Virus record (IMG/VR): IMGVR_UViG_3300017991_000001
Coordinates: 147,085 to 211,084 of that record
DNA length: 64,000 nt
Direction: 5' to 3' (one strand)
Below, one piece after another: positions 1 through 64,000 of this stretch. The notes beneath the pieces were generated by a model, which had not been told where the DNA came from, did not search any database, and saw only the letters and a list, made by a program, of their open reading frames with translations. A program made the translations under genes and the position numbers. The first letter of the stretch is position 1. Each line of letters starts with the position of its first letter.

Positions 1-140
1 ACATGCCGGAGATGGAAGACAACCTTCGCAACGTCTTCAAGAACCTGGGCGAGCTGGCCCTGTTCCTGAAGCAGAAGACGATCGAGCCGGACGAAGCCGA
101 CAGTGGGGAGGCGGAACTGACAAACGTCCTGGCATCATGA
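1..140 (+). CDS. 3' end of a gene truncated by the window edge (hypothetical)
   Basis: Frame from base 3 reads MPEMEDNLRNVFKNLGELALFLKQK...LAS to TGA 138-140, with GC3-rich codons; next ATG at 142. Confidence 0.7.
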   Translation, partial: MPEMEDNLRNVFKNLGELALFLKQKTIEPDEADSGEAELTNVLAS

Positions 141-141
141 T

Positions 142-978
142 ATGCAAAAAGCAGACCTTCAACTCCTCGAAGCCGCTCCTGACAAGGAGTGGCAGATGGT
201 ACAGGACGCGGTTACGAAGCGCCTCGAGCCGGGTCGCAGCCCCGAGCTGTCCCTGCGCCGGCGCTCCTACCGTTTCCTGCGCCGTTGGGTGAAGGCCTCC
301 ATCTGCGAAGCCGACAAGCTCAAGCGCGAATACCCCGACATCTACGTGGCCTACTGCCTGTACCTGAACCCGGCCAGCGTGCGCTGGATCATCGAGGCGG
401 GGCTGCTGACCGACGTGTCGTACGAGGACATGGCCGAGTACGTGGGCAAGTCGGTCGACGTGCTCAAGACCTACGAGAAGCTCTTCTTCAACGTGCGCCA
501 CCGGCTGGACTCCAAGGGCGAGATCATGAACATGGTTCTGCTCCCCACGGTGGCCTCCGGCCTGGACGGCCGCGACTTCGACTTCCTCTACAAGACGCTG
601 GCCTACTGCGCCGGCTGGAAGGCCCTGCAGGCGTTCATCGAGGTGGGCGAGATGGACGCCAACACCGAGGACTGGCTGCAGTCCTCGTTCCGTTCGCGCC
701 TGAAGAAGCTGGGCTGGATTGCCGTGCACCGCGTCGAGGTCAACCAGTTCACGGCCATCGAGATCATCGACCGGTGCCTGGAACTGGTGCGTTTGGAGAA
801 GGAGCACGGCACCGGAGCCGCCCAGGATCAGGCCTCCCAGCTGATGAAAGACTTGCTGGAGGGATCTTCGCTGACTATCATCTCTTCCAAGGCGAAGTTG
901 TCGGCGAATGAACCGCGTGCACTGTTTGCCAAGGCCGGAACGTACGAGGGGCCTTTCGCGCTCCCACAGGAGACCTGA
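142..978 (+). CDS. hypothetical protein (278 aa)
   Basis: Strong GC3 codon bias; abuts both neighbours. Confidence 0.8.
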   Translation: MQKADLQLLEAAPDKEWQMVQDAVTKRLEPGRSPELSLRRRSYRFLRRWVKASICEADKLKREYPDIYVAYCLYLNPASVRWIIEAGLLTDVSYEDMAEYVGKSVDVLKTYEKLFFNVRHRLDSKGEIMNMVLLPTVASGLDGRDFDFLYKTLAYCAGWKALQAFIEVGEMDANTEDWLQSSFRSRLKKLGWIAVHRVEVNQFTAIEIIDRCLELVRLEKEHGTGAAQDQASQLMKDLLEGSSLTIISSKAKLSANEPRALFAKAGTYEGPFALPQET

Positions 979-979
979 G

Positions 980-2368
980 ATGGAAAAGCTCAGCAAGGAA
1001 AATGAACAGAAGGTCATCGCCGCCATCGAGAGCGCGATCAAGCTGGCCAACGCCGGCTCCACGCCCAACGAGGCGCTGCGCAAGGTGGCCGAGGACAACA
1101 GCTTCACGCCGCCGCTGGTGCGCCGCATGGTCGAGGCCTTCAACGTTTCCAAGACGCTGGCGCACATGAAGCACGCTTCCGGCGAGGACCGCGTGAACTC
1201 CTTCCCGCTGGCCGACGCCGGCGAGATCCTCAAGGAGATGTACCCGGAGAACCCGGTCGCGCCCGCCGACGAGAAGGCTGCCGAGTTCGAGCCGTCCTTC
1301 TACCGGTACCCCGAGCGTCACAACTACATGAAAGAGGCGGCCACGGAAGTCACGCTGCCGCCCCTGGTCGACAAGAAGGCCGAGGCGTACGGGCCCGACC
1401 CGGTCGTGGTGGCGCGCACGCGTGCGGACAGGTTGCAGGGGCTGAGCAAAAGGGCCGACAACAGGCGCTCGGTGTACCGCCAGAAGATCTGGGAGCTGAA
1501 CAGTCTGGTGAAGGAGGGGGGCGCCTATTTCAGGCAGCTCTACCACACCCCGTTTGCCGAGGTCGAACGCAACATGGTCGGCGAGTACGGGGCCATGGGC
1601 AAGACGCTCATGGACATGATCTACAAGGAGGGCCGGCTCAAGGAATCGCGCTACGCCGAGGACGCGCCCGTGCGGCAGTGGCTGTTCGACTCCAAGGCCG
1701 AACCTTACACCCACCTGACCATGGCGCTGAAGGTCGCGTCCGACTCCGTGAAGCTGGTGAAGGAGGCAGCACGGGCCCAGCTCGAGCACGAGAAGTTCGC
1801 ACGGGAGTGCGGCTATCCGCTGCCCGTCGACGACGAGGAGGAGGGTGAGGTCAAGGAGGCGCTTCTTGATGAAGTGCTGCACGAGCACCACACCCCCTTC
1901 GAGGAGAACGCGCTCGCGCCGGCCTCGGAGGTGGCCGAGGACCCTTTTGAGAAAGACGCCGTCCTTCCGGGTCTGCCGGAGACGGCTTTGGCTTCCGGCG
2001 CCATGAGCATCCTGGGCCTGAAGGAGACGGACGAGAAGGACAGGCAGCAGGCGCTCAGCGAGGCGCTGGACCCCGTGCATGAGTCGAAGCTCAGGTCCAT
2101 CTCCACGCAGGCCATGCTGTCCGACTTCATGTCCAACGACCCGATCATCAGCTCCTACTCGCAGGACGACGTCGTGAACGCCTACAACCAGCTGGCGCAG
2201 CTGGCACCGTCCGTGTCGCAGCAGCCCGCGGTGGCGCGCGGCATGCTACGGCGGCTGCTGCAGTCCGAGAGCATCGTGGAACCGCACGAGGCCGGACAGC
2301 TGACGGACGTGGAGACGAAGCTGAGGAAGGGCACACCGGGTATCGCGGAAGTCCCTCCACGCGTTTGA
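980..2368 (+). CDS. hypothetical, probable head-associated protein
   Basis: ATG at 980 right after upstream TGA (MEKLSKENEQ...); many K-x-A motifs (KLA, KVA, KHA, KAA, KEA, KRA, KDA); lies upstream of protease/capsid genes. Confidence 0.7.
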   Translation: MEKLSKENEQKVIAAIESAIKLANAGSTPNEALRKVAEDNSFTPPLVRRMVEAFNVSKTLAHMKHASGEDRVNSFPLADAGEILKEMYPENPVAPADEKAAEFEPSFYRYPERHNYMKEAATEVTLPPLVDKKAEAYGPDPVVVARTRADRLQGLSKRADNRRSVYRQKIWELNSLVKEGGAYFRQLYHTPFAEVERNMVGEYGAMGKTLMDMIYKEGRLKESRYAEDAPVRQWLFDSKAEPYTHLTMALKVASDSVKLVKEAARAQLEHEKFARECGYPLPVDDEEEGEVKEALLDEVLHEHHTPFEENALAPASEVAEDPFEKDAVLPGLPETALASGAMSILGLKETDEKDRQQALSEALDPVHESKLRSISTQAMLSDFMSNDPIISSYSQDDVVNAYNQLAQLAPSVSQQPAVARGMLRRLLQSESIVEPHEAGQLTDVETKLRKGTPGIAEVPPRV

Positions 2369-2380
2369 TCGGAGCCTGAC

Positions 2381-3532
2381 ATGGAGCTGTCCCAAGAACT
2401 CGCCGTGACCTGTGTGGCCGTCAAGGAGGCTTCCGAGAAGGAGGCCATGCCTGGCGTGCCCGCCGCGCTGCCCATGAGCAATGCCCTGGCAGCCCCCGCC
2501 AAGAGCATGGCCGGCCAGGCAACGCAGATGGCCAACCAGCGCGTGGCGCAGGGGCAGGCCACCGAGCGTCAGCAGATCAACGATAAGGAACAACAGGGGC
2601 AAGTCCAGACGGCCAGCCCCATGACCAAGAACATTGCCCCCATCCGTCCCGCGAACATCGGCCAGCCCCTCATACGGCAGGGGTATCAGCCACCCGTGGT
2701 GCGCAATACCTGGTCACCGCCGGTGCCCGTCAAGGCGGCAGCCGACCCCGACCTGACCCAGCTGCGCGCGAAGTTCGAGTCCATGGAAGCCAGGGAACGC
2801 CTGCTGCGTCGGCACGCGCAGAAGTGGGAGGAGTTGTCGGCTGCACGCGCGGCGCGCGAGGAGCCCAGCGCCGTGTCCACGGCGTTACAGCGCATGGCTC
2901 CGGTACCGCACACGATGGGCGAGGCGGCCGTGCGTGCTCCGCTGGCGGCCCTTTCCGGGTACGGCGGATATAGAATGGGCGCCAAGTTGGAGCCGGCCGA
3001 CGTGGAGGAACTGCAGCGCGTGCTGGGCGCTTCCCGCGCCAAGGGCGAGGGGCTGCGCCCGATCGAGCGCAACCTGTCCGACCTGGTCGGTGAGCAACGG
3101 GCAAAGAGACTGGCCAAGGCGTTGCGCCAGGCGGACCCGACCGTGACCGCGCAAGCGCTCAGGGAGGCGGACATCACCGCGCCTGGTGAAGACGTCGCCA
3201 AGCTGCGTAAGCGTATGGGGAAGGCGGTGAAAGGTTCCAAGGGCAAGGCGTTGCGCGGCCTAGCCGGGCGCGCCCGCATCAAGTCCGAGATTTCCAACTT
3301 GTTTCGCCAGGGGCAGAGCCAGCCGCTTGTACCCAAGATGAGACCCTGGCGCATCGGCGGGGCGCTGGGCGGCCTGGCGCTGGGCGGACTGCTGTCCGGC
3401 ATCCCGTACGCGGCACACGCTCTGTACCGCAAGGGCGAGGGCGGCGAGGCGGCCTACCGCGCCGCGCAGCGGGCGAAGGAACTTACCGAGGAGGCTGAGC
3501 GCGTCTCCGCTGAAAGGGAGGCGCTGCTGTGA
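2381..3532 (+). CDS. hypothetical protein, K-x-A-rich N-terminus, basic middle, C-terminal glycine zipper; possible internal head protein
   Basis: GGAG RBS; VKEASEKEA near the N-terminus; IGGALGGLALGGLLSG; TGA overlaps the next GTG. Confidence 0.65.
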   Translation: MELSQELAVTCVAVKEASEKEAMPGVPAALPMSNALAAPAKSMAGQATQMANQRVAQGQATERQQINDKEQQGQVQTASPMTKNIAPIRPANIGQPLIRQGYQPPVVRNTWSPPVPVKAAADPDLTQLRAKFESMEARERLLRRHAQKWEELSAARAAREEPSAVSTALQRMAPVPHTMGEAAVRAPLAALSGYGGYRMGAKLEPADVEELQRVLGASRAKGEGLRPIERNLSDLVGEQRAKRLAKALRQADPTVTAQALREADITAPGEDVAKLRKRMGKAVKGSKGKALRGLAGRARIKSEISNLFRQGQSQPLVPKMRPWRIGGALGGLALGGLLSGIPYAAHALYRKGEGGEAAYRAAQRAKELTEEAERVSAEREALL

Positions 3533-4989
3533 TCAAGGTTATCCGTTCCGACAGCTACGACTTCGACATGCCCGCCGCGTCGCTGGTGCAGGTGTGGTCG
3601 CGCGGCATTGACCGCCACTGGATCACCAAGCGCGCGGCGGTGCTCAACGACGTCGTGCGGGGCATTCAGCCCGAGAAGGGCTTCCAGTACATCCACCTGA
3701 TCACCATGGGGGCGCAGGAGGCATACGGCCCCAACCGCAACGGGGACGGCTTCAACGAGAAGCGGGGCACCTTCGAGCTCCCGTACCCCAAGGACGGCGT
3801 GCCCGTCTACCACATGAGCGGTGGCCTGACCGAGCGGCACAACACCTTCACCAAGAACGCCCACGTCTTCGAGCACCACAAGAACAAGGACCCCAAGAAG
3901 GCCATCGGTTCGGTTCACGCGGACGCCTACAACCCCGAGATGAAGCGGGGCGAGCTGATCGCGAAGGTGCCCGAGAACGACAACTGGCTGCCCCATCTGG
4001 AGAAGCTGGCCAACGGGGAAGATATTCCCTTCAGCATGGCGTGCAAAGTCCCCTATGACGTGTGCACGATCTGCGGGAACAAGGCCAAGTCCCGGGCGGA
4101 ATACTGCAAGCACGCCTCCGACCACCTGACCGAGATCCTGAAGGAAGGCCACCAGTCCTTCGTGATCAACGACCAACCCAACTTCTTCGACATCTCGCGC
4201 GTCTTCCGGCCGGCCGACCGCATCGCCTGGTCGCTCAGGAAAGTGGCCTCGGCGGGGGTCGTTTCGATCAAGTCGGGAGCCCAGTTGGCCGAGGAAGAGG
4301 GGCTGATGTTACCGGAGCGCTTCTGGGACGCGGACAGCCCCGATGCCTCGGCCAAGATCGCCGCCGCGAAGAAGCTGGCCGAGATTGAGAAACTAGTTGA
4401 CGGATCGGCAAGGTCTGTGGACAATGCCGCCCGTTTGAAGGGGTTGGCTTGCGGGTGTCCATCCGAAAACCTTCCCCATGAAGCCATGGAGATCCTTCAG
4501 AAAGCGCAGCTCGGACAGGCGCTACACGGACTGGCGGACGCCAAGATTTGCCTTTCCCTGGAGGACTTCATCAAGCTGGTATCGGGGTCAGAAGCGTGCG
4601 ACTCCGCAGCCGGCGACATCCCTGCCGCAATGGGGGTGCTGCCTGGTGTGTTCAGCCGACTCCTCCGTAATGGGGGAATTGAGGACTGCGCGACGGACTC
4701 GGCGTACGACCCGTCCCGCTCGGCGATACCCAGGTGCATCCGGGAGGCTTTAGCTCCACTGGCAGACGGACACTCGATGTCGGCCGGTCCAGCTACGCGG
4801 CGCATGCAAATCACCATCATTCGCGCGACGCCCAAACCTTCCAAAGCACCCGTGAAACTCGCTTCCACCTCAAAGTCTGCTGAGCGCTTGGCCAGGGAGT
4901 ACGCCAAGTACCAGCTTTCGTTCGTTGCAGCAGCGGGAAGGGACGACGAACTGGTTCACGGGCTGACGGTCCTGCGCAACCACACTTGA
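3529..4989 (+). CDS. putative prohead (capsid maturation) protease
   Basis: GPNRNGDGF, HVFEHHKN and FSMACKVPYDVCTICGN motifs (candidate catalytic His/Ser plus CxxC) as in large-phage prohead proteases; directly precedes scaffold-like and capsid genes. Confidence 0.6.
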   Translation: MIKVIRSDSYDFDMPAASLVQVWSRGIDRHWITKRAAVLNDVVRGIQPEKGFQYIHLITMGAQEAYGPNRNGDGFNEKRGTFELPYPKDGVPVYHMSGGLTERHNTFTKNAHVFEHHKNKDPKKAIGSVHADAYNPEMKRGELIAKVPENDNWLPHLEKLANGEDIPFSMACKVPYDVCTICGNKAKSRAEYCKHASDHLTEILKEGHQSFVINDQPNFFDISRVFRPADRIAWSLRKVASAGVVSIKSGAQLAEEEGLMLPERFWDADSPDASAKIAAAKKLAEIEKLVDGSARSVDNAARLKGLACGCPSENLPHEAMEILQKAQLGQALHGLADAKICLSLEDFIKLVSGSEACDSAAGDIPAAMGVLPGVFSRLLRNGGIEDCATDSAYDPSRSAIPRCIREALAPLADGHSMSAGPATRRMQITIIRATPKPSKAPVKLASTSKSAERLAREYAKYQLSFVAAAGRDDELVHGLTVLRNHT

Positions 4990-5038
4990 AGACGCGGGAC
5001 GTTTTTACAGTCATCACAGTCCTCTAGGAGGCAGACGG

Positions 5039-6310
5039 ATGAGCAATCAGAGTCTCATGGCCATGATGGACACGCTCCTCAAGCAGGCCAATGACGTGGA
5101 AAAGGAAGCGCTTTCCGACGTCTCGGGCCCCGAACCGACGACCCATCCGGTCATGTCGGCCGACGATGGCACGCAGGCTGCCACCGAGGGGGCGAGAAGT
5201 TCCGAGAACGAAAGCGACGCTCGCGAGGAACACGGCGACCTGGCCGTCACCGGACAGGAGGACGCCGAGAGTGCCGAGGCCGGTGAGAAGGACGAAGCCG
5301 ACAGTATCGGCACCGAGACATCAGATTCGGACGAGATGCGAGGGAACGTGGAGCAGCCCAAGGCCACGAAGGACGCCCCGCCGGACAGCGGCCCGGGCGA
5401 CCACACCTTCTCCGAGAAGTACTCCGCCGCGGCCATCGTGGATTCGGGCAACAAGCTGCTCGCCGCGCTGGGCAACCTCACCGGACAGCACAAGCAGGCC
5501 GATGAGAAGAAGGAAGGCGAGGAGAAGAAGGACAAGAAGAAGGATGAGAAGGGCGAAGCGTGTGACGACGGAGAGAACTGCGACAAGAGCGCTTCCGAAC
5601 AGGAAAAGCGCGCCGCGGCCGAGAAGTATCAGGAGGACGCGGAAGCAGGGTACGTCGCCGCCCAAATGATCGCCGAGCAGCTGATGAGCAAGCAGGCTGA
5701 GGAGGAAGAGCTCGTCAAGCTGGCGGAGAACATCATCAAGACCGCGCACGCTGACGCGGATCTCCTCTGCGAATTCCTGGACAGCCACGAGAAGGGTGTC
5801 AAGGGCCTGGAGGCCGTCAAGAAGGCGTCTCTCAAGAAGAAGGCGCAGCCTCCCATGGGCGCGCTGCCTGCCATGGGTGGCGGCGGTGAGCTTGGCCCCG
5901 AAGCCGGCGGCATGATCCCCCCGGAAGCACTGGCGGCGGGCGCTCCCCCCGAGGAGCTTCCTCCCGAAGCGGGCATGGAAGGCGCGCCCGGTGACGAAGA
6001 GGCGGCGATCGACGCCCTGGCCGATGCACTGGCCGAAGCGGGCGTGACCCCGGAAGAGCTGGCTGAAACCATCGCCGAGGCGGGTGGTGAAGGCGAAGTC
6101 GCACCCGAAGGCCTCGAAGAGGGCATGGAGGAAGAGGCCCCCGCAGAGGTGCCCGGAGAGGTCGTTGAAGACGCAGCCGAAGGGGCTGCCGAGGGTGCTG
6201 CTGAAGGCGCCACCGAGGGAACCGAAGAGGCGGAGGAGGAGGCGCCCAAGGCTGCCTCTATGAGCAAGCAGAGCATCAAGGAGGCTTTGCTGAACATCGC
6301 ACGGGGCTAA
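5039..6310 (+). CDS. putative capsid scaffolding protein
   Basis: Very acidic, low complexity, E/A/G/P-rich; about a dozen K-x-A sites; lies between protease and capsid; AGGAGG RBS. Confidence 0.6.
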   Translation: MSNQSLMAMMDTLLKQANDVEKEALSDVSGPEPTTHPVMSADDGTQAATEGARSSENESDAREEHGDLAVTGQEDAESAEAGEKDEADSIGTETSDSDEMRGNVEQPKATKDAPPDSGPGDHTFSEKYSAAAIVDSGNKLLAALGNLTGQHKQADEKKEGEEKKDKKKDEKGEACDDGENCDKSASEQEKRAAAEKYQEDAEAGYVAAQMIAEQLMSKQAEEEELVKLAENIIKTAHADADLLCEFLDSHEKGVKGLEAVKKASLKKKAQPPMGALPAMGGGGELGPEAGGMIPPEALAAGAPPEELPPEAGMEGAPGDEEAAIDALADALAEAGVTPEELAETIAEAGGEGEVAPEGLEEGMEEEAPAEVPGEVVEDAAEGAAEGAAEGATEGTEEAEEEAPKAASMSKQSIKEALLNIARG

Positions 6311-6359
6311 ACAAGCCGATTGTCGTTCGCGAGTCTGCAAGGATCAAGGAGATAGGACA

Positions 6360-6743
6360 ATGGCGAAGGTCGAAGTCGATACCAAGGTCCTCGAAGCTGT
6401 GGTGGACTATGTCGAGCAGGCGACCGGCTACGCTCAGAAGCAGGCGGAGATTGAAAAAGCCGTCGCGGAGCGGGGCCCCGAGGTTGTCGATGCGCTCATC
6501 AAGGCAGGGTTCGTCACCGAGGACAAACGCGAGTCGGCCATCCGAGCAACCAGTGACCCGAGGAAGGTGCTCGAGTCGCTGGAGAAGACGGCGAAGCTCA
6601 AGGCCGGACGCAAGAGCGCGTCAGCGCCGGAACCGTTGGGTACCGGTGAAGACGTCAAGGAAGCTGGCGTGCAAAGGCCGGGGGACACGTCTCCCGCGAT
6701 GGCCGCCGCCAACGACAGGTTCATGCGCGCAATAGGCTTCTGA
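6360..6743 (+). CDS. small head-module protein (scaffold-like)
   Basis: AAGGAG RBS; KQA/KTA/KSA/KEA sites; position in the head cluster. Confidence 0.6.
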   Translation: MAKVEVDTKVLEAVVDYVEQATGYAQKQAEIEKAVAERGPEVVDALIKAGFVTEDKRESAIRATSDPRKVLESLEKTAKLKAGRKSASAPEPLGTGEDVKEAGVQRPGDTSPAMAAANDRFMRAIGF

Positions 6744-6811
6744 GAGAGGTCCGCGCTCAAACGGCGTTAGAGACAGTGACAGGAAACCTCAGGATTTAGG
6801 AGGAGACCAAG

Positions 6812-7318
6812 ATGCCGGGCACCAACGTTCCTGGACAGATGTACGACCACGAGCTCAATCCCGTAAAAGGGTGGCCGAGCCCGTACGCGGTCGACAAGAT
6901 CGCCGAGATCGCTTCAGGCGTCGAGGGTATCCTCGGCGGCATGGTGATCTCACTGGATGCCAACGGAAAGTTCATTCGGGGCGCCGACGGCTCGGCCATG
7001 CCGTGCTTCGCGTTTCCGAACGCGTCGGACTTCGATGTGCTGTCCGATCGCGGGAACATTTCCGGCGGAAACATGATGGGCCTCGTGGCCGTTGGCGCCT
7101 ACGAACTCGAGAGTACCGAGTACATGGGCTCCGGCTTCGCGGTCAACACGCCGCTGACCGCGCACAACGTTGCCGGTGACGATCAGGGCAAACTCAAGGT
7201 TACGACCTTGGGCAGCTCCGACCTCATCGTTGGCGTCTGCAACCGCGGCCCGACGGCGAACGAGTACAACAAGGAGATGGTCCGCTTCTGGCCTGTCTAT
7301 CTGCCCAAGCGTGCGTAA
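6812..7318 (+). CDS. putative capsid cement/decoration protein
   Basis: 168 aa, Gly-rich and beta-like; strong AGGAGGAG RBS; sits shortly upstream of the major capsid gene, a typical decoration position. Confidence 0.5.
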   Translation: MPGTNVPGQMYDHELNPVKGWPSPYAVDKIAEIASGVEGILGGMVISLDANGKFIRGADGSAMPCFAFPNASDFDVLSDRGNISGGNMMGLVAVGAYELESTEYMGSGFAVNTPLTAHNVAGDDQGKLKVTTLGSSDLIVGVCNRGPTANEYNKEMVRFWPVYLPKRA

Positions 7319-7356
7319 GCGCTTCACCCTGAACATCCGTTTGGAGGTGAGGGCTG

Positions 7357-7737
7357 ATGGACAAAAAGTGTGCAGCGTACCTGATCAAGGAGGCGACCCG
7401 GCCATACGCCCGGGGTAGCTCCGGGGGTCGAGTCATCCCCGTGCCAGGTATGCAGGAGGCCGTCGCTGCAGCCACCCGGCAGGGTATCGGCAGGAAGACG
7501 CCCCCTGCGGGCGGCGGAGGAGGAGGTGGCGGCTTTCTGGCCCCCTTCCGCCGGATGGGTTGGCGGCGGGGCTTGCGAGCGGCCGGCATCGGAGGCGGTA
7601 TCGGTGCCCTCCTTTGGGGCTTGGGCCATCTGTGGGCGAACAAGAATCGCCCCAGCGTGTCCGAGAACGTCACGCAAAACCTCAACGCGAGGATGCGTGG
7701 AGCTGGAGAAGAAGGCATTTACATGAAACCTCAGTAA
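7357..7737 (+). CDS. leader-bearing small basic glycine-zipper protein
   Basis: GGAGG RBS; N-terminus MDKKCAAYLIKEA; Gly run; AAGIGGGIGALLWGLG hydrophobic segment. Confidence 0.7.
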   Translation: MDKKCAAYLIKEATRPYARGSSGGRVIPVPGMQEAVAAATRQGIGRKTPPAGGGGGGGGFLAPFRRMGWRRGLRAAGIGGGIGALLWGLGHLWANKNRPSVSENVTQNLNARMRGAGEEGIYMKPQ

Positions 7738-7803
7738 TTGGTGCGGGCAGCTGCCAAGAGCGCATCCCGCGAGACGTAAGGCCAATTGATAAGGAGACAG
7801 GCC

Positions 7804-8751
7804 GTGGCTAACCCAACTGCGAGCGAGCCGACCTCTCGGATGGTCAACGATGCATTCATCGATCAGTTGGCCAGCGGGAACGACCGGATCGTGAAGGAAG
7901 CCCAGGACGCGATCAACGATTACGTCCGGGTAAGGATGCGTGAAGATGGCTTCTGGCGGAGAATCCTCCCGCCGGTGACCATCACCAACGACGAGCTGGA
8001 TCGGCAGGTGGACACCGACAAGCCCGTCAAGGTGGTCGACAAGGAACCTGAGAGCCCTGCGGCGATCAGCGTGCCTTTTGCCTCGCTGCCCATGAACCGG
8101 TACATCCGCGGGCCCCGGTTCCGCGTGATGTTCGACCGCATCCTGACGCCCAAGTTCACGAAGGACGTGGACGAGCTCAGGACCTACGACATGGACATCC
8201 GGCAGATCCTGTCGGACAACTCCATCAAGGACATGCTGGCCGAAGAAGACGGCAAGGCGATTGCCACCGTCAACTTCCTGCTCCTCGGCGTCAACACGCC
8301 CCTGGCCGAGACGGGCGTCGCGCAGTGGGTTGCCATCTCCGGTGGCGTCACCCGCGACAACCTGGCTGAAGCCATGAAGGTGCTCCCCCGCACCCCGAAC
8401 CACCTGAACGTGGCCACGGTGTTGGTCAACAACGTCACCATCTGGGACGTTGTCAAGTTCGGGCGCGACGAGGTCGGTGGTGACCTGTCCCAGGACCTGT
8501 TCGAGAACGGGTTCGCGGAGCGGGAGCTGCTCGGCCGGCGCTGGATCGTCACGATCAAGCGGGACCTGGTGCCTGACAGCACCATCTTCCTGTTTGCCGC
8601 GCCGAAGTTCCTCGGCAAGTTCTTCGTGCTCGAGGACACGACGATGTACATTGATCGCCGTGCCTTCATGCTCGAGTTCTTCGCGTACGAGAGCATTGGC
8701 TCCTCGATCGCGAACGTGGCCGGCATCGGGCGTGTCGACTTCGAGCCCTAA
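7804..8751 (+). CDS. major capsid protein (probable HK97 fold)
   Basis: GTG at 7804 after AAGGAG; ~315 aa; VRVRMREDGFWRRILPP and C-terminal FFAYESIGSSIANVAGIGRVDF resemble large-phage capsid proteins; follows protease and scaffold; followed by a hairpin. Confidence 0.7.
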   Translation: MANPTASEPTSRMVNDAFIDQLASGNDRIVKEAQDAINDYVRVRMREDGFWRRILPPVTITNDELDRQVDTDKPVKVVDKEPESPAAISVPFASLPMNRYIRGPRFRVMFDRILTPKFTKDVDELRTYDMDIRQILSDNSIKDMLAEEDGKAIATVNFLLLGVNTPLAETGVAQWVAISGGVTRDNLAEAMKVLPRTPNHLNVATVLVNNVTIWDVVKFGRDEVGGDLSQDLFENGFAERELLGRRWIVTIKRDLVPDSTIFLFAAPKFLGKFFVLEDTTMYIDRRAFMLEFFAYESIGSSIANVAGIGRVDFEP

Positions 8752-8795
8752 GCTCGCGCCGTAGGTCTGTGTGTAGCAGGCTTGCACCCTAACCC

Positions 8796-8819
8796 GGGCG
8801 GTCGGTGATCCGGCCGCCC
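8796..8819 (+). terminator. GC-rich hairpin after the capsid gene (attenuator or stabilising stem, no U tract)
   Basis: GGGCGGTCGG-TGAT-CCGGCCGCCC inverted repeat. Confidence 0.4.
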
Positions 8820-8850
8820 CTATGCAAAACGAGCACTCGAGGAGAGTCCG

Positions 8851-9183
8851 ATGAGTCAGGAAATGACCCAGGAGGACGCGGCGCTGTTCGAGAACGTGTA
8901 CGCGCCCGCCTTCGCCCAGAAGATGGCCTCCAACGGCCGCCCGCTCCACGACGACGAGTCGATGGAGCACGCGCTGGAGCTGACGGCGCGGGTGAAGCAG
9001 GAGGTGCAGTCTTCCGACGCCAACTCGATCAAGGAAGCCAACCTGGCTTTCCGCAAGGCGACCGGCGCGGACGAGCGCGATGCCGAAGAGGCTCGCGAGA
9101 CCAGCACCAAGGAGGCTGCCCGCAAGCTGGCGGCCGACCCCGGCTTCAGGCAGATGCTGGAAGCGGCGCGCAGCGCCCAGTAG
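8851..9183 (+). CDS. hypothetical head-module protein
   Basis: GAGGAG RBS; repeated KEA/KMA/KLA. Confidence 0.7.
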   Translation: MSQEMTQEDAALFENVYAPAFAQKMASNGRPLHDDESMEHALELTARVKQEVQSSDANSIKEANLAFRKATGADERDAEEARETSTKEAARKLAADPGFRQMLEAARSAQ

Positions 9184-9218
9184 GGATCGTTATCCTTCAC
9201 ACGCGGTGAGGTAATCCC

Positions 9219-9683
9219 ATGCCGGGTAAGCGTGGAATCGGTGAGGCGGACTTCGTAACGCCCCGCCAGGTATACCGGGAGGATGTCGATGCCGTCGACA
9301 GTGGCGGCGTCACGGACACGGACATCCCCATCCTGGACAGCCGCGAGCTGGCGACTCAGCGACAGGGGTTGGGTCAGGGCGACGTGGCGCAGTACGGGCG
9401 CAACGCGCAGTTGAACCTGGCTTGCATCCCTGAAGGTTTTTCCAGCGTCACGATGCAGTTGTGGCTCTGGGCCGACGTGGAGGAGCCGCTCGAACCGGGT
9501 ACCTCTTCCTCTTCGTACGGCGTGCTGCCGACCACGGAGGAGTGGGTACAGGTCGAGGAAAAGACGATCACGGGACCGGAGTTGTGGGTTGTCAAAGACG
9601 TTCCTCCGGGGCAATATAAGGTTATCGTCACGGCCAAGACAGGCAGTGGCCATCTTCAGATCCGCGAGCAACACGCAGCGTAA
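9219..9683 (+). CDS. hypothetical virion protein with a short Ser tract
   Basis: GAGG RBS; beta-rich; PGTSSSSY. Confidence 0.7.
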   Translation: MPGKRGIGEADFVTPRQVYREDVDAVDSGGVTDTDIPILDSRELATQRQGLGQGDVAQYGRNAQLNLACIPEGFSSVTMQLWLWADVEEPLEPGTSSSSYGVLPTTEEWVQVEEKTITGPELWVVKDVPPGQYKVIVTAKTGSGHLQIREQHAA

Positions 9684-9697
9684 GGAGTGAGGAGAAC

Positions 9698-9943
9698 ATG
9701 AGAACGACCATCACTAACACTTCGGGCGCGGAAAAGACCTTCGGGTGGATTCCTCCGCACGGGCACACCTTGGCGAACGGAGCATCCGTCGTCATTGAGG
9801 GCGACCTGCGCACGATCCTGGGAGGCGGCCGTGGTCGATACTCCAGGGGTCAGGAGCTTGCGGGCCTCAACGACGCGGTCACCCGCGGCCAAGTGACGGA
9901 AGAGGAGACCGTCGGTCCGTCCAGCTCTTCGAGCAGCGCCTAA
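9698..9943 (+). CDS. small protein with FGWIPPHG domain and C-terminal poly-Ser
   Basis: GAGGAG RBS; homologous to the N-terminus of the 59643 protein; ends GPSSSSSSA. Confidence 0.7.
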   Translation: MRTTITNTSGAEKTFGWIPPHGHTLANGASVVIEGDLRTILGGGRGRYSRGQELAGLNDAVTRGQVTEEETVGPSSSSSSA

Positions 9944-9985
9944 CCGCCGCCCGGCGGCGGTTTGCCGCGATACGGCGAATGAACC

Positions 9986-10022
9986 GCCGCCCGGCTATGT
10001 GTACATGGCCGGGCGGCTTTTT
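9986..10022 (+). terminator. Rho-independent terminator ending the head operon
   Basis: GCCGCCCGGCTATG-TGTA-CATGGCCGGGCGGC stem followed by TTTTT; a second hairpin at 9942-9962 begins with the same 14 bp (AACCGCCGCCCGGC). Confidence 0.8.
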
Positions 10023-10043
10023 CATTAGGAGAGGGACGCACAG

Positions 10044-10967
10044 ATGGCATTCGCGAACGAATGCATTGACGCTCAGGGGGTCTGCCCCAACCGCATCCCG
10101 TTCCTGGTGACCGGGCAGTGCGCCGTGGAGTCGCTGTACATCACCATCAAGGACATCAACAGCGGCGAGCCCATCGACCTGACTCAGTACGGGATCTTCT
10201 CCTCGTCGGACCCGAGCAGCTCATCGTCCTCGTCTTCCTCCAGCTTCTTCAGCAGCAGCTCCTCCTCGGGGGGCGACGACCCGGAGGACGGAGTCGAGTT
10301 CGTGGCCAAGGAGCTGCCTAAAACGCCCACGTACCTCTTCAAGAAGTACGGCGTCGTGGAGAGCGAGGAGGACGCGCGGAACGGTCGGGTGCGCCTGGAC
10401 GTGACGGCCGAGGACACGGCCCGCGCGGGGATCTGGTCCGCGATGGCCGGCGTCTGGTACAACGGCTACATACGCAAGCTGATGCCGTTCTACTACGAGG
10501 TCCAGCCCAACCTGCTGGCCGACTACTGGAACGGCCCCCTGACGACCTACCAGCTGCGCCTGTACCTGCGGGACAAGTGCGCTGAAGACAACTTCCTGCT
10601 CGACGACACGGAGTTCAAGCAGGAAGAGCTGCACGCGATGATGATCAAGGTGATCGACGAGTGGAACGAGGAGCCGCCGCCCGGCTTCGAGTCCAACCCG
10701 GTCGACTTCCCCTACCGTCACAACTGGGCCGAGGCGGTCATAGGCGAGCTGTTCACCATGGCGGCCTACCAGCTGCGCCGGAACAAGCTGGACTACACCG
10801 CCGGCGGGGTGCAGGTGGACGACGAGGCCCGCTGGGAGATGTACCTGGCCCGCGCGAAGGAACTCAAGTCGGAGTGGAAGGCGTTCATCATCCGCAAGAA
10901 GATCGAGCTGAACATTGAGGGTGGTTTCCAGAGCCTGGGAGGGTATCGGCACACGATACCGCGATAG
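10044..10967 (+). CDS. putative head-tail adaptor/neck protein with a poly-Ser insert
   Basis: C-half LRLYLRDK..DNFLLDD..NKLDYTAGGVQVDD resembles connector proteins; position after the capsid operon. Confidence 0.5.
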   Translation: MAFANECIDAQGVCPNRIPFLVTGQCAVESLYITIKDINSGEPIDLTQYGIFSSSDPSSSSSSSSSSFFSSSSSSGGDDPEDGVEFVAKELPKTPTYLFKKYGVVESEEDARNGRVRLDVTAEDTARAGIWSAMAGVWYNGYIRKLMPFYYEVQPNLLADYWNGPLTTYQLRLYLRDKCAEDNFLLDDTEFKQEELHAMMIKVIDEWNEEPPPGFESNPVDFPYRHNWAEAVIGELFTMAAYQLRRNKLDYTAGGVQVDDEARWEMYLARAKELKSEWKAFIIRKKIELNIEGGFQSLGGYRHTIPR

Positions 10968-10969
10968 TC

Positions 10970-11572
10970 ATGGAAAAAGAAGCCGTCGGGCCCGTTGCCG
11001 GGGCCCTTGGAAAGGCCTGGGGCATCGGTAAGGTTCTGCTGGGTTTCGGGGACAAGATGCCGAAGTGGTTGTGGCCCCTCTTCGGCATCGCCGCGGCGTC
11101 ACCCGTCGTGGGCTACGCCCTTGAGAGCCGGCGCGAGAAGTCCAAGCGCACCGACGAGATCAGGCGCCGCATGAACGTGATGCGGCAGCTGCCGGGCGGG
11201 GAGGCGCTCCCGATGAACTTCGGGGAGACGCAGCCCCTGCAGGCCAAGCGAACGTCGGAGGAGGGGTACCTGCCCTTCCCGCTGCCCCCGAAGCAGGAGT
11301 CCATCCTGTCCAAGTTCGGGGAGGCGCGGGTCGTCGTGGCACGTTCGCTGGGACGGCCCGAGATCAAGGAGTCGGGGCTCAACGAGCTGGGGATCATGTT
11401 GCAGCAGGCCAAGAACAGGGCCAAGCAGAAGAGCCCGGCGAGCACGCTGAACGAGGGCGTGGACACCGAGCCGAAGGGCGAGAAGCCCGAAGAGAAGCGC
11501 GAGCAGCAGGGTGAGGCTAGGCCTGCAGCCGACTACGCCAGCGTGGGCGGCGGCATGGCGCACGGAGTGTGA
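10970..11572 (+). CDS. hypothetical protein (MEKEA start, amphipathic/hydrophobic N-segment)
   Basis: ATG 2 nt after the upstream TAG; K-x-A at residues 3-5. Confidence 0.7.
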   Translation: MEKEAVGPVAGALGKAWGIGKVLLGFGDKMPKWLWPLFGIAAASPVVGYALESRREKSKRTDEIRRRMNVMRQLPGGEALPMNFGETQPLQAKRTSEEGYLPFPLPPKQESILSKFGEARVVVARSLGRPEIKESGLNELGIMLQQAKNRAKQKSPASTLNEGVDTEPKGEKPEEKREQQGEARPAADYASVGGGMAHGV

Positions 11573-11573
11573 G

Positions 11574-12710
11574 ATGAATCACCGGGCTTACTTGTTTAAG
11601 GAAGCAGCCAAGTGGTCTCGCCGCTTGATGGGTATGCTACGTTCTGCGACCCCCAAGAGGCGTAAACGCTTACTTAATCAATTCTACGAAGGTCATCTTC
11701 CTGAAAAGGGAATGGTGAGTCGGTATGGCTTAGAGGACGATCTAAGGGAGATGCAAACGTATAGTAGAGCACTGGAAAGGGCCGAGGATGCTTCAGAAGC
11801 GATGTCAGGATTGAAACAGCGTATGATAGAAAGAAAGATCCCTGTTCCGAAAACTGCCCCCACTCCAAAGGGCTTTCGTGACTATGGGTATGGTATGTCA
11901 GGTGCACGCACCATCGCTTCCGACCTGACAGAAGTGTTCCCTAAAGCAAAGAGATCAAAGATAAAAGGCATTGTGAAAAGAAGTCCGGCCGCTTTGTACA
12001 AATACCTGGCAAGTCAAGTTAGCGCTTATCCAATGAGTCCTGAAAGACGGTGGGGTGCCAATAGTCTACTGGAAAAGTGGCTTGTGTCGGGCAAAGGGAA
12101 AGCATTCAAACCACGTCCACCGCATAAGTATATGAAGACGCATAAGACAAAAGGGGGCAAAGTTGTCACGGAGGAATATAAGAAAAAGCAACCCGAGTAT
12201 CAGCCCGAAGCACACGTCTGGAGAGGCTATGGTTCGGACCGTCCTCTGCTTGCTCGTACAAGCGATGTTTTTGTTTCACCACACCCGCAAGTGGCAACAA
12301 GTTTTGGTGACCTCGTGGCCCGCATCCCTTTATCCCGATACGGCAACGTAAAGTATAGCCCGGACGTGGGGCTGAAATTTGAAGGTGCTGTTTCCTCTGG
12401 GTATAAGTGGCGTAAGAAGCGCCTTGCAAAGATCAAAAAAAGAATGTTGAAGGGGAAAGGATACAAGAAGTTCATCTACCCCGGAATGAACGCTCCCCTT
12501 CGAGATTATGAAACCGTTTTACCGACAGTGGGACCAAAGGACATCGGGGAGCTGTACAGCAGCCATGACTACAAACTGCACCCGCTTCGTTTGAAACTGC
12601 CGAAAAGGATGCAGACTGCAGGCAAGCGGACAGTACCGGCTACTGGCGAGAATCTGCTTTCACATCCCGTTACGAAGTCATTGTCTGAATTTGTAACACC
12701 AATCATGTAG
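11574..12710 (+). CDS. leader-bearing, AT-richer basic protein with ADP-ribosyltransferase-like motifs
   Basis: Starts MNHRAYLFKEA; HVWRG ... VFVSPHPQVATSFG ... RDYETVL; codon usage differs visibly from the flanks. Confidence 0.55.
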   Translation: MNHRAYLFKEAAKWSRRLMGMLRSATPKRRKRLLNQFYEGHLPEKGMVSRYGLEDDLREMQTYSRALERAEDASEAMSGLKQRMIERKIPVPKTAPTPKGFRDYGYGMSGARTIASDLTEVFPKAKRSKIKGIVKRSPAALYKYLASQVSAYPMSPERRWGANSLLEKWLVSGKGKAFKPRPPHKYMKTHKTKGGKVVTEEYKKKQPEYQPEAHVWRGYGSDRPLLARTSDVFVSPHPQVATSFGDLVARIPLSRYGNVKYSPDVGLKFEGAVSSGYKWRKKRLAKIKKRMLKGKGYKKFIYPGMNAPLRDYETVLPTVGPKDIGELYSSHDYKLHPLRLKLPKRMQTAGKRTVPATGENLLSHPVTKSLSEFVTPIM

Positions 12711-12719
12711 AGGAAAAAC

Positions 12720-13697
12720 ATGACAGACGTGCCGGTCCTACAGGGTTACGACATCTCGGCCATCGACTGCGATGTGTTCGAGCGTATCCAGATCCAGACC
12801 AACCCTCTGGGCGGCAACGTCATTGCGTGGGGCCTGCAGCAGGGCTTCAATCAACCCGGTCCCTATCACTTCTACGTGGACTTCGGCCGCTCCGGCACCA
12901 ACGAGTGGGAGGTCCTCAACCAGACCCCCGTCGTGGACGACTGCTTCTTCGTGGACCCCTGCCAGCGCCACTGGGACACGCTGGTCGACTACTTCTACAG
13001 GGTTCGCCTGGTGCTGCCCAGCGTCAAGGACGACGCCGGCAACTGTGTAGCCTACGTCTCCCAGCCCCAGCAGGCCAACGGGCTGTGGAACAAGAAGGAC
13101 TGGCTGAAGGCGCGCTACATCATCCGCCAGGAACTGAAGTTGCAGGACAAGGCCACCACCCAGACGTCGAAGGGTGTGCTGCTCAAGCGCCGGCGCTACG
13201 GCGAGCAGTCGGTGACGACCACCACCTGGGACGTCGGCGAGATCCAGCACACCGGTTCCACGGTGGATTACGGGACCGGCATCGTGGGCGGGTACTTCCG
13301 GGCCATCGATTACCGGATCACCTTTGACACGCCCTGGCGGCGCGAGTTCGGGCGCGACAACCCCACCAAGGGCACCACGCACGAGATCAAGCGCTCCGGG
13401 CGGGCCATCGCCTACCCCTACGTTGAACACGACGATGTGTTCCATCGGCTGGACAGCGGAGAGCGCTTTGTCATCAAGGCGGTGGAGACCGTCGCCGAGA
13501 TCGGCAACATCCCGATCATCGTGAAGCTCGAGTTGAGCCTTGCCCCAACGACCGCTGAGATTTATAAGATACCCCTTTCAGGGGGTTCCTCGTCCGCCGC
13601 GCCTGAGTCGTCGGACAGTTCGGAGTCAAGCCCAAGCGGCGTCGAACCCGAGAGCTGCGGCCCCACGGCCCGCATCGATGACGCCGGAGAGTGGTAA
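12720..13697 (+). CDS. putative neck/head-closure protein
   Basis: GAGG RBS; YGTGIVGGYF and GERFVIKAV motifs; position; Ser-rich C-terminal tail. Confidence 0.5.
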   Translation: MTDVPVLQGYDISAIDCDVFERIQIQTNPLGGNVIAWGLQQGFNQPGPYHFYVDFGRSGTNEWEVLNQTPVVDDCFFVDPCQRHWDTLVDYFYRVRLVLPSVKDDAGNCVAYVSQPQQANGLWNKKDWLKARYIIRQELKLQDKATTQTSKGVLLKRRRYGEQSVTTTTWDVGEIQHTGSTVDYGTGIVGGYFRAIDYRITFDTPWRREFGRDNPTKGTTHEIKRSGRAIAYPYVEHDDVFHRLDSGERFVIKAVETVAEIGNIPIIVKLELSLAPTTAEIYKIPLSGGSSSAAPESSDSSESSPSGVEPESCGPTARIDDAGEW

Positions 13698-13710
13698 AAG
13701 GAGACACACA

Positions 13711-13956
13711 ATGGCCGGTAAGGAAGAGCAAGTCAAAGAGGCGGAAGCCAACATCCAGGAGCGCCTGCAGGCGTTCGACTACGGGATGGAACTCTTCTTC
13801 AAGGAAGCGGGCATCGAGAAAGCCGCGGTTGCGCAGGCCGTCGGTCTCGAAGAGCAGGACCTTGCCCCGAAGTCGGCACGATGGCTGAAGGAACAGATGG
13901 AGGCGGCGAACAAGGAAGCAGAGAGCAAAGACGCCGCCCCGACAAAGGAGGAGTAG
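13711..13956 (+). CDS. small acidic protein with repeated K-x-A
   Basis: AAGGAG RBS then ATG 13711 (MAGKEEQVKEA...FFKEAGIEKAA). Confidence 0.7.
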   Translation: MAGKEEQVKEAEANIQERLQAFDYGMELFFKEAGIEKAAVAQAVGLEEQDLAPKSARWLKEQMEAANKEAESKDAAPTKEE

Positions 13957-14031
13957 GCCCGTTCGGTCGGGTCTCTCCGCTACTGCGCAGGATAGGCCTG
14001 ACCTGGGAGCCCGACCACGAGGAGATCCTCG

Positions 14032-14778
14032 ATGGCAGTCGACTGTGGAAACGATTCCGGGACGCCCGCACCAGGCGGGACACCGATTACAAAGGTCGGA
14101 CTCGATGAGAAGTCGAGTCTCTGCACGACCGGTTTCCACCCGAATATCATCACGGGGTTCATCACGCGGGCTTTGCGGGACCACTTCTCGGACCCTGACA
14201 ACCTGGAGTTCGGCGGGCGCAATGAGTTTCGCATCGTCGACGGCCAGCGGCTCATGGTCGAGGAGTTGCAGAATTACGTATGGACGGCGGGGCCGGACAC
14301 GGAGCTCCTGATCGATCCATCGTGGAAGTACAACCGGCAGAACATCCAGAAGCGGCCGGGCCTGCTCGTGCACCGAAACAAGTTCTCGCGCAGCAGCCCG
14401 ATCGTGATGGGGGACGGCCAGACGGTCGGCCCCAAACGGGATCAAGCCGGTAACATTCAGCGGGTGCGGGGGAGATACCAGACCTGCGCCATTGCGGGGA
14501 GCCACACGGTCTTCTGTATCGGTGGCGCCGGAGCAGAAGCAGAGTTGCTGGGTGCGGAAGTGTTCAACCACTTCCTCATGTTCGGGCAGCTGTTCCGCGA
14601 GGAGTGGAAGATGCACGAGTTCAGTGCAAATTCCGTGGAACCGGTTGCCTATCTTGAGGAATTCGACGATCATTACGTGGTGCCGGTCGTGCTGTCGTAC
14701 GCCTACATGCCCACGTGGCGCGTCGAACGGGAAGCACCCTGGCTTAAAACACTCGCGATTGACATTCAATCGGAATAA
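14032..14778 (+). CDS. putative tail terminator/completion protein
   Basis: GAGGAG RBS; immediately upstream of the sheath; size and beta pattern fit. Confidence 0.5.
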   Translation: MAVDCGNDSGTPAPGGTPITKVGLDEKSSLCTTGFHPNIITGFITRALRDHFSDPDNLEFGGRNEFRIVDGQRLMVEELQNYVWTAGPDTELLIDPSWKYNRQNIQKRPGLLVHRNKFSRSSPIVMGDGQTVGPKRDQAGNIQRVRGRYQTCAIAGSHTVFCIGGAGAEAELLGAEVFNHFLMFGQLFREEWKMHEFSANSVEPVAYLEEFDDHYVVPVVLSYAYMPTWRVEREAPWLKTLAIDIQSE

Positions 14779-14790
14779 GGAGACGCTCAC

Positions 14791-17598
14791 ATGCCGTCGT
14801 ACGTGCTCCCCCAGGTACTGGTCTTTCAAGAGTTTGAAGCCCAGCCCGCGCAGATCGCGCAGCCGCAACACGCGTGCATTGTGGGTCCCCACTACAGCCT
14901 CCACCGTTACACCGAGGAGCGCTCCGAGATCTACGTGGGCACCTATGATCCGCTCAACGAGGAATGCTTTGCCTGGCCCAACCGGCCGGCGGGCGGCGAG
15001 GTGGACCCGGACTACACGCGGGTCTACATGGAGAACGCCCTCCTCCAGTACTTCAACGACCCCGCGGGCGACAGCTCGCTGGTCAACCACGTCGCCCCCG
15101 GCAAGAACCGCATCCGGGCCGACTCCAAGATCTTCCAGACGGCCAACGGCTACGCCCGCAGCACCGACTTCCTCCGGGACGTCCAGGTGGGCGACGTGGC
15201 CAAGGTCCTGGCCAGCTCCTGTGGCGAGCCGGTCAGCCTGGTCGCCAACATTGTCGGCCTGGTCGCCGACGTGCTGGCCGCCGTGGTCGATTCGGCCGAG
15301 GTCGATATCGACAACCAGGCCGCCACCGTGGCCTCCACCGCCGACGCGCAAACGGCCGGCGCCATCAACAACGTGGGCGTCGACTCGGTCGACGGCTCCA
15401 GTTACGACGGCCTGCCGGACGGCGAGCCTTCCGAGACCTACACCATTGAAGTCATTGCCGGCTCCACCGGAGGGGACGCCACCTCGGCCCTTCTTCGGGT
15501 GACCTCGGCATCCGGGCTCGACAACGTGGCCGAGGTCACTCCGGCCGCATTCGCATCTCCGACCTCCATTGGCACCCGGGGCCTGACGGTAACCTTCGTC
15601 AACAACACCGGCAGTTCTTCGAGCGGCCCCGGCGGCCCGGTCGACCCCGACGACTTCCTGATCGGGCAGACCTGGGAGGTCGAGGTTTCGCAGACCTTCA
15701 CGCCGGCCACGCCGGCTTCGGGCGGCACGTACGGCGGCGCGGCGGACACGACCTACATCGTGGAAGTCACCCGCGGCGGGCTGTTCTCGAGCTCCACCAA
15801 GCCCCAGATCACGGTCACCACGACCACGGGCATCGACATCTCCGGCCCGACGGAAGTGCCCGCCTCCGCCACCGCGGTGGTGGTCGGCACCCAAGGCGTG
15901 ACCATCGCCTTCACGGGCGCGGGCCTGAACAAGGGCGACCGCTACACGATCGCCGTGGAAGCGGCCAAGGACGGGCCGGTCCGCACGCTGGTGCTGGACC
16001 GCAACCTGCCCGATGCCCTGCGGGGTGTCTGTGACGCGGGCACGTCCTCCTCGTCCAGCGGCGCGCCGCCGGACCTGGACCTGACGCTCTACGTCAAGAA
16101 GGACATCGAGGTGACCGAGGAACGCCTCGGCTCGCCGCCCCTGGTCAACTGGGAGCAGAGCGATACGGAGATCTGCCTGAAGTCCGGCATCACCGCCTTC
16201 GACAGCGACTTCCAGTCCGGCGGAAGCCTGGTGGCGCTGCCCGTCATGGACGGCGACATCTACATCAACTACCGGGCGATGCTCTCCACCCGCTGCAGCA
16301 CGGTGGGTTCGATCAGCGACGTCTCGGAGGTTTCCGGGGCGCTGGGTTCGGTCAGCCCGGACAACCCGCTGGCCTTCGGCGTCTACAAGGCGCTGGAGAA
16401 CAACAACGGCGAGGACGTGAAGTACCTGGCCGTGTGTGACGACAGCGGCAACGTGGACGCCACGCTGGAGCCGTGGCTGGACGCGCTGGAGATTCTGGTG
16501 GGCCGGGACGATGTCTACAGCCTGGTCCCCCTGACCCAGTACAAGCCCGTCTGCGACGCCTTCCTGGCGCACTGCTCGGCGCAGTCCACGCCGGAGAACG
16601 GCCGCTGGCGGATCACGTGGCTCAACCTGGCCGCCGAGGAGACCATCGGCGTCTACACGACCAGCGCGGTGGGCGGCGGTCCCGTCCTGGCCACGATCAC
16701 GGACGACCCCGACACCTCCGGCACGCAGTACACGCTGGTGGAAGCGGTCGGCGAGCAGTTCGTGACCAACGGGGTGCGGGCCGGCGACACGGTCCGGGCG
16801 CTGTACACCTCCGACGGGTTCGGCAACTACACCTACACCGAGTTCGTGGTGGACGCCGTGCTCAACGAGGAGTCGATTCGTTTGGTCACGGGACCGGACG
16901 CGGCGGTCAACACGCCCTCCAAGATCGAGATCTGGAGGACGCTCAGCAAGGACGAGCTGGCCACCGAGATGGCCACCAAGCCGGGCCTGTTCAGCAGCCG
17001 GCGCGCCTACCTGGTGTGGCCGGACACGCTCGGCAACGCCGGCGTCACTTTCGAGGGGTTCTACCTGTGTTCGGCTCTGGCGGGGCTGCGCTCCGGCGTG
17101 CTCCCGCACCAGGGCCTGACCAACGTGGAGATCAACGGGTTCGACGACCTGTCCCGCACGGTCGACTTCTTCAGCGCCAACCAGCTGAACACGATGGCGG
17201 CCAGCGGGTACTGGATCGTGACGCAGGACCCGAGCGACGGTTCGGTCTTCACCCGTCACCAGCTCTCGACGGGCGACCAGGACGAGCTGAACGAGAAGGA
17301 ACAGAACATCACCACCAACCTGGACAACATCTCGGTGAACTTCCTGATCCGCATGAAGCAGTTCATCGGACGCGGGAACGTGACGCCCACGATGCTGGCC
17401 ATCCTGCGCGGTGAGATTCTGGGACTGATCGAGCAGTTCAAGAACACGATCATCAACGACCAGTTAGGACCTCAGATCCTGAACGCTGAGATCCTGGAAC
17501 TCAGGCCGGACGATGTGCTGGGAGACCGGATCATCGCCCGCATCGACGTTGAGCTGCCGTACCCGCTCAACAACCTGGAGCTGCACCTGGTCGCTTAA
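14791..17598 (+). CDS. contractile tail sheath protein (935 aa, with large insertions)
   Basis: N-terminal YVLPQVLVFQE; C-terminal sheath-like region (GLRSGVLPHQGLTN, RHQLST, VELPYPLNNLELHLV); precedes the tube gene. Confidence 0.8.
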   Translation: MPSYVLPQVLVFQEFEAQPAQIAQPQHACIVGPHYSLHRYTEERSEIYVGTYDPLNEECFAWPNRPAGGEVDPDYTRVYMENALLQYFNDPAGDSSLVNHVAPGKNRIRADSKIFQTANGYARSTDFLRDVQVGDVAKVLASSCGEPVSLVANIVGLVADVLAAVVDSAEVDIDNQAATVASTADAQTAGAINNVGVDSVDGSSYDGLPDGEPSETYTIEVIAGSTGGDATSALLRVTSASGLDNVAEVTPAAFASPTSIGTRGLTVTFVNNTGSSSSGPGGPVDPDDFLIGQTWEVEVSQTFTPATPASGGTYGGAADTTYIVEVTRGGLFSSSTKPQITVTTTTGIDISGPTEVPASATAVVVGTQGVTIAFTGAGLNKGDRYTIAVEAAKDGPVRTLVLDRNLPDALRGVCDAGTSSSSSGAPPDLDLTLYVKKDIEVTEERLGSPPLVNWEQSDTEICLKSGITAFDSDFQSGGSLVALPVMDGDIYINYRAMLSTRCSTVGSISDVSEVSGALGSVSPDNPLAFGVYKALENNNGEDVKYLAVCDDSGNVDATLEPWLDALEILVGRDDVYSLVPLTQYKPVCDAFLAHCSAQSTPENGRWRITWLNLAAEETIGVYTTSAVGGGPVLATITDDPDTSGTQYTLVEAVGEQFVTNGVRAGDTVRALYTSDGFGNYTYTEFVVDAVLNEESIRLVTGPDAAVNTPSKIEIWRTLSKDELATEMATKPGLFSSRRAYLVWPDTLGNAGVTFEGFYLCSALAGLRSGVLPHQGLTNVEINGFDDLSRTVDFFSANQLNTMAASGYWIVTQDPSDGSVFTRHQLSTGDQDELNEKEQNITTNLDNISVNFLIRMKQFIGRGNVTPTMLAILRGEILGLIEQFKNTIINDQLGPQILNAEILELRPDDVLGDRIIARIDVELPYPLNNLELHLVA

Positions 17599-17606
17599 GG
17601 AGAGCG

Positions 17607-18308
17607 ATGGATTACAGGGGATACCTGATCAAGCAGGCGGCAGCGGGGCTTGTTGGCGAACAGGCCCCCGCGCCCGCTTCATGGTTTCTCAACCCCGTGA
17701 ACAAGGGGGATCGGGTACGCAAGTTCCTGAAGAACAGGAAGATCCAAAAGAGTCTCCAGAAGGAGGCGATGGGGCTGCGGCGGGCGCAACGTTTGGCGCG
17801 CCTGATGCGCAGCGGAAAGTTCAGCAAGCGCCGGGAGGTGTTCAAGCAGAAGCACGGGATTGAGACGCGGCATCCCTACGAGACAGCGCTGCATGACGTC
17901 AGGCGCAGGCTGCTGCGCCGGCAGCCGGAGAAGGCTTTTGGGGTGTTGACGGACCCGGACGTGCGGGACACGCTAAAGTATGTGGCGCGCAAGGGGCGCA
18001 ACCCGCTGGAACACCTGGAGCGCATGGGCGCCACGTCGAAGGCGGAACTGTTGGGGTTGGGGTTCCCGCCTGGCGTGCGACCGCCTGTCGGGTTGGGCGT
18101 GTTCGACCCGCTGCACAAGATCAAGGGTCGGTACCGGGGCGGCCAGGCAGCCAGCCGACCCATGGGTGCCTTGCCTGGCAGCCGGGTGATCGGGGCGCGG
18201 GAGAGTGCGCTGCCCGCGATACAGTTCGCCAAGGTCAAGGCCAAGGTGAAGGCGCCCGGCGGCAAATGGAAGAAGCGCAAGATGCGGATCGAGGACATGC
18301 CTGCATAA
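17607..18308 (+). CDS. leader-bearing highly basic protein inserted between sheath and tube
   Basis: AAGGAG RBS; starts MDYRGYLIKQA; very K/R-rich. Confidence 0.75.
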   Translation: MDYRGYLIKQAAAGLVGEQAPAPASWFLNPVNKGDRVRKFLKNRKIQKSLQKEAMGLRRAQRLARLMRSGKFSKRREVFKQKHGIETRHPYETALHDVRRRLLRRQPEKAFGVLTDPDVRDTLKYVARKGRNPLEHLERMGATSKAELLGLGFPPGVRPPVGLGVFDPLHKIKGRYRGGQAASRPMGALPGSRVIGARESALPAIQFAKVKAKVKAPGGKWKKRKMRIEDMPA

Positions 18309-18323
18309 TCGGGAGGATGAGCG

Positions 18324-18773
18324 ATGGCTCGTGACGTTTTCAATCGGGAAGTTGACCTGGGGACTCCGCTGGCGGCGGACGCCACGCGACTGCTGGTCAC
18401 GGGCCTGACCGAAGAGGACATGCTCGCCCAGAACGTGCGGATCGAGTACCGCCAGAACGTGAACCGCCTCTGGGAGGTGGGGTCCTCGAAGCAGTTCTTC
18501 ATCGCCGGCCGCACGGAAGGCACCATTGCCGTTGGCCGCATCATCGGGGGCAAGGGCGTCTCCGGTGAGTTCATTCGCCAGTACGGCGACGTCTGTAACA
18601 TGCCGGGCAATCACATCACGTTGCTGCTGGACTCGGGGTGCACGGACAACCAGACGCTGGGCAAGATCACGGCGTCCGGTGTCGTGGTTCAGTCCGTGGC
18701 CTACGCCGTCAACAGCCAGGAGATGGTGATCAACGAAGACATCGGCATGTTGTTCGCGCGCCTCGAGTTCTGA
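18324..18773 (+). CDS. tail tube protein
   Basis: 149 aa; QNVRIEYRQNVNRLWEVGS...GRTEGTI tube-like pattern; downstream of the sheath; GGAGG RBS. Confidence 0.7.
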   Translation: MARDVFNREVDLGTPLAADATRLLVTGLTEEDMLAQNVRIEYRQNVNRLWEVGSSKQFFIAGRTEGTIAVGRIIGGKGVSGEFIRQYGDVCNMPGNHITLLLDSGCTDNQTLGKITASGVVVQSVAYAVNSQEMVINEDIGMLFARLEF

Positions 18774-18813
18774 GGCGCCTTAGGCGCCGCTGCGGCGTCA
18801 TTGAGTAGCAGAG

Positions 18814-21435
18814 GTGTATTCCGTGGCCTTCGATTTCAGGTCTGAAGACACGTTGTCTGCGCGCCTGCGTCGCAGGGACACGGGCACACGCTCGGACCCC
18901 ACTTTCCAAGTTGGACTGATCAAAGACACTTACGCGCATACGGGTTGCTACCTGGTGGGGTTGCCTGCCGGGCGAACCATCGTTGCCACCGAAGCTTTGC
19001 CGATGTTTTCGGGCATACCCATGGGTGCCCGACCCGTGGGTATGTACATGCCGGGTGCTCGTGTAGTCGTCGCGCAATTCCCCCAAGTTGAATACGGTTT
19101 GATACTGGGCACGTCGCTAAAACAGGTCTCCGACGCCCGAGTCGTATTGCCTGACAGCATCGGCCGCCCGCGTCTGGATGTAGGCGTGAAGAGCGACAAC
19201 ATGCATTACGGTCCGTTGCAGGACTACGACACGCCCGGCAACTTTAGCGTTGGCCGTCCCCTCGACACGCTGCCCGGCGACTGGGGAAGCATCAACGACA
19301 TGGGCGTGGGCGTGCTCGTCGGCCGGATGATGGCCCTCCTGCGCGCCTCCGACCTGGCCAAGATCGAGGCCTTCTGGGGCGACGACCTGCTCAGAATCTT
19401 CGGCTACAACATGGAGATCAGCACCGCCGCCACCGAAGAGCAGCGGGTCAACGACGAGGGCGAGTACAACGAGATCCTCTTCAAGACGCCGTATCCGTGG
19501 GAAGGGTTGGGCAGCCGGGGCGGCCCCGGCGGCACCAGCACCACCGACGACGCCCCGGCGAAGAAGGGTTCGGTCAAGGCCACCGTGGAGCCCGAGGAGG
19601 ACGACCAGCACATCCTGCCGCGCTTCACCCGGCTGACGGGCTACCTGGGCGACATGGAGCGGGAGTGGATCTCCGCTCCGCCGTCCGAGCTGGAACTGGA
19701 GACCTTCAAGGGCCTGACGCGGCACACGGGTCTGTACGAGCAGGTCAAGAGCATCGACGGGTCCTACGCCCTGCGCTCGGCCCGCGAGATCATGCTCGAG
19801 AAGACCATCCTCATCCCGGTGCCCAAGCAGATGACCTCGTCCGAGGACCCGACGGGGGACAATAGGGAGAACTACTCCGCGTCGGGCCTGTTCAACGGCA
19901 CCCACGAGAAGAAACCCTACTTCTGGGGCGAGGACAAGGCCGGCATACGCAGCGCGCAGATGCTGGACTACCATACCTGGTTCTTCAACCGCTACACGCC
20001 CGTGGGCCTCAACAAGCACGAGCTGGACTGGTACTACCCAGAAGAGTCCGGCGGCGCCCTTGGCGACGGCACGCTCTACACGGGCGGCTACAACAACGGC
20101 CACGAGTTCCTCATGGAGCTGCCGCAGATCGCGGACATCACCATCGACCACCGCTCCGGGAACATCCAGAAGTACTACCGCTCGCGCAGCGCGTTCCACA
20201 TGCATGACGACGGCTCGCTGACCATCGAGGACGGCTACGGTTCCCAGATCGTCATGGCGGGCGGCTCGATCTCCCTGAAGGCCTTCAACGACGTCTTCCT
20301 GCAGCCGGGCCGAAGCATGGTCTGCTGGGCGCCGTACGACGCGATCGTGCGGGCCGGCAACTGCGCCGACGTCTCCGCGGCGCTGGGGGACGTGCGCCTC
20401 AAGGCCGAGCGCAACCTGCAGATCCTGGGCGGCAACTCCAAGTCCGACGGCGGCGTGCTGATCGAGAGCCGCTCGACGGGTCCGCAGACGGCCTCCGACT
20501 TCGGCGAGAAGACCGGTGCCCGGGTGACCAGCCACGGCATCACGATCAAGAGCGCCGCCTCCCCGGTCTACGTCGTCGGCAGCGAGGTCTACGTGGGCCG
20601 CTACGCCGAGGGCGCCGGCTCCGTCATCATCGACGGCGGGGACCAGGGCCGTGTGCTGACACGCGGCGCGCAGATCCTGACACGCTCCACCGACGTCATC
20701 TCCCAGACGGTCGTGGCTCCGGGCGACGGCCCCGAGGAGGAGATGTTCGCGCTCAACCTGAACGGGGCGCTCCTCTCCACCAACATCGACATCGGCGGCT
20801 CGATCCGCACGTCGCCTTCGGGCACCGGCAAGACCGGGGACGCGGTCATCGGCGGACAGATCCTCTGCCATGGCCTGGGTGTCTTCGGGGACAACGTGCT
20901 GACCAACGGCCAGATGGCCCAGCGCGAGGGCTCCAACTTCGTGGCCAGCATCGAGCGCGACATCGACCTGGGCACCGAGCCCAGCGAGATCGCCGCCAAG
21001 CTCAACCGGCAGGTGGAGGCCGTGCGTGAAGTGATCGACGAGCTGAACGACGAAGCCGTGGAGGAGGCGGAAACGTCCCCCGGCAACAAGGAGTTCCAGG
21101 ACAGCATCGGGGCCTCCATGCGGGCGACGGAGGAGGACCTGAAGCTGGGCGACTCGTTCATCATCTACGAGTCCCGTTGGCAGCAGGTCATGCGCGCCAA
21201 CGGCAACGCCTCGACGTGGAACGAACCCGTCGTGGAGGCGCCCAGCGGGGAGCCCACGCGGCCTCACCCGGGCGAGGCGGCCTGGGAGGAGGGCGATCAT
21301 TACGCCACGGTCGACCCGCTCAACCTGAGCCTGTCCGAGAACAAGACGCTGGAGCGCGAGAACATGCAGAACGAGGGGGCCGAGCCCGAACTGGCCACCC
21401 TCGCCGAGGGGTATCTGATCAACACGCAGACATGA
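18814..21435 (+). CDS. putative baseplate hub/spike protein (gp5/VgrG-like beta-helix)
   Basis: Repeating short beta strands (HMHDDGSLTIEDGYGSQIVMAGGSISL); follows the tube; start codon uncertain. Confidence 0.55.
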   Translation: MYSVAFDFRSEDTLSARLRRRDTGTRSDPTFQVGLIKDTYAHTGCYLVGLPAGRTIVATEALPMFSGIPMGARPVGMYMPGARVVVAQFPQVEYGLILGTSLKQVSDARVVLPDSIGRPRLDVGVKSDNMHYGPLQDYDTPGNFSVGRPLDTLPGDWGSINDMGVGVLVGRMMALLRASDLAKIEAFWGDDLLRIFGYNMEISTAATEEQRVNDEGEYNEILFKTPYPWEGLGSRGGPGGTSTTDDAPAKKGSVKATVEPEEDDQHILPRFTRLTGYLGDMEREWISAPPSELELETFKGLTRHTGLYEQVKSIDGSYALRSAREIMLEKTILIPVPKQMTSSEDPTGDNRENYSASGLFNGTHEKKPYFWGEDKAGIRSAQMLDYHTWFFNRYTPVGLNKHELDWYYPEESGGALGDGTLYTGGYNNGHEFLMELPQIADITIDHRSGNIQKYYRSRSAFHMHDDGSLTIEDGYGSQIVMAGGSISLKAFNDVFLQPGRSMVCWAPYDAIVRAGNCADVSAALGDVRLKAERNLQILGGNSKSDGGVLIESRSTGPQTASDFGEKTGARVTSHGITIKSAASPVYVVGSEVYVGRYAEGAGSVIIDGGDQGRVLTRGAQILTRSTDVISQTVVAPGDGPEEEMFALNLNGALLSTNIDIGGSIRTSPSGTGKTGDAVIGGQILCHGLGVFGDNVLTNGQMAQREGSNFVASIERDIDLGTEPSEIAAKLNRQVEAVREVIDELNDEAVEEAETSPGNKEFQDSIGASMRATEEDLKLGDSFIIYESRWQQVMRANGNASTWNEPVVEAPSGEPTRPHPGEAAWEEGDHYATVDPLNLSLSENKTLERENMQNEGAEPELATLAEGYLINTQT

Positions 21436-21443
21436 GGTGAACC

Positions 21444-22115
21444 ATGCCGGACGGATTCGCGATCAAGGAACCGCCCAAGCAGCCGCTTGAGCAGATGAAG
21501 AAGGGCGCCGGACCGCCCTCGCAGAAGAGGGTGATCTCCGAAGAGAACACGGTGGACAGCATCCCCTTCCCGGAGACAAAGCTGGATGAGAATTCGATGC
21601 CGGCACCGGAATCCAACGAGCCGGACAAGGAGCCGGGGCCGCCGCTGCCGAAGGACGTGCCGGACGAACGCGACAAGAAGAACTTCATGCGCGTGGTCTT
21701 CGCCAACAAGCGGTATGAGCGGACCTACAAGCTCTTCGGTGGCGGGATGACGATCACGTTCGAGGACCGGTCCACGCTCGAGACGGAGCTGATGTACGCG
21801 CTGCTGGACAAGAAGAGCATCCCCACCGAGGAGGAGTTCGCCACGGAGCTGGAGCGTCTCCAGCTGGCGCTGCAGTTCAGGAAGCTGGACGTCAAGGGCG
21901 AGCAGCAGCCGGTGAAGATGGGCCCGCTGCCGACGGAGGAGACGGAGACGGCGCAGGAGGAGGAGCTCACGAAGCGGCTGGAGCGGATCATGAAGTTGCC
22001 GCGGCCGGTCTACCACGCGTTGATGGAGGCCAACCGCCGCTTCGAGGACCACGTGCGGTACCTGACCGACCAGGCCCTGCACGCGGATTTTTGGAAAGCC
22101 GGTGGGGGCGCCTGA
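21444..22115 (+). CDS. putative tail assembly chaperone (gpG-like)
   Basis: Acidic and helical; ends at a G-GAT-TTT slippery heptamer overlapping the next ORF. Confidence 0.55.
   Translation: MPDGFAIKEPPKQPLEQMKKGAGPPSQKRVISEENTVDSIPFPETKLDENSMPAPESNEPDKEPGPPLPKDVPDERDKKNFMRVVFANKRYERTYKLFGGGMTITFEDRSTLETELMYALLDKKSIPTEEEFATELERLQLALQFRKLDVKGEQQPVKMGPLPTEETETAQEEELTKRLERIMKLPRPVYHALMEANRRFEDHVRYLTDQALHADFWKAGGGA
22085..22091 (+). other. candidate -1 programmed ribosomal frameshift site G_GAT_TTT
   Basis: In-frame G GAT TTT TGG; the -1 frame continues TTG GAA AGC CGG into ORF 22091-22585. Confidence 0.6.
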
Positions 22116-22585
22116 TCGTACACGCTTTCCGCACCGGCGCGCTCGACTTCTCGCAGTACAGCCAGGGGGATGCCTATTGGGAGCTGAGGGAGGAGCTGGT
22201 TCTCGAAGACATCCACATGGCGTTCGACGCGAAGGTTTCGGAGCTGTCGCTGCTGTGGCACTCCTGCGCCGGTCAGCCCACGGGTTGGGAGGAGGACGAG
22301 GAGCGTGCGAACTATCACTTCAAGGAAGCGGATAAGACGTGGAAGGATGTGGGCAGGTGTCTGCTGCCTTGGTATGATCTCTTCAAGAAGCGGGAGTTGT
22401 CGGCACAGCAGTTGTGGGAGGTGTTCAAGGAGCAGGAGAAGGACCCGGCATACGCGGCCTATCTGAAGAGTGAACGGCAGCGGTTGCGGACGATGGCGCG
22501 TCGTGCCGTGGAGGGCGTGGAGGCGGAGAAGGACGCCGTCGCCGCGCTGCGTGAGCTTCGGAGGCGGTTCAGGGAGAAGCGTTGA
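22091..22585 (+). CDS. putative frameshift extension of the tail chaperone (gpT-like)
   Basis: -1 frame relative to the upstream ORF; only a TTG start with no RBS; good codon bias. Confidence 0.55.
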   Translation: MESRWGRLIVHAFRTGALDFSQYSQGDAYWELREELVLEDIHMAFDAKVSELSLLWHSCAGQPTGWEEDEERANYHFKEADKTWKDVGRCLLPWYDLFKKRELSAQQLWEVFKEQEKDPAYAAYLKSERQRLRTMARRAVEGVEAEKDAVAALRELRRRFREKR

Positions 22586-24111
22586 TGCCCGACTTCGTAT
22601 CCAAGCGCAAGGAGGACCGCAAGCGGCTCGTGAAGAGCCCCGGGCGTAAGCCTCTGTCCATCTCCCCGGTTGCGACGCCCCGAACCAAACAGTCAAAGCG
22701 AGGACCGCTGGCCACGCTGCGCAAGCTGGCCCGCGACTTCCGCAGCGGGATAAGTGCTCTACAGAGAATGGCTTATGAGAAAGCCGCGGTGTCCGGCAAG
22801 CAACGGCCGGCCGAGAAATCGTCAACCGTGGAACATAGGAAGTTCATAACCAGAGAACACGTAAAGGATTACACCCCGTCTGCAATGTCTGCCGCAGGAC
22901 GGGAGCGCCTCTACCGGGCAAACGAGGCCTCGCGCCAGGCGCCTCGTCCGGTCACGCTGCCCGAGCAGCACACGTCCCGGTCGCCTCGTCCGGTCACGCT
23001 GCCCGAGCGGAACACGGTCAAATCGTCAAAAAAGACAGAGGGTCGTCGCACTGAGGTCGTACGTGAGCGTACGCAGCGCCTGCGTGACGATCGCAAGCCT
23101 GAACATCCGATAAGACCACCCGCCATTTCACGCTCGTACAGGGCGTTTAAGCGGCCTTTACAGCGGCCTTCCGGTGCACGTGGAGAGGGCGCACGGCAGG
23201 GCGTCTTCGCATACGGACGGCAGGGGATTGTGACCTCGGCCGACCGGGAGGCCGCTCAACAAGTGCACGAGCCCTACACGGGCGCGTTCCACCAACTGCC
23301 GGCAGCGGCCCGCGTGGCTCAGGTCATCCGGGCCGACGCGCTGATCAGAAGCGGAGAGGGAAAAGAGCACCCGACCATCCGCGCGCTGGCCCAGGCCGCG
23401 CGTGAGGGGCGCAAGCGCTACGTCGCGGACGCCGATCCGGTTCACTTGCAGCAGGCATTCAACGAGGCGTTCGGCGGGGCCACACGAGCCGAACAAGTTC
23501 TTAGCACACCTGTGATTCACAACATGGTCGAACGACACCGTTTTGCGGTAGAATCAGTACAGCGTCGCCTTGAAACCATATCGCGGCGCGAAGCACCCGG
23601 CAGGGTGCCGAACACGGGCTCCGGGACAGTTTCTGTGCGGCGGGGGCGCGGTTCAGGTGTACGTCGGTCGGCCTCCCCCCCACGATTGGCGTCACCTTCC
23701 GCGTCCTCGCTCCATCATACACCAGGCGGGGATGAAAGAACACACGTGCACGAACTTCGTGCACAACTCTCACACAACGACTTCGGACACCTTCCCTCCG
23801 CGGCCGACCAGGCCGAGCGGGAGGAACGCCTAAGGTCAACATCTCCATCCATATATGCGAGCAAGCAGGTTCGGACAGCGGAAACCAAGAAGTCCGACCG
23901 GCGCGTGACGCCGCCGCAGATGCCGCAGTCAGAGAGCGGCAGGCCGTCGATGCCGGCACCCACGCGGGTCTCGAAAGCGCCCGCCTCGGCGAACCAGCAG
24001 CGCAGTCAGGACGCCAAGCCAAAGCAGAACAAGTTCACGGGCGAGTTGCGCATGGTCTCTTCCACCGGCAAGGACATCGGCCGGGCGGAAGTCGAGATGA
24101 AGGGAGGTTGA
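22585..24111 (+). CDS. basic, low-complexity protein at the tape-measure position
   Basis: TGATG coupling to the chaperone; R/S/P-rich; internal PRPVTLPE duplication. Confidence 0.55.
   Translation: MPDFVSKRKEDRKRLVKSPGRKPLSISPVATPRTKQSKRGPLATLRKLARDFRSGISALQRMAYEKAAVSGKQRPAEKSSTVEHRKFITREHVKDYTPSAMSAAGRERLYRANEASRQAPRPVTLPEQHTSRSPRPVTLPERNTVKSSKKTEGRRTEVVRERTQRLRDDRKPEHPIRPPAISRSYRAFKRPLQRPSGARGEGARQGVFAYGRQGIVTSADREAAQQVHEPYTGAFHQLPAAARVAQVIRADALIRSGEGKEHPTIRALAQAAREGRKRYVADADPVHLQQAFNEAFGGATRAEQVLSTPVIHNMVERHRFAVESVQRRLETISRREAPGRVPNTGSGTVSVRRGRGSGVRRSASPPRLASPSASSLHHTPGGDERTHVHELRAQLSHNDFGHLPSAADQAEREERLRSTSPSIYASKQVRTAETKKSDRRVTPPQMPQSESGRPSMPAPTRVSKAPASANQQRSQDAKPKQNKFTGELRMVSSTGKDIGRAEVEMKGG
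22940..23008 (+). repeat. 27-bp direct repeat with a 42-bp period
   Basis: CGCCTCGTCCGGTCACGCTGCCCGAGC at 22940 and 22982. Confidence 0.85.
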
Positions 24112-24112
24112 G

Positions 24113-24565
24113 GTGGCCGACATCTTCAACTCCCGACCGGGCGTGGTGCAGGTGATCGAGGCCGAGCAGGCCATCCCGGCGCGCCTCCGCATAGGCGGCT
24201 TCGACCCCAAGGCGGTACTGGTCAGCGGCGTCGACTACACCCAGCGCACGAACCAGCAGTTCCAGTACTCGCTGGACCGCAACGTGTACATCTACGTGTT
24301 CGGCGACCTGATGGGCACGCTGATGGTCAGCGGGTTGGCCTTCCCCGAAACCTGCGCGGGCGAGGACGGGATCGTCGAGATCCTGGAGTTCTACCGGCAG
24401 GGGCGGGCGGCCATCAACCCGGCCACGGTCAACGTGGCCATCGGTAACGAGCTGATCGTGGGCTTCATGACGGAGGTCAGGCTGCGGGCCATGACCGGCG
24501 GGTACGACGCCGTCGCACCCACGGAGGAGTTTCACATCGGAATCAACGCGCTGCCGAGGGAATGA
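24113..24565 (+). CDS. putative tail tube initiator/baseplate protein
   Basis: Tube-like beta pattern (QFQYSLDRNVYIYVFGD); position. Confidence 0.5.
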   Translation: MADIFNSRPGVVQVIEAEQAIPARLRIGGFDPKAVLVSGVDYTQRTNQQFQYSLDRNVYIYVFGDLMGTLMVSGLAFPETCAGEDGIVEILEFYRQGRAAINPATVNVAIGNELIVGFMTEVRLRAMTGGYDAVAPTEEFHIGINALPRE

Positions 24566-25350
24566 TGATCAACCACGCCAGAACCCTCCTGCTGAACCGC
24601 AGCGGTGCGTCGCGCCCCCCGGCGGACTTCTTTCTCGAGGAGTACGTCTCGCCCGACTTCGCCCGGTTGGAGCTGCCGGACTACCTGCAGACGCTGCATC
24701 ACGCGCTGGTGGGCGAGAACGCGGACGACGCCTGGGCCAACTTCAGGATGCGGCAGTACACCACGCTCCTGCACGCGACCGAGTTCGCCTCTTATGTGCT
24801 GGATCTGGACAGCCGCGTAACCTACCTGCGTGAGAACTCCACCCTGGACGACATCGAGACGCGTACGGCGGTGCCGCTGAACGGCCTGGCCGGCACAGCC
24901 TATATTTTGGGCACGCTGGAGCCTTCATCCGGGCAACCGCGCCTGCTATATGAGTGGACCGTGGAGATGGTCATGCCCCTGCTGGCCCGCTCCAAGGACC
25001 TGCGCACGGGCACCATCCAGGACACGGTGATCACCGTGGCCGACAGCCTGAGCAGCGCTATCGCGCTGGCCGGGCAACAGGACCTGAACGTCAAGGTGGA
25101 GGACCCCGTGCAGAACGCGGCCTGGAAGGTGTCGGTCTTCGCGGAGCCGCCGAGCGACCTGAGCGCGCTGATGGACACCCTCAAGCAGACGGGCGGCGCC
25201 ACACTGGGCCGGCTGTTCGCGGGGGCGAGCCCGTACGACACGTTCAAGGAGCTGTGGGAGCGGCACCCCTTTCTGTCCTATCAACTCAGCGGCCTCCTGT
25301 TGGCCTTCATCTACCGCGCGGAGGGCGCGAGGGTTGGCGATACGGCTTGA
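24562..25350 (+). CDS. hypothetical baseplate-module protein
   Basis: ATGA overlap; codon bias. Confidence 0.65.
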   Translation: MMINHARTLLLNRSGASRPPADFFLEEYVSPDFARLELPDYLQTLHHALVGENADDAWANFRMRQYTTLLHATEFASYVLDLDSRVTYLRENSTLDDIETRTAVPLNGLAGTAYILGTLEPSSGQPRLLYEWTVEMVMPLLARSKDLRTGTIQDTVITVADSLSSAIALAGQQDLNVKVEDPVQNAAWKVSVFAEPPSDLSALMDTLKQTGGATLGRLFAGASPYDTFKELWERHPFLSYQLSGLLLAFIYRAEGARVGDTA

Positions 25351-26986
25351 AAACTTCTACCGCGTCGATGTGCAGGTGCGGGCCGAGATCGGCGGGCAAT
25401 CCGTGCCCGTGAACAGCGTCTCCGTGCGCTACTCGATCGACCGTATACCGGAAGCCGCTATTACCATACCAGTGGGCCGCTCAGCGCGCGGGGACGCCGT
25501 ACACGTGGGTGCGGGTGTTTTCGGCACGCTGCCTCCCTTTACGTCCATGCGTATCTACGCGCTTGCTGAGGCGACGCCCGCCGGTCGCGACGCTCCGCGA
25601 AAAGGAGGATTGCCGCAAGGGGAGTTCCTTCTGTTCGATGGGTACGTGTCCGCGCCGTCCATGCATCTCGATGTTTCAGGCGGCATGGGCAGTGCCACGC
25701 TCCGTGTACAAGGTTTTGGAAGGCTGGGCGGCTTGGCTGGAGCAACCACGCTGGGCGTGGGCGTGACCTTGAACAAGCCTCCGGGCGGTACGGACGTGTT
25801 TATGAGTAGTTTTGGTCAGAACGAGAAGAACAACCACCTGACGATTACTGACCAGCTCATGAAGAAGGGGTATTACAGAGACATCGGTGAAGCCGTTTTG
25901 GAACTGTTTGACGACGCGCTGAACGTGACCAGCGTTTGGGCCCACGATCAGCCGGGTTCGGCCAACGCTGGAGCTGCCGCGGACCGTGCCCACGCGAGTC
26001 TGGTGTCGGGCGCCAGCTTCGACCTGCTCAAGCGCGCGTCTCAGGTCAATCAGCAGGCGTTCGGACGCATGGTGGCGGAAACATTAGCGAATGTTTTCTG
26101 GGGCGTGTGGTCGGGCGTCGACAAAGCTGGAAACTTCTCGCCCAGCGCGGGCGGCGATTTGTGGGAAGTGATGCAGAAGCTCCAAGGCGTTTTCTACTTC
26201 CACGTCGTACCCACGGCGGCCACGGATTACATGGCGCCGATTACCCCCAACCTTGGCGGCGACCCGAACAACCTCTTCCCGGCCGGTGAATATTCCATCA
26301 TAGGCGGGGGTGAGGATTTCTTTGAAGGAGGGGGCGCCCGTTACATGTACGCCTATATCACACAGGTGGGTTTGGCGGCGTCGAGTTTCCAATCCTCTCC
26401 GTGGAATGACGGTTCGTCGGTAACCGGGCGCGTAGGGTACGCGAACTTGTCGTTGGGCGATGAAGACTTCGTGTTGGACGGTGGGCGCATCTTCATGTGC
26501 GGTTCACCGCCGTGGCTCATACCTGCCGGTTCACAAGCCAAGGACACACTGAATCCGTTCAAGGGCATCAGCGACGCGGCAGGTTCCGGCGGTTGGTTTA
26601 GCAGTGGCAAGCGGGCGTCGGAAATCGCCATGTTCGGTTCAACGCTGGGTGACCGTGTCGCCAGAACCATCCTGCATGAGCTGGTCTTTGAGCACCGTAA
26701 GCTTGCCGTTGCCGGCCGCCTGCGCACGGACGTGGCACCCGGCAACATCGTACGAGTTACGCTGCCCGCGGAAGGGTTCATCGGTCAACCCGGTGACAAC
26801 CTGTATGGGATGGCAAGCGATGTTATCCTGAGGATTATGACTCAGGAAGGCGGCAGTTTGGCGCGAACGGAGGTGGGCATTTCGCACCTGCGCACCGAAA
26901 GCGAGCACGAACGCCTCACGTTGGACGAACACCCCGTATACGGGGAGACTTGGTCGGGCGTGCCGTTAGTCGTGGAGGAGAGCTGA
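25334..26986 (+). CDS. putative baseplate hub protein (gp27/gpD-like)
   Basis: VSVRYSIDRIPEAAITI, LLFDGYV and C-terminal GRLRTDVAPGNIVRV patterns typical of hub proteins. Confidence 0.55.
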   Translation: MAIRLENFYRVDVQVRAEIGGQSVPVNSVSVRYSIDRIPEAAITIPVGRSARGDAVHVGAGVFGTLPPFTSMRIYALAEATPAGRDAPRKGGLPQGEFLLFDGYVSAPSMHLDVSGGMGSATLRVQGFGRLGGLAGATTLGVGVTLNKPPGGTDVFMSSFGQNEKNNHLTITDQLMKKGYYRDIGEAVLELFDDALNVTSVWAHDQPGSANAGAAADRAHASLVSGASFDLLKRASQVNQQAFGRMVAETLANVFWGVWSGVDKAGNFSPSAGGDLWEVMQKLQGVFYFHVVPTAATDYMAPITPNLGGDPNNLFPAGEYSIIGGGEDFFEGGGARYMYAYITQVGLAASSFQSSPWNDGSSVTGRVGYANLSLGDEDFVLDGGRIFMCGSPPWLIPAGSQAKDTLNPFKGISDAAGSGGWFSSGKRASEIAMFGSTLGDRVARTILHELVFEHRKLAVAGRLRTDVAPGNIVRVTLPAEGFIGQPGDNLYGMASDVILRIMTQEGGSLARTEVGISHLRTESEHERLTLDEHPVYGETWSGVPLVVEES

Positions 26987-27684
26987 TGGACAAGGAATAT
27001 GAGATCTGGAAGGGCAAGCCCAGCGACGCGAACTTCGACGCGGTGCTGAAGAAGGCCGACCCCGTCATCAACTCGGCGCTGCAGTCTTACGCTGGCGGGG
27101 ACAAAGGGCTGCATTCCAGGGCGAAACTGCTGGCCGCGCGGGCGATCAAGAGCTACGACGCGACCAAGGGGACCAAGCTGCGCACCCACCTGATGACCCA
27201 GCTGCAGCCGCTCTCCCGTACGCACCGCGAGCGCACCCAGGTCGTGCGCGTGCCCGAGCGCGTCACCGCGGACCTCTACAAGATGAGGCAGGAGGAACAG
27301 CGCTTCAAGGATCAGTTCGGCCGCTCGGCCTCCGACAGCGAGCTGTCCTCGGCGACGGGCCTCTCCCGCAAGCGGCTCATGCATGTGCGCAAGTTCGCCC
27401 GGGGAGAGATGGCCGAGTCGGGCCTGGTGGGGGACGAGGGCGAGATCCTGTACCCCGGCGTGTCCAAGCCGGACCCCGAGCAGGTGCTGATCGAGTACGT
27501 CCACCACGACCTGGACCCGATCGACCAGACCATCCTGGAGCATCGCTCCGGCCTGTACGGGAAGCCCGTTTTGAGCAACAATGATATCGCGGCGCGGTTA
27601 AGATTATCGCCGGGCGCCGTATCGCAGCGGGCGGCGAAGATCGCCAAGCGGATCAGCGAGTTGCGTGACCAGGGGGTCGCCTGA
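26986..27684 (+). CDS. sigma-70 family RNA polymerase sigma factor (phage-encoded, group-3-like)
   Basis: Region 2 AIKSYDATKGTKLRTH, VVRVPE, region 3 GRSASDSELSSATGLS, region 4 HTH LSNNDIAARLRLSPGAVSQ; GGAGGAG RBS. Confidence 0.85.
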   Translation: MDKEYEIWKGKPSDANFDAVLKKADPVINSALQSYAGGDKGLHSRAKLLAARAIKSYDATKGTKLRTHLMTQLQPLSRTHRERTQVVRVPERVTADLYKMRQEEQRFKDQFGRSASDSELSSATGLSRKRLMHVRKFARGEMAESGLVGDEGEILYPGVSKPDPEQVLIEYVHHDLDPIDQTILEHRSGLYGKPVLSNNDIAARLRLSPGAVSQRAAKIAKRISELRDQGVA

Positions 27685-28121
27685 TGGCCATCGACAACCA
27701 GTTCGAGGACCTCGTCAACGCCCTGATCAGCGCGCAGAGCGCGGTGTCCGACGGCACGCGGGACGGCGGCCAGCGCAGGTGGATGGACTACCTGGAGATC
27801 AAGGAGGCCGGCCAGTTCGATCTCGATGCCATCGCGGAGATCTTCTCACGGGCCGGCTTGAACGACACCTTCAGCAAGCTGATGGGCACGGACGGGGCGC
27901 GCGTGAAGGAGTTCCACGCGTCCAAGCTGTCCAACGACTTCATGGCCGGGATGGAGCGCGACCACGTGGCCCGCGTGCGCTCACGCGTCGCCACGATCAT
28001 GCACGGCGCCTCCCGGTCCCGGGCGAACGGCAAGTCCACGGGCCCGCTGCGGCGCAACACCATTGACTTCATCACCCGCGTGGTGGACGAGGATGACGCC
28101 ACGGCCAGGGCGGAGAGCTGA
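27684..28121 (+). CDS. hypothetical protein
   Basis: TGATG coupling; codon bias. Confidence 0.7.
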   Translation: MAIDNQFEDLVNALISAQSAVSDGTRDGGQRRWMDYLEIKEAGQFDLDAIAEIFSRAGLNDTFSKLMGTDGARVKEFHASKLSNDFMAGMERDHVARVRSRVATIMHGASRSRANGKSTGPLRRNTIDFITRVVDEDDATARAES

Positions 28122-28123
28122 GC

Positions 28124-28594
28124 ATGGCCAGCACGAACTACACGGGACGGACGGTGGACCTGTTCATCTTCCAGGGGGCGCTGCCCGCCGGGGAGCAGCT
28201 GATCGAGACGGGCTTCGGCACTGCGGGCGAGGTCATCACCGGCATCCAGAAACTCGTGCAGTCGTTCACGACACTGTTCCTGACACGCATCGGCACCGTG
28301 AAGTACAACGCCTCGCTGGGCTCGGGTTTCATCGCGGCCATCCAACGCGGGCGCATCCGCGACGAGTCGGGCGCGCGCACGGAGTTCGCGCTGGCCGCCG
28401 AGGACGTGCGCAAGATTCTGGCCGAAGATGCGGAGGCCAACAACCCGCCGGACGACGAGACGTATGCGGGCGCGGACCTGGAGAGTCTTGAATTAAACAG
28501 GGCTGAATCGTTGCTCGTGTTGAAGGTTCGCGTAAACTCCGTAGCGGGCGAGAGTCGTGAAGTTTTCCTCCCCGTGCCCCTGGCGATCAGGTAA
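28124..28594 (+). CDS. baseplate wedge protein (gp25/gpW-like)
   Basis: ITGIQKLVQSFTTLFLTRIGT...LGSGF pattern; 156 aa; precedes a baseplate J-like gene. Confidence 0.7.
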   Translation: MASTNYTGRTVDLFIFQGALPAGEQLIETGFGTAGEVITGIQKLVQSFTTLFLTRIGTVKYNASLGSGFIAAIQRGRIRDESGARTEFALAAEDVRKILAEDAEANNPPDDETYAGADLESLELNRAESLLVLKVRVNSVAGESREVFLPVPLAIR

Positions 28595-28606
28595 AACGAT
28601 CGCGCG

Positions 28607-28619
28607 GGCGCGTTACCAT
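28607..28619 (+). promoter_or_regulatory. candidate promoter motif GGCGCGTTACCAT
   Basis: Near-identical copy (GGCGCGTTACTAT) at 52417-52429; both are intergenic and upstream of accessory genes. Confidence 0.4.
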
Positions 28620-28663
28620 CTCCTAAGGCCGGCTTCATAGCCCCCGGCCGGAAAGGAGACACG

Positions 28664-28933
28664 ATGGGAGAGAAAGAAAAGGACCCCTTGTGGTACAGGG
28701 TGTTCCTGAAACTGGCCATACTCGCGGCCATCGCGGCGTTCCTGTACGGTTTCGTGGACGGATGGGTGTCCGCACGGGCCGAACGGCGTGAGAAGGTCAT
28801 GGAGAGGATCAGGGAGGAGAACGAGCTGCGGCGCATGGAGTCCGAGCTGATGCGTCCACGCATGGGGCAGCTTCCACCCCCGCCTCCGCCCGCGTCCCCT
28901 CCGCCCGACAAGAAGGATCAGTGGATCTTCTAG
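28664..28933 (+). CDS. small membrane protein with a Pro-rich tail (moron-like)
   Basis: AAGGAG RBS; one TM segment (VFLKLAILAAIAAFLYGFV); flanked by a candidate promoter and a hairpin. Confidence 0.7.
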   Translation: MGEKEKDPLWYRVFLKLAILAAIAAFLYGFVDGWVSARAERREKVMERIREENELRRMESELMRPRMGQLPPPPPPASPPPDKKDQWIF

Positions 28934-28952
28934 GCCCGAGAGGGCTGGGCCC

Positions 28953-28978
28953 GGAAGGGCGCCCCCGGGCGCTTTTCC
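28953..28978 (+). terminator. hairpin after the small membrane gene
   Basis: GGAAGGGCGCCC-CC-GGGCGCTTTTCC inverted repeat. Confidence 0.45.
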
Positions 28979-28997
28979 ATAGCTATCAGGCAGAGCC

Positions 28998-30647
28998 ATG
29001 TCCAGCGACTTGACAATCAACGACCTCGATTCGGACGACGTCCAACAGGCGGAAGGCTTCCTGGTGGACTTCCTGGCCACGGAGTACCCGAGCCTGGACC
29101 TGACGGCCGGCAAGGTTCTGCGTGATCTTCTGATCCGCCCGAACGCGATCTTCCACTCGCTCAACCAGGAGGACATCGACCGGCTGCGCAGGTCCATGAG
29201 CCTAAAAGCCATCGAGGAGGACCCCACCCTGGCCGACGACGACATCGTCGACGGGGTGCTCTCCAACTACCGCGTGGAGCGCGGCGAGGGCACCAAGGCC
29301 GAGGGGCAGGTCACCATCATCGTCGCCACGTTCACGACGACCACCGTCAGCGTGGGCACGGTCTTCACGGCCAACGGCGTCAACTTCGTCACCACCCAGA
29401 CCTACAGCGGCGTGACGACGGCCGACGCCGTGGTCTCGGACCAGCAGAAGGAGATCCAGCCCAGGAGCGACGGCACGTACGGTTTCACGATCCCCGTGGA
29501 GGCCGAGGAGGTGGGCGCCGTGGAGGTGCGGCGCAGCACGCGCTTCGCCGTGGTGCCCGAACCGGCGGGCCTGGTGGACGCCGTCGCGGCGGAGGACTTC
29601 TCGGGCGGCTCGGACACCGAGACCAACTCGGAGCTGATCGAGCGGTTCAAACTGGGGATCTCCCCGTCCACGTTCGCCGGCCGCGTGCACATCCAGTCGC
29701 TGCTGCGGGAGGAGGTCCCGAACCTGCAGGCCAGTTCCATCACCGGCTTCGGCGACCCCGAGATGCTGCGGGACCGCCACAACATCTTCGCCGTGTCGCA
29801 GGGCGGCAAGGCCGACATCTGGGCCCGGACGGGCACGCTGCCCACCACCCGCACGCTGACCAAGACGGCCACCCTGATCGACGCGGACAGCAAGACGTGG
29901 CAGGTTTCGATCCTGCGGGACGACGCGCCGGGCTTCTACACCGTGCCGTTCATCCTCCCGGAAGGGGCCGGCACGGACGAGAACACCTTTGAGATCACCG
30001 CGGAGACGCGGGGGATGGACCTGACCGCCGAGACGGGGGCGTTCGTGCCGGACGTGGACGACCTCGTCGAGGGCGGCTACTCGCGGTACCAGACGGCGGT
30101 GCTGCAGTTCGTCGACCCGGACACGGACACCTCGGGCCTGACCGAGCACGAGTCCACCCAGACGGTCCAGGTGGGCGTGCTGGCGTTGCCCGACATCGAC
30201 ACGCTGCAGGCCCTGTCCAACGACCGGGACCGCCGCAACCCGCAGGCCGACTACCTGGTCAAGGCGCCGGTGCCGGCCTTCGTGGCGATCACGCTGACGG
30301 TCCAGTACAAGACCGACACCGAGGCGCCGGACGCCGACGCGATCAAGGAGTCGATCGCCGGCCGGGTCAACGACCTGGGCTTCGAGGTGGGCAAGCTGCC
30401 CTCCAGCATGGTCTACGACGCCGTACACAATGCCACTTCCGAGCTGGACGCGCTGGTGGTCGCGCCCATCGACATGTTCTGCCAGATCCGCAGGCCCGAC
30501 GGGACCGTCGTCTCCATCCGCGACGGGAACGAGATCAGGATTCCCGACGAGCCGGAGCTGGGCGTGACCTCCCGCACGACGATGTTCTACGTGGACGTGA
30601 GCGACATTGACGTGACCGTCGAACCGCTGCCGGTGCTGCCGGCGTGA
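28998..30647 (+). CDS. baseplate J/gp6-like wedge protein
   Basis: GKVLRDLLIRP, RGEGTKAEGQVTI, FSGGSDTETNSELIER and GGKADIW motifs. Confidence 0.8.
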   Translation: MSSDLTINDLDSDDVQQAEGFLVDFLATEYPSLDLTAGKVLRDLLIRPNAIFHSLNQEDIDRLRRSMSLKAIEEDPTLADDDIVDGVLSNYRVERGEGTKAEGQVTIIVATFTTTTVSVGTVFTANGVNFVTTQTYSGVTTADAVVSDQQKEIQPRSDGTYGFTIPVEAEEVGAVEVRRSTRFAVVPEPAGLVDAVAAEDFSGGSDTETNSELIERFKLGISPSTFAGRVHIQSLLREEVPNLQASSITGFGDPEMLRDRHNIFAVSQGGKADIWARTGTLPTTRTLTKTATLIDADSKTWQVSILRDDAPGFYTVPFILPEGAGTDENTFEITAETRGMDLTAETGAFVPDVDDLVEGGYSRYQTAVLQFVDPDTDTSGLTEHESTQTVQVGVLALPDIDTLQALSNDRDRRNPQADYLVKAPVPAFVAITLTVQYKTDTEAPDADAIKESIAGRVNDLGFEVGKLPSSMVYDAVHNATSELDALVVAPIDMFCQIRRPDGTVVSIRDGNEIRIPDEPELGVTSRTTMFYVDVSDIDVTVEPLPVLPA

Positions 30648-30654
30648 GGATGCC

Positions 30655-31464
30655 ATGAACGCGAAAGCTTATCTCATCAAGCAGGCCGTCGAACCCATCG
30701 AGCTCCTCATGGGCGGCGGCACGTTGGGAGGTGGCTACCTGGCCGGCGAGTTGGCCGACGCGGGCGCGAACACGATGCTGAGCGACGTGGTGGCCCGTCA
30801 GATCGAGCGGTCCGCCGGCAAGATGTCGCCCAAGGAGCGGCGTGCCATACAAAAGGGCATTGGCGGGGTGAAGAAGGTACCCGTGCATGTCGTGGGCCCG
30901 AAAAAGCTTCACCACGGCAGCGAATACTTCGCGGCCGTGCCCGGCAAAAAGGGTATCGGCGAGGTGGTGATAACGAAACGCACGCCCGACTTCGTGTTGG
31001 CCCACGAGTTGGGGCACGCGAAGGTAAAGCCTACGTTCTTCAGCAAACGGATGTCGCGGTTGGAAGGATTATCCGAACGCCACGGCAAGATGTTGGGCGG
31101 CGGGGCCGGCGCGCTGTGGGCGGCACTCAGTGCCGACCCGGAAGAGAGCGCGCTGCGCACGGGCGTGGAAAGCGGCCTCAAGGGCGCGCTGACCGGCGTG
31201 GCGTCGCACGCGCCCATCCTCGCACACGAGGGGGCCGCATCGTTCCATGGCCTGCGCGGCATGGCTCGCGCGGGTGTGCCGTGGCGCAGCATGGCCCGTT
31301 CGGTACCCGGACTGGCCGCCCTGTTCGGCACGTACCTGGCTTCGGCCGCCCTACCTTCGGCGGGTGTCGCGGCCGGCGCGGGCCTGATCGCGCGCGAGGT
31401 CAAGAAGCGGCAGCTCAAGAGGGAGCTGCGCAAGGCTCGGCGGGAGGGCAAGCTTGGACGCTAA
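30655..31464 (+). CDS. leader-bearing HExxH zinc metallopeptidase-like membrane protein
   Basis: MNAKAYLIKQA; VLAHELGHA; downstream HEGAAS; Gly-rich hydrophobic helices. Confidence 0.7.
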   Translation: MNAKAYLIKQAVEPIELLMGGGTLGGGYLAGELADAGANTMLSDVVARQIERSAGKMSPKERRAIQKGIGGVKKVPVHVVGPKKLHHGSEYFAAVPGKKGIGEVVITKRTPDFVLAHELGHAKVKPTFFSKRMSRLEGLSERHGKMLGGGAGALWAALSADPEESALRTGVESGLKGALTGVASHAPILAHEGAASFHGLRGMARAGVPWRSMARSVPGLAALFGTYLASAALPSAGVAAGAGLIAREVKKRQLKRELRKARREGKLGR

Positions 31465-32086
31465 AGCCTACCTGATCAAGCAGGCCACGACGGTCGGTCG
31501 CCTGGCACGCATCGCCAAGCGGCATGGCATACCACTGGTCGGCGACTGGCGCTACGCGGCCAAGCTGCTGGGTCGGCAGGCCACGCCCAAGGGCAAGGCG
31601 CATTACCGGCGCGCGGCCGGCCTGATCGAGCCGGGCGAACGAAAGATCCTGCGCCGCCTACAGGCGAAGACCAAGGACCCCTTGGCAGAGCTCGGCGTGC
31701 AGCGCCTGCCGGGGGAGCGCCGGCTCGGGGTCATGGGAGATCGTACCGGCTTGGAGGTGACTGAGGGTGCCGTGCGTACGGTTCATACACACCCGGAAGC
31801 AGTGGAAAAGGTATTGGGGGTGGACCTTCCGCCTTTCAGGAGGAACCGGCTGGGGCAGGTGTTCCCCTCGAGCGGGCTGGACTACCGTTACAAGAAGTTC
31901 ATGCCCAAGACGATTAGGGAAGCCATAGCGGACCTAAAGAAGGGACCCTACTTCTTCAAGCACGACCTGGGTGATCTGGAAGATAACTTAGGACTGACCC
32001 ACGCCATCCTGGACCCGAGCACGGGCGTGCAGTCGGTGATAAAAGGTGGTCGGGGTAAGCTGAGAAGGCTGTTCTTCAAGGAGTGA
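31454..32086 (+). CDS. leader-bearing basic protein with a JAB/MPN-like motif
   Basis: TTG start with GGAGG; MDAKAYLIKQA; VHTHP...FPSSGLD...HAIL. Confidence 0.6.
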   Translation: MDAKAYLIKQATTVGRLARIAKRHGIPLVGDWRYAAKLLGRQATPKGKAHYRRAAGLIEPGERKILRRLQAKTKDPLAELGVQRLPGERRLGVMGDRTGLEVTEGAVRTVHTHPEAVEKVLGVDLPPFRRNRLGQVFPSSGLDYRYKKFMPKTIREAIADLKKGPYFFKHDLGDLEDNLGLTHAILDPSTGVQSVIKGGRGKLRRLFFKE

Positions 32087-32088
32087 TG

Positions 32089-32853
32089 ATGAACCCGCGC
32101 GCGTACCTCTTGAAGAGGGCCAAGGACCTGGACGCGGATCTGTCCACGGCGGGCCAGCTCATGACCGGAAACGTGCTGGGTGGCATAGGGGGAGGCTTGG
32201 CTGCCGCCGGTTCAACAGGTCTCCTGGCAAAGGTGCTCATGCCGGGGCTGGGCAGCCTGGCCGGGCCCGTTTCTTCATCGGAGCGCAAGCAGCTTCAAAA
32301 GGCCATGGGCGTCAAGAAGGTGCCCGTGAAGACGCTCAACCCTTTCAAGATGCCCGTGGAAGGGGAGCACTTCGACCCACAAGCAGGCAAGCGTGGAAAG
32401 GTGGTGATCTCCAAACGTTCGCCGGATTACATCCTGGCGCACGAGCTGGGCCACGCGCAGGACCCCGCCTGGACCAGCCCGAGGATGATGAGGGTTTACG
32501 ACATCGCAAGGGATGTAGGAATTCCATTGGGCAGTCTGGCCGGTTCCATCTGGGCCGCGCACGGCGCGGACCCGGAGGATAGCGTAGCCCGCACGGCAGT
32601 CGAGAGCGCGTTGAAAGGTGCCGCAGGTGGAACGGTCGGGTTCTCGCCCGTACTCGCCAGAGAGACGGTGGCATCCTTGCGGGGTTTCCAGGGGATGTAC
32701 AACGCGGGCATGCCTTGGCATAGGATACTCCGGTCAGCGCCCGGTTTGGCAGTGGGCATCCTCACATACATAGCCACGGGGGCGCTACCCGCTGCCGGCG
32801 CGGCAGTGGGTACGGGCCTTGCCGCCAGAGAGCTGAAGAAAGAGGAAGACTAG
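32089..32853 (+). CDS. leader-bearing HExxH metallopeptidase-like protein (paralogue of 30655)
   Basis: MNPRAYLLKRA; GVKKVPV, ILAHELGHA, ADPEDS..RTAVES.LKGA and G.PW..I.RS.PGLA shared with the 30655 protein. Confidence 0.75.
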   Translation: MNPRAYLLKRAKDLDADLSTAGQLMTGNVLGGIGGGLAAAGSTGLLAKVLMPGLGSLAGPVSSSERKQLQKAMGVKKVPVKTLNPFKMPVEGEHFDPQAGKRGKVVISKRSPDYILAHELGHAQDPAWTSPRMMRVYDIARDVGIPLGSLAGSIWAAHGADPEDSVARTAVESALKGAAGGTVGFSPVLARETVASLRGFQGMYNAGMPWHRILRSAPGLAVGILTYIATGALPAAGAAVGTGLAARELKKEED

Positions 32854-34478
32854 TGTCTGAGCTGCCGGGATACCCGGAGAACGACCTCAACAACGGACGT
32901 GACCTGCTGGTCATGCTGGGCAGCTTCTGGTCCGAGCTGTTCGGTGACCGGGACATCCTGCAAACCCACCTGCAATCCTCCGCCCACGAGCAGGCCCAGA
33001 CGCACCTGAACTATCTCGAGGCCGTGGCCAACGTTTCCCGCTTCACCATCCCGGTCTTCCACCGCGAGGACTGGCACCTGCTGACCTTCAAGCAGAGCGA
33101 GGCCAACGCGACGGCGAGCACGTACCGGGAAGGCGACCTGGTCTACGGGGAGCAGCCCGGCACGGTGGCGGGACGCGACGCCGGCTTCGTGCAGACCTAC
33201 GGCGGCACGGACCGCCCGGACCAGACGCGGGTGGTGCTGCCCGAGACCCTGGTCGACGCGCCCGTGACCCTCCAGAACCTGGTCATCGACCCCAGCCGCG
33301 TGTTGCTCAAGGACCTGGACTACGACATCGAGGAGCGCTACGGGAGCCGCGTGATGCGCTTCCGCGCCGACCCCTTCACGGACGACCTGATCCCGCGGCG
33401 CGACGTGGTGGATGACGACGGCAACGTGGTGGACGTGGAGATCGCCCTGTGGATCTACGTCGGCGAGTTCGACCTGGAGTACGTCTACACCCAGTTCGGG
33501 TACGCCATCGGTCTGCAGCTGCCGTCCACCGAGTTCTACAAGCAGCTCCTCAACGCCATCTGGGACTCGCACGTGCTGGGCTTCTCAAGGGCCGGTATGG
33601 AGAGCTTCCTGTCCGCCGTGTCGGGCGCGCCGATCATACTGGGCGCGCGGGAGACGGTGGAGGTGATCCGCGACGAGGGTGACTCGACCCTGGTCGTGAC
33701 CGATGCCAACGTTTATCGCGTGCCGGCTGGTGGCAACGTACTGTTGTCGGTGGGAACCACCTACCTGGCCGGTACGACGGTATCGGACATCTTCCAGATC
33801 AGGGAGCTGTCGGGTCACAGCCCGAGCTACGACCTGCTACCGGCCATGGCGTTCAGCAAGAGCCTGCTCAGCGGGCAGTTCATCTCCGAGCTGTTCATGG
33901 AGGACAAGCTCGCCGAGCTGTCGTACGAGGGGCTCGACGAGGACGGCAAGGCCATCGTGACCTTCGAGGTGTCCGGCTTCCCCAGCGACGTGGAAGCGTT
34001 CTGGGATGCGGTGCACGAGCGCGGCAAGGCGGATGGGCAGACGCTGGCCAACCTGCTAGACACGCGGGAGAATCCGGTGGGCGAGCCCGGCGAGAGTGAC
34101 CTGCCGTCCACGGTGAACCCGCTGGAGTTCATGCTGGATAACCTGTTGAAGAACAACCTCTTCCTGCTGCGCGTGAAGCCCGGGGCGTTCGATCCCGACG
34201 CTCCCGGCTTGAGCCTGTTCAGCCGGCTGCGCGAGATCATGCCGCCGCACACGACGTATATCGTGTTCATTGAGGTGACACCTGACGCGGAGAGCGTTGA
34301 CTTATCTCAGGCTGGCGGAGAAGATGAACCTGGTGCGGAGGTTAGCGCCGGTATGTTCCACGGGTCAGGGCTGCTGCTGGACGAGCTGTACGAGGGTACA
34401 TCGGCTCCCGCAGGCGACGTGTTGACATACGATGAGGCGGTCGTGGCCGCGCGCCACGTTTCGTTCACCTGTCAATGA
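32853..34478 (+). CDS. putative baseplate wedge protein (gp7/gpI-like)
   Basis: MLGSFWSELF N-terminus, LREIMPPHTTYI C-terminal motif; follows baseplate J once the inserts are discounted. Confidence 0.6.
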   Translation: MSELPGYPENDLNNGRDLLVMLGSFWSELFGDRDILQTHLQSSAHEQAQTHLNYLEAVANVSRFTIPVFHREDWHLLTFKQSEANATASTYREGDLVYGEQPGTVAGRDAGFVQTYGGTDRPDQTRVVLPETLVDAPVTLQNLVIDPSRVLLKDLDYDIEERYGSRVMRFRADPFTDDLIPRRDVVDDDGNVVDVEIALWIYVGEFDLEYVYTQFGYAIGLQLPSTEFYKQLLNAIWDSHVLGFSRAGMESFLSAVSGAPIILGARETVEVIRDEGDSTLVVTDANVYRVPAGGNVLLSVGTTYLAGTTVSDIFQIRELSGHSPSYDLLPAMAFSKSLLSGQFISELFMEDKLAELSYEGLDEDGKAIVTFEVSGFPSDVEAFWDAVHERGKADGQTLANLLDTRENPVGEPGESDLPSTVNPLEFMLDNLLKNNLFLLRVKPGAFDPDAPGLSLFSRLREIMPPHTTYIVFIEVTPDAESVDLSQAGGEDEPGAEVSAGMFHGSGLLLDELYEGTSAPAGDVLTYDEAVVAARHVSFTCQ

Positions 34479-34485
34479 GGTGGCC

Positions 34486-34854
34486 ATGAATCATCGGGCT
34501 TTCCTGCTTAAAGAGGCTGTGCAGAAGCGGTCCTACAGTCTGCTTCTGGGCCCTGTCGGCGGTGGTGCCGTGGGGGGCACCATGGCCGCACGGAACATCG
34601 ATCCCGAGCACAAGGAACGCATCAAGAAGATCCTGTACGGCGTGATGTACGGCACCGGCGGCGGCCTGATAGGAGGGGTGGGCGGACAGCTGGCCGGCGG
34701 CGCGGTGGGCGGTTTCGGTGGCAAGCACATCGGCAGGTTGGGGGGTATGGGGAGAGTCGGCGGAGCGGCCGGCATGACCCTCGGGGCGCTGCTGGGGGCC
34801 TTCGGAGGCATGGCTGCGGGCGGGCGCCTGGGCGGCATTAAAGCATCGGAATAG
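34486..34854 (+). CDS. leader-bearing glycine-zipper protein
   Basis: GAGG RBS; MNHRAFLLKEA; repeated GxxxG hydrophobic helices. Confidence 0.75.
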   Translation: MNHRAFLLKEAVQKRSYSLLLGPVGGGAVGGTMAARNIDPEHKERIKKILYGVMYGTGGGLIGGVGGQLAGGAVGGFGGKHIGRLGGMGRVGGAAGMTLGALLGAFGGMAAGGRLGGIKASE

Positions 34855-34858
34855 CGTC

Positions 34859-35464
34859 ATGAATGATCTGAAAAAGATGATGGAGACGTACGAGCCGGGG
34901 CGGAAGATGTGGGGCGACATCAGGATCTTCCTGTTCGACCCCGTCACGAAACGGATCAAGCGCCTGATCCGCAGGCGCAACCTGATCCTGTACAGCGGCG
35001 CGGACGTCCTGGCGCTGATGGCTTCGGGCGCGCCCGGCTTCCACGTCGCCACGATGTACATGGAGTACGAGAACCTGGCCGACCCCGGCGACACGCCGTC
35101 GATCCCGTCGTACGACCGCACGGGCGGCATCGCCTACTACAACGGCCTGTCCGCCTCCCCGAACAAGGACTTCCTGCGCATTCCGATCACGGTGTCCCCG
35201 AGCCTGTCCTCGTCCGACGATGCCATCTACGACGGCAACGTGGTGACCTTCTTCGCCGTCTCGGAAGGCTTGGCAGGCTTCCACGGCAAACCGTTCGGGC
35301 CCTCATCGAACTCGGCGGTATACGGTGCGGGCCTGGTGGCCTCGCCCGACCCCAGCGATCAGACGCAGGACCGGGTGTTCGCCCGGACGTACACGGGCAT
35401 CGGCAAGATCCTGAAGGAAACGGGTTTCGAGATCGGAATCACGTGGCAGTTGCGTTTCAATTGA
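34859..35464 (+). CDS. baseplate/tail-fibre attachment protein
   Basis: RRNLILYSGADVLA ... VFARTY ... EIGITWQLRF pattern common in myophage baseplate proteins. Confidence 0.55.
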   Translation: MNDLKKMMETYEPGRKMWGDIRIFLFDPVTKRIKRLIRRRNLILYSGADVLALMASGAPGFHVATMYMEYENLADPGDTPSIPSYDRTGGIAYYNGLSASPNKDFLRIPITVSPSLSSSDDAIYDGNVVTFFAVSEGLAGFHGKPFGPSSNSAVYGAGLVASPDPSDQTQDRVFARTYTGIGKILKETGFEIGITWQLRFN

Positions 35465-35465
35465 G

Positions 35466-37346
35466 GTGGCGCCCATGGCATCCCCCGTCACACCCTGGAT
35501 AAGCCGGGTCAATCCCATCCGCGATGGGGAAGAGGTACGCCAGCAGGTCGCGAACCGGTACCCGCACGAGCTGAAGGATCGCACCCAGCACCTCAAGGAC
35601 CTGCTGGACGCGATGAGTGCCGGACAGGCGCTGTTCCTGCGCGACGTGGCGCTCGACAGCGCCGTCGAGGTGGGGCACTACGTCTACTGGGACGCCTCCG
35701 CGCTGGAGTACAAGCGGGCCGTGGCGGCCCTGGTCTACGACGCTTCGGTGGGCGGTCTGGTCGTGGCGGACTCCAGCTACGCGGTCGGCATCGTGGTCTA
35801 CAAGGCCGGCGCCACGCGCGGCGACATCCTGCAGACGGGCTTCCTCAACGGCGACTTCGACTTCACCAACACGATCGGCTCGGCGGGCGACACGGCGGCG
35901 GAGGCGGGCGCCTACTACCTGTCCGGGACCACGCCGGGCATGGCGGTCAAACAGAAGCCGCCCGTCGGCATCTACCTCATGTTCCTGCGCGGCGACGGCG
36001 GCGCGCACGTGGCCCCGGCCCCCAGAGAGGTGCTGGAGGATCACATCCACTACGTGATGGATCTACACGCCCAACCGGCCGGCACGCTGGAATGCACCGA
36101 ACCACACAACGAATACGAATTCCTTACCGTTGACGACACGATGCCAGGCTGGCTGCCGGCCGACCATTCATCGTTCAACGGCGCGGCCCCCTCGGGTGCC
36201 GTGCTGGGCTACAACCTGGCCATGCACACGGAGCTGGAGCGCGTGTGGCCCCCGTTCCCCATGGACAGCGTCTTCGTGGAGCGCGACGGCGTGGGCGAGC
36301 ACCCCAACCGCTACATCGTCGACGCCACGACGCTGTGGTGGACGGAGAAGTGCTACGGCAAGGCCCCGTGGTCGCCGGAGATCCTGGACTGCGGTTCGCC
36401 CGCCTCGTCATCGTCATCGTCTTCCTCGAGCAGCAGCAGCAGCGAGGCCGGACCCGTGGCGCGCGAGTGTGAGAGCGGCGGCGTGCTTGAGCAGATGGGC
36501 TTCGTCAAGGGCGACCCCTTCGAGCGGCGCTTGCGCCTGTACTTCACCAAGATGCTGGCGAAGACCTCCAACACGGTGGTGACCAGCCTGAGGGCGGCCG
36601 AGGGCAGCCCGATCACCGTGCAGGGCTGTGACGGGGAGGAAGCCGGCACCGGGGACCTGGAAGTCGACATCGACCTGGCGCTGGGCCTGACCGAAGGGGA
36701 GGGCGGCTACCAGGCGATCAAGGACATCGACGGGCTGACGTTCAAGCGCGGCCCCGTCATCGAGGCGATCAAGGCCGGCACCAACGTTGAAATCAACGCG
36801 GTGTCGGGCGAGAGCGCCATGGACACGAACGGGTACGTGTACGGCAAGGCCGTGATCAACGCCGTACTGCCCGGTTCCGACCAGCAGGAAGGCAGCATCG
36901 TGCTGGTCTCGCTGGACAAGGCGCGCGAGGACGTGGTCGATGACATCTTCGTGCTGTCGCTGCCGGCCGGGATCAACTCCTCCTTCCGCGGCAAGATCGA
37001 CGTGCCCCGCGACGGGATCGTGGCCAACCCGCAGATGGAGCTGTGGTTCTGGCTGCTGGCCAACTCGGCCGGCGAGCTGCCCGAGCTGCCGCTTTCGTAC
37101 CGCCGCCTGCCCCGCCCGGACGGGTGTACGTCCCTGGCGTGGCCGGAGGCCGACACGGCGCTGGCGAACCTGAACCCGGGCTGCGGCACCCTGACCGCCA
37201 AGCGCTACGTGGAGGTGACCGGCGCGGCCTTCTCCATCGCCGAGGGCGACCAGGTGAACTTCGAGTTGGGACGGCTCTCTACGGACACGTACGCGGGCAA
37301 GGTGAGCATCGCCCGCATGGGCTTTCGGATAACAGCAGGCAGCTAG
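35466..37346 (+). CDS. baseplate/tail structural protein with poly-Ser
   Basis: Position; PIRDGEEV...NR N-terminus; 13-Ser tract. Confidence 0.6.
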   Translation: MAPMASPVTPWISRVNPIRDGEEVRQQVANRYPHELKDRTQHLKDLLDAMSAGQALFLRDVALDSAVEVGHYVYWDASALEYKRAVAALVYDASVGGLVVADSSYAVGIVVYKAGATRGDILQTGFLNGDFDFTNTIGSAGDTAAEAGAYYLSGTTPGMAVKQKPPVGIYLMFLRGDGGAHVAPAPREVLEDHIHYVMDLHAQPAGTLECTEPHNEYEFLTVDDTMPGWLPADHSSFNGAAPSGAVLGYNLAMHTELERVWPPFPMDSVFVERDGVGEHPNRYIVDATTLWWTEKCYGKAPWSPEILDCGSPASSSSSSSSSSSSSEAGPVARECESGGVLEQMGFVKGDPFERRLRLYFTKMLAKTSNTVVTSLRAAEGSPITVQGCDGEEAGTGDLEVDIDLALGLTEGEGGYQAIKDIDGLTFKRGPVIEAIKAGTNVEINAVSGESAMDTNGYVYGKAVINAVLPGSDQQEGSIVLVSLDKAREDVVDDIFVLSLPAGINSSFRGKIDVPRDGIVANPQMELWFWLLANSAGELPELPLSYRRLPRPDGCTSLAWPEADTALANLNPGCGTLTAKRYVEVTGAAFSIAEGDQVNFELGRLSTDTYAGKVSIARMGFRITAGS

Positions 37347-37355
37347 GGATGAGAC

Positions 37356-38285
37356 ATGCCTCCAGTAGGCCCGGTTTGGAACGCGGACTGGCTGAACGCG
37401 AACAGCCAGCGGCACTACCCGATCTCGGAGAGTGCCACCCTTAAGGACTTGACGGGCAGCTTCGAGTTGCCCAAGGACTTCCTTGTCGACCTGCTTCTGC
37501 CCGTACATTCCGATGCCGGCATCGATCCGACCCTCTTTCACGTGCACAGCGTCGGCATCTTCGGTACCGGCATCTCGCTGACGCTGGGCTACAACGGCAC
37601 GGCAATCGGCAGCATCTCTACAGATTCATCGACGTTCACCGGCAACCAGAGCTTCATCTTCGAGGGGACGGGCGCCTTCTTCGACACGGTCGGGAAGGTG
37701 ATCCTGGGTTCCCTGGACAACATCCTGAACTTTGCCGGCTCCTATGAGTTCGACGTCGCGGGGGCCCGTCTCGAACCACATGCCATCGTCCCGGACCTTC
37801 GCGGCGTATCTGCTCTGTACCTCAAGAACGGGGACGACACGATTGGTCCCCTGACCGGCGACATCGTCTTCCAGGCCGGCCGCAACTTCCTCATGAACTA
37901 CGTGAACGGCCCGGCGGGAGAGCCGGACCGGCTCCTGATGAACGCCATCTCGGGTGAGGGGCTGACCGAGGACTGTGACTGCGGGGAGGCCGCGTCGCGC
38001 CCCTGCATCGAGACCATCAACGGGATCAGCCCGGACGAGGACGGCGACTACACGCTTCTGGGTGACGAGTGTCTGGAGCTGGAAGCCATCGCCAACGGGC
38101 TCCAGCTAACGGACAAGTGTGCCAATCCCTGCTGCGGATGTCCTGAACTGGAGGTGGTGGAGACCCACATGCAGTCCCTGACGGAAGCCATCTACCGGCT
38201 CGAGCAGCAGGCGTCGAAGCTGGAAACGGCGATCATCACCATGGAGAACGTGATCCTTGCCTCCAAAACGGAACTTCAGGAATGA
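37356..38285 (+). CDS. tail/baseplate paralogue 1 (WLNAN..R.YP family)
   Basis: DWLNANSQRHYP; TINGISPDEDGD; CANPCCGC; C-terminal coiled coil. Confidence 0.7.
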   Translation: MPPVGPVWNADWLNANSQRHYPISESATLKDLTGSFELPKDFLVDLLLPVHSDAGIDPTLFHVHSVGIFGTGISLTLGYNGTAIGSISTDSSTFTGNQSFIFEGTGAFFDTVGKVILGSLDNILNFAGSYEFDVAGARLEPHAIVPDLRGVSALYLKNGDDTIGPLTGDIVFQAGRNFLMNYVNGPAGEPDRLLMNAISGEGLTEDCDCGEAASRPCIETINGISPDEDGDYTLLGDECLELEAIANGLQLTDKCANPCCGCPELEVVETHMQSLTEAIYRLEQQASKLETAIITMENVILASKTELQE

Positions 38286-39706
38286 CGCAGCCCGTCTTCG
38301 AGTTCTACAGTGCCAACGAGTTCCGCGAGTACCCCTTCGACACGCGGCGTGATGACGGTCTGCACGAGCTTTTCGTGGACGCTTACGTGATGCATACGGC
38401 GCACCGGGATAACGCCGGACGCCTGCGCATGGTGAGTTTCAATACGACCGGGGACCTGGAGCTGCGCTTCGAGGACGGCACGTTGCTGGGCACTCTCACA
38501 AGTGCAGACGGGTTTATTTCCAGCTCTTTTGGCCGCTATACCTTGTACGAATGGCGAAAATCAGTTACGTATGGGGCCGGGTTCACGTCAGAGGATCTTA
38601 TCGCCCGCCTAGTGACAGTCACCGAGAAGTTGAGCAGCTTCTCTTTTCCAATCTCACCGTCAGACGCCTACCTCCTCGCCTCCAGGGTGAACCCACGTCC
38701 GTTGAACGTGATCTCCACGGCTTTGGCGTTCCCAGGTTTGGCTTGTTGTCTGGGCGGCCCCAATCGCAATGCTTTGCAGATGGAATCAGGCTATAACCTT
38801 GAGCTTTCCACGCAAGCACCAGAAAGCGAAGTCGGCCTGGCCCTGGCCGAGACGCCGGAAGTGAGGGCACCGGAAGAAGTGTCCGTGTCGGCGTTGGCTG
38901 GCGCGGGCGCGGGCACCTTCCCCTTGTGCGAGGACCCCTCCGAGTTCGTGCGCTCGCTCAACGGTGTCCAGCCCAACGACGAGAAGGACTTCCGCCTCGG
39001 ACTGGTGGACTGCACCTGGGAGGAGACGCGGCTGGTGGGCGGCACCTCCTCGCCGGTCAATCCCAACACCGATTACCTGGGCTCGATCATCGATGCCACG
39101 GAGAAGATCATCCTGCAGCTGCACCAGGCCTGTCGGGCCTGCTGCGACTGCCCGGACTACGGCCGCGCCTACGACATCATCTATACGACCTGGTCGCGCG
39201 CGAAGACCGTGAACAACCGTCTCATCGAGGTGCTTGGAGACTACGAGCGCATCCTGAACGAGTACAAGGAGATCAAGGCGGACCGCGAGACCGACCTGCA
39301 GGTGAAACTGCGCCTCATCGCGACGCCCGACTACCAGGTGGCCATCGCCGTGCAGATCGGGAACAACTCCCACACGGACCTGAACCCGATGACGCTGACG
39401 GTCGACGCGAACAACGTTGCGTCGCCGACCATCTATCCCGTGTACACCGAGGGTAGCGGCTTCGTGGAGATGGAAGGTACCCACAACGCACAGAGAGACC
39501 CAGCCGGAACGCCGGGCGGTCCCTTCACGCTCGAGATGCCGGCGCTGGCGCCCGGCAAGTACGCCATCTTTCGGATGGCGGTGCGGTACACCGGCAACCT
39601 GCGCTACCAGAAGTACTCGGAGGTTTCGGCAAGGGTGGTGAACGACGAGTTTGACGAGCTGGCGGAGCGGCGCATCCTGCTTCGTGGGCCCCTGGTGAAA
39701 GAATAA
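38282..39706 (+). CDS. tail/baseplate paralogue 2
   Basis: EFYSANEFREYP; SLNGVQPNDEKD; CRACCDC; coiled coil then Ig-like C-terminus. Confidence 0.7.
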   Translation: MTQPVFEFYSANEFREYPFDTRRDDGLHELFVDAYVMHTAHRDNAGRLRMVSFNTTGDLELRFEDGTLLGTLTSADGFISSSFGRYTLYEWRKSVTYGAGFTSEDLIARLVTVTEKLSSFSFPISPSDAYLLASRVNPRPLNVISTALAFPGLACCLGGPNRNALQMESGYNLELSTQAPESEVGLALAETPEVRAPEEVSVSALAGAGAGTFPLCEDPSEFVRSLNGVQPNDEKDFRLGLVDCTWEETRLVGGTSSPVNPNTDYLGSIIDATEKIILQLHQACRACCDCPDYGRAYDIIYTTWSRAKTVNNRLIEVLGDYERILNEYKEIKADRETDLQVKLRLIATPDYQVAIAVQIGNNSHTDLNPMTLTVDANNVASPTIYPVYTEGSGFVEMEGTHNAQRDPAGTPGGPFTLEMPALAPGKYAIFRMAVRYTGNLRYQKYSEVSARVVNDEFDELAERRILLRGPLVKE

Positions 39707-41265
39707 TGCTTGTCTTTTCGGAATGGCTGAACGCGAATGAGGTCCGCCGCTACCCCCTCCATGACAGTGCGAGCGGGGAGCTGCAGGACAATATCCTCGT
39801 GGACGCCCGGCTTTGGGTGCCCAAGAGCGCGGGGCGCGTGGTCTACGTCTCTTCCGTGGGCATCACCAGCGGGCTGGTCACCCTGACCTTCCTGGCCGCG
39901 GCGGACTCCCCTTTCCTGGACGGCACCGGCACGCCGGTCTCCTTCACGCCGCTGGCGGTCGTGCGCGCCTCGCGGCCCGTGACCAGGTTCGTGAACATGG
40001 CCGTCGAGGCGCTCTACCCCGGCGTGGGTGGGTGGATCGCGCTCGGGGAAGGCGCCGTCGAGATCGAGAGCCTGAACGCCCGCTTTACCGGCCCGGCCGA
40101 GACCCAGCTCAACGAGCGCTGCGTGAACGTCTACGACGACGCGGCCGTGTCCAGCGTGGGCAAGGAAAACGTTGCCGAGGGGCTGACGGGCCTGATCACG
40201 CTCCGCGGCGAAGCCGGTGTGCTGAAGACGTTCAAGGCCACCCGTACGGTCGAAGGGGTGGACCGCGAGGTAGCCGTAGTGGCCATGGACCTGGGCGACA
40301 ACAAGGTGTCCAGGCTGCAGGACTTCTCCGGCGTGTGTGGCGGCCGGCCGCAAGCCAACACCTGCAGGAAGCGCGTGGTCGAGCGGATCAACACGGTCAC
40401 CCCGGACGACGACGGCAACATCGACCTGGTCTTCGAGGGGGACATGACGGTCGGGGACGTGCAGCGGGGGCTCATCGTGGACTTCCCCGTGGGACTGGAC
40501 GACGTGTGCCCCGAGTCGATCTCCAACGAGATCCCGTTCCCCGTACCGGGCGGCCCGCCGAGCCCGACGCCGCCCGAGCCGCCGCCGGAACCGTCCGGGT
40601 CTTCGGGCCAGTCCGACTCATCCGAGGGGCTTCCTTCGGGCTATTGCGAGGACTTCGAGGACGGCGTGGCCGAGGAGCTGGACAACTTCGTGGGCAGCTT
40701 CACAATCGAGGACGTACCCGGGCGCACCAAGCGTTACGTCAGCGCCGCCGATGACACCGGTCAGCAGCTTGCCACCAACTACCTGCGGCAGTTCAACACG
40801 GAAGAGGGTGAGACTTATACGGTCGTAAGCATCATTCGTCCGCGCAGCGTGGATGGCAAGAGTTTCCTGATCGCGGGCTTCAAGAACGACAACCTGTTCA
40901 CGTTCGCTGGCATTACGTTGGAGAACGGGGGCAGCTTCTTCGTCGGCAACAAGAGCGGCGAGACAGGCGGGTCCTTCGGTAGCGGGTACAGACCCTACCT
41001 GGAGTTCGCCCCCGAGTGGGACACGCCGCCGGACACGGATTACCAGGTAACCTTCGCCATCTACTCGAGCGACATCGCTGAGATGAAGGTGGCGTGGAAC
41101 GACGGCATCGCCGACCGGGAGCAGACACAGCTTGTGGTGCTGGCTTCCTTCCAGGAGAAGGGACGGCCCGGTCTGGGTGTGCTGAATTCGGAAACGGAGT
41201 TCGATGACTTCGGGGTCAACTGCGAAGAGTTCCCGTCGTCGTCATCGTCAAGTTCGGGGCCTTAA
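39706..41265 (+). CDS. tail/baseplate paralogue 3 with C-terminal beta domain and poly-Ser
   Basis: EWLNANEVRRYP; RINTVTPDDDGN; Pro/Ser linker; ends [10 protein letters not shown]. Confidence 0.7.
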   Translation: MLVFSEWLNANEVRRYPLHDSASGELQDNILVDARLWVPKSAGRVVYVSSVGITSGLVTLTFLAAADSPFLDGTGTPVSFTPLAVVRASRPVTRFVNMAVEALYPGVGGWIALGEGAVEIESLNARFTGPAETQLNERCVNVYDDAAVSSVGKENVAEGLTGLITLRGEAGVLKTFKATRTVEGVDREVAVVAMDLGDNKVSRLQDFSGVCGGRPQANTCRKRVVERINTVTPDDDGNIDLVFEGDMTVGDVQRGLIVDFPVGLDDVCPESISNEIPFPVPGGPPSPTPPEPPPEPSGSSGQSDSSEGLPSGYCEDFEDGVAEELDNFVGSFTIEDVPGRTKRYVSAADDTGQQLATNYLRQFNTEEGETYTVVSIIRPRSVDGKSFLIAGFKNDNLFTFAGITLENGGSFFVGNKSGETGGSFGSGYRPYLEFAPEWDTPPDTDYQVTFAIYSSDIAEMKVAWNDGIADREQTQLVVLASFQEKGRPGLGVLNSETEFDDFGVNCEEFPSSSSSSSGP

Positions 41266-41266
41266 G

Positions 41267-42043
41267 ATGGCCGAGCGCATCGTCGCCACCGAGTGGCGCA
41301 ACAACAACGAGCGGGTCCGCTACCCCTTCGTGGACACCACCTCACTTACCAGCGAGGACGGTGCGGCCACGATCGACCAGGACCTCTTCGACGACGCGCG
41401 GCTCTACCCCGTGGGTGCCGCAGTGGGCGTGTACCTGCGCAAAATCAACGTGGACGGCAAGAACGTGACCTTTACGGTGGGGGACCCTGTCAATGGGGAC
41501 CTGGCAGACGGTACTTATGACGCGACCTCCGCTCCGGCTGAGGTCCCGCTCTATGACGCCTACAACCGCCCCGCAGGCGTACTGGTATCGGACGCCGCGA
41601 GGCTGGGCGCACTGGCCGACCAGCTCCCGCAAGGCGAGACGGTCTTCGAGGCGGCGGCGACGGAATTTGTCGCGTCCGTCGTGATCCCCATGCCGCACCC
41701 CGGTGTGCGCGGTTTCCTGCTGGATGACGGCAACATCGTCTCCGGGGACGTGTGGCTGGTGGGCGAGGACGGGGTGGTGCTCTCCTACGAGGATGGGGCC
41801 ATCCGCGTCGATGTGATCGGCGACCCCTACGCGCTCATCAAGGACTGCGAGGAGCAGGGCCAGCCGCTGCCCACGTTCAACGGGCTGAAGACCCTCAACG
41901 ACATCGAGCCGGACGACGCCGGCGACTTCAAGCTCCTGGTGGGTGGCAACCTGTCGGAGAAGCCCGTATTGCGGATCGCCACGCAGGGTGGCGGTCGCAT
42001 CGAGTTCAAGCTGGTGGGCACCAGCGGGGTGAAGGAGATCTAG
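41267..42043 (+). CDS. tail/baseplate paralogue 4
   Basis: EWRNNNERVRYP; TLNDIEPDDAGD. Confidence 0.7.
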   Translation: MAERIVATEWRNNNERVRYPFVDTTSLTSEDGAATIDQDLFDDARLYPVGAAVGVYLRKINVDGKNVTFTVGDPVNGDLADGTYDATSAPAEVPLYDAYNRPAGVLVSDAARLGALADQLPQGETVFEAAATEFVASVVIPMPHPGVRGFLLDDGNIVSGDVWLVGEDGVVLSYEDGAIRVDVIGDPYALIKDCEEQGQPLPTFNGLKTLNDIEPDDAGDFKLLVGGNLSEKPVLRIATQGGGRIEFKLVGTSGVKEI

Positions 42044-42044
42044 G

Positions 42045-42941
42045 ATGGCCGAGCTGGAATTTCTCGACCACATGGACAAGATCGCCTTCCCGCTTGTGAA
42101 CGGGGACGACCGGTCCTTCGTCGGCGGAGGCGCGCTGCCGCGGCAGGGCCTGTCCGACGCCGGCTTCCTGCTGGGGGTCGACAGCGGTTTCGTGGCCGCC
42201 ACGCACACGGTCCGCCTGTACAGCTACGCGCGCTCCGGCAGCACCATGTCATTCGACTTCCGCTCCGACGCCATGGTCGAGCACCGCTTCCTGTTCGAGG
42301 TGCCTGCGACCACATCGTTCGGCAAGGCGTTCAGGGTGACGGCCACGCGGATCGTGGGGGGCGCCTCCGCGCCCAGCTACGGCGAAGGCTACATCGTGGT
42401 CGGCAACCTGGAGGAGCTGGAAGCGCTGGGGGAAGGCACGTTCCTGTTGACGGGAACACTGCGGGTGGAGCCGGCGCTGCTGCAACCCCTGGTCAACACG
42501 CTGATGAACACGCTGAGCATCGCCAACGAGCCCAGGCTGTGCCCCACCGTCCCGGGCAGTTCCGCGGTGCCCGAGCCGGACTACGTGTGCCCCTTCATCA
42601 AGAACCTGGACGGGGCGATCAAGTTCTCCGAGGGCAACAACGCCCGGGTCTCCGTGGACGCGGACAACAACGTGCTCCAGCTGGGCGGTGCCGTCGGGGC
42701 GGGGCTTGGAGAGCCCTGCGAGGATGTTATCATCGACGAGGACTGCGGGTTCACGCGCGGGGAGGAGTGCGACCCGTGCGACGATTACATCCGTTCGTTC
42801 AACGGGATGCAGACGGAAGACGGGGTGATCTACTTCACAGAGGGACCAGGGGTGGTGGTCATCAACGAGCCGGACGACCACCGCATCCGCATCGTGATCG
42901 ATTCGGACCTGAGGACGTGCACGTCCTCATCGACGCCGTGA
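42045..42941 (+). CDS. tail/baseplate paralogue 5
   Basis: EFLDHMDKIAFP; GAVGAGLGEPC; SFNGMQTEDG. Confidence 0.65.
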   Translation: MAELEFLDHMDKIAFPLVNGDDRSFVGGGALPRQGLSDAGFLLGVDSGFVAATHTVRLYSYARSGSTMSFDFRSDAMVEHRFLFEVPATTSFGKAFRVTATRIVGGASAPSYGEGYIVVGNLEELEALGEGTFLLTGTLRVEPALLQPLVNTLMNTLSIANEPRLCPTVPGSSAVPEPDYVCPFIKNLDGAIKFSEGNNARVSVDADNNVLQLGGAVGAGLGEPCEDVIIDEDCGFTRGEECDPCDDYIRSFNGMQTEDGVIYFTEGPGVVVINEPDDHRIRIVIDSDLRTCTSSSTP

Positions 42942-42948
42942 GGGTCAG

Positions 42949-44769
42949 ATGGCCAGAGCTTTTCCAGAGCGCTCGGAGTGCCCGGAAGTTCCCGATAACG
43001 ACGCGATCGGGACGCTGAACCTCAATGACCCGTCGGAGCCGGCGGACCGCATCATCCAGACGCGGTTCTTCACGTTCCCTCCACCGGAACCGCCCAACTT
43101 TGACTTCGGCTGCTACGGCCCCACCGCGACCGTAAGCGTGTCCGAGGCCTCGTCGGCGGCCGGCGAGGTCGACATCGAGTACCCGAACGAGGACGAGACG
43201 GGGCGCTGTGAGCCACGCTTCAACTTCGACTTCTCCGTGCCGCCCTGTGTGACGGCCAGCACCGAGGCCTCCATTCAGGTCAGTTCGGAACTGGCGGACC
43301 CGGCGGTGGAGTTCGAGGCCTCCCGCAAGACCGGCGACCCTTGTGCCTGGGACTTCCGCTTCAACCTGAACCTGCCCGGTTTCTGCCCGACGGTGCGCAC
43401 GGACGCCTCCATCTCCATCAACGCCTCGCTTTCCGACCCGACGGTGGAGTTCGTCGGCGAGCGCGACCCGCTGGAACCGTGCCGTTTCAACTTCGACCTG
43501 GACATCCAGCTGCCGGAGTTCGGAGAGGATGACGTCTGTCAGGCCAGGTTGGCCACCACGGGCAACATTTCCCTGTCGGGCCTGCAGACCGTAGACGGCG
43601 TCGCGGCCAGCGAGGACGACGTGATCCTGGTGCGGGCGCAGTCGACGGGCAGCCAGAACGGCGCCTACCGCATGAAGTCCGGCGCCTGGGAGCGGACTTG
43701 CGACATGTCCCGGGCCGGCATCATCGTAACGGTGCGGGAGGGTGCGGAGTACGCGGGCACGGCGTGGTTGTTGAGCACCAACGACCCCATCTCGGTGGGT
43801 TCAACGCCGCTGACCTTCACCCTGATAAGCGGATCGACCTGCTGCTGTTCAGCCAGGGTCGCCACGCTCGAGGACATCACGCTCAGCGGGTTGCAGACGA
43901 TCGACGGCGTCTCGGTGGCCGAGGACGACATCGTGCTGGTGAAGAACCAGGGCTCCGAGTCGGAGAACGGCCCCTACCTGGTCAAGGATGGGGCGGCGTG
44001 GGAGCGCACCTGCGAGGTCTTCTCCGGGCACACCGTGTCTGTCCGGGAGGGCACGTACCAGAAGCAGACGGTTTGGATGCTGACCACCGACGGCGCGATC
44101 GAGTTGGATACGACGGGGCTCACTTACCGCCAGGTGGTCGACCGCCCAATGTGCCGGGTGGCCTCCGGCGGCCACACAATACGCTCAACCACCCGCACGA
44201 TCGACGGCGTCGCCACGTCCGTCGACGACATCGTCCTGCTCATGAACCAGAACAACCCGGCACAGAACGGCCTTTACCTGGTCAAGAGCGGGAGCTGGGT
44301 GCGCACCGGCGACATCACGCCGGGCATGATCATCACCGTGCAGGAAGGGGCTGTGTACGGCGGGCAGTCCATCGTCCTGTCCACGGCGGACCCGATCACG
44401 GTGGGTACCACGAACCTGACCTTCTCGCCATTGCGCATGGTCGTGCGGGCTTACGTTGCGCTGGACAAGGGGCCGTTCGGGCAACCCGCTCAGGGGTTGA
44501 CGGGCACGCCCGACATCGACGATATAACCACGCAGGCCGGCGACGTCGTCCTGGTCTTCAATTCCAGTACGCCGGCGAACAACGGTGTTTGGGTCGTGCC
44601 GGGTACGGGGGCCTGGCAAGAGGCAATGCCCGGCACCACGGGCTTTGCCGGTACAATCGTCTCCGTGCGGGAAGGGAACAGGTTCGGACAGGTTTCCTTC
44701 ATGATTCTGGGCGGGGCAGACCGGGATATTTGGGGCATCACCGGCGTGGTGGGCCCGAACACAATTTGA
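42949..44769 (+). CDS. fibre-like virion protein with tandem repeats
   Basis: Four ~100-aa copies of R.AT..I.LSGLQTIDGV....D.VLV.NQ....NG.Y, a module common in phage fibre proteins; three N-terminal C..F.F...P repeats. Confidence 0.7.
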   Translation: MARAFPERSECPEVPDNDAIGTLNLNDPSEPADRIIQTRFFTFPPPEPPNFDFGCYGPTATVSVSEASSAAGEVDIEYPNEDETGRCEPRFNFDFSVPPCVTASTEASIQVSSELADPAVEFEASRKTGDPCAWDFRFNLNLPGFCPTVRTDASISINASLSDPTVEFVGERDPLEPCRFNFDLDIQLPEFGEDDVCQARLATTGNISLSGLQTVDGVAASEDDVILVRAQSTGSQNGAYRMKSGAWERTCDMSRAGIIVTVREGAEYAGTAWLLSTNDPISVGSTPLTFTLISGSTCCCSARVATLEDITLSGLQTIDGVSVAEDDIVLVKNQGSESENGPYLVKDGAAWERTCEVFSGHTVSVREGTYQKQTVWMLTTDGAIELDTTGLTYRQVVDRPMCRVASGGHTIRSTTRTIDGVATSVDDIVLLMNQNNPAQNGLYLVKSGSWVRTGDITPGMIITVQEGAVYGGQSIVLSTADPITVGTTNLTFSPLRMVVRAYVALDKGPFGQPAQGLTGTPDIDDITTQAGDVVLVFNSSTPANNGVWVVPGTGAWQEAMPGTTGFAGTIVSVREGNRFGQVSFMILGGADRDIWGITGVVGPNTI

Positions 44770-44776
44770 GGTTTAT

Positions 44777-46792
44777 ATGTCACTGGTCATATGGCGACCC
44801 TACGAGACGGAAGGCGACACTGATTGGCCGGCAGAACTGCGCGGCGGCGGCGAGGACTGGTGGCCGCGCCGTCACTTCGACGTGGAGAACATCATCGGGC
44901 GTCACGATATTTACTCCGATCCCCCGACGTGCATAGAGATGGCTTCGGAACACTCGAAGGGCCTTAACCAGATCATCGCCGTTATGAAGTACATGGTCTA
45001 CGCGTACGACCTCCACCTTTTTACCCCTACGCCTGACTATGTGGACGTGGACGAGTTTCAACAGGTCGGGTTTTCCAAGCGGTTCCCGGAACGAAATTTG
45101 TGGGACGACATCAAGCGCGACATAAACAACCTGCGAAGTGTCATAGGTGTTCCCGCTTTTTCATGGACGCTGCCTTACATCCGCCAGGTCCCCTTTATCC
45201 CGGGCGACGAACGGAAGTCGATGATCGGGAAGAACAAGATCAGCTTCGTCGATCTGACCGAGTTCAGACAAGCGTTGACCGAAGACGTGTATACGGCAGT
45301 CACGTTGCCGGAGTACTTTCAAGCAAAACCGTCTCAAGCCTACGTGAGAGAGTTTCAGGAGAAGTACCCGTCGGACATCACTGGCTATTTTTGGACGGCG
45401 GGTATGCGCATGCACATGAATCAGTATACGGGGTGTGGTGCGAGCGGTACGAGTGACCTGACAACGCTGGATAACTACTTTGACTGGTACTTCGACAAGC
45501 GACCCAACCACCACTACCCGGACCCTCCAGTGCACATTTCTCCGACAAAAGTGATCTTGTATTTGGAAGGTGAACGCAGCGAGCTTACTTGGAGCAGAGG
45601 CCCGGGGTGTCCTTCTTGTTCAGGTGACCATTATATTTATACCGGACAAAGAGGCATTTTCATGTTTAAGATTCCCCCCACGGCCGGGACATTGCCCATC
45701 ACCAAGATCACGTTGTACGGAACAACGGCAGGAGCTATAGCGGGTGTGGATGACAACGTGAGCTTCTGGATGCCTACGGAGGAATTTCTGAACGACGGGA
45801 TGGAAGACCCCGGCGCGTATGGCTCGCCGCTTGACAACATGTATCCTTTCGGCTTCGGTGGAGGTTTCAGACGCGTGCTTTGGAGACCGGCTACGCCGCA
45901 GTCTTTTCCCATGCTCGGAGGAAACAGTTCTTATCAGGAGTACACATGGGGCGGCGGTGCGGGCGGCGGTTTGGGCACGACAATGGTACAAGCCGTATCC
46001 TGGGTGAATGATCCCCTCCCCACTTATGACGGGATACGTTTCAATACGCTCGGCCACGTCCTCTATGTAGGCGGCACGAAGGTATGCGATTTCAGGAACT
46101 CAGCGTGCGTAACGCCTCCAGACCCATGCCTGGAATGTAGCCTCGGCGCAGGGGTCCTTCTTCTGGGCCAGGACGATCCCCGTGAGAACGGGTACTGGAG
46201 GGTCACAATGAGTGACCCCGACGGCAAAGGGTTGAAGCTGAATGTGACAAAACGCGGAAACCTTTGTCCGTACGCTTACTACCCTTCGGACATCGGTATT
46301 GCCTGTGAAGACGCTCAATTCATGTTTGCGACGTATCCCGACGACGGCGGAAGAGCCGGGTCGGTGTGGACGATAACGTCAGACCCCGTTGAATGTTCTT
46401 CGCTGTCGTCGGACGCGTCGGACTGTTCGGAGACCAGCGCGCAGAGTATTTCTTCCTCTACACCCTTTTCGTCGTCGTCGTCGTTCGGTTCCTGCGGAGG
46501 ACCCTTGAGGTTGCGCAAGATGACGGACTACGAACTCAGATACAGGAAGATTGCCACTTTACCGGATTGGGGCATTAAGCTGGGAACACACGACATGAGC
46601 GTGTACGATCATGGAGATCCGTTTGAAATTGAGCTGACAAACATCCCGGACTACGTGCGGGACGCGTGCCATGACTACTGGATGGTTGTTTCGCTTGATA
46701 AGGAGGTTGCGCGGACGGGCGTCTTTGACGAAGCGCTGTCGCTGCTTCTGTCTCGCTTGGAATTCGAGTTCGGTTCATCGTCGTCAGCCTAG
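44777..46792 (+). CDS. variable, lower-GC virion protein (possible receptor-binding/fibre tip)
   Basis: Weaker codon bias; degenerate VLLLGQDDPRENGYW fibre motif; Cys- and Ser-rich; ends GSSSSA. Confidence 0.55.
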   Translation: MSLVIWRPYETEGDTDWPAELRGGGEDWWPRRHFDVENIIGRHDIYSDPPTCIEMASEHSKGLNQIIAVMKYMVYAYDLHLFTPTPDYVDVDEFQQVGFSKRFPERNLWDDIKRDINNLRSVIGVPAFSWTLPYIRQVPFIPGDERKSMIGKNKISFVDLTEFRQALTEDVYTAVTLPEYFQAKPSQAYVREFQEKYPSDITGYFWTAGMRMHMNQYTGCGASGTSDLTTLDNYFDWYFDKRPNHHYPDPPVHISPTKVILYLEGERSELTWSRGPGCPSCSGDHYIYTGQRGIFMFKIPPTAGTLPITKITLYGTTAGAIAGVDDNVSFWMPTEEFLNDGMEDPGAYGSPLDNMYPFGFGGGFRRVLWRPATPQSFPMLGGNSSYQEYTWGGGAGGGLGTTMVQAVSWVNDPLPTYDGIRFNTLGHVLYVGGTKVCDFRNSACVTPPDPCLECSLGAGVLLLGQDDPRENGYWRVTMSDPDGKGLKLNVTKRGNLCPYAYYPSDIGIACEDAQFMFATYPDDGGRAGSVWTITSDPVECSSLSSDASDCSETSAQSISSSTPFSSSSSFGSCGGPLRLRKMTDYELRYRKIATLPDWGIKLGTHDMSVYDHGDPFEIELTNIPDYVRDACHDYWMVVSLDKEVARTGVFDEALSLLLSRLEFEFGSSSSA

Positions 46793-46802
46793 AGGCGCGC
46801 TC

Positions 46803-47198
46803 ATGCTGCATCTACCTTTCAAGCTGTCGCCAACGGGCAGGGCGGAGCGTCCCAAGATCAACCGGCCCGCGCCTGCGCCCGCGCCTGCGCCCGCGCCTGC
46901 GCCCGCTCCCGTAATAGAACCCGAGGAAAACGTGTCGCACATGATAACGGACGACAACGTGTTGGACTTGCTGGACAACCAGCGCGTACTGTCGTTTCTT
47001 CCACACCTGGGTCCTGCCTTTAGCGGGTGGAAACCCAAGAAACCTTGCCCGCGAGAAGAGGAGCGCAGGGAGTACGCCAAGGTGCTCCGGCGCATGCTTC
47101 GCCACATGAAGCCGAAGCGCAGACGCCTGCTCAAGAAGGCTCTGCGTGTGAGGCGGCTGACGTTCAGTCTTGAAGGCGGTCCCGCGGAAACAATTTGA
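46803..47198 (+). CDS. small basic protein with (PA)n linker; paralogue family A
   Basis: GAGG RBS, ATG 46803; ITDDNVLDLLDN..V...PHL. Confidence 0.6.
   Translation: MLHLPFKLSPTGRAERPKINRPAPAPAPAPAPAPAPVIEPEENVSHMITDDNVLDLLDNQRVLSFLPHLGPAFSGWKPKKPCPREEERREYAKVLRRMLRHMKPKRRRLLKKALRVRRLTFSLEGGPAETI
46866..46910 (+). repeat. 12-bp tandem repeat CCCGCGCCTGCG x3+ encoding PAPA
   Basis: Directly visible in the sequence. Confidence 0.85.
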
Positions 47199-47254
47199 TC
47201 TTCCGCCATTCATCAGTATATTCGATACCCCTTAAGAACTTCGCGGAGAAAACC

Positions 47255-49054
47255 ATGCGCGTATTCGTCCTGGGCATCCCCCACACGCAGACCACGATCG
47301 AGTTCACGACCTGTGCCTACACCATGAAGGTGTGGAACCTCTGCCGCATGCTGCACCGCCGCGGCCACGAGGTCATCCACATGGGCACGGAAGGGTCCAA
47401 CCCGGACTGCACGACCCACGTGTCGGTCACGCCGCTGGAGATGTGGGAGGAGCTGTACGGCCATCCGGGTGCGGGCTTCTACCAGACCAGCGCCGACGGG
47501 AAGTTCGCCCCGTACCACAACATCTACGAGCAGAACGTCCGCAGCGAGCTGTTGCAACGCGGAGGCGACCCCAACACCTCGATCGTCTGCGTGCCGTGGG
47601 GCGGCGCCCAGTTCAGGGCGCTGGAGGGCGTGCCGCAGCTGGCCTGCGAGAGCGGCATCGGCTACCACATCACCCAGCTGCAGAACCGGGTCTTCGAGTC
47701 CTACGCCTGGCTTCACTTCCACTGGGGCCGCGAGAACAAGCACGACGGCAAGGGCTGGTTCGATGCCGTGATCCCCAACGCCTTCGACCCCGAGATGTTT
47801 CCCTTCTCGCCCAAGGACAAGCGCAAGGACTACTTCCTCTTCATCGGCCGGCTGAACTGGGACAAGGGCGTGCCCATCGCCGTGGACGTGACCAAGCGCA
47901 TTGGCGCCAAGCTGAAGATCGTCGGCCCCGGCAGCCCCGAGCAGTGGGTCAAGGACAACCCGCACGTGGAGTACCTGCCGCCGGTGGGCGTGGAGGATCG
48001 CAAGAAGCTCATGGGCGAGGCCATCGCCACGTTCGTGCCCACCCAGTACCTGGAGCCCTTCGGCGGCGTCAACGTCGAGGCCCAGATGACGGGCTGTCCG
48101 GTGATCACCACGGACTGGGGCGCCTTCCCCGAGACGGTGCTCCATGGCATCACGGGCTACCGCTGCCGCTCCATCGAGCAGTTCGTGTGGGCCGCGAAGA
48201 ACATCGACCAGCTCGACCCGGCCAGCTGCCGGCAGTGGGCGCTGGCCAACTACTCGCTGGACCGCATCGCGCCCATGTACGAGGAGTACCTGCAGATGGT
48301 GCTCAATCGCAGGGGCCAGGGCTTCTACCAGGAGTTCCCGGAGCGCAAGCAGCTGATGTGGATGACCAAGGCCTTCCCGGCGGCGGCCACCGCGCAGCCG
48401 GCCATCCCGAAGGAGCACGTGGCCCCCAAGATCGACACGGCCTGGGAGCACGCGATCAAGTGGGAGGCGGAGTGGTGGGGCAACGAGCCCAACGAGCGCT
48501 GGGCGGCCGAGGTGGACAAGCAGAAGACCTACGCCCGCCTGATGGGCCTGCCGTACGACCTGGACATGGGCAAGAAGAACATCCTGGACGTGGGCTGCGG
48601 CCCGACCAGCATGCTGCTCAGGGCCAAGCACGGCGGCAAGTCGGTGGGCGTCGATCCGCTCCCCGTCTCCAAGAAGACAAAGGCCCGCTACAAGGACGCC
48701 AAGGTTAGGCTGTTCACCGTCAAGGGCGAGGACCTGTTCAACCCGGGCAACGGCACCAACACCCTGCGCGGCGCCACCTTCGACGAGGTCTGGATGTACA
48801 ACTGCCTGCAGCACTGCGACCAGCCGGCGATCATCCTCTCGCGCATCGCGCTGGCGGGGAAGGTCATCCGCATCTTCGAGTGGCTCAACATGGGCGTGGC
48901 TCCGGGCCACCCTCACAACCTGACGGAGAAGCTGTTTGAACTCTTCCGTAACCCGGAAATGTGGGTACAACATATCTGGAACACCGGCGTGCTGCGGGAC
49001 TTCGGCGGCACCGTGAACAACAATTACCTGGCCATCCACGTGGAGCGCAAGTGA
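47255..49054 (+). CDS. GT-B (GT4-like) glycosyltransferase fused to a SAM-dependent methyltransferase
   Basis: LFIGRLNWDKG, EPFGGVNVEAQMTGCPVITTDWGAFPETV; C-terminal ILDVGCGP and FDEVWMYNCLQH. Confidence 0.9.
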   Translation: MRVFVLGIPHTQTTIEFTTCAYTMKVWNLCRMLHRRGHEVIHMGTEGSNPDCTTHVSVTPLEMWEELYGHPGAGFYQTSADGKFAPYHNIYEQNVRSELLQRGGDPNTSIVCVPWGGAQFRALEGVPQLACESGIGYHITQLQNRVFESYAWLHFHWGRENKHDGKGWFDAVIPNAFDPEMFPFSPKDKRKDYFLFIGRLNWDKGVPIAVDVTKRIGAKLKIVGPGSPEQWVKDNPHVEYLPPVGVEDRKKLMGEAIATFVPTQYLEPFGGVNVEAQMTGCPVITTDWGAFPETVLHGITGYRCRSIEQFVWAAKNIDQLDPASCRQWALANYSLDRIAPMYEEYLQMVLNRRGQGFYQEFPERKQLMWMTKAFPAAATAQPAIPKEHVAPKIDTAWEHAIKWEAEWWGNEPNERWAAEVDKQKTYARLMGLPYDLDMGKKNILDVGCGPTSMLLRAKHGGKSVGVDPLPVSKKTKARYKDAKVRLFTVKGEDLFNPGNGTNTLRGATFDEVWMYNCLQHCDQPAIILSRIALAGKVIRIFEWLNMGVAPGHPHNLTEKLFELFRNPEMWVQHIWNTGVLRDFGGTVNNNYLAIHVERK

Positions 49055-49512
49055 GCGTCGTCGCACACATCATGGAAGAGGTGGAGCCGGGCCTGTATGC
49101 AGACTCCGCGAACCACCTGAAGATCGTGCGAGCCGTGCTGTCCAGGGCCAGCTACCGCCCCCGCAGCCACGGTGTCGAGCACTGCCCGCCCGACGTGGTG
49201 GAGTACTACCGCACGCAGACCAACATGCGTTACCCCTACAGGGCCGCGTTCACGGACAGCTTCACGAACCGCGTGCGCCGGTTGCCGGGCGACATCGTTG
49301 TGGCGACCGAACCGTGGCACCGGGAGTGCTTCAAGGGACTCCTGCGTAACGGCGCGTGGGACGGGATGCATGTCATTGAACTGCTACGCCAGGAGGGAGA
49401 GGACGCTCCGATCGCGACCGCCCGGATGACCCTGGCGCTGTCGGAGCTGAACAGATGCCCGAACCGGTTTGCATCAAAAATACGCAGAGTCCTGGAGACT
49501 ACATTGTCCTGA
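49051..49512 (+). CDS. hypothetical protein
   Basis: GTGA overlap with the upstream stop; codon bias; overlaps the next gene by ~58 bp. Confidence 0.5.
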   Translation: MSVVAHIMEEVEPGLYADSANHLKIVRAVLSRASYRPRSHGVEHCPPDVVEYYRTQTNMRYPYRAAFTDSFTNRVRRLPGDIVVATEPWHRECFKGLLRNGAWDGMHVIELLRQEGEDAPIATARMTLALSELNRCPNRFASKIRRVLETTLS

Positions 49513-51206
49513 CGGCGGCACTGCGGGACATCACGCTGTGCTACCCGGGCGTCTTCCAGTTCACCGCGGCCACGCCGGAGCCGGACATCTGGCGCAACAA
49601 CCCGCTGGTGAAGCACGGGGATAAGCGCGGCATCAGGCGCATCGTGGCCAGGTACTCCTCGCCCAACAACCCCTACCGCATCCACAAGTCCAACCAGGCC
49701 CGCGCCCACTTCATGTGGTCCTTCCTGGCCGACCTCAACCTGATGCTGAAGACCCACGCCGTGCTGACGGACTTTCGTCCGGCACTGTACCTGACCGAGG
49801 AGGAGAAGGCCACGCCCCTGCTCCAGACGGACAAGCCGTACTGGGTGATGGTGGCCGGCGGCAAGCGGGACTTCACGGCGAAGTGGTGGGACAAGGACCG
49901 CTGGCAGCAGGTGGTCGACCGCGTCAAGGACAGGGTGACGGTCGTACAGGTGGGCGGAGGCAGCCACATCCACCCAAGACTCACGGGTGTGCATGACCTG
50001 GTGGCCAAGACCTCCTTCCGCGAGCTGATGCGGCTGATCTACCACAGCCACGGGGTCTTCTGCATCGTGACCTGCCTGATGCACATCGCCGCGGCCTTCA
50101 ACAAGCCCTGCGTGACGGTGGCCGGCGGCCGGGAGCCGTGGTGGTGGGAGGCGTACAACGAGGAGAACCGCCTGGCCAACATGCGGATCGGCCGGGCGGA
50201 CTGGAAGCCGCCCGAGCCCGACACGTTCATCCCGCACCGGTACATCTACCTGGAGTGCGACAAACCCAAGTGGAGTGGCGGGCGGGGGTGTTGGAAGAGC
50301 AAGCTGGAGGGTGGGAACAAGTGTGAGGATATCGTGGCCACGCAGACGGGTCTCAGGCTCCCGCACTGCCTGGACAAGATCACGGCCGAAAGGGTGGTCA
50401 AGGAGTTCGAGTGGTACTACGAGAACGAGATCCTGTCGCTGGACAAGAAACTGATCCTGCCTCCCATTATCCCCGCCATTCCTTCAAGCAACGCCTATCC
50501 GACCCCACAGGCGTACGTGCCGAGCAAGTCGAAAGCCAAAGTACCCAAGGGCAGGGCGCAACCCACGCCCCTCTGGCATGATGTGGCCAAGCCGGCACCC
50601 GAACCGAACCTGGACAAGACCCACCTGTTCGTATACCTGGGCGGCCAGACCAGGCTGGACTACCTGAACCAGATACGGGAGCGTTCCCCCCGCGCGGCGC
50701 TCACGGCTGTCTGCAACACCGCCTCCGGCGAAGTGGACAACTGGTGCAAACACAACGCGGCCGAGGCCGTCATGGACGGGGCCGAACCGGGGCGCCCGGA
50801 GATGCTCTACCGCGCGCTCTCCGACGCCAAGCGCGAGCAGCTCGTGTGGATCGAGTACCCCGTCATGCCGCGTGCCGGCCACTGGGGCAGGTACCTTACG
50901 CCGTTCCCCGATAAGTCCTTCGGCGGCTGCTTCTACTGGCAGCGCATAACCGACGGGCATGAGCAGCTGATGAAGTCATCTCCGTGGGCAAAGGGTTGGA
51001 ACCCCCGGCAGCATGGCACGGAAGGCTTCGCCACCATGGTCTTTCCGCTGCGCGGGTACTTGGTGCTTCCGCGAAGCCTGGTCGGTCGTATAGAATGGGC
51101 GTGCAGGCACGTGCCCGACGCGGCGTTCGAGCTGGTGCTGGGCGCGCTGCTGAGCCAGTGGCAGACACCTCTGTTGGACTTGGGCCATACGGTGGAACAC
51201 CAATGA
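49455..51206 (+). CDS. GT9-like (heptosyltransferase-type) glycosyltransferase with an extra C-terminal domain
   Basis: SPGDYIVLTAAL, AKWW..DRW, DLVAKTSFRELMRLI, MHIAAAFNKPCV motifs. Confidence 0.8.
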   Translation: MPEPVCIKNTQSPGDYIVLTAALRDITLCYPGVFQFTAATPEPDIWRNNPLVKHGDKRGIRRIVARYSSPNNPYRIHKSNQARAHFMWSFLADLNLMLKTHAVLTDFRPALYLTEEEKATPLLQTDKPYWVMVAGGKRDFTAKWWDKDRWQQVVDRVKDRVTVVQVGGGSHIHPRLTGVHDLVAKTSFRELMRLIYHSHGVFCIVTCLMHIAAAFNKPCVTVAGGREPWWWEAYNEENRLANMRIGRADWKPPEPDTFIPHRYIYLECDKPKWSGGRGCWKSKLEGGNKCEDIVATQTGLRLPHCLDKITAERVVKEFEWYYENEILSLDKKLILPPIIPAIPSSNAYPTPQAYVPSKSKAKVPKGRAQPTPLWHDVAKPAPEPNLDKTHLFVYLGGQTRLDYLNQIRERSPRAALTAVCNTASGEVDNWCKHNAAEAVMDGAEPGRPEMLYRALSDAKREQLVWIEYPVMPRAGHWGRYLTPFPDKSFGGCFYWQRITDGHEQLMKSSPWAKGWNPRQHGTEGFATMVFPLRGYLVLPRSLVGRIEWACRHVPDAAFELVLGALLSQWQTPLLDLGHTVEHQ

Positions 51207-51532
51207 CCGTACTCGAACTGGACGACGAGAAGATCTTCAAGCTCGCGGGCGACCCGGCCGTCTACGCGGCGGCGCCGTTCCTGGAGCCCATGAAGAACGC
51301 TGCACTTTCCGCCGCGGCTAAGTACCGCAGCTGCAAGAAGTGTCAGAAGCCCGCCTATATCAAGACGGCCAAGGCCGTGGGCGGGGCCTTCGTGCGTCTC
51401 ACGCTGGACGCCGACCCGTCCCTGTACCCGCCCCTGAAGGCGATCATCTTCAAGATCCTGAACGTCCACCATGCCGACCAGGTGATGATGAACTACACCA
51501 AGGACGGGCAGCAGCACCAGTTGACCTTCTGA
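51203..51532 (+). CDS. small CxxC protein; paralogue family A
   Basis: ATGA overlap; LDDEKIFKLAGDPAV...PFL; SCKKC. Confidence 0.65.
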   Translation: MTVLELDDEKIFKLAGDPAVYAAAPFLEPMKNAALSAAAKYRSCKKCQKPAYIKTAKAVGGAFVRLTLDADPSLYPPLKAIIFKILNVHHADQVMMNYTKDGQQHQLTF

Positions 51533-51554
51533 ACATGGGACCTACAATGCTGCC

Positions 51555-52040
51555 ATGACGACCGTGCCGACCGAGTTCTATACGGGTGACAGCAGCCGCT
51601 ACATCAAATTGCAGCGGGAGGGCATGACCACCTACGTGAGCGGCCGCACGCAGGGCTTCCGCGTGCGGATCACGGCCATCGAATCCAACGAGATGCCGCT
51701 GGAGATCTTCGTCTACCAGCACCTCCCCTTCCCCGACAGCGAGACCGGGTACCAGGACCGTTTCGTCAACATTGCCAGCCCCAACGACATCGAGGAGTAT
51801 AATGTGGGTGAGGTGGGGGATTCCACGCGCCCCTTCTTCCGGCTGGCCGCGATCGACCTGGTCTTCCGCAACGATGACATGCTCGAGGAGGCGGTCCAGA
51901 AGATCTACGACGAGATCGGCCAGCTCGTGGAGAGCCTCAACTACATGGACGACCTCGAAGTGCAGGAGGAAGTGACCATTGGGACACCGCCAACTAGTTC
52001 CTCCTCCTCGTCCTCCGATTCAAGCTCGAGCTCGTCCTAA
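51555..52040 (+). CDS. hypothetical acidic protein with C-terminal poly-Ser
   Basis: Ends PPTSSSSSSSDSSSSSS. Confidence 0.75.
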   Translation: MTTVPTEFYTGDSSRYIKLQREGMTTYVSGRTQGFRVRITAIESNEMPLEIFVYQHLPFPDSETGYQDRFVNIASPNDIEEYNVGEVGDSTRPFFRLAAIDLVFRNDDMLEEAVQKIYDEIGQLVESLNYMDDLEVQEEVTIGTPPTSSSSSSSDSSSSSS

Positions 52041-52116
52041 CACGCCCCCCAAGCCGTTTGACCGCACCGTACGCTCGCGTCCGCCGCCCCCGGCCAGGGC
52101 TCCGCGGCGCAAGAGC

Positions 52117-52404
52117 ATGACGCTGGGCAACGACCAGCTGATCAACCTGCTCAGGAACGCCGCCGTCATCACCGCCATCCCCAGGCTGCGCGGCCTGCTC
52201 AAGAACCTGCCGCAAGGCGGGTGCCGCTGCGCCAAGAAGAGCGCCGCGGCACACAACCGCAGGGAGGCGATCAACCGCGTCAAGGAAACCCTCCAGACCC
52301 TCTCGCCCGACGAGCGCGCGGCGCTGCTGCGGGCCATGCAGACGGACGAGATCTTCTTCTACGTGAGCGCCGGCAACGGTTCCGTCGAGCGCCGCAGCAT
52401 CTAA
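52117..52404 (+). CDS. small Cys-containing protein; paralogue family A
   Basis: LGNDQLINLLRNAAV...PRL; GCRC; start uncertain. Confidence 0.6.
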   Translation: MTLGNDQLINLLRNAAVITAIPRLRGLLKNLPQGGCRCAKKSAAAHNRREAINRVKETLQTLSPDERAALLRAMQTDEIFFYVSAGNGSVERRSI

Positions 52405-52416
52405 AGACAACCTCCC

Positions 52417-52429
52417 GGCGCGTTACTAT
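52417..52429 (+). promoter_or_regulatory. candidate promoter motif GGCGCGTTACTAT
   Basis: Second copy of the 28607 motif; contains TACTAT (-10-like). Confidence 0.4.
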
Positions 52430-52556
52430 TCCATGTGACCCGAGTTGGCCATTCGGCCAGTTTTGGCTCATGTCAGTTCCGCGCGCATTGGGCGCAGGGA
52501 GGTGACTTATGTAGCGGCGCTACGTTCCGGGTAGCTCCCGGAGAAAGGACAGAAGC

Positions 52557-53159
52557 ATGCCCAGAAAGGGTAGGAGGGGCGGGAAGGCTCATGACGACAA
52601 GGTGACGGAGAAAGTGCTGGAGAAAGCATTCGACAGCATGCCGCTTCACCATCAGGCCCTCGCGGTTGCCGAAGGGACGCTGGAGGCAGCCATGAGTGTT
52701 CCCGGGTCGGTTATCGACGGTGTGACGGGCCTCGCGTCGGACATCTATTACGACGCCTGTGCCGCATATCGCGGGGGGAAGTTGCGCGGGACGATGAAGC
52801 ACAAGCCCGCGACAAAACTCGCGGTGGGTATCCTGATCCACCTGCTGCGACGGAAGTACGGCATCGGCTGGAAGGATGCCGCTATCGCCCTTGACCTTGG
52901 CAAGGGTGAGGCGCGACGTCTCGCGAAGAGCAAGAAGATTCAGCGAGCGCTCAAGGACCCCGTCAAGATGGTGGAGGTCCTGCACGGCAAGAAGGCCGCC
53001 AAACGTGTGGAGGCCCGAGCCGACGAAAGGGTCAGGAAAGCCGAGGACAAGGCCCGCAGGAAAGTCGAGAAGGAGCGGGCCAAAACCGAAGGAAAGGAGA
53101 CCGTGTCGGTCCTCGACGACTATGGTATCAGGCCGATCGAGGCGCCGGCGCCAGGCTGA
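52557..53159 (+). CDS. hypothetical basic protein (possible DNA-binding)
   Basis: AAGGA RBS; GWKDAAIALDLGKGEARRL is weakly HTH-like. Confidence 0.6.
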   Translation: MPRKGRRGGKAHDDKVTEKVLEKAFDSMPLHHQALAVAEGTLEAAMSVPGSVIDGVTGLASDIYYDACAAYRGGKLRGTMKHKPATKLAVGILIHLLRRKYGIGWKDAAIALDLGKGEARRLAKSKKIQRALKDPVKMVEVLHGKKAAKRVEARADERVRKAEDKARRKVEKERAKTEGKETVSVLDDYGIRPIEAPAPG

Positions 53160-53161
53160 AC

Positions 53162-53320
53162 ATGAAAGGCAAGAAGGGCAAGAAGGGAAAGAAGGGCAAG
53201 AAGAAGCGCAGGAAGGTTGGAGCGGAGGACACCGACCGCTCCTCGCAGACGGCGAGGGTGGTCGGCAAGGTTGCCGCCTGGACGGTGGTGGGCATGGCAA
53301 CCGCCGCGTGTCTCGTTTAG
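53162..53320 (+). CDS. 52-aa peptide: (KG)K-rich N-terminus plus C-terminal hydrophobic helix
   Basis: MKGKKGKKGKKGKKKRRK...VAAWTVVGMATAACLV*; below the ORF-track cutoff; followed by a terminator. Confidence 0.55.
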   Translation: MKGKKGKKGKKGKKKRRKVGAEDTDRSSQTARVVGKVAAWTVVGMATAACLV

Positions 53321-53334
53321 GAGGAAGGTCATGT

Positions 53335-53365
53335 GGCCGCCGGGGAAACCCGGCGGCCTTCTTTT
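53335..53365 (+). terminator. Rho-independent terminator
   Basis: GGCCGCCGGG-GAAA-CCCGGCGGCC followed by TTCTTTT. Confidence 0.85.
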
Positions 53366-53379
53366 AGCTATCAGGTTGC

Positions 53380-53407
53380 TTGACGATATCGAATAGTTTG
53401 GTAGTCT
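53380..53407 (+). promoter_or_regulatory. sigma70-type promoter
   Basis: TTGACG-16 bp-TAGTCT with an extended TG; AGGAGGAG RBS downstream. Confidence 0.6.
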
Positions 53408-53434
53408 CATGGGCCAACTTCAGGAGGAGAACCG

Positions 53435-53806
53435 ATGACAGAACAACAGCAGCAGCCCCCTTTGGCCACGGGCGCGGGGCAGATCGTGGATGCCAGGCCG
53501 CACGCCGGCGACATCAAGGTCGTGGAGGTGAAGGGCGGGGCACCGGGACAGGGCATTGACTACCTGTACGTGACCGTGGAGGCGGAGACCGCCGAGAAGG
53601 TCCTCTCGCAGGCGGCCAAGCAGGTGGCCTGGGAGGCGCGCAAGAAACACGGCATGCACAGCGCCGGCATCGAACCGGCAGGCGGACCCTACCCCGTCGA
53701 CGCGCGGAACGGCAAGGCGGTGCCCAACGAAGTCCTGCAGGACGTCAGGCGGCGACCGAAGCTGCGCTACCGGCACACGTTCAGGCTGACCCAGGCGGCG
53801 GTGTAA
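53435..53806 (+). CDS. hypothetical protein
   Basis: Strong RBS, own promoter, codon bias. Confidence 0.75.
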   Translation: MTEQQQQPPLATGAGQIVDARPHAGDIKVVEVKGGAPGQGIDYLYVTVEAETAEKVLSQAAKQVAWEARKKHGMHSAGIEPAGGPYPVDARNGKAVPNEVLQDVRRRPKLRYRHTFRLTQAAV

Positions 53807-53982
53807 TGTTCTTCGCGCAGGCCATATCACTGGGCGTTGCCATCGGCTTCACCTTGGAGTCGGTGGAACGCCTGTTGTTCTTCAGGCACGACCAGCTCCT
53901 GATACCAAAGAAGAACTGGACCCATTTCTTTACGGGGTTGAGCTGGGGACTGGTCTACTTCAACTTCTCCCTCTTAGCATGA
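53806..53982 (+). CDS. 58-aa hydrophobic (two-TM-like) peptide
   Basis: TAATG coupling; MFFAQAISLGVAIGF...GLSWGLVYFNFSLLA*. Confidence 0.5.
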   Translation: MFFAQAISLGVAIGFTLESVERLLFFRHDQLLIPKKNWTHFFTGLSWGLVYFNFSLLA

Positions 53983-54001
53983 TTCCGGTGCCGGCATCGA
54001 A

Positions 54002-54490
54002 ATGTTCACCGCCGACTTCGTCAAGGGCGCCACCCGCCTGTCGGATGAGAACATCCGCTACGTGCTGACGGTCTGCCTGCACCGCAAGGTCGAGGGGCCG
54101 GTGACCAGCGGGGAGCTGTTGTGCCTGCTGGTCTTCGACCTGCTCAAGGGGATGGGCTTCTCCGTCGAGCACCTGACGGCCATACTGCTCCACTGCGGGG
54201 AGCGTCTGATCGGAATAGGGAAGGTGTTCGACCTGGCCAAGCCCGGCGACGAGATCGAGTTCCAGTCGCTGCAGATTCTGGACAACCGGTGGGTGGTGAT
54301 GAACGAGGAAGTGCCGTACGACTTCACGAAAATGGAACCGGCGCCACAGTCTCCGCTGCCTGTGCTTTCTCTTGCTGTCGCGCTGCCAAGGCTGTATCAG
54401 CTCGCGATTTCAGCTTCTGCACCCGCTCCTCGTCAGCGTTCTTCAGGGGCAACGAAGCCAGATCGGAAATCAGGCGACGCATCCGGGTGA
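54002..54490 (+). CDS. hypothetical protein
   Basis: Good codon bias in the 5' two-thirds; 3' end overlaps a convergent gene. Confidence 0.55.
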   Translation: MFTADFVKGATRLSDENIRYVLTVCLHRKVEGPVTSGELLCLLVFDLLKGMGFSVEHLTAILLHCGERLIGIGKVFDLAKPGDEIEFQSLQILDNRWVVMNEEVPYDFTKMEPAPQSPLPVLSLAVALPRLYQLAISASAPAPRQRSSGATKPDRKSGDASG

Positions 54491-55067
54491 GCAGGTACTC
54501 GTCGATCTCCATGCGCTTGCGGGTCTGCATGTCCCAGTAGGCGTTGACCTCGATCGCGTCAACGGCCAGCCCCTCCTCGACACTGCTGGCGTCCTGCAGT
54601 TCGGTGCCCACGTGGGGCGCGAGGATCTGCGGGACCTGGGTGAAACCCTCCTCCTTCAGCGACGTTTTCATGTACGCCAGGATCTCCGAGGAGAAGTCCT
54701 CGTCCTCCCCGAGCGGGTCGATCAGGTGCTGCTCGGACAGCGCCCAGCACATCTCCCGGACGGTGGCCGGGTCGTAGCTGGCGAAGTCCGCGCCGTTGCC
54801 GGAGAGGGCGTTGCAGGCGTGGATGAAGAACTCAAGGCTGACCTGGAAGAGGTTGGTCGTGACGATGTTGATCAGCGCCCAGATCTTGTCCATGTTCTCC
54901 TGGGGCGGCTCGGCGCCCCAGGCGGCCCTGATCTCCATGCGCAGGGTGTCGGGCTCCCAGTCGAAGAGCTCCGTGCCGAACCGGTCAAGCAGGATGACCA
55001 GCAGGGGCGTGGCGATGGCGTCGGGGTCGCGTAGCATGTCGGCCACGCGTTTCTCTTCCTGGCGCAT
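54324..55067 (-). CDS. hypothetical protein
   Basis: Globular-looking sequence; minus-strand codon bias; coupled to the upstream minus-strand gene. Confidence 0.75.
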   Translation of the reverse strand: MRQEEKRVADMLRDPDAIATPLLVILLDRFGTELFDWEPDTLRMEIRAAWGAEPPQENMDKIWALINIVTTNLFQVSLEFFIHACNALSGNGADFASYDPATVREMCWALSEQHLIDPLGEDEDFSSEILAYMKTSLKEEGFTQVPQILAPHVGTELQDASSVEEGLAVDAIEVNAYWDMQTRKRMEIDEYLLTRMRRLISDLASLPLKNADEERVQKLKSRADTALAARQQEKAQAAETVAPVPFS

Positions 55068-55068
55068 A

Positions 55069-55641
55069 TCAGTTTCCGAACGTGGGCGGCACGTATCCAG
55101 AGAGCAGGGCGGCGCGCAGGCTGGCAGGCGTCGCGGGTTTGGGTTCGGGCACGTTGCTCAGGCCGTAGGCCGTGCCGAGAGCGGCGGCCGGCGCCATGAA
55201 GCCCAGCGTGCGGGCCGTGCGCGGGTTGGTGGGTCCGCCGGCCAGGCGCACCAGCAGCTTCTGGATCTCGGGCGAGAGCTCGTAGGACATGTTCGAGATG
55301 CTGTGCCCCAGGCTTTCGGCCAGGCCGGGTACGGTCGGGCCGCCTTCGGGTATGCCCGAGGGCAGCTCGATCTTGGCCGGGTAGTCCGCGCCGACGCGGT
55401 GCTCGGGCGCCTCCACGGCCTTGGGTGCGGGCTTGCCTTTGCCCTTCTTGCCTTTGGGTTTGCCCTTACCCTTGATCTTACCCTTCGCTTTGCCCAGGCC
55501 CTTGCTCAGGCCCTTGCCCAGGCCCTTCTTGCCCACGAGGCGCGCGCCGGCGCGCAGAGCCGTGCGCATGATGGCCGCTTTCTCCACGCCTTCGGACGAG
55601 CCGAGGCCGCAGAGGAGGCCGAGCTTCGATGCTGTGGTCAT
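55069..55641 (-). CDS. G/K-rich basic protein with N-terminal EKAA; possible internal head protein
   Basis: AAGGAG RBS; GKKGLGKGLSKGLGKAKGK repeat; hydrophobic C-segment. Confidence 0.65.
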   Translation of the reverse strand: MTTASKLGLLCGLGSSEGVEKAAIMRTALRAGARLVGKKGLGKGLSKGLGKAKGKIKGKGKPKGKKGKGKPAPKAVEAPEHRVGADYPAKIELPSGIPEGGPTVPGLAESLGHSISNMSYELSPEIQKLLVRLAGGPTNPRTARTLGFMAPAAALGTAYGLSNVPEPKPATPASLRAALLSGYVPPTFGN

Positions 55642-55651
55642 GGACGTCTCC

Positions 55652-56980
55652 TTACTTGTCGCTGATGCGGTTGACCGGTACGGCCATCGTGTAGCGAATG
55701 TCTCGGGGGCTGTGCCCCTTTTTCCTGAAGAACTCGAGCATGCTTTCGCGGCTGAAGGGGTCCTCGCCGGGCAGCTTGGTGTAGGGGTTGTTCTGGAGCT
55801 TGTTGTGGCCGGCGGTCTTGTTCAGCTCCTCGTCGGCGGCTTCGGAGATCACCTTCTCCAGCAGCGACGCGTCCGTGCGCGGCAGCGTCGGCAGGATCTC
55901 GGCGGCCTTCTCCGTGTCGACGCTCATGCCGTCCTTGGCCATGATGGCGTCCACCAGCTCCTGTCCCATCACGGAGGCGATCTTGTCCAGCGGGAGGTGC
56001 TTCAGGGCTTCCACCGGATAGGTGTTGCCGGTGGTCAGCGTGATGAAGCCCTCCTTGATGTGCTGAGCCTGCTTGGCGACCAGCTGGAAGAGCGCCTCCT
56101 CGGGCAGCTCCACGCCGTGGTGGTAGTGGTTGCAAATGCCGCTTTCGCGGTCGATGGCATCGATGGCGGCGGCCGTCTTCTGCAGGAAGGCCGGCGTGCA
56201 GGCTGTGACCGGCATGGCGTGGATGGTCTTGGCCACCTTGGCCAGCTTGATCTTCAAGGGCTTGTGCCGCTCGCCCAGCATCATCACGCGCTGAGCCACC
56301 TTCTCCGCGACATGCTCGGGGAAGGAGGCGCCGATGCCGGCAGCCTTCTCCAAGTATTCCCGCGTGTCGGCGCCGAAGCGCAAGGCACCCAAGTCAGCGC
56401 CGGCGATCTTCTCGCCTTTCTTCCAGCGCTCGTCGTATTCGTTGGCTTTTCTGAGGATGTTGCGCGCGGCGGTCTTGCGCCACGGATACGGGTAGCGGAA
56501 GCGGTTGGCGAAGAGGTACTCGCCGGCCAGCTTCACCGATATGGGATTGGGCATCGGGAACATCTTCACTTTCCTGCCGCCATAGTCGACTACCAGGGCG
56601 CAGTCCTTCTCGTCCGCGGCCTGCTTGTTCATGCCGGAGACGCGGTCCCAGTTGCGCCGGAAGGCTTTGACGAGGCCGGAGATGCCGAAGTGTTCAGCGG
56701 CCTTTTCGATGCGGGCTTGAATGAAGGCTGCTTCCTTCTTAGAGTAGCCCTCCTGGCAGAGCGTGAAATACGCCTGCGCAAGCCACGTGGCTGCTTTGGT
56801 GTGGCACGGGAACTTGCGTCTCCGGGAGTCGCCGAAGACATGGCCGGGGAGCTGGTCCACCCCTTCCCGATGTTTCAACGCCGAAGCGTTCTTGACGAAA
56901 TCGGGTATACCATGCAGCCGTTCAAGCGTGTAGAATCGCTGCTGGTTGGGGTCATCAAGAAAATCGCAAGGTCCGCGCAT
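55652..56980 (-). CDS. hypothetical K-x-A-rich protein, probably head-associated
   Basis: GGAGG RBS before ATG 56980; KNA, KQA, KTA, KLA sites; FPCHTKAATWL motif. Confidence 0.7.
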   Translation of the reverse strand: MRGPCDFLDDPNQQRFYTLERLHGIPDFVKNASALKHREGVDQLPGHVFGDSRRRKFPCHTKAATWLAQAYFTLCQEGYSKKEAAFIQARIEKAAEHFGISGLVKAFRRNWDRVSGMNKQAADEKDCALVVDYGGRKVKMFPMPNPISVKLAGEYLFANRFRYPYPWRKTAARNILRKANEYDERWKKGEKIAGADLGALRFGADTREYLEKAAGIGASFPEHVAEKVAQRVMMLGERHKPLKIKLAKVAKTIHAMPVTACTPAFLQKTAAAIDAIDRESGICNHYHHGVELPEEALFQLVAKQAQHIKEGFITLTTGNTYPVEALKHLPLDKIASVMGQELVDAIMAKDGMSVDTEKAAEILPTLPRTDASLLEKVISEAADEELNKTAGHNKLQNNPYTKLPGEDPFSRESMLEFFRKKGHSPRDIRYTMAVPVNRISDK

Positions 56981-59642
56981 GCCTTCTCCTCCAAACGATT
57001 TATCGCGCCACGTACCGCCTGCTTCGATACTAGCTCCGGCAGGGATAACCGTCAAGGATGTGACCCCCGAGGTTACCGACTGTCCCTTCTGTCATGAGCA
57101 TACGCTCTCCATCTACATGGACCCCATCCTGTCCGGCACGGGAAGATGGCTCAGGTGTTCCGCTTGTGGCAATCAGGGGGACACCATAGAGACGTACGGT
57201 CGCATGCTCGGCATCGACGACGTCAGGAAAGCGTTCCAGCAGGTGGTTGCCGACGGGCTCTTCAAAGCCTCCTGGCACGAGGTCACACCCGACATTGTTG
57301 ACAGCTACATCGCCAACTACCCCGGTCATCGCAGCCGCCTCGAAGGGTATTGGGAAAAGTTAAGGGACACCATCAATAATGTCGATCCCCGCATGGTGGC
57401 TCGAGGCCACGGCGACCACTTGTGGGGCGGCTGGAACACGTGTACCAAGGGCCGGCTCCGGCGTTTCCTGGGTGGCGGCAAGCGCAGAGACATCATCGAC
57501 ATCTTCGGCGACCGAAAGATCCTTCCTCGAAGGGGACATAATACCAACTTCGTCCTTAACTACCAGGATGTACCGGGCAGGATTTGCGCCTTTCAGTTCC
57601 TGGGCGAGGAGGCGGACACGCTGAAAATGTTCCACCGCTCCGGCAAGCGCACCGGCGGAGAGGGCGGCCTGTCCATGCTGGATGTCCTGGAGCCTTACGA
57701 GGACACCGTTTACGCGCTGGGCAGCCCACGCACCGCGCTGCTGATGCAGCAGTACAAGATGGGCACGCTGCCCGAACCCCTGAAGATGGTGGTGTACAAC
57801 CAGCACACGCGCAAGTCCTGGGACAGCATCTCGGCCCGGCGCGTGATCTTCTGGGAGGCGGCCCCGTCGCAGGAGCTGTTCGCCCAGGTGCGACAGATCG
57901 GGCTGGGCGCGGGGTTCGTGACCCACAAGCCGAACCTGCGCAAGCGTTCGGACCAGCTGCACGTCTACCTGTGCGAGCAGGGCCTGGAAGGGTTCATGCG
58001 GATCATGCAGCGCTTCGCCCGCCCCTGGCCGGAGGCGCTGGCCAAGTGGATCATCGACCAGAACATGGACGAGGGCCTGCTCCGGGGGTTGGCCAGCAAC
58101 CTGCAATTCGACCACGACGAGCGCCTGGCCATCATCGACGCCTTCCCCTCCCGCTACCGCGATCAGGTGGAGTTCTGCCTGGGCGACGAGCGCATCACCC
58201 TCAGCACGTTCGTGAAGGGGTCCGGCGTGGTGGAAGCCGACGGCGTGTGGAGCGCCATGCGCGGTTCCAGGGAGCGGGAGCTGGTCTCTGACGCGATCAT
58301 CAAGATCCTGCGCGAGATCACCGACGAGGACACCAAGAAGGTCTACTGGGACGGCTTCATCCGCTTCAAGGGCGAGCAGATCCCCTTCAACGAGCCGGTC
58401 GAGAACATCGAACTCAACCCGCGCAGGTGGTTGATCGGGGCGGTGGAGGCGGCCGGCCTGGGACGGCCCAACATACAGCACAGCTGGTCCAAAAGCCTGA
58501 TGCAGCTCGCGCAGCAGTTCTCCACGCCGCAGCGCATGTTCGGGACGTCCAGGCTGGGCATCCGCTCCGACGGGCGCGTCATCTTCCCCAACTTCACGAT
58601 CGAAGGCGGCCAGGCCAAGGAACAGCGGACCGTGATACGGGCGCAGGACTGCCCGGCCGCGCACATACACCCGCCGGTCAAGCGCCGCCTGCGGGACTGC
58701 GATGAGCCCTGCCCGGAAAGGTCCCTCTTCACGGCCATGATGACCTCTTTCGTCTCAGGCCTGATCGCGCCGCTGTTCGGCGACGAGCCCCGTCCCGTGG
58801 CGGTGGTGGGCCCCATCGGATCGTTCGGCCGTAGCATGGCACAGACCTTCTGCAAGCACGCCGGGATGCGCACCATCGAGCTGGAGGACGGGAAGTGGTC
58901 CGTGATCGACGGGGCACAGCAGCGCGTGGGCCTGCACAACTACCCCGTCATGCTCGACACACGTGCGCCGGGGCTGCTGAAGGACTGGAGCCACAAGCGC
59001 TCGAAGCACCTGTTCATGACCACGGACGTGGTGGAGGCTTCGGCCCTGTGCACGGGCGCCAACTGGGTGTTCATCTACGGGCAGAAGCTGACTCCGCTTA
59101 CACGAGCCATCGCGCCCTTCGACGACGTGCTCTGGTACCTGGCCGACCTGCAGCGCCGCAGGTATGAGCTGCCCCATGGCCAGGACCGTGAGGACGCTGT
59201 ACTCAAGGACATCTGTCTATGGTATGAAGGGTATCTGAGAAAGGAGGATTTGAGCCGTTATAATGAAACGCGCAAGGTGATGGCCACGGCCATGTCGCCC
59301 AGCATGGCGGCGATGCGCCTTTACTGCCACCTGTACCGGCAGAAGCTGGTCCGGCGGGACTACGAACCGTTCATGGCCAACGTGGCCGCCGGGGGCTCCA
59401 TAGGCAAGAAGAGCAGCAGCATCGTGATCGACATGGAGGAGGAGCGCGTATTCCTGTCCAGGGCCAGCCTACGCAACGCGGCCAAGCGAGCGGCCGTGCC
59501 GGCGCCGGACCTGGTGAAGATCTCCGAGGACCTGATGGAATGTGGCGCGCTATTCGAGACGGGGGCGTCCCTGGACGGATGGGTCGTCTCCCTGAAGGAT
59601 TGGGAGACGCTTGTCGCGGACTGGCAACGGTGGGACCTGTAA
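56979..59642 (+). CDS. primase/helicase-like protein with N-terminal zinc finger (possibly degenerate)
   Basis: CPFC...WLRCSACGNQGD resembles primase Zn-binding domains; AVVGPIGSFGRS is a degenerate Walker A; start uncertain. Confidence 0.5.
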   Translation: MPSPPNDLSRHVPPASILAPAGITVKDVTPEVTDCPFCHEHTLSIYMDPILSGTGRWLRCSACGNQGDTIETYGRMLGIDDVRKAFQQVVADGLFKASWHEVTPDIVDSYIANYPGHRSRLEGYWEKLRDTINNVDPRMVARGHGDHLWGGWNTCTKGRLRRFLGGGKRRDIIDIFGDRKILPRRGHNTNFVLNYQDVPGRICAFQFLGEEADTLKMFHRSGKRTGGEGGLSMLDVLEPYEDTVYALGSPRTALLMQQYKMGTLPEPLKMVVYNQHTRKSWDSISARRVIFWEAAPSQELFAQVRQIGLGAGFVTHKPNLRKRSDQLHVYLCEQGLEGFMRIMQRFARPWPEALAKWIIDQNMDEGLLRGLASNLQFDHDERLAIIDAFPSRYRDQVEFCLGDERITLSTFVKGSGVVEADGVWSAMRGSRERELVSDAIIKILREITDEDTKKVYWDGFIRFKGEQIPFNEPVENIELNPRRWLIGAVEAAGLGRPNIQHSWSKSLMQLAQQFSTPQRMFGTSRLGIRSDGRVIFPNFTIEGGQAKEQRTVIRAQDCPAAHIHPPVKRRLRDCDEPCPERSLFTAMMTSFVSGLIAPLFGDEPRPVAVVGPIGSFGRSMAQTFCKHAGMRTIELEDGKWSVIDGAQQRVGLHNYPVMLDTRAPGLLKDWSHKRSKHLFMTTDVVEASALCTGANWVFIYGQKLTPLTRAIAPFDDVLWYLADLQRRRYELPHGQDREDAVLKDICLWYEGYLRKEDLSRYNETRKVMATAMSPSMAAMRLYCHLYRQKLVRRDYEPFMANVAAGGSIGKKSSSIVIDMEEERVFLSRASLRNAAKRAAVPAPDLVKISEDLMECGALFETGASLDGWVVSLKDWETLVADWQRWDL

Positions 59643-60902
59643 ATGGCCCGTAACCCACAGGCCTTGACCATCGTCAAGAACATCTCCGGCGGGGGACTGT
59701 TCTTCGGGTGGATTCCTCCGCACGGCCGCTACCTCGAAGACGACGAGCGGATCGAAATACAGGGTACGCTCGAGACCCTCTTCCAGACGGACCCCAACAA
59801 GACCTACCTGCGCGAGTACCTGCGCGACATCGCCGACCAGCGTGTCGAGGTTTCCCACGAGGCCGGCTCCACGGTCGCCGCGCACACGCCTGTCGACGAC
59901 AACTTCGAGCTGGCCAACATCACCAGCGCGGAAGCCGAGTTCTACCGGGACCAGATGCTGTGTCTCTCGGAGGAGTCGGGCCTTTACCGTTTCGACGCGC
60001 AAAGCACGCTGACACCCGACGCCGACAAGGTCGTCATACCGTTCGACCTGCCGTCCGTGGCGCTGCCCGGACGCTGGATCAAGCTCACCGGGCCGGCTGC
60101 GGTGGTTACGCCGGGACCGACGGGCGTCACCGGGGTCACGGGTGCGACCGGGGCCGACGGGGTCACGGGTGCGACCGGGGCGACAGGCGTCACCGGTGCC
60201 ACCGGTGCGGGCGTGACGGGCGTGACGGGTGTGACGGGTGTGACCGGTGTCACGGGTCCTCCCGGCATGGGCACCGCGATCAAACTGGAAGTCGCGGACA
60301 TCGACAACCCGATCGAGCTGCATGGCGTCCAGGGCGACGAGAACGGGAAGCTGGCGGTTGTTTCACAGGTCAACGAGTGCAACAACGATTTCACCATCTA
60401 CTCGTGGGATTCGGGGGAGGCGCCGTCCAGCTCATCTTCGTCCTCTTCCTCGTCGAGCTCATGTGAACCTGAGGACATACCTTACACTGTGGATGGGGCG
60501 GTCGGCCGCTGGATCGCGGTGGGCGGCAAATACATCTACAACCTCCAGGACACAGGTGATTTCGACGGAGATCAGATAGTCACGTCCGGCAGCGGAATTA
60601 CAACGATCTCCACTGTTCCGGTGCCCGACAATACGGTTATACTGATCACAGTGTGGGTCTCGTGCCGGCGCCTCGACGACGAGGACCGCGGAGGGTATCA
60701 GCGTCAGGCGCTCGTGTACCGGGAAGGGGGCGGAACTGCCAAGAGGCAAGGCAACACGCAGACCCTGTTCACGAGGGAGTCGGTGGGCCAGTACCAGGTC
60801 TTCATCAATGTGAGCGGGAACAACGCGCTGATCCAGGTGCGGGGCCGCGTAGGCCATACGGTTAGATGGAAGAGCAAGTACTTCACCACGGAGGTCGCGT
60901 AA
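59643..60902 (+). CDS. collagen-like fibre protein 1 (FGWIPPHG N-domain, G-X-T repeats, poly-Ser)
   Basis: GVT/GAT triplets; 12-Ser tract; C-terminal [12 protein letters not shown] domain. Confidence 0.8.
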
Positions 60903-60905
60903 CCA

Positions 60906-62120
<1,215 letters not shown>

Positions 62121-62131
62121 GGTTCACATGA

Positions 62132-63178
62132 ATGGCCATCGAAAGTGTTGTAGATATGGGCGAGGGCGTGCGATGCGCGGTCGTTTCACACGACCCGACA
62201 TCGACGTCCACTGACGTCCCCAAGGGCTCTCAGCTCTTCAGCACCAGCACCAACAAGTGGTATAGCAAGGACGACGACGGGGACACCACCAACGTAACCG
62301 AGTTTGGACCGCCCGGACCCACGGGCGTAACCGGCGCTACAGGCGTCACAGGCGCGCTCGGCGTGACAGGGGTCACGGGCGTGACGGGTAACGCCGGCCC
62401 CATCGGCGTGACCGGCGTCACGGGTCCGGCAGGCGCCACGGGTCCGCAGGGGGTTACAGGCGCGCTCGGCACGACGGGCGCCACCGGCCCGGCGGGCGCA
62501 ACGGGACCACAGGGCGTGACCGGCGCGCAAGGGGCTACGGGCGCGCAGGGCGCCACAGGTAACCAGGGCCCCACCGGGGCGACGGGGCCGCAGGGCGCGA
62601 CGGGACCTCAGGGCGCCACGGGCGCGCAGGGGGCTTCGGGCGCGACCGGCGTTACGGGCGCGATCGGTGTCACGGGCGTGACCGGGGCCACGGGCGTCTC
62701 AGGGGCGGGCGTGACCGGCGTCACGGGACCGACCGGTCCCACGGGAGTCACCGGGAACCAGGGCGTTACAGGCGTCACCGGCGCCACCGGTCCTGCGAGC
62801 GGCGTTTTCGGCAACGATTATCAGACCGTCACTTCCCTGACCGTCAGTTCCACCACGTCCTCTTCGTGGCAAACCAAGTTGACGTTGACGACGCCTGCGT
62901 TGACGGGAACATATCGCGTAAGCTGGACGTGCGGCTTGAGCCAGAGCAACCTGGCCGATCAGGTGGAAGGACGACTGTACAACACCACGGACGCCGCGCA
63001 GGTGGGGGTGGCCTACAACTACGAACCGAAACAGACCACGAACATCTTCCGCGCCGGCAGCTTCGCCGAGGTCGTCTTCACGGGGTCCGCCAAGTCGTTC
63101 GAGATCCAGTACAGGCAGCAGAGCGGACAAACGGCTTACATACAAGACGCCCGCATCGAGATTTGGAGAGTGTCGTAG
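62132..63178 (+). CDS. collagen-like fibre protein 3
   Basis: G-X-T/G-X-Q run; N-domain shared with fibre 2; distinct beta-sandwich-like C-terminus. Confidence 0.85.
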
Positions 63179-63204
63179 CACCCGTTTAACGAGAGGAGAA
63201 AACG

Positions 63205-64000
63205 ATGTCACACACCTACACCTACAGCGTGGCGGACGATTTCCCCGACGGCGCGGTCAACGTGACCAAGCTGGTCAAGGAGATTGCGGCGGCGGAGTTG
63301 GGGGAGGATCTGGAACACATCACCACGGGCGAAGGGGGTGACGAGGACCGCCTCGACCTTGTCTTCGAGAACGAACTTTCGTCCGGCGACAAGACCAAGC
63401 TCGACGGTGACACCAGCGACCCGGCCGGAGGGCTCATCGCCGACCACGACAACGGCCCGTTCGTGCCCACGGACATCGAGTACTGGCTCACCCAGACGGC
63501 CGAGGTCACCATTGGCGACATCACCGGGCCCTGGAACGTGATGCAGATCCTGCAGCACAGAAAGGACCTGTACAACGATTCTGACAGCCCGCTCTATGAT
63601 GCCGAACACCAGCCGATTTTGGGTACGGGCGGCATCCTCGAAGACCACGGCGACAAGATCACGAACCTTGAGAACATCCACGCCAAGCTGGGCTGGCACA
63701 ACCAGCAGGTGTTGCAGGCGCTCTACGCCAAGCCGAAGGACCTGCTCATCTACTACGGCTGGACGAACAGCTTCAACAGCGGCGTCAACGGCTGGGACAA
63801 CTGGAAGGTCGCGCTCGACATGTCCCGCTACGAGCTGGTTGTCTTCGGCGCCGGCATCGAGGACTCCGGCCACGGCGACCACTCCAACTGCCAGGCCATC
63901 ATCAACTACATCAAGTCGCTCAACCCGAACACCAAGCTCTTCGGCTACGTGAGCACGAACCAGACCTACGCGAACTTCACCTCCAAGACCGACGACTGGG
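63205..64000 (+). CDS. partial gene; virion-associated protein with a putative glycoside hydrolase (GH114/GH166-like TIM barrel) domain
   Basis: GAGGAG RBS; open to the window end; LLIYYGW...YELVVFG...IINYIKSLNPNTKLFGYVS. Confidence 0.5.
   Translation, partial: MSHTYTYSVADDFPDGAVNVTKLVKEIAAAELGEDLEHITTGEGGDEDRLDLVFENELSSGDKTKLDGDTSDPAGGLIADHDNGPFVPTDIEYWLTQTAEVTIGDITGPWNVMQILQHRKDLYNDSDSPLYDAEHQPILGTGGILEDHGDKITNLENIHAKLGWHNQQVLQALYAKPKDLLIYYGWTNSFNSGVNGWDNWKVALDMSRYELVVFGAGIEDSGHGDHSNCQAIINYIKSLNPNTKLFGYVSTNQTYANFTSKTDDW

What the first reader, a model, noticed from the sequence alone, without database searches (positions are those of the whole stretch)
9698..9943. Same FGWIPPHG domain as a stand-alone head-operon protein and as the N-terminus of a collagen fibre 50 kb away
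Seen: [22 protein letters not shown]...VVIEGDL (9698) aligns with [22 protein letters not shown]...IEIQGTL (59643). At DNA level 24 bp are identical (CTTCGGGTGGATTCCTCCGCACGG, 9739-9762 and 59702-59725). Both proteins also have poly-Ser. Inference: a capsid-docking module displaying either a bare Ser tag or a collagen head fibre. The exact DNA identity may reflect recent duplication or gene conversion, or a nucleic-acid-level site.
Basis: partly seen in the sequence, partly recalled or inferred. Interest (0 to 1): 0.6.

Follow-up and report, generated by a model that had tools for sequence, protein, structure and literature searches.

The report
Shared anchor domain on jumbo-phage proteins
A small protein encoded next to the capsid gene and a collagen-like fibre 50 kb away share a roughly 70-residue N-terminal domain that is widespread and unnamed in a group of uncultivated giant phages and looks like a plug holding varied surface modules on the virus particle, probably the head, though that attachment is not shown.

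Summary
The 24-mer occurs exactly twice in the 211-kb phage genome, in the same reading frame of an 81-aa ORF (9698-9943) and a 419-aa collagen protein (59643-60902).

The similarity is not limited to the 8-mer. Profiles of the two families align over 68 columns (E 2.8e-15), and both are predicted to fold in the same beta-beta-beta-beta-alpha-alpha-beta order.

The domain defines a large family with no Pfam or PHROG match (590 clusters at 50% identity). In 30 of 33 related jumbo-phage loci the gene lies 0.5-4 kb downstream of a conserved major capsid protein. It is usually the last gene before an intrinsic terminator.

The domain is nearly always N-terminal. What follows varies: nothing but a poly-Ser tail, a TIG Ig domain, LamG-like domains, a cement-like domain or collagen.

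Best reading: a virion anchor module, most likely on the capsid, carrying interchangeable display modules. Docking itself is inferred; the one complex prediction gave no verdict.

The 24-nt identity is not a DNA-level site, because synonymous sites vary freely in about 45 homologues. Recent duplication is excluded: the flanks are 49% identical. Chance gives such a run with p about 0.008, so an old short conversion patch stays possible but unproven.

The parts
7786..8751 (+). Major capsid protein gene (321 aa), first recognisable gene of the unit that ends with p81
   Evidence: phrog_2522 major head protein E 3.6e-5. tblastn gives 31% identity over 96% to the annotated MCP of Salmonella phage Arash. 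It is 41-73% identical in the MCP alignment of 24 related jumbo-phage loci, 57-73% in all but one, and up to 95% in the closest contigs.
8851..9183 (+). p110, small ORF between the MCP gene and p81
   Evidence: No Pfam or PHROG match. tblastn finds orthologues at the same place in close relatives L005, L040, L042 and L060. By eye, a 130-150-aa ORF with a similar N-terminal sequence sits just upstream of the FG-domain gene in several more distant loci; this was not tested by alignment.
9219..9683 (+). p154, small protein between p110 and p81
   Evidence: No Pfam or PHROG match. Orthologues are found only in close relatives: L004-L006, L040, L042, L060.
9698..9943 (+). p81: stand-alone FG[WFY][ILV]PPHG domain (residues 1-71) plus a disordered tail ending in PSSSSSSA
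   Evidence: ORF with an AGGAG ribosome-binding site. Twelve roughly 82-aa homologues, most with the same C-terminal poly-Ser. AF2 model has pLDDT 83, with order b-b-b-b-a-a-b and residues 75-81 disordered. No Pfam or PHROG family.
9739..9762 (+). 24-nt exact repeat, copy 1 (codons for FGWIPPH plus flanking bases)
9920..9937 (+). Poly-Ser tail (6 Ser, mixed TCN/AGC codons)
   Evidence: The tail is conserved in orthologues.
9986..10027 (+). Intrinsic-terminator-like hairpin (14-bp stem, 11 G-C pairs) followed by TTTTT, 43 nt after the p81 stop
   Evidence: Of 27 related loci, 22 have a hairpin of -12 kcal/mol or stronger followed by T4+ within 160 nt of the stop of the orthologous gene.
59643..60902 (+). 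fib419: collagen-like fibre protein. It comprises the FG domain (residues 7-73), a second conserved module (about 80-150), GXY repeats (157-208), a middle region with 12 Ser, and a C-terminal globular domain
   Evidence: Six orthologues with a conserved N-terminal 150 aa. In the AF2 model of residues 1-161, residues 8-73 have the same secondary-structure order as p81.
59661..59861 (+). FG[WFY][ILV]PPHG domain of fib419
   Evidence: hhalign of the small family against the fibre family: probability 98.5%, E 2.8e-15, 68 columns.
59702..59725 (+). 24-nt exact repeat, copy 2
   Evidence: The identical 24-mer is in the fibre orthologue of L057.
60426..60461 (+). Poly-Ser run (12 Ser) between the middle and C-terminal parts of fib419
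   Evidence: The run is conserved at this position in five of the six orthologues.
60906..62120 (+). fib404: second collagen fibre. It has a different N-terminal domain and a C-terminal domain homologous to that of fib419
   Evidence: Pfam Collagen E 6e-38. C-terminal domains are 42% identical, E 7e-25.
62132..63178 (+). fib348: third collagen fibre. It shares the N-terminal domain of fib404 and has a different C-terminal domain
   Evidence: Pfam Collagen E 2.2e-24. N-terminal 60 aa are 46% identical to fib404, E 2e-18.

Best explanation
The shared sequence is a compact alpha/beta domain of about 70 residues whose invariant loop is FG[WFY][ILV]PPHG. I read it as the anchor that fixes proteins to the virion of a large clade of uncultivated jumbo myoviruses, most probably to the capsid surface.

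The ancestral and commonest form is a stand-alone protein of 105-125 aa. It is encoded as the last gene of the major-capsid-protein transcription unit.

p81 belongs to a short subfamily in which the domain is followed only by about 10 residues and a conserved, disordered poly-Ser tail.

Other members carry cargo after the domain, often via a Ser-rich linker. In fib419 the cargo is a trimeric collagen stalk with a distal globular domain.

On this reading p81 and fib419 compete for, or share out, the same class of sites on the particle. p81 fills sites with a short hydrophilic tail and fib419 puts a fibre there.

Shown: the homology, the fold prediction, the N-terminal position, the variety of cargo, the gene position and the terminator.

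Inferred: that the domain binds the virion, that the site is on the capsid, and the stoichiometry.

The 24-nt identity is a by-product of the near-invariant peptide, plus either chance or an old short conversion patch. It is not a functional DNA or RNA element.
For: (1) The homology covers the whole domain: hhalign probability 98.5%, E 2.8e-15, 68 columns. AF2 gives the same strand/helix order for p81 residues 2-71 and fib419 residues 8-73.

(2) The family is large. A profile search found 590 clusters at E<=1e-3 and 252 at E<=1e-10. In 141 of the best 150 the domain starts within the first 22 residues. Lengths: 24 are <=100 aa, 103 are 101-160 aa, 23 are >160 aa.

(3) Synteny is conserved. In 30 of 33 IMG/VR loci from contigs mostly 100-235 kb long, the gene follows an MCP gene that is 41-83% identical, with a gap of 0.5-4 kb (usually under 1.5 kb).

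(4) A strong terminator-like hairpin follows p81, and a comparable hairpin follows the orthologue in 22 of 27 loci. The gene is therefore co-transcribed with the MCP gene and separated from the downstream genes.

(5) The cargo is interchangeable in the same genomic slot. L060 (MCP 80% identical, with p110 and p154 orthologues present) has domain + TIG Ig domain (Pfam E 3.2e-14). L059 has domain + a cement-like domain (PF09956, E 4.7e-4, below cut-off) and a second tandem copy. L006/G003 has five copies, including two LamG-like fusions joined through poly-Ser.

(6) Collagen genes lie 2 kb or less downstream of the stand-alone gene, on the far side of its terminator where one is seen, in L007, L008, L010, L013/L014 and L027. 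In L013 and L027 they have no N-terminal domain of their own.

(7) The pairing of a short poly-Ser-tailed stand-alone protein with a collagen fibre bearing the domain recurs in G001 and in sample SRR23086403.

(8) In fib419 orthologues the N-terminal 150 aa is conserved (52-90%) while the stalk length and C-terminal domain vary. That is the usual polarity of phage fibres: N-terminal anchor, distal binding domain.
Against: There is no direct evidence of binding. The predicted complex of MCP with the domain gave no verdict (ipSAE 0.27, 0.31, 0.01; mark 0.32).

The fold has no significant match to any solved or predicted decoration-protein anchor.

fib419 itself is not in the head module. It follows a large ORF with a zinc-ribbon-like N-terminus (56946-59642), 50 kb away from p81.

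The genes downstream of p81 (p307, p325, p935) are unidentified and could be neck or tail genes, so a neck or collar site cannot be excluded.

The cement-like hit is below Pfam's cut-off and is seen in only one member.
Confidence: 0.5

Rival explanations
1. The domain anchors proteins to the neck, collar or tail rather than to the capsid lattice, in the manner of the N-terminal domain of T4 fibritin. On this reading p81 is a minimal whisker stub.
For: In the window p81 lies directly upstream of p307/p325/p935, a conserved block of unknown function that could encode neck or tail proteins. The collagen repeats of fib419 hit PHROG families annotated as tail fibre. The phage is a myovirus with a baseplate wedge gene at 28998-30647.
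Against: A terminator separates the gene from the downstream block. In many relatives up to about 4 kb of variable genes are inserted between it and the p307 orthologue, whereas in most loci it stays 0.5-1.5 kb from the MCP gene. Up to five cargo-bearing paralogues in one genome fit a lattice with many sites better than 6-12 neck sites. The tail-fibre PHROG hits are driven by GXY repeats only.
Confidence: 0.2
2. The domain is mainly an oligomerisation or folding nucleus, for example a trimerisation domain that registers the collagen helix. It would not be a docking module, and the stand-alone proteins would have some other role.
For: Collagen-like stalks are trimeric, as described for SPP1 gp12 (PMC7602432), and from general knowledge bacterial and phage collagens need a non-collagen domain to trimerise. 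The domain sits N-terminal to the collagen stretch.
Against: In fib419 about 80 residues of another conserved module separate the domain from the collagen repeats. Most family members have no collagen at all, and some carry a TIG Ig-like domain. Collagen proteins in L013 and L027 lack the domain. The two roles are not exclusive.
Confidence: 0.1
3. The stand-alone protein is not a virion component. It could be an assembly factor, a maturation regulator or a host-directed protein, and the fibre merely reuses a stable small fold.
For: There are no proteomic data and no known fold relatives. The complex prediction was not supportive.
Against: The position inside the MCP unit is strictly conserved. 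The domain is N-terminal with surface-type cargo such as Ig, collagen and LamG-like domains. The invariant loop is conserved along with a highly conserved MCP.
Confidence: 0.1
4. The 24-nt identity marks a functional nucleic-acid element (a binding site, RNA motif or recombination site) present in both genes.
For: Exact identity of 24 nt, including three minority codons (GGG 0.22, ATT 0.10, CCT 0.11), has a chance probability of about 0.008 given the protein alignment and codon usage.
Against: In about 45 homologous genes the same peptide is encoded with freely varying synonymous codons. There are only two copies in the genome, and apart from a near-identical fragment none in IMG/VR. The fibre orthologues at 90% protein identity (L037, L039) differ at 6 of the 24 positions.
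Confidence: 0.03

Closest known systems
T5 decoration protein pb10 (N-terminal capsid-binding domain plus C-terminal Ig-like domain; Vernhes et al. 2017, cited in PMC7602432)
   Same: A small N-terminal anchor is followed by a displayed Ig-like domain. Family member P0040 (163 aa: domain + TIG) has essentially this architecture and size, and occupies the slot of p81 next to the MCP gene.
   Different: No sequence or fold match was found to any solved chain, and pb10 does not appear in the Foldseek or VIA lists. Capsid binding is not shown here. The family also carries collagen, LamG-like and cement-like cargo, or none.
SPP1 gp12, the collagen-like auxiliary capsid protein (trimer at hexamer centres; Zairi et al. 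2014, cited in PMC7602432)
   Same: It is a collagen-like trimeric protein proposed to stand on a phage capsid, and so is a precedent for a 'collagen head fibre'.
   Different: From my recollection gp12 is a protein of about 64 aa that is mostly collagen repeats and has no separate anchor domain. fib419 is 419 aa with a 70-aa globular N-terminal domain, a second module and a distal domain. No sequence comparison was made here.
phi29 head fibre gp8.5 and T4 fibritin (wac)
   Same: These are trimeric fibres attached by an N-terminal part to the head (phi29) or neck (T4), with the distal end free. They are dispensable accessory fibres.
   Different: Their stalks are coiled-coil rather than collagen. 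No Pfam or PHROG match to these families was found for p81 or for the fib419 N-terminus.
Phage cement proteins, Pfam PF09956 (Phage_cement_2)
   Same: One cargo type fused to the domain (P0111 and its relatives P0087, P0103, P0147, P0158) gives a weak hit to this family (E 4.7e-4). That hints these fusions sit on capsids.
   Different: The hit is below the gathering cut-off and is found in one of five members. A profile of the five found nothing in the PDB. p81 and fib419 themselves have no such domain.

Membership tests
FG[WFY][ILV]PPHG-domain family (unnamed; defined here by alignments A4/A5) | Invariant loop G-x-x-P-P-H-G, with N7, L25 and G35 conserved | tested here: met
   Both p81 and fib419 carry it. 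Invariant columns are listed.
FG[WFY][ILV]PPHG-domain family (unnamed; defined here by alignments A4/A5) | Profile-level homology over the whole domain of about 70 residues | tested here: met
   hhalign probability 98.5%, E 2.8e-15, 68 columns.
FG[WFY][ILV]PPHG-domain family (unnamed; defined here by alignments A4/A5) | Predicted b-b-b-b-a-a-b fold | tested here: met
   p81 model has pLDDT 83. fib419 residues 8-73 have the same order of elements at pLDDT 70-88.
FG[WFY][ILV]PPHG-domain family (unnamed; defined here by alignments A4/A5) | Gene lies just downstream of the MCP gene and is followed by a terminator | tested here: met
   Met for p81 and for most relatives. Not met for fib419, which lies 50 kb away after ORF 56946-59642.
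Collagen triple-helix repeat (Pfam PF01391), for fib419 | Score above the Pfam gathering cut-off; runs of GXY triplets | tested here: inconclusive
   26.4 bits against a cut-off of 27.2, E 5.9e-6. GXY triplets are plain at residues 157-208 with one interruption. The neighbours fib404 and fib348 pass clearly.
Capsid decoration proteins (functional class: pb10, Hoc, gpD, Soc, gp12 and others) | Physical binding to the outside of the mature capsid | not testable with these tools
   The predicted MCP + domain complex gave no verdict. Virion proteomics or cryo-EM is needed.
Capsid decoration proteins (functional class: pb10, Hoc, gpD, Soc, gp12 and others) | Sequence or fold relationship to a known decoration protein | tested here: not met
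   No Pfam or PHROG family. No Foldseek hit with E<=0.001 in PDB or BFVD. Best VIA Z is 3.8 (YqbF, 2hjq), which is within noise. Atlas hits are unnamed.
Phage_cement_2 (PF09956) | Match to the Pfam model | tested here: not met
   There is no hit for p81 or fib419. The only hit is a sub-threshold one in the cargo part of a distant fusion, P0111.
Tail fibre proteins (PHROG 'tail fiber' families 5073, 6320 and others), for fib419 | Similarity outside the collagen repeats, or a position in a tail or baseplate module | tested here: not met
   All these hits cover residues 148-260, the GXY region. The gene is not adjacent to the baseplate genes at about 29-31 kb.

The most novel reading that the evidence does not exclude
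A whole clade of jumbo phages has a single conserved socket on the capsid lattice and a 70-residue adaptor domain that plugs into it. Evolution has hung interchangeable cargo on this adaptor: a collagen fibre, Ig, lectin-like or cement domains, or just a poly-Ser brush. Several paralogues per genome would share the sites. The binding loops of co-resident paralogues would be kept identical by short-patch gene conversion, as the 24-mer hints, so that they stay compatible with one socket.
Probability: 0.15. Interest if true: 0.65.

Novelty: new variant of a known kind. Interest (0 to 1): 0.45.

Why it matters
If the domain is a capsid (or virion) anchor, it gives a name and a testable function to a family of about 600 protein clusters that Pfam and PHROGs leave blank. 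It would also mark the decoration or fibre slot in a large, wholly uncultivated clade of 150-235-kb phages.

It would explain how these phages swap surface modules without touching the capsid protein.

It would offer a natural small adaptor for displaying cargo on large capsids.

The paired arrangement of a bare poly-Ser version and a collagen-fibre version in one genome suggests that fibre density may be regulated by competition for sites, which can be tested. If instead the domain turns out to be a neck anchor, the value is similar but smaller.

Tried and rejected
Complex prediction of MCP (alignment A7) with p81 residues 1-74 (alignment A4) gave no verdict: ipSAE 0.27/0.31/0.01 against a mark of 0.32. 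It counts neither for nor against binding.

Fold searches with the p81 model in PDB (Foldseek), BFVD, VIA-align wide and the ESM Atlas found nothing significant. The weak top rows (PsaD, ribosomal proteins, YqbF at Z 3.8, lambda gpFI C-domain at Z 2.7) were rejected as noise. The ESM Atlas feature search returned only unnamed clusters with scores below 0.9.

Pfam and PHROGs on p81, on 36 family members and on the neighbouring genes gave no family.

A profile of the cement-like cargo (A6) against PDB sequences found nothing.

tblastn of a 112-aa family member against 50,697 cultured-phage records found no match.

Two giant fn3-repeat proteins among the profile hits (P0064, P0096) match only short pieces of the profile repeatedly and were set aside as spurious.

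Glycosylation of the Ser tail: a GT2 gene follows the family gene in L007, L010 and L059. The window's own genome has no PF00535 match, so I did not pursue the idea for this phage.

Recent duplication is rejected. Nucleotide identity outside the 24-mer is 46/93, and 8 of 10 identical residues outside the motif use different codons.

The test for conversion using relatives was inconclusive. The fibre orthologue nearest at the DNA level (L057) already has the 24-mer. The next ones (L037, L039) have such different codon usage that synonymous sites carry no signal.

No RNA run holds the phage, so expression could not be checked and read laying was not used.

The AF2 model of fib419 residues 75-161 has low confidence and was not interpreted.

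Full report
**1. The observation**

The window is the last 64 kb of a 211,084-bp IMG/VR phage record with a 123-bp terminal repeat, that is, a complete jumbo-phage genome. Almost all long ORFs in the window are on the + strand.

The 24-mer CTTCGGGTGGATTCCTCCGCACGG is at 9739-9762 and 59702-59725. There is no other copy with up to 3 mismatches in the window or the whole genome.

Both copies are in frame. One is in an 81-aa ORF (p81, 9698-9943) and the other in a 419-aa ORF (fib419, 59643-60902). BLASTP of the two proteins gives 17/39 identities, E 7e-10.

p81 ends in PSSSSSSA. fib419 has 12 consecutive Ser and GXY repeats at residues 157-208.

**2. How far the similarity goes**

p81 has 11 homologues of 81-133 aa (nearly all 81-86) in the 5.8-billion-protein set. 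The N-terminal 150 aa of fib419 is conserved in six collagen proteins.

Profiles of the small family (A4, 36 sequences) and the fibre family (A3) align over 68 columns: probability 98.5%, E 2.8e-15. This covers p81 residues 2-73 and fib419 residues 8-75.

AF2 models p81 with mean pLDDT 83. Strands are at 2-7, 13-15, 23-25 and 30-34, helices at 37-42 and 51-62, and a strand at 66-71. The Ser tail is disordered.

For fib419 residues 1-161 the same order of elements appears at residues 8-73 with pLDDT 70-88. The rest is poorly modelled.

The whole core of p81 is the shared domain.

**3. What the family is**

A scan of IMG/VR with the family alignment found 33 loci, most on contigs of 100-235 kb.

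tblastn with the window's proteins shows a conserved order: a 423-aa ORF, a 168-aa ORF, the MCP gene (41-83% identical), then the domain gene after a gap of usually 0.5-1.5 kb (up to 4 kb). After that comes a variable stretch, and in about half the loci orthologues of p307, p325 and p935.

The MCP call rests on phrog_2522 and on 31% identity to the annotated MCP of Salmonella phage Arash.

An exhaustive profile search with the 72-position domain model found 590 clusters (50% identity) at E<=1e-3 and 252 at E<=1e-10.

Among the best 150:
- 141 have the domain within the first 22 residues.
- 103 are 101-160 aa. In 48 of these, a P[CSF][WG] motif (typically DPCW) lies in the last 35 residues of the roughly 45-residue extension.
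- 24 are <=100 aa. In 13 of these, at least 4 of the last 12 residues are Ser, as in p81.
- 23 are longer than 160 aa.

The longer members carry varied C-terminal parts:
- a TIG Ig domain (P0040, Pfam E 3.2e-14);
- collagen (P0145, P0016, P0018);
- domains that by eye resemble LamG jelly-rolls, joined through Ser-rich linkers (P0097, P0099);
- Ig-like repeats (P0152);
- a domain shared by five proteins, one of which weakly hits Phage_cement_2 (P0111, E 4.7e-4, below cut-off).

None of 36 family members matches any Pfam family. PHROGs gives only two isolated weak hits. The family is unnamed.

**4. Evidence on where it acts**

(a) *Transcription unit.* A 14-bp-stem hairpin followed by T5 lies 43 nt after the p81 stop, and no comparable site lies between the MCP gene and p81. 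A hairpin of -12 kcal/mol or stronger followed by T4+ lies within 160 nt of the stop of the orthologous gene in 22 of 27 relatives. The gene therefore closes the MCP unit and is set apart from the downstream genes.

(b) *Same slot, different cargo.* In L060 (MCP 80% identical, p110 and p154 orthologues present) the p81 position holds domain + TIG. In L059 it holds domain + cement-like domain, followed by a second family gene. L042 has two tandem short copies. G003 has five copies.

(c) *Collagen genes nearby.* Collagen genes lie 2 kb or less downstream of the stand-alone gene, beyond its terminator where one is seen, in L007, L008, L010, L013/L014 and L027. In L013 and L027 the collagen protein begins with GXY repeats and has no N-terminal domain of its own. 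The fusion seen in fib419 may thus unite two functions that are separate in those phages. This is an inference.

(d) *Recurring pairing.* A short Ser-tailed stand-alone protein together with a collagen fibre carrying the domain also occurs in G001 and in sample SRR23086403.

(e) *Fibre polarity.* In fibre orthologues the N-terminal 150 aa is conserved, while stalk length and the distal domain vary.

All of this fits an N-terminal anchor with a displayed C-terminal part. Co-expression with the MCP points to the capsid.

It is not proof. The predicted MCP + domain complex gave no verdict. No fold relative among known decoration proteins was found. A neck or collar site remains possible, because p307, p325 and p935 are unidentified.

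**5. The 24-nt identity**

From the genome's codon usage, the chance that seven identical residues use identical codons is 0.013. The chance that a second copy uses exactly these codons, including minority GGG, ATT and CCT, is 0.0007.

I simulated both coding sequences from the protein alignment and the codon usage. A run of 24 or more identical bases in register appeared in 0.8% of 200,000 trials.

Outside the run, identity is 46/93. Eight of the ten identical residues outside the motif use different codons. This rules out a recent duplication.

Across about 45 homologous genes the motif is written with freely varying synonymous codons. In IMG/VR the 24-mer occurs only in a near-identical fragment of the same phage. 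This rules out a conserved nucleic-acid element.

The fibre orthologue L057, from the same metagenome and about 92% identical in the first 200 nt, carries the same 24-mer. The closest p81 orthologue (L040) shares TGG ATT CCT CCG CAC GG. More distant fibre orthologues have CCG/CCA and CAT.

The identity is therefore at least as old as the split from L057. It may reflect an old short conversion from the p81 gene into the fibre gene, or chance at about 1 in 125. The data cannot decide between these.

**6. Poly-Ser**

Runs of five or more Ser occur in eight + strand ORFs of the window's virion-gene region. Three of them sit at or within a residue or two of a C-terminus. Codons are a mix of TCN and AGC.

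The run is conserved in fibre orthologues and in p81 orthologues. In G003 it serves as the linker to cargo.

Poly-Ser is therefore a lineage-wide linker or tail feature, not a mark specific to these two proteins. Its function in p81 is unknown. The window's genome has no family-2 glycosyltransferase.

**7. Comparison with known systems**

The working principle is that of modular decoration proteins and head fibres. Examples are T5 pb10 (anchor + Ig), SPP1 gp12 (a collagen-like trimer on hexamers), phi29 gp8.5 and T4 Hoc (review PMC7602432).

Membership in any of those families was tested by sequence and by fold and was not met. I file the domain as a new, unnamed family that probably works like a decoration or fibre anchor.

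**8. Verdict**

The find is a real and widespread but functionally unproven domain family. Interest is moderate (0.45). Novelty is 'new variant of a known kind'.

Noticed in passing
window 9986-10027: Strong intrinsic-terminator-like hairpin (14-bp stem, 11 G-C pairs, T5 tail) directly after p81. A comparable hairpin follows the orthologous gene in 22 of 27 related loci, so the gene closes the MCP transcription unit.
   Followed up: yes
window 10215-10268, 16045, 36405-36443, 41236-41256, 46469, 51996-52037, 60426-61, 9920-37: Poly-Ser runs of 5-13 residues, with mixed codons, occur in eight + strand ORFs of the window's virion-gene region. In p81, the 519-aa ORF (39706-41265) and the 161-aa ORF (51555-52040) the run sits at or within a residue or two of the C-terminus. 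The function is unknown, and the genome has no GT2 gene.
   Followed up: partly
window 59643-63178: The three adjacent collagen genes shuffle modules. fib419 and fib404 share the C-terminal globular domain (42% identity, E 7e-25). fib404 and fib348 share a different 55-aa N-terminal domain (46%, E 2e-18). So one distal tip type is shown on two kinds of anchor.
   Followed up: partly
window 59880-60092 (fib419 residues about 80-150): A second conserved module (...YRFD...GRWIK) lies between the FG domain and the collagen stalk. It hits phrog_4302 (unknown function, E 1.5e-5) and recurs in P0135. The AF2 model of it is poor.
   Followed up: no
window 56946-59642: An 898-aa ORF directly upstream of fib419 keeps that position in relatives (L030, L037-L039, L057). 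By eye its N-terminus carries a CxxC...CxxC zinc-ribbon resembling primase CHC2 fingers. Pfam finds nothing.
   Followed up: no
window 28998-30647 and 42949-44769: There is a baseplate wedge gene (phrog_6, E 6.8e-20), so the phage is a myovirus. A 606-aa protein has tandem repeats of about 100 residues that hit PHROG families annotated as head decoration or tail fibre (E down to 3e-65).
   Followed up: no
L006 / G003 (143.7-145.4 kb, 161.6 kb, 98.9 kb): One related phage has five genes with the domain. Three are in tandem after the MCP gene: one short Ser-tailed copy and two LamG-like fusions. Two more lie elsewhere in the genome.
   Followed up: partly
L007 6385-7668, L010 6631-7875, L059 5826-7085: A family-2 glycosyltransferase gene lies beside the FG-domain gene in three relatives. 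In L007 and L010 it sits between that gene and a collagen gene. This hints at glycosylated fibres or Ser/Thr tracts in those phages.
   Followed up: partly
window 63205-64000, continuing over the record's end: The last ORF of the window continues across the 123-bp terminal repeat into the start of the record (488 aa in all). The fibre cluster is therefore not at a true genome end.
   Followed up: yes
whole window: The phage DNA is held by sediment and seawater metagenome runs from nine studies, and no RNA run holds it. The nearest cultured relatives by MCP (Salmonella phage Arash, Vibrio phages D69, D148 and D181) are only 31% identical.
   Followed up: partly

Follow-up and report, generated by a model that had tools for sequence, protein, structure and literature searches.

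A tag-bearing gene with a predicted ADP-ribosyltransferase-fold domain in the structural gene block of an uncultured jumbo phage

To our knowledge, phage-delivered ADP-ribosyltransferases (ARTs) such as T4 Alt, and virion cargo directed by a tag, are known almost exclusively in T4-like phages. T4 Alt is packaged and injected, and 6 residues are removed from its N-terminus (PMC5512222; Alt annotation). The T-even internal proteins are highly diverse save for a conserved capsid-targeting sequence, and this cargo is believed to work against the defences of the host; this sequence is the only well-studied phage precedent for a short N-terminal peptide carried on diverse proteins (PMC3012670). Another phage-borne family, ART-PolyVal (PF18760, of the Tox-ART-HYD2 clade), is predicted to be codelivered with DNA and has an H-Y-D active site (PMC5512222). 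Scabin carries Arg77, Ser117-Thr-Thr and Gln158-x-Glu160, with S-T-T tolerated as the second motif (PMC7828395).

The gene described here lies in a window of 64,000 nucleotides (the whole stretch of DNA that was analysed) from the 211,084-bp contig IMG/VR UViG_3300017991_000001, which belongs to an uncultured jumbo phage of ~64% GC. By MCP comparison, Salmonella phage Arash and three Vibrio phages come closest among cultured phages, with an identity of only 31%. The gene block surrounding 11574-12710 is structural and contains the landmarks given below, while most of the remaining window proteins were without a match in the family libraries.

7786-8751, weak major-head match
10970..11572, + strand, p200, the upstream neighbour, 200 aa with a hydrophobic segment, GC3 0.89
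11574..12710, + strand, the target ORF, from ATG to TAG, 378 aa
12720..13697, + strand, p325, the downstream neighbour, a conserved structural-module gene
28998-30647, baseplate-wedge protein
42949-44769, repeat-bearing fibre or decoration protein

The target ATG is preceded by GGAG at 7-10 nt on its 5' side, and the TGA stop of p200 ends 1 nt 5' of it. The encoded protein is basic, with a pI of 10.3 and 77 K+R versus 33 D+E. A spurious-ORF reading of 11574-12710 was ruled out, and the ORF is regarded as genuine, because of its conserved homologues, its ribosome-binding site and its tag. Only two relatives, P0002 (459 aa) and P0003 (504 aa), were found among ~15 billion proteins, both 26-30% identical to the target over target residues 107-367. 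Among 5.8 billion clusters, a word-indexed search returned only the target itself, exhaustive phmmer against 1.84 billion representatives gave one relative, P0002, and P0003 was added by a profile search. Pattern scans of IMG/VR and JGI metagenome contigs recovered the window's own contig only; hmmsearch over 7,122 ORFs of 84 related loci gave no additional family member, and tblastn and megablast against 50,697 phage records gave no match. A set of 80 related jumbo-phage loci was also gathered via the capsid protein, and no target homologue was present in the other 78 related loci.

The target protein begins with an 11-residue tag of consensus M-[ND]-x-[RK]-[AG]-[YF]-L-[ILF]-K-[QER]-A. A reading made earlier from the sequence alone had credited the gene with the full leader, and this was borne out, since the same peptide starts six other ORFs and is absent from shuffles.

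7357..7737, + strand, tagged ORF just 5' of the major capsid gene (MDKKCAAYLIKEATRP)
11574..11606, + strand, target tag MNHRAYLFKEA, common to six other ORFs
17607..18308, + strand, tagged ORF (MDYRGYLIKQAAAG)
30655-31464, 31454-32086 and 32089-32853, + strand, three tandem tagged ORFs directly 3' of the baseplate-wedge gene
34486..34854, + strand, tagged ORF (MNHRAFLLKEAVQK)

Six instances of the pattern [ND]x[RK][AG][YF]L[ILF]K[QER]A are present in the six-frame translation of the window, in every case on the + strand and immediately after the start codon (11574, 17607, 30655, 31454, 32089 and 34486), and the seventh ORF, at 7357, has the tag core AYLIKEA; 200 shuffles produced 0 matches. 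The same short N-terminal peptide thus stands on 7 otherwise unrelated ORFs of one phage, which is the pattern expected of a capsid-targeting type of signal. The tag is conserved as amino acids rather than as nucleotides: its codons differ synonymously and no shared sequence was found 5' of the tag ATGs, so the signal resides in the peptide. In the full-length AF2 model the tag region is helical (residues 3-24) and forms the best-scored part. The tagged ORF at 7357..7737 has positional counterparts in two other loci, L002 and L008, and the head region of phage Arash, the closest cultured relative (31% MCP identity), showed no similar tag.

The resemblance to the T-even internal proteins (IPI, IPII, IPIII and the variable IP loci) lies in unrelated, fast-diversifying proteins that occupy variable slots and share an N-terminal peptide only. 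Neither the sequence of the tag nor the lineage of the phage is that of the internal proteins, however, and cleavage and packaging are putative here. Unlike the genes for the internal proteins, the tagged genes here are dispersed over head, tail and baseplate blocks, and their cargo includes a predicted 378-aa enzyme.

All seven tagged ORFs fall inside the structural gene block. Their position next to a sheath-sized, sheath-like gene and the baseplate wedge as well, the Gly-rich hydrophobic segments of several of them and the lack of a recognised prohead protease in the window speak against a plain head-targeting role of the tag, which is a candidate role here; T4 alt likewise adjoins baseplate genes (T4 genome), so that the location of the tagged genes is weak evidence in either direction. 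The occurrence of the tag in head, sheath-side and baseplate neighbourhoods is one reason to consider that it could be a chaperone or assembly-factor site, or a membrane-associating helix, and that the enzyme acts late in the cell like T4 ModA/ModB instead of being injected. This alternative is possible though unlikely. It gains from the Gly-rich hydrophobic segments found 3' of the tag in several tagged ORFs, among them two of the three tandem ORFs at 30655..32853, from the lack of a recognised prohead protease among the window proteins, and from the end of the tag, K-[QER]-A, which provides no uniform T4-like cleavage motif; it loses from the confinement of all seven ORFs to the structural block, from the position of T4 alt, and from the fact that the sole well-studied precedent is a capsid-targeting sequence (PMC3012670).

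Downstream of the tag, the protein consists of a helical N-terminal region and a C-terminal domain in which the following features are placed.

11607..12140, + strand, N-terminal helical region, aa 12-189, weakly conserved (relatives alignment, AF2)
12186..12578, + strand, predicted ART-fold core, ~aa 205-335 (AF2 model, VIA-align, Atlas shape matches)
12213..12227, + strand, HVWRG on predicted strand 1, aa 214-218
12267..12308, + strand, VFVSPHPQVATSFG, predicted strand 2 plus helix, aa 232-245
12321..12332, + strand, RIPL on predicted strand 3, invariant (alignment, AF2 model)
12402..12470, + strand, Lys/Arg-rich helical insertion YKWRKKRLAKIKKRMLKGKGYKK, aa 277-299, after strand 3 and before the E motif
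12501..12521, + strand, RDYETVL, aa 310-316
12633..12668, + strand, conserved C-terminal block VPATGENLLSHP (three-member alignment)

The full-length AF2 model was unusable (pLDDT 39.8), and the domain was modelled from residues 190-378 with the three-sequence alignment (model m475cdc2cb356). One of five AF2 models folded, with a pLDDT of 58 and a pTM of 0.57. In this model, strand 1 is HVWRGY, a short strand FV is followed by the helix PQVAT, and strand 3 is LVARIP; a long Lys-rich helix and three more strands come after it, the helix of the Lys/Arg-rich insertion corresponding to domain-model residues 88-103. When the model was compared with 48,161 PDB chains by VIA-align, a method independent of Foldseek, ~23 of the 25 top matches were ART-fold proteins. 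The matches (Tpt1/KptA, TreX, Scabin, CopC, CARDS, diphtheria toxin, PARP16, DarT, Arr, PltA, LT and PT) span all three ART clades, with Z from 5.6 to ~2.5. Every match is at or below 5.6, under the caution line of Z 8 below which a score can reflect a common arrangement, so the case for an ART is made by what the list contains and not by single scores. A cyanophage A4 pre-ejectosome match (Z 3.8) was considered as evidence for an ART in an ejection protein and was set aside, as its paper describes no ART there.

Other predictors gave comparable answers. An Atlas shape search with the AF2 domain model placed DUF952 first and DRAT fourth, and a separate ESM Atlas model (ESMFold) matched ART-PolyVal, DRAT, DUF3990 and PARP over residues 197-342, the shape matches spanning query residues 210-335. 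Of the 100 named clusters closest to the C-domain in language-model features, at least 78 were ART families (including ART-PolyVal 34 and Arr-ms 41, plus PARP, AcrIF11 and Tox-ART-HYD1), and P0003 likewise draws ART-PolyVal in the feature search. Judged from these models, the C-terminal domain likely has an ART fold, a prediction of modest confidence. The sequence-only reading had seen ART-like motifs in the C-half and inferred an ART, and this stands at the level of the fold (VIA-align, Atlas, features) and not at that of sequence methods: Pfam, NCBIfam and PHROGs gave no match up to E 10 for the target, the C-domain or the relatives, and PDB profile searches gave nothing. The check it had proposed, a structure search of the C-terminal part, was likewise divided, since Foldseek of the domain model against PDB, AFDB clusters and BFVD found nothing below E 0.1 while the VIA-align list consisted almost entirely of ARTs. 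A predicted structure of another fold would have counted against the reading; the top VIA-align matches are of the ART fold, at pLDDT 58 and Z <= 5.6.

The three motifs proposed earlier were found in the order and places given for them, HVWRG at 12213, VFVSPHPQVATSFG at 12267 (previously ~12270) and RDYETVL at 12501. Across the three members, at ~30% overall identity, WRG, FV[ST]xHP, RIPL and LxDYExVLP are invariant or conservatively replaced. In the first motif W216-R217-G218 is invariant and H213 is not conserved; R217 is a candidate for the NAD-binding Arg in the model. If the first strand is ungapped, the VIA-align starts would put R217, residue 28 of the domain model, on Scabin R77 (PMC7828395) and, in textbook numbering, on LT R7, PT R9, CARDS R10 and DT H21. 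The second motif, VFVSPHPQVATSFG, is a candidate for the 'STS'-type motif. Here F233-V234 and H237-P238 are invariant and S235 is Thr in the relatives, giving FVSPHP in the target versus FVTAHP in the relatives; the S/T exchange is conservative, and the remainder is unlike STS or STT. In the third motif D311-Y312-E313-x-V315-L316-P317 is invariant, and E313 is, from its sequence context, a candidate catalytic Glu. This motif has the form D-x-E, its first residue being Asp rather than Glu or Gln, and in the model it falls where the pLDDT is under 50. An ordered pattern composed after the data were seen, R...[FV][ST]...[EQD]xE-h-h-LP, matches no other ORF of at least 150 aa among 1,995 in the 84 related loci, and 8 of 10 Alt-family domains.

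Comparison with Alt was made through a profile. A large protein search with T4 Alt gave only copies at least 98% identical, and the profile was therefore built from ten tblastn-derived domains, those of T4 and nine diverged T4-like phages. Its motifs are [YW]R, FVSTS and ExE[VI][IV]LPRG; T4 Alt itself, a NAD+--arginine ADP-ribosyltransferase of the Alt/VIP2 clade of R-S-E ARTs, scores 5.8e-36 against PF03496 (ADPrib_exo_Tox), which neither the target nor its relatives match, and its ART domain comprises residues 374-614. In hhalign, the R and FVS blocks of the target fell on [YW]R and FVSTS with P 0.068, and in Viterbi mode FIYPG..DYETVLP was paired with VVLPG..EMEVILP of Alt with P 0.081. As 6% of column shuffles equal the target's hhalign score, the match is suggestive only. 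Both are late genes of phages and lie among or close to structural genes, and in both proteins a long N-terminal part without a catalytic role comes before the ART domain at the C-terminus, which in the target is a predicted one. They share in the same order an aromatic-R, an FVS and an acid-x-E followed by hydrophobic-hydrophobic-L-P, with an R-to-E spacing of 96 residues in the target versus 98 in Alt. In contrast, there is no detectable sequence homology, the hhalign result is not significant, D-x-E and S-P-H of the target stand against E-x-E and S-T-S of Alt, and only the target has a 23-residue Lys-rich insertion 5' of the E motif. The Alt profile finds the C3/iota/VIP2 structures, which are missing from the top 50 matches of the target model, and the N-terminal tag is common to other proteins of the phage, unlike that of T4 Alt. 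The earlier label Alt-like was consequently not supported in the sense of Alt/VIP2 membership, given no Pfam match at E 10, an hhalign P of 0.07-0.08 and a D-x-E third motif.

ART-PolyVal is the closest named neighbour by language-model features and ESMFold shape, but the target has an invariant Arg on strand 1 and S/T on strand 2, gives no PF18760 HMM match, departs from the H-Y-D configuration and, unlike the ART-PolyVal carriers, is no multidomain polyvalent protein. Scabin/pierisin and the cholera-toxin group, mono-ARTs of the R-S-E type, are of the same fold class (VIA-align Z 4.3 for Scabin and 3.0-3.8 for LT, PT, PltA and CARDS), and the alignment starts would place R217 on their catalytic Arg; the Z values are low, however, and at 6-15% identity no relationship is seen at the sequence level. 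Moreover, those proteins are secreted toxins whereas the target stands in a phage context.

The choice among ART types was weighed with the same data. D264 is a second conserved acidic position, Glu in the relatives, and a minimal H-Y-D-like layout therefore comes into consideration. The domain would then belong with minimal ARTs such as ART-PolyVal, Arr, AcrIF11 and Tpt1 instead of being an R-S-E protein modifier, and it would act on nucleic acid, on a small molecule or on a defence protein, perhaps with D264 as its catalytic residue. Every named neighbour by language-model features is an H-Y-D/E family, the top structural matches are RNA 2'-phosphotransferases and the DNA-acting Scabin, and the pI of 10.3, the Lys/Arg-rich insertion and the acidic residue kept at D264 would suit such an enzyme; the invariant residue of strand 1 is nevertheless Arg and not His (H213 is not conserved), strand 2 has S/T in FV[ST] and not Tyr, and the invariant DYExVLP resembles the ExE-h-h-LP block of Alt. 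On balance the minimal type is unlikely.

With K+R 77 versus D+E 33 and a pI of 10.3, the protein might be a non-enzymatic basic internal virion protein, a DNA binder, decoy or inhibitor like T4 IPI, its conserved blocks being structural and its ART-like prediction a degenerate or misjudged fold; the low model confidence, the lack of an ART signal at the sequence level and the precedent of the T-even internal proteins as diverse, tag-bearing defence inhibitors (PMC3012670) all lean in this direction. Three independent predictors agree on an ART, however, and the residues that are invariant at 30% identity are those expected in an active site, which makes the non-enzymatic reading quite doubtful.

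The shared tag and the predicted ART-fold domain together make the target probably a virion-delivered host-modifying enzyme, composed of the tag, a basic helical N-part and a C-terminal ART-fold domain; as a whole, this reading is given about an even chance. We infer packaging and injection by a reasonable analogy with the T4 systems, along with catalysis, the roles of the residues and the host target. By that analogy, the tag would steer the protein into the assembling virion, like the T4 capsid-targeting sequence, and the protein would enter the host along with the DNA. The ART domain would then bind NAD+ through the candidate residues R217 and S235, and E313, also a candidate, would transfer ADP-ribose to a host target, a modification that might serve takeover of the cell or disarm a defence. 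The target is probably a very divergent form of a known phage weapon.

An ART-fold domain and a seven-member tag set co-occur here in an uncultured jumbo-phage lineage unrelated to the T4-like phages, and what chiefly adds interest is that a tag system of seven members occurs in a lineage without a close cultured relative. If the virion-delivered enzyme reading is true, the gene would represent a new ART family with three members so far, and the tag a second natural packaging tag, of use for finding injected effectors in metagenomic phages and perhaps for protein loading. If the ART prediction is wrong, an ordinary hypervariable accessory gene remains. A bolder and improbable version would make the 11-residue tag a general exchangeable cargo system, in which every protein beginning with the tag would be packaged and delivered to the host and tagged genes would be swapped among related phages of widely differing GC, and the target the founder of a new ART family, directed by its basic surface and Lys-rich insertion at host nucleic acid or a nucleic-acid-bound defence complex and not at RNA polymerase.

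The composition of the gene sets it apart from its surroundings. The target gene has a GC of 0.49 and a GC3 of 0.50, versus means of 0.641 and 0.839 (SD 0.068 for GC3) for the 55 other + strand window genes; at z = -5.1 in GC3 it is the most extreme outlier of the window. In 300-nt windows the GC is 0.47-0.51 over 11.6-12.8 kb and 0.62-0.68 on either flank, and the fall begins and ends at the borders of the target gene. The claim that the gene is more AT-rich than its neighbours (0.49/0.50 vs 0.64/0.84) with non-GC3 codons was thereby confirmed, and so was the coincidence of the low-GC tract with the gene borders in the GC/codon profile that had been suggested as a check. Flanking repeats, mobile-element marks, a promoter or a terminator bracketing the gene were not found.

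Gene order places the three copies in one slot. P0003 lies in locus L002, a 25.5-kb contig collinear with window positions 900-12700, whose genes are 53-93% identical to their window neighbours (MCP 93%, p307 78%). P0002 lies in locus L001, a 1.7-kb contig in which a p325 homologue, 79% identical, comes immediately 3' of it. From these orders, all three copies share the slot p200, gene, p325. Since p307 and p325 are adjacent in many related loci and elsewhere separated by 0.3-4 kb of unrelated genes, the position, flanked by two conserved structural-module genes, is a variable accessory slot. The target gene is accessory and fast-evolving. The leaders agree further than the generic tag requires: P0003 has MRDYRTHLIKEATKWGRR and the target MNHRAYLFKEAAKWSRR, the P0003 leader being the tag plus KEAxKWxRR. 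Because this similarity passes the tag and the position is the same, leader and enzyme move through the phage group as a single gene. The homologue-bearing phages have ~42-54% GC, and there the homologue is a mild low outlier or none; in L002, from a sister phage of roughly 50% GC, its GC3 is 0.33 against 0.31-0.66.

Read most simply, a lower-GC phage of the same group of tag users gave the tagged gene as a whole to this 64%-GC genome, whose composition the gene has not yet reached by drift; most likely, the gene moved with its leader between related phages into the variable slot. Recombination with a lower-GC relative carrying the same tag probably brought it in together with its leader. The recent acquisition proposed earlier was revised to entry from a lower-GC phage, and the arrival of an outside enzyme behind a resident leader was not supported. 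That a foreign enzyme came from beyond the phage group and was recently captured behind a leader already in place is highly improbable: the strongest GC3 outlier of the window and a gene missing from most relatives would be in keeping with it, but the low-GC tract begins at the ATG and takes in the leader, whose Leu/Phe codons are TTG TTT where other leaders have CTG ATC or similar, P0003 with the same extended leader (KEAxKWxRR) and L001 occupy the same slot, the former in its roughly 50%-GC sister phage, and no relative beyond this phage group was found among ~15 billion proteins. If the exchange between related phages is true, tagged cargo genes cross between phages ~15 GC points apart.

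The upstream neighbour p200, 35% identical to its counterpart in the sister phage (L002), is native yet fast-evolving. P0003 is only ~26-28% identical to the target despite the conserved neighbourhood of L002, and such extreme divergence of a tagged gene in a conserved neighbourhood fits the picture of the T-even internal proteins.

The 11-residue N-terminal tag of the 378-aa target protein, which precedes a C-terminal domain of predicted ADP-ribosyltransferase (ART) fold, was found in common with six other ORFs in the window:

7357-7737, ORF with the N-terminal tag
17607-18308, ORF with the N-terminal tag
30655-31464, tagged ORF, first of three in tandem
31454-32086, tagged ORF, second of three in tandem
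32089-32853, tagged ORF, third of three in tandem
34486-34854, ORF with the N-terminal tag

The three tandem ORFs directly follow a baseplate-wedge gene, and in several of the tagged ORFs the tag is followed downstream by hydrophobic Gly-rich stretches, such as LMGGGTLGGGYLAG and VLGGIGGGLAAAGSTGLL. Tagged ORFs were also found at matching positions in the related phage loci L002, L007 and L008. On L001, the 1.7-kb contig that carries P0002, one of the two relatives of the target, the frame of P0002 is open further upstream than the called start, and this region (1-123) is similar to the N-terminal region of the other relative, P0003 (…GRRALEILQRKGLRGRDILP…). The first triplet of the contig in this upstream frame is a stop codon, so that it is not visible whether the P0002 copy carries the tag.

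The target sits in a variable slot between p307 and p325, two conserved genes of the structural module. In more distant relatives this slot holds an insert of 3.7-4.1 kb (L045 6876-9200; L050, L051, L053 13763-16147; L084 13718-16070), which codes for a Walker-A protein (…LLVGAPGTGKT…) as well as for one of about 500 aa. Small ORFs of other relatives (L052, L059, L067), Cys-rich and about 100-116 aa long, look HNH-like. Long serine runs, internal or terminal, occur in several structural-module proteins (10044-10967, 9698-9943, 12720-13697), p307 being one example, and both the 81-aa and the 325-aa protein have a Ser-rich C-terminus.

Listed among the ART-fold matches to the predicted model of the target's C-terminal domain, at rank 6 (Z 3.8), is one domain of an ejection protein that cyanophage A4 packages (PDB 9k3a_B, pre-ejectosome). 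An ART in that ejection protein is not described in the pre-ejectosome paper (PMC12002296); the match may reflect chance, or an ART-like domain that has gone unnoticed.

A second compositional outlier is a 671-aa ORF at 44777-46792 (GC 0.55, GC3 0.66), for which no PHROG match was found, and a low-GC stretch at 46.8-47.2 kb lies between it and the next high-GC3 gene, at 47195. Located where the fibre block ends, this ORF may be another acquired accessory gene. In a 606-aa protein encoded at 42949-44769, a unit of about 100 aa occurs in four tandem copies, which match PHROGs of varied annotation (tail fibre, head decoration, virion structural protein) with E down to 3e-65. The gene at 26950-27684, surrounded by tail and baseplate genes, codes for a 244-aa protein whose PHROG match (E 1.6e-11) carries the annotation RNA polymerase sigma factor. 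In the closest cultured relative, Salmonella phage Arash, a gene annotated as RNA polymerase beta subunit (L096, 139441-141261) lies just upstream of the structural block.

Follow-up and report, generated by a model that had tools for sequence, protein, structure and literature searches.

Gene order and slot in the baseplate module

The DNA analyzed here is a stretch of 64,000 nucleotides (the window) from the genome of an uncultivated marine-sediment phage (211,084 bp, ~211 kb). Two peptidase genes, A and C, enclose a third gene, B, and the three lie between the gene of a baseplate J-like protein and that of a conserved 541-aa protein (Table 1). These open reading frames match the initial annotation, which had placed genes at 30655 and 32089 and a third leader-bearing gene between them. 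The J-like protein was recognized by Pfam (PF04865, E 6.9e-12) and as a baseplate wedge protein by PHROG (phrog_6, E 6.8e-20). The earlier statement that A and C split J from a wedge gene was therefore right about J; the 541-aa protein, for which no match was found in Pfam, PHROG, NCBIfam or PDB, is presumed to have a baseplate (wedge) role from its position only. The genes of the A/B/C region abut closely or overlap at every junction, and a Shine-Dalgarno sequence precedes each of them. A and C are translationally coupled to baseplate genes. Neither a sigma-70-type promoter nor a credible terminator was found between A/B/C and the baseplate operon. A and C are probably translated from the late baseplate operon.

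Table 1. Baseplate-region and leader-bearing genes, with positions in the window
Gene	Position	Strand	Features
E (leader gene)	7357..7737	+	126 aa; MDKKCAAYLIKEA; poly-Gly run; one hydrophobic helix; pI 11.4
Major head protein	7786..8751		directly downstream of E
F (leader gene)	17607..18308	+	233 aa; MDYRGYLIKQA; net charge +35; pI 11.3
Baseplate J-like protein	28998..30647	+	549 aa; upstream neighbor defining the slot
Peptidase A	30655..31464	+	269 aa; ATG start; pI 10.5; leader MNAKAYLIKQA (aa 1-11); HELGH (aa 117-121); E192 in HEGAAS; Y227; weakly hydrophobic Ala/Gly helix (aa 216-246), then basic tail
Gene B	31454..32086	+	210 aa; TTG start; 11-nt overlap with A; pI 10.4; leader (M)DAKAYLIKQA; unrelated to A and C; no hydrophobic segment
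Peptidase C	32089..32853	+	254 aa; alternative start GTG at 32083; pI 9.7; leader MNPRAYLLKRA; HELGH (aa 118-122); RETVAS glutamate; weakly hydrophobic helices (aa 29-54, 213-246)
Conserved 541-aa protein	32853..34478	+	downstream neighbor; starts on the stop of C
D (leader gene)	34486..34854	+	122 aa; MNHRAFLLKEA, then glycine-zipper region; pI 10.5

The place between the two neighbors (J-541 slot) was compared with that of related phages. In five related contigs it holds a single leader-bearing peptidase, and the leader is present on all five of these slot orthologues. In another contig (P0032) no peptidase was found in the J-531 slot or within 10 kb on either side. A second peptidase copy together with gene B is present in the J-541 slot of this phage only among the compared relatives. 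The initial annotation had described the genes as inserted. A one-off insertion is contradicted by the tagged peptidase in the same slot of five relatives and its lack in one. Variability of the slot, which had been raised as well, holds for copy number (0, 1 or 2), while occupancy itself recurs in relatives.

A and the single-copy gene of L003 are 54% identical and sisters in the tree (support 98/99), and the latter was called the orthologue. C branches outside the pair of A and P0002. Judged by these sequences, A and C probably arose by duplication before this phage and its nearest relative diverged. The J-like protein is 77% identical in L003, and the 541-aa protein shows identities of 77% (L003), 53% (L004), 51% (L008) and 47% (L009). 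The peptidase diverges faster than its neighbors, with 54% versus 77% identity in L003 and ~33% versus ~50% in L008.

Further relatives were sought in several collections. Searching 50,697 deposited phage genomes with A by tblastn gave no match, and GTDB genomes yielded no relative of A. Queries with A, A2, A4 and A5 gave no relatives in IMG/VR, some of the alignments being too divergent as queries. A profile search with A2 in a set of 5.8 billion proteins added nothing among the matches listed. In BFVD the sole relative was one uncharacterised protein of an uncultured phage. The back-translated strict leader pattern, run against IMG/VR and JGI metagenomes, matched, besides unrelated sequences, this genome or a 65-kb contig nearly identical to it. 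Since the strict pattern gave no further phage relatives there, the comparative base of slot and tag comprises about six contigs.

The peptidase family and gene B

A and C are paralogues with 44% identity over 257 aa (BLASTP, E 4e-62). The shared motifs that had been pointed out earlier (GVKKVPV, LAHELGHA, ADPEeSalRTgVESgLKGA and HEGAAS/RETVAS) are all present in their alignment. Both copies keep the full catalytic set, in agreement with the description of a duplicated, diverging pair. H117, E118, H121, E192 and Y227 (A numbering) are invariant across 29 homologues, the alignment of which is very divergent (mean column identity 21%). The family profile matched BepA in the PDB (E 2e-4) over ~100 residues, from HExxH (H136, E137, H140) through E201. 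In this match, E192 of A aligns with E201 of BepA, the third zinc ligand of that enzyme.

Matches to Pfam families were seen at the edge of the thresholds. Seven of the 29 homologues match PF04298 (E < 0.01), and P0003 scores 28.5 bits against a gathering cut-off of 27. A and C themselves gave no match to PF04298 at E <= 1 and so missed the gathering cut-off (27 bits). Because the homologue P0003 passes, A and C are distant allies of PF04298 and not members by the Pfam rule. For Peptidase_M48 (PF01435), the best match was that of P0002 (E 0.047, below the cut-off). MPTase-PolyVal (PF18818) was reached by P0003 at an E of only 0.063; A and C are stand-alone proteins and have no PF18818 match. 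Scans of A, B and C against Pfam, PHROG and NCBIfam gave nothing usable.

The AF2 model of A (pLDDT 88) contains, in this order, a helix (59-69), three strands (77-80, 91-93 and 103-107) and the HExxH helix (112-128). A helical-hairpin insert follows, and then the Glu helix (186-205) bearing E192. This order of elements corresponds to the described zincin core (PMC5512222). As modeled, A has the features of a gluzincin, with HExxH on a helix, a glutamate on a later helix and a three-stranded sheet with a preceding helix. The model aligns over its whole length with M48/HtpX/YugP-type proteins of 230-320 aa. Its best matches in AFDB were M48/Ste24p-like (TM ~0.5, probability 1.0), and a cluster in the Atlas with 100% PF04298 gave TM 0.53/0.60. 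In a VIA structure search, BepA was the best match (Z 7.4) and ArdC was among the matches (Z 6.8). With Foldseek, no PDB entry was matched at E <= 0.001, and among the peptidases the M48 entry 3c37 came out best (E 1.2).

The initial annotation had likened HExxH and the distal E..AS to Zn_peptidase_2. This is borne out by the invariance of E192 in 29 homologues, the seven PF04298 matches and the agreeing fold. A and C are best explained as putative catalytically competent gluzincin zinc endopeptidases of HtpX/YugP/M48-like type. By its sequences, the family is a rare, virus-only gluzincin subfamily allied to Zn_peptidase_2 (YugP) and M48 (BepA/HtpX). Fusions of this domain occur in P0028, with an SNF2 helicase (on a contig that also encodes a giant RNA polymerase), and in P0030, with a LigD-PE/ligase protein. 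In L006, L007 and L010 it is located outside tail modules. This phage also encodes a 2358-aa protein of its own in which SET, 2H-SAK, intein and RNA polymerase parts are fused.

The earlier description of Gly-rich hydrophobic helices was accurate, although their hydropathy is marginal for membrane spans. The Kyte-Doolittle maxima over 19 residues are borderline (1.58 for A, 1.59 for C). Across the family the peaks are mostly 1.0-1.7, at or under the usual threshold, as judged by hydropathy alone, and A has no credible N-terminal span. The hydrophobic helices are flanked by basic residues.

Gene B belongs to a family with the invariant pattern HTHP...PSS...GD. B had no match in Pfam, PDB or NCBIfam, and a B profile found nothing in the PDB. 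The AF2 model, made from a three-sequence alignment, was unusable (pLDDT 37). The homologue of B in P0032 is tagged and lies in a different slot, between a 309-aa and a 467-aa gene of this relative. As a lead, the invariant HTHP...PSS...D residues are a candidate JAB/MPN-like metal site.

An N-terminal leader on seven basic proteins

The leader noted earlier on A, B and C is real. It spans 11 residues and is also present on further ORFs of the phage. Across all 211,084 bp of the genome, exactly seven ORFs start with the pattern M-[DN]-x-x-x-[YF]-L-[IL]-K-[QRE]-A, all of them on the plus strand and at genome positions 139-182 kb; A, B and C have the narrower form M-[DN]-x-x-x-Y-L-[IL]-K-[QR]-A. 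Apart from A and C, the bodies of the seven proteins are unrelated. D and E resemble small membrane proteins. In contrast, B, F and a 70-aa protein (3 of the 7) have no hydrophobic segment at all. All seven have a pI of 9.7-11.4, compared with a median of 4.8 for 35 neighboring ORFs (Mann-Whitney p 1.4e-4). The GC3 of the tagged genes is lower (0.77 versus 0.87, p 0.01).

D sits in a variable slot flanked by the 541-aa gene and a 201-aa gene. In relatives, differing tagged genes occupy three slots (J-541, 541-201 and 309-474). M1, L7 and K9 of the tag are invariant in nine distant peptidases. The leader copies differ by synonymous codons, indicating selection on the peptide and not on the DNA; a DNA-level regulatory motif was thus ruled out. 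In L009 the motif is internal, has no start codon and lies between two Gly-rich modules. In L008 it also lies between two Gly-rich modules; it has its own GTG and Shine-Dalgarno sequence here and may therefore be a separate start.

Among the seven tagged proteins no consistent cleavage motif was found after the tag. The T4-type site L/I-x-E does not fit. Cleavage of the phiKZ/SPN3US type (A-x-E) was rejected, as A-[VL]-[ED] occurs in the peptidases only and not in the five other tagged proteins. A prohead protease was not recognized in this phage. Other matches of the leader pattern, FtsX/MacB-like permeases and a 130-aa acidic family, were discarded as unrelated. These unrelated FtsX/MacB-type permeases open with a near-identical YLIKQAW ahead of their first membrane helix.

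Possible functions and closest known systems

Based on these data, the best explanation would be that the tag is an address label for swappable virion cargo, including the peptidases, that is delivered to the host. We put the probability of this reading at roughly 0.4. In the sequence of events that we infer, the tag would recruit accessory cargo into the assembling virion, at least seven strongly basic proteins being in the set. Once in the host together with the DNA, the peptidases would settle, through their weakly hydrophobic Ala/Gly helices, on the inner membrane at its cytoplasmic side, which is where cellular HtpX/YugP-type relatives work. There, they may cut host or co-delivered proteins. 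Action on membrane-bound defence sensors or in superinfection exclusion, as the initial annotation had suggested for virion-delivered proteases, would be speculative. Support for delivery is circumstantial and comes from the shared tag, the basic proteins, the variable slots, the SNF2/ligase-type fusions and the faster divergence. Several findings speak against the cargo reading. The tagged genes are located in the baseplate operon and not in the head module. A strictly N-terminal signal would not predict the internal motif of L009. Proteins inserted into the producing cell's own membrane could just as well have an HtpX/YugP-like architecture and a positive charge, and an obvious protease site follows the tag in the peptidases only.

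An extension of this reading is possible, albeit doubtful. The tag could be a virion-addressing signal of a whole clade of uncultivated jumbo phages, so that any tagged gene in permissive baseplate-fibre slots would be cargo. The M48/YugP-like peptidases would then be the founding cargo and act as inner-membrane effectors or as the tag-releasing enzyme.

A and C may instead be morphogenetic or tag-processing proteases of the producing cell or the assembling particle and not host-directed effectors. They could remove the leader, or the linkers bearing it, from their own chains and from those of the remaining tagged proteins; trimming of baseplate or tail proteins would be another such role. That the peptidase carries the leader, in nine distant homologues and in all five slot orthologues, and that both genes are translationally coupled to baseplate genes is in line with this alternative. 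Polyvalent-protein zincin metallopeptidases are predicted to autoprocess (PMC5512222), and the motif between Gly-rich modules in L009 and L008 resembles a polyprotein junction, although that of L008 may be a start of its own. A prediction of the complex of the A core (21-269), the F leader (1-25) and Zn scored 0.01 and speaks neither for nor against. We consider processing rather unlikely, since the relative P0032 has a tagged B homologue and no peptidase in its J-531 slot or in the flanking 10 kb, and since two diverged copies with intact active sites, together with fast divergence, would be atypical of a maturation enzyme with a housekeeping role.

Another alternative is that A and C, similar to HtpX/YugP, are expressed late as inner-membrane proteases of the infected cell. 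Together with the glycine-zipper proteins, they might act in superinfection exclusion, envelope remodelling or lysis timing, and the leader, instead of serving as a packaging signal, would form an N-terminal helix next to the membrane. The whole-length fold agreement with M48/HtpX/YugP-type proteins (230-320 aa) and the basic residues beside the hydrophobic helices fit this proposal. The three weakly hydrophobic helical regions are presumably positioned where membrane helices are expected in HtpX/YugP-type proteins. The small membrane-like proteins D and E and the YLIKQAW ahead of the first membrane helix of FtsX/MacB-type permeases point in the same direction. However, hydropathy is mostly 1.0-1.7 and a credible N-terminal span is missing in A. 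B, F and the 70-aa protein, which are three of the seven, lack any hydrophobic segment, and fusions to SNF2 helicase and ligase-type proteins are ill-suited to integral membrane enzymes. We therefore regard this alternative as unlikely.

That A and C are stoichiometric structural baseplate subunits merely retaining a peptidase-like fold would agree with the J-541 position fixed in five relatives and with the coupling to neighboring genes, but is very improbable given HExxH, E and Y invariant in 29 such divergent homologues, the peptidase being absent from that position in one relative and present twice in this phage, its much faster divergence than that of its neighbors, a pI of ~10 amid acidic structural proteins and the same domain beyond tail modules (L006, L007 and L010).

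Should the tag prove to be an address label, it would provide a simple handle, defined by sequence, to find virion-associated or injected accessory proteins across the uncultivated jumbo-phage clade and would predict new anti-host effectors. It might also allow the loading of foreign proteins into particles, as the T4 capsid targeting sequence (CTS) does. A virion-addressing role, if true, would mean that a counterpart of T4 capsid targeting had evolved a second time and independently, linked here to a metalloprotease. With A and C, zinc proteases of the HtpX/YugP type would for the first time be linked to the baseplate operon of a phage; we found no characterized counterpart of them in cultured phages. 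Read conservatively, the data describe a new viral gluzincin subfamily in which the catalytic residues are strictly conserved and the place in the genome is conserved as well as unusual.

Among cellular enzymes, PF04298 (Zn_peptidase_2, Bacillus subtilis YugP type, a putative membrane neutral zinc metallopeptidase) resembles A and C in HExxH and the distal Glu, in size (~230-290 aa) and in helix order. We know of no established substrate for the YugP family. In contrast to YugP, which has no such N-terminal tag, the A/C family is viral only, and the hydropathy of its helices is marginal. For YugP itself, protease function is putative (PMC13393411). The likeness to MEROPS M48 (BepA, HtpX, Ste24) lies in the profile match, the VIA Z of 7.4 and the AFDB clusters. 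A and C differ in that they lack the TPR domain of BepA, reach a TM of only ~0.5 and are found in a phage baseplate operon.

SNF2-metallopeptidase fusions are a hallmark of phage 'polyvalent' early effectors (Iyer et al. 2017, PMC5512222). The polyvalent zincin domains of phages and plasmids, including ArdC, are predicted to act in autoprocessing or as effectors after injection (PMC5512222). The A/C family shares their core, and its domain is fused to other proteins in P0028 (SNF2 helicase) and P0030 (LigD-type). However, A and C are small, stand-alone and tagged, and their family is nearer to PF04298/M48 than to the polyvalent clades.

In T4, the proteins IPI, IPII, IPIII and Alt carry a conserved N-terminal peptide of 10-19 aa on divergent basic proteins that are loaded into the head for injection (PMC9026906). 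Likewise, a short N-terminal peptide of 11 aa is common here to otherwise unrelated proteins (seven ORFs), and these are basic and poorly conserved, as seen from their pI, fast divergence and variable slots. Two of the seven are enzymes, compared with one in T4. The T4 CTS has no sequence similarity to the tag, and the tagged genes are mostly in tail/baseplate slots. Neither an L/I-x-E site nor a prohead protease is seen here, and packaging, which is known in T4, is hypothetical here. A further parallel is cargo of extracellular contractile injection systems (eCIS). The PVC and Afp effectors have N-terminal packing signals of ~50 residues that are disordered and not known to be conserved in sequence. 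These systems and the present phage would have in common an N-terminal address on diverse cargo that is encoded beside the baseplate/tail genes of a contractile machine.

Gene context and the peptidase slot

The virus record is 211,084 bp long, carries direct terminal repeats and is rated complete; the window corresponds to bases 147,085-211,084 and has a GC content of about 64%. The phage turns up repeatedly in metagenomes of both marine sediment and seawater. Judged by protein matches, all cultured phages are distant from it. Among them, its baseplate J protein matched only one Salmonella phage, at 17% coverage, and peptidase A had no match among 50,697 phage records.

Two peptidase genes, A (269 aa) and C (254 aa), bracket the unrelated gene B (210 aa). 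According to the initial annotation, these genes split baseplate J from the next wedge gene. The J assignment stood, whereas the wedge label of the downstream 541-aa gene derives from position only, its product having no family match. The baseplate-to-fibre context holds, since a tail fibre gene with Ig-like repeats lies further downstream (Table). A GC3 of 0.75-0.83, individual Shine-Dalgarno sites and overlapping junctions mark A, B and C as real genes with translational coupling to the baseplate operon. Neither a promoter nor a credible terminator was found inside this block.

Table. Positions of the features discussed (window coordinates unless a contig or the genome is named)
Feature	Position	Strand	Remarks
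Tagged gene E	7357		Directly upstream of major head protein (phrog_2522); poly-Gly region, one hydrophobic helix
Tagged gene F	17607		Very basic, no hydrophobic segment
232-aa protein	26986-27684	+	Weak sigma-70 region 3/4 and winged-HTH matches (HTH_24, E 2.4e-5)
J-like gene	28998-30647	+	PF04865 (E 6.9e-12); phrog_6 'baseplate wedge subunit' (E 6.8e-20)
A	30655-31464	+	ORF listing
B	31454-32086	+	ORF listing, TTG start
C	32089-32853	+	ORF listing
541-aa gene	start 32853	+	ORF listing
Tagged gene D	34486		Glycine zipper
626-aa protein	35466-37346	+	Conserved; about 13 unbroken serines between two domains (about aa 310-325)
Five-gene run	37356-38285, 38282-39706, 39706-41265, 41204-42043, 42045-42941		N-terminal (E)WLNAN(S/E)(Q/G)R.YP
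Tail fibre, Ig-like repeats	42949-44769		phrog_11518 (E 3e-65)
619-aa fusion	47195-49054	+	Glycosyltransferase (phrog_3408, E 2e-85) and methyltransferase-like C-terminal part
2358-aa ORF	L011:3429-10505; genome 131,428-138,504		Upstream of window
Tagged 70-aa gene	genome 139,176		Between RNA polymerase genes; very basic, no hydrophobic segment
612-aa gene	L011:14263-16101		C-terminal beta-prime
276-aa tagged gene	L004:6419-7249		309|465 slot; QHELSE
Gly-rich protein	L008:3295-4053		Tag motif mid-protein
Gly-rich protein	L009:3808-4347		Tag motif mid-protein

Several neighbouring genes were recorded alongside. The 232-aa protein, inside the baseplate operon, is the most conserved gene of the baseplate module (85% identity in the related contig L003), and its homologue at the same position in the contig of the B homologue P0032 has a faint Sigma70_r3 match. 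The five paralogous genes downstream of the baseplate cross-match in BLASTP and seem to be a family of baseplate or fibre adaptors that arose by duplication. The 619-aa fusion lies just past the tail-fibre genes, and in L003 a TylF-type methyltransferase is inserted upstream of the J gene.

The peptidases had been described as inserted into the baseplate module. Synteny revealed that this is not a one-off: in five related contigs (L003, L004, L008, L009 and that of P0012), the interval from the J-like gene to the 541-aa homologue contains a single tagged peptidase (274-317 aa), with neighbour orthology confirmed by BLASTP. The gene is, however, duplicated here. In a sixth relative, the P0032 contig, J (546 aa) is directly followed by a 531-aa gene without a peptidase. 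On this synteny, the J|541 interval is a conserved accessory slot whose peptidase was duplicated in this phage. By pairwise identity, the peptidase diverges faster than its neighbours: 54% in L003 versus 77% for J and the 541-aa protein, and 31-33% over about 140 aa in L008 and L009 versus 45-51%. The maximum-likelihood tree paired A with P0002, the single copy of L003 (support 98/99), and placed C as sister to this pair (49/93). The second copy thus probably predates the divergence of this phage from its closest known relative, in which it was then lost. Alternatively, C evolved faster; constraining A and C to one clade cost 14.3 log-likelihood units and was not rejected (AU p 0.108).

Peptidase identity and possible membrane association

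The proposed paralogy of A and C was borne out by an end-to-end alignment with 44% identity (E 4e-62), containing every motif quoted. Neither protein directly matched Pfam, PHROGs or NCBIfam. An exhaustive search with C against 1.84 billion representative proteins returned only 27 at E <= 1e-3, three of them at E <= 1e-10, which marks the family as rare. In an alignment of 29 sequences (mean column identity 21%), only H117, E118, H121, E192 and Y227 (A numbering) were invariant, and both A and C keep the full catalytic set. The resulting profile matched E. coli BepA (M48) with E 2e-4, from H136-E137-x-x-H140 to the NEQEADRIG segment. Here, E192 of A falls on E201, the third zinc ligand of BepA. 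Pfam Zn_peptidase_2 was matched by 7 of the 29 members, with P0003 above the gathering score.

The AlphaFold2 model of A was confident (pLDDT 88, pTM 0.80) and runs from a helix through three strands, the HExxH helix, a two-helix insert and the Glu helix to a long C-terminal helix. Iyer et al. (PMC5512222) describe this layout for the zincin core. Nearly the full length was matched (TM ~0.5, probability 1.0) by AFDB clusters carrying the annotations M48/Ste24p and 'putative neutral zinc metallopeptidase'. BepA headed the VIA structural matches (Z 7.4), ahead of ArdC, abylysin and a structural-genomics entry from M48. In the ESM Atlas, a cluster with 100% PF04298 membership matched at TM 0.53/0.60, and several virus-only clusters (50-76 members each, feature scores 0.94-0.95) indicate a subfamily spread among uncultivated tailed viruses. 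Catalytic residues, the BepA profile match, PF04298 matches and the modelled fold agree with the suggested zinc metallopeptidase resembling Zn_peptidase_2. We conclude that A and C are gluzincin endopeptidases and form part of a viral subfamily with affinities to PF04298 and M48.

The Gly-rich hydrophobic helices noted earlier are present, but their hydropathy is marginal and their membrane character putative. Kyte-Doolittle maxima over 19 residues reached 1.58 (A, aa 228-246) and 1.59 (C, aa 222-240), with 1.41 at aa 29-47 of C. Family-wide, three hydrophobic regions (N-terminal, between HExxH and Glu, C-terminal) mostly gave 1.0-1.7; they are placed where we would expect the membrane helices of HtpX/YugP-type proteins. 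They may cross the membrane, dip into it or stay clear of it. YugP itself has only putative status as a spore-membrane metalloprotease (PMC13393411).

Carriers of the N-terminal tag

A six-frame scan of the whole genome confirmed the shared leader on A, B and C: M-[DN]-x-x-x-[YF]-L-[IL]-K-[QRE]-A starts exactly seven ORFs. Their bodies are unrelated: besides the two peptidases and the B family, they include D, E and the very basic F and 70-aa proteins. A nucleotide-level motif was ruled out by synonymous differences among the copies. The seven proteins have a pI of 9.7-11.4, compared with a median of 4.8 in 35 neighbouring plus-strand ORFs (Mann-Whitney p 1.4e-4), only six of which exceed 9. 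GC3 is also lower in the tagged genes (median 0.77 versus 0.87, p 0.01).

Within the peptidase family the tag is of ancient origin: it occurs on nine distant homologues, in which M1, L7 and K9 do not vary. Both B homologues, P0032 and P0033, are tagged as well; across this family HTHP...PSS...GD is invariant; it resembles, and may be, a JAB/MPN-type metal site carrying a long insert. In relatives, three slots are occupied by tagged genes whose content varies: J|541, 541|201 (D in this phage, two tagged genes in L003) and 309|474 (a 276-aa gene in L004, a B homologue in the P0032 contig). QHELSE in the 276-aa protein is a possible degenerate HExxH-like site; no homologue of this gene was found in the window. 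In L008 and L009 the motif lies within Gly-rich proteins (ANRYLIKQALGA and SAAFLLKKAVEQ). The L008 copy is preceded by GGAG and GTG and may be a nested start. That of L009 has no start codon, so it is either truly internal or two genes are fused.

Similar N-termini were seen elsewhere. In metagenome contigs of low-GC bacteria (L021, L025, L035, L036, L038, L039, L042), unrelated permeases of the FtsX/MacB type (about 808 aa) start with MNHF.YLIKQAW just before the first membrane helix, either by chance or as a general juxtamembrane N-cap motif. An acidic 130-aa family starts with MNPALYLIKQAF (L016, L023, L027; contig FWPV01000572.1, 113,954 bp), and its fetched flanks had no similarity to the baseplate-region proteins of this phage.

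Possible delivery of the tagged proteins

If the tag is an address, the peptidases would be loaded into the particle as cargo and, once in the cell, would work at the inner membrane from its cytoplasmic face. This would fit the need for solubility in the particle and the orientation of the cellular relatives. Delivery together with an anti-defence role is a reasonable hypothesis. Polyvalent proteins are injected early effectors, in which zincin peptidases form a hub domain predicted to autoprocess or attack host proteins (PMC5512222). The peptidase domain of A and C has an SNF2 helicase as fusion partner in P0028, whose contig also encodes a giant RNA polymerase bearing an intein, and a LigD-PE/ligase protein in P0030; P0008 adjoins a LigD_N gene. 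The 2358-aa ORF of this phage combines SET, a 2H 'Swiss Army Knife' (2H-SAK) phosphoesterase, intein/LAGLIDADG, RNA polymerase beta (Rpb2_6) and N-terminal beta-prime. It is followed by the 612-aa gene, with the tagged 70-aa gene between the two, and L010 has a similar 2929-aa protein beside the SNF2-peptidase fusion. The fusions tie domain and phage to the polyvalent-protein theme.

A tag-processing or morphogenetic protease is a possible but less probable alternative: it is favoured by the shared inheritance of tag and peptidase and by the internally placed motif, and weakened by a peptidase-less relative that keeps a tagged gene. Docking prediction of a leader peptide against the A core gave 'no answer'. 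A and C may also be ordinary late membrane proteases of the infected cell, which we consider less probable. Structural subunits are unlikely, given the invariant catalytic residues, varying copy number and basic pI.

We favour the tag as an address that would load accessory cargo into the particle, because its pattern looks like the capsid targeting sequence (CTS) of T4 on IPI-III and Alt (PMC9026906). Both are short constant N-terminal peptides on unrelated, basic, fast-evolving genes of varying position. The shared tag is the most interesting element, and by this analogy it suggests that an uncultivated clade of jumbo phages has a CTS-like cargo system.
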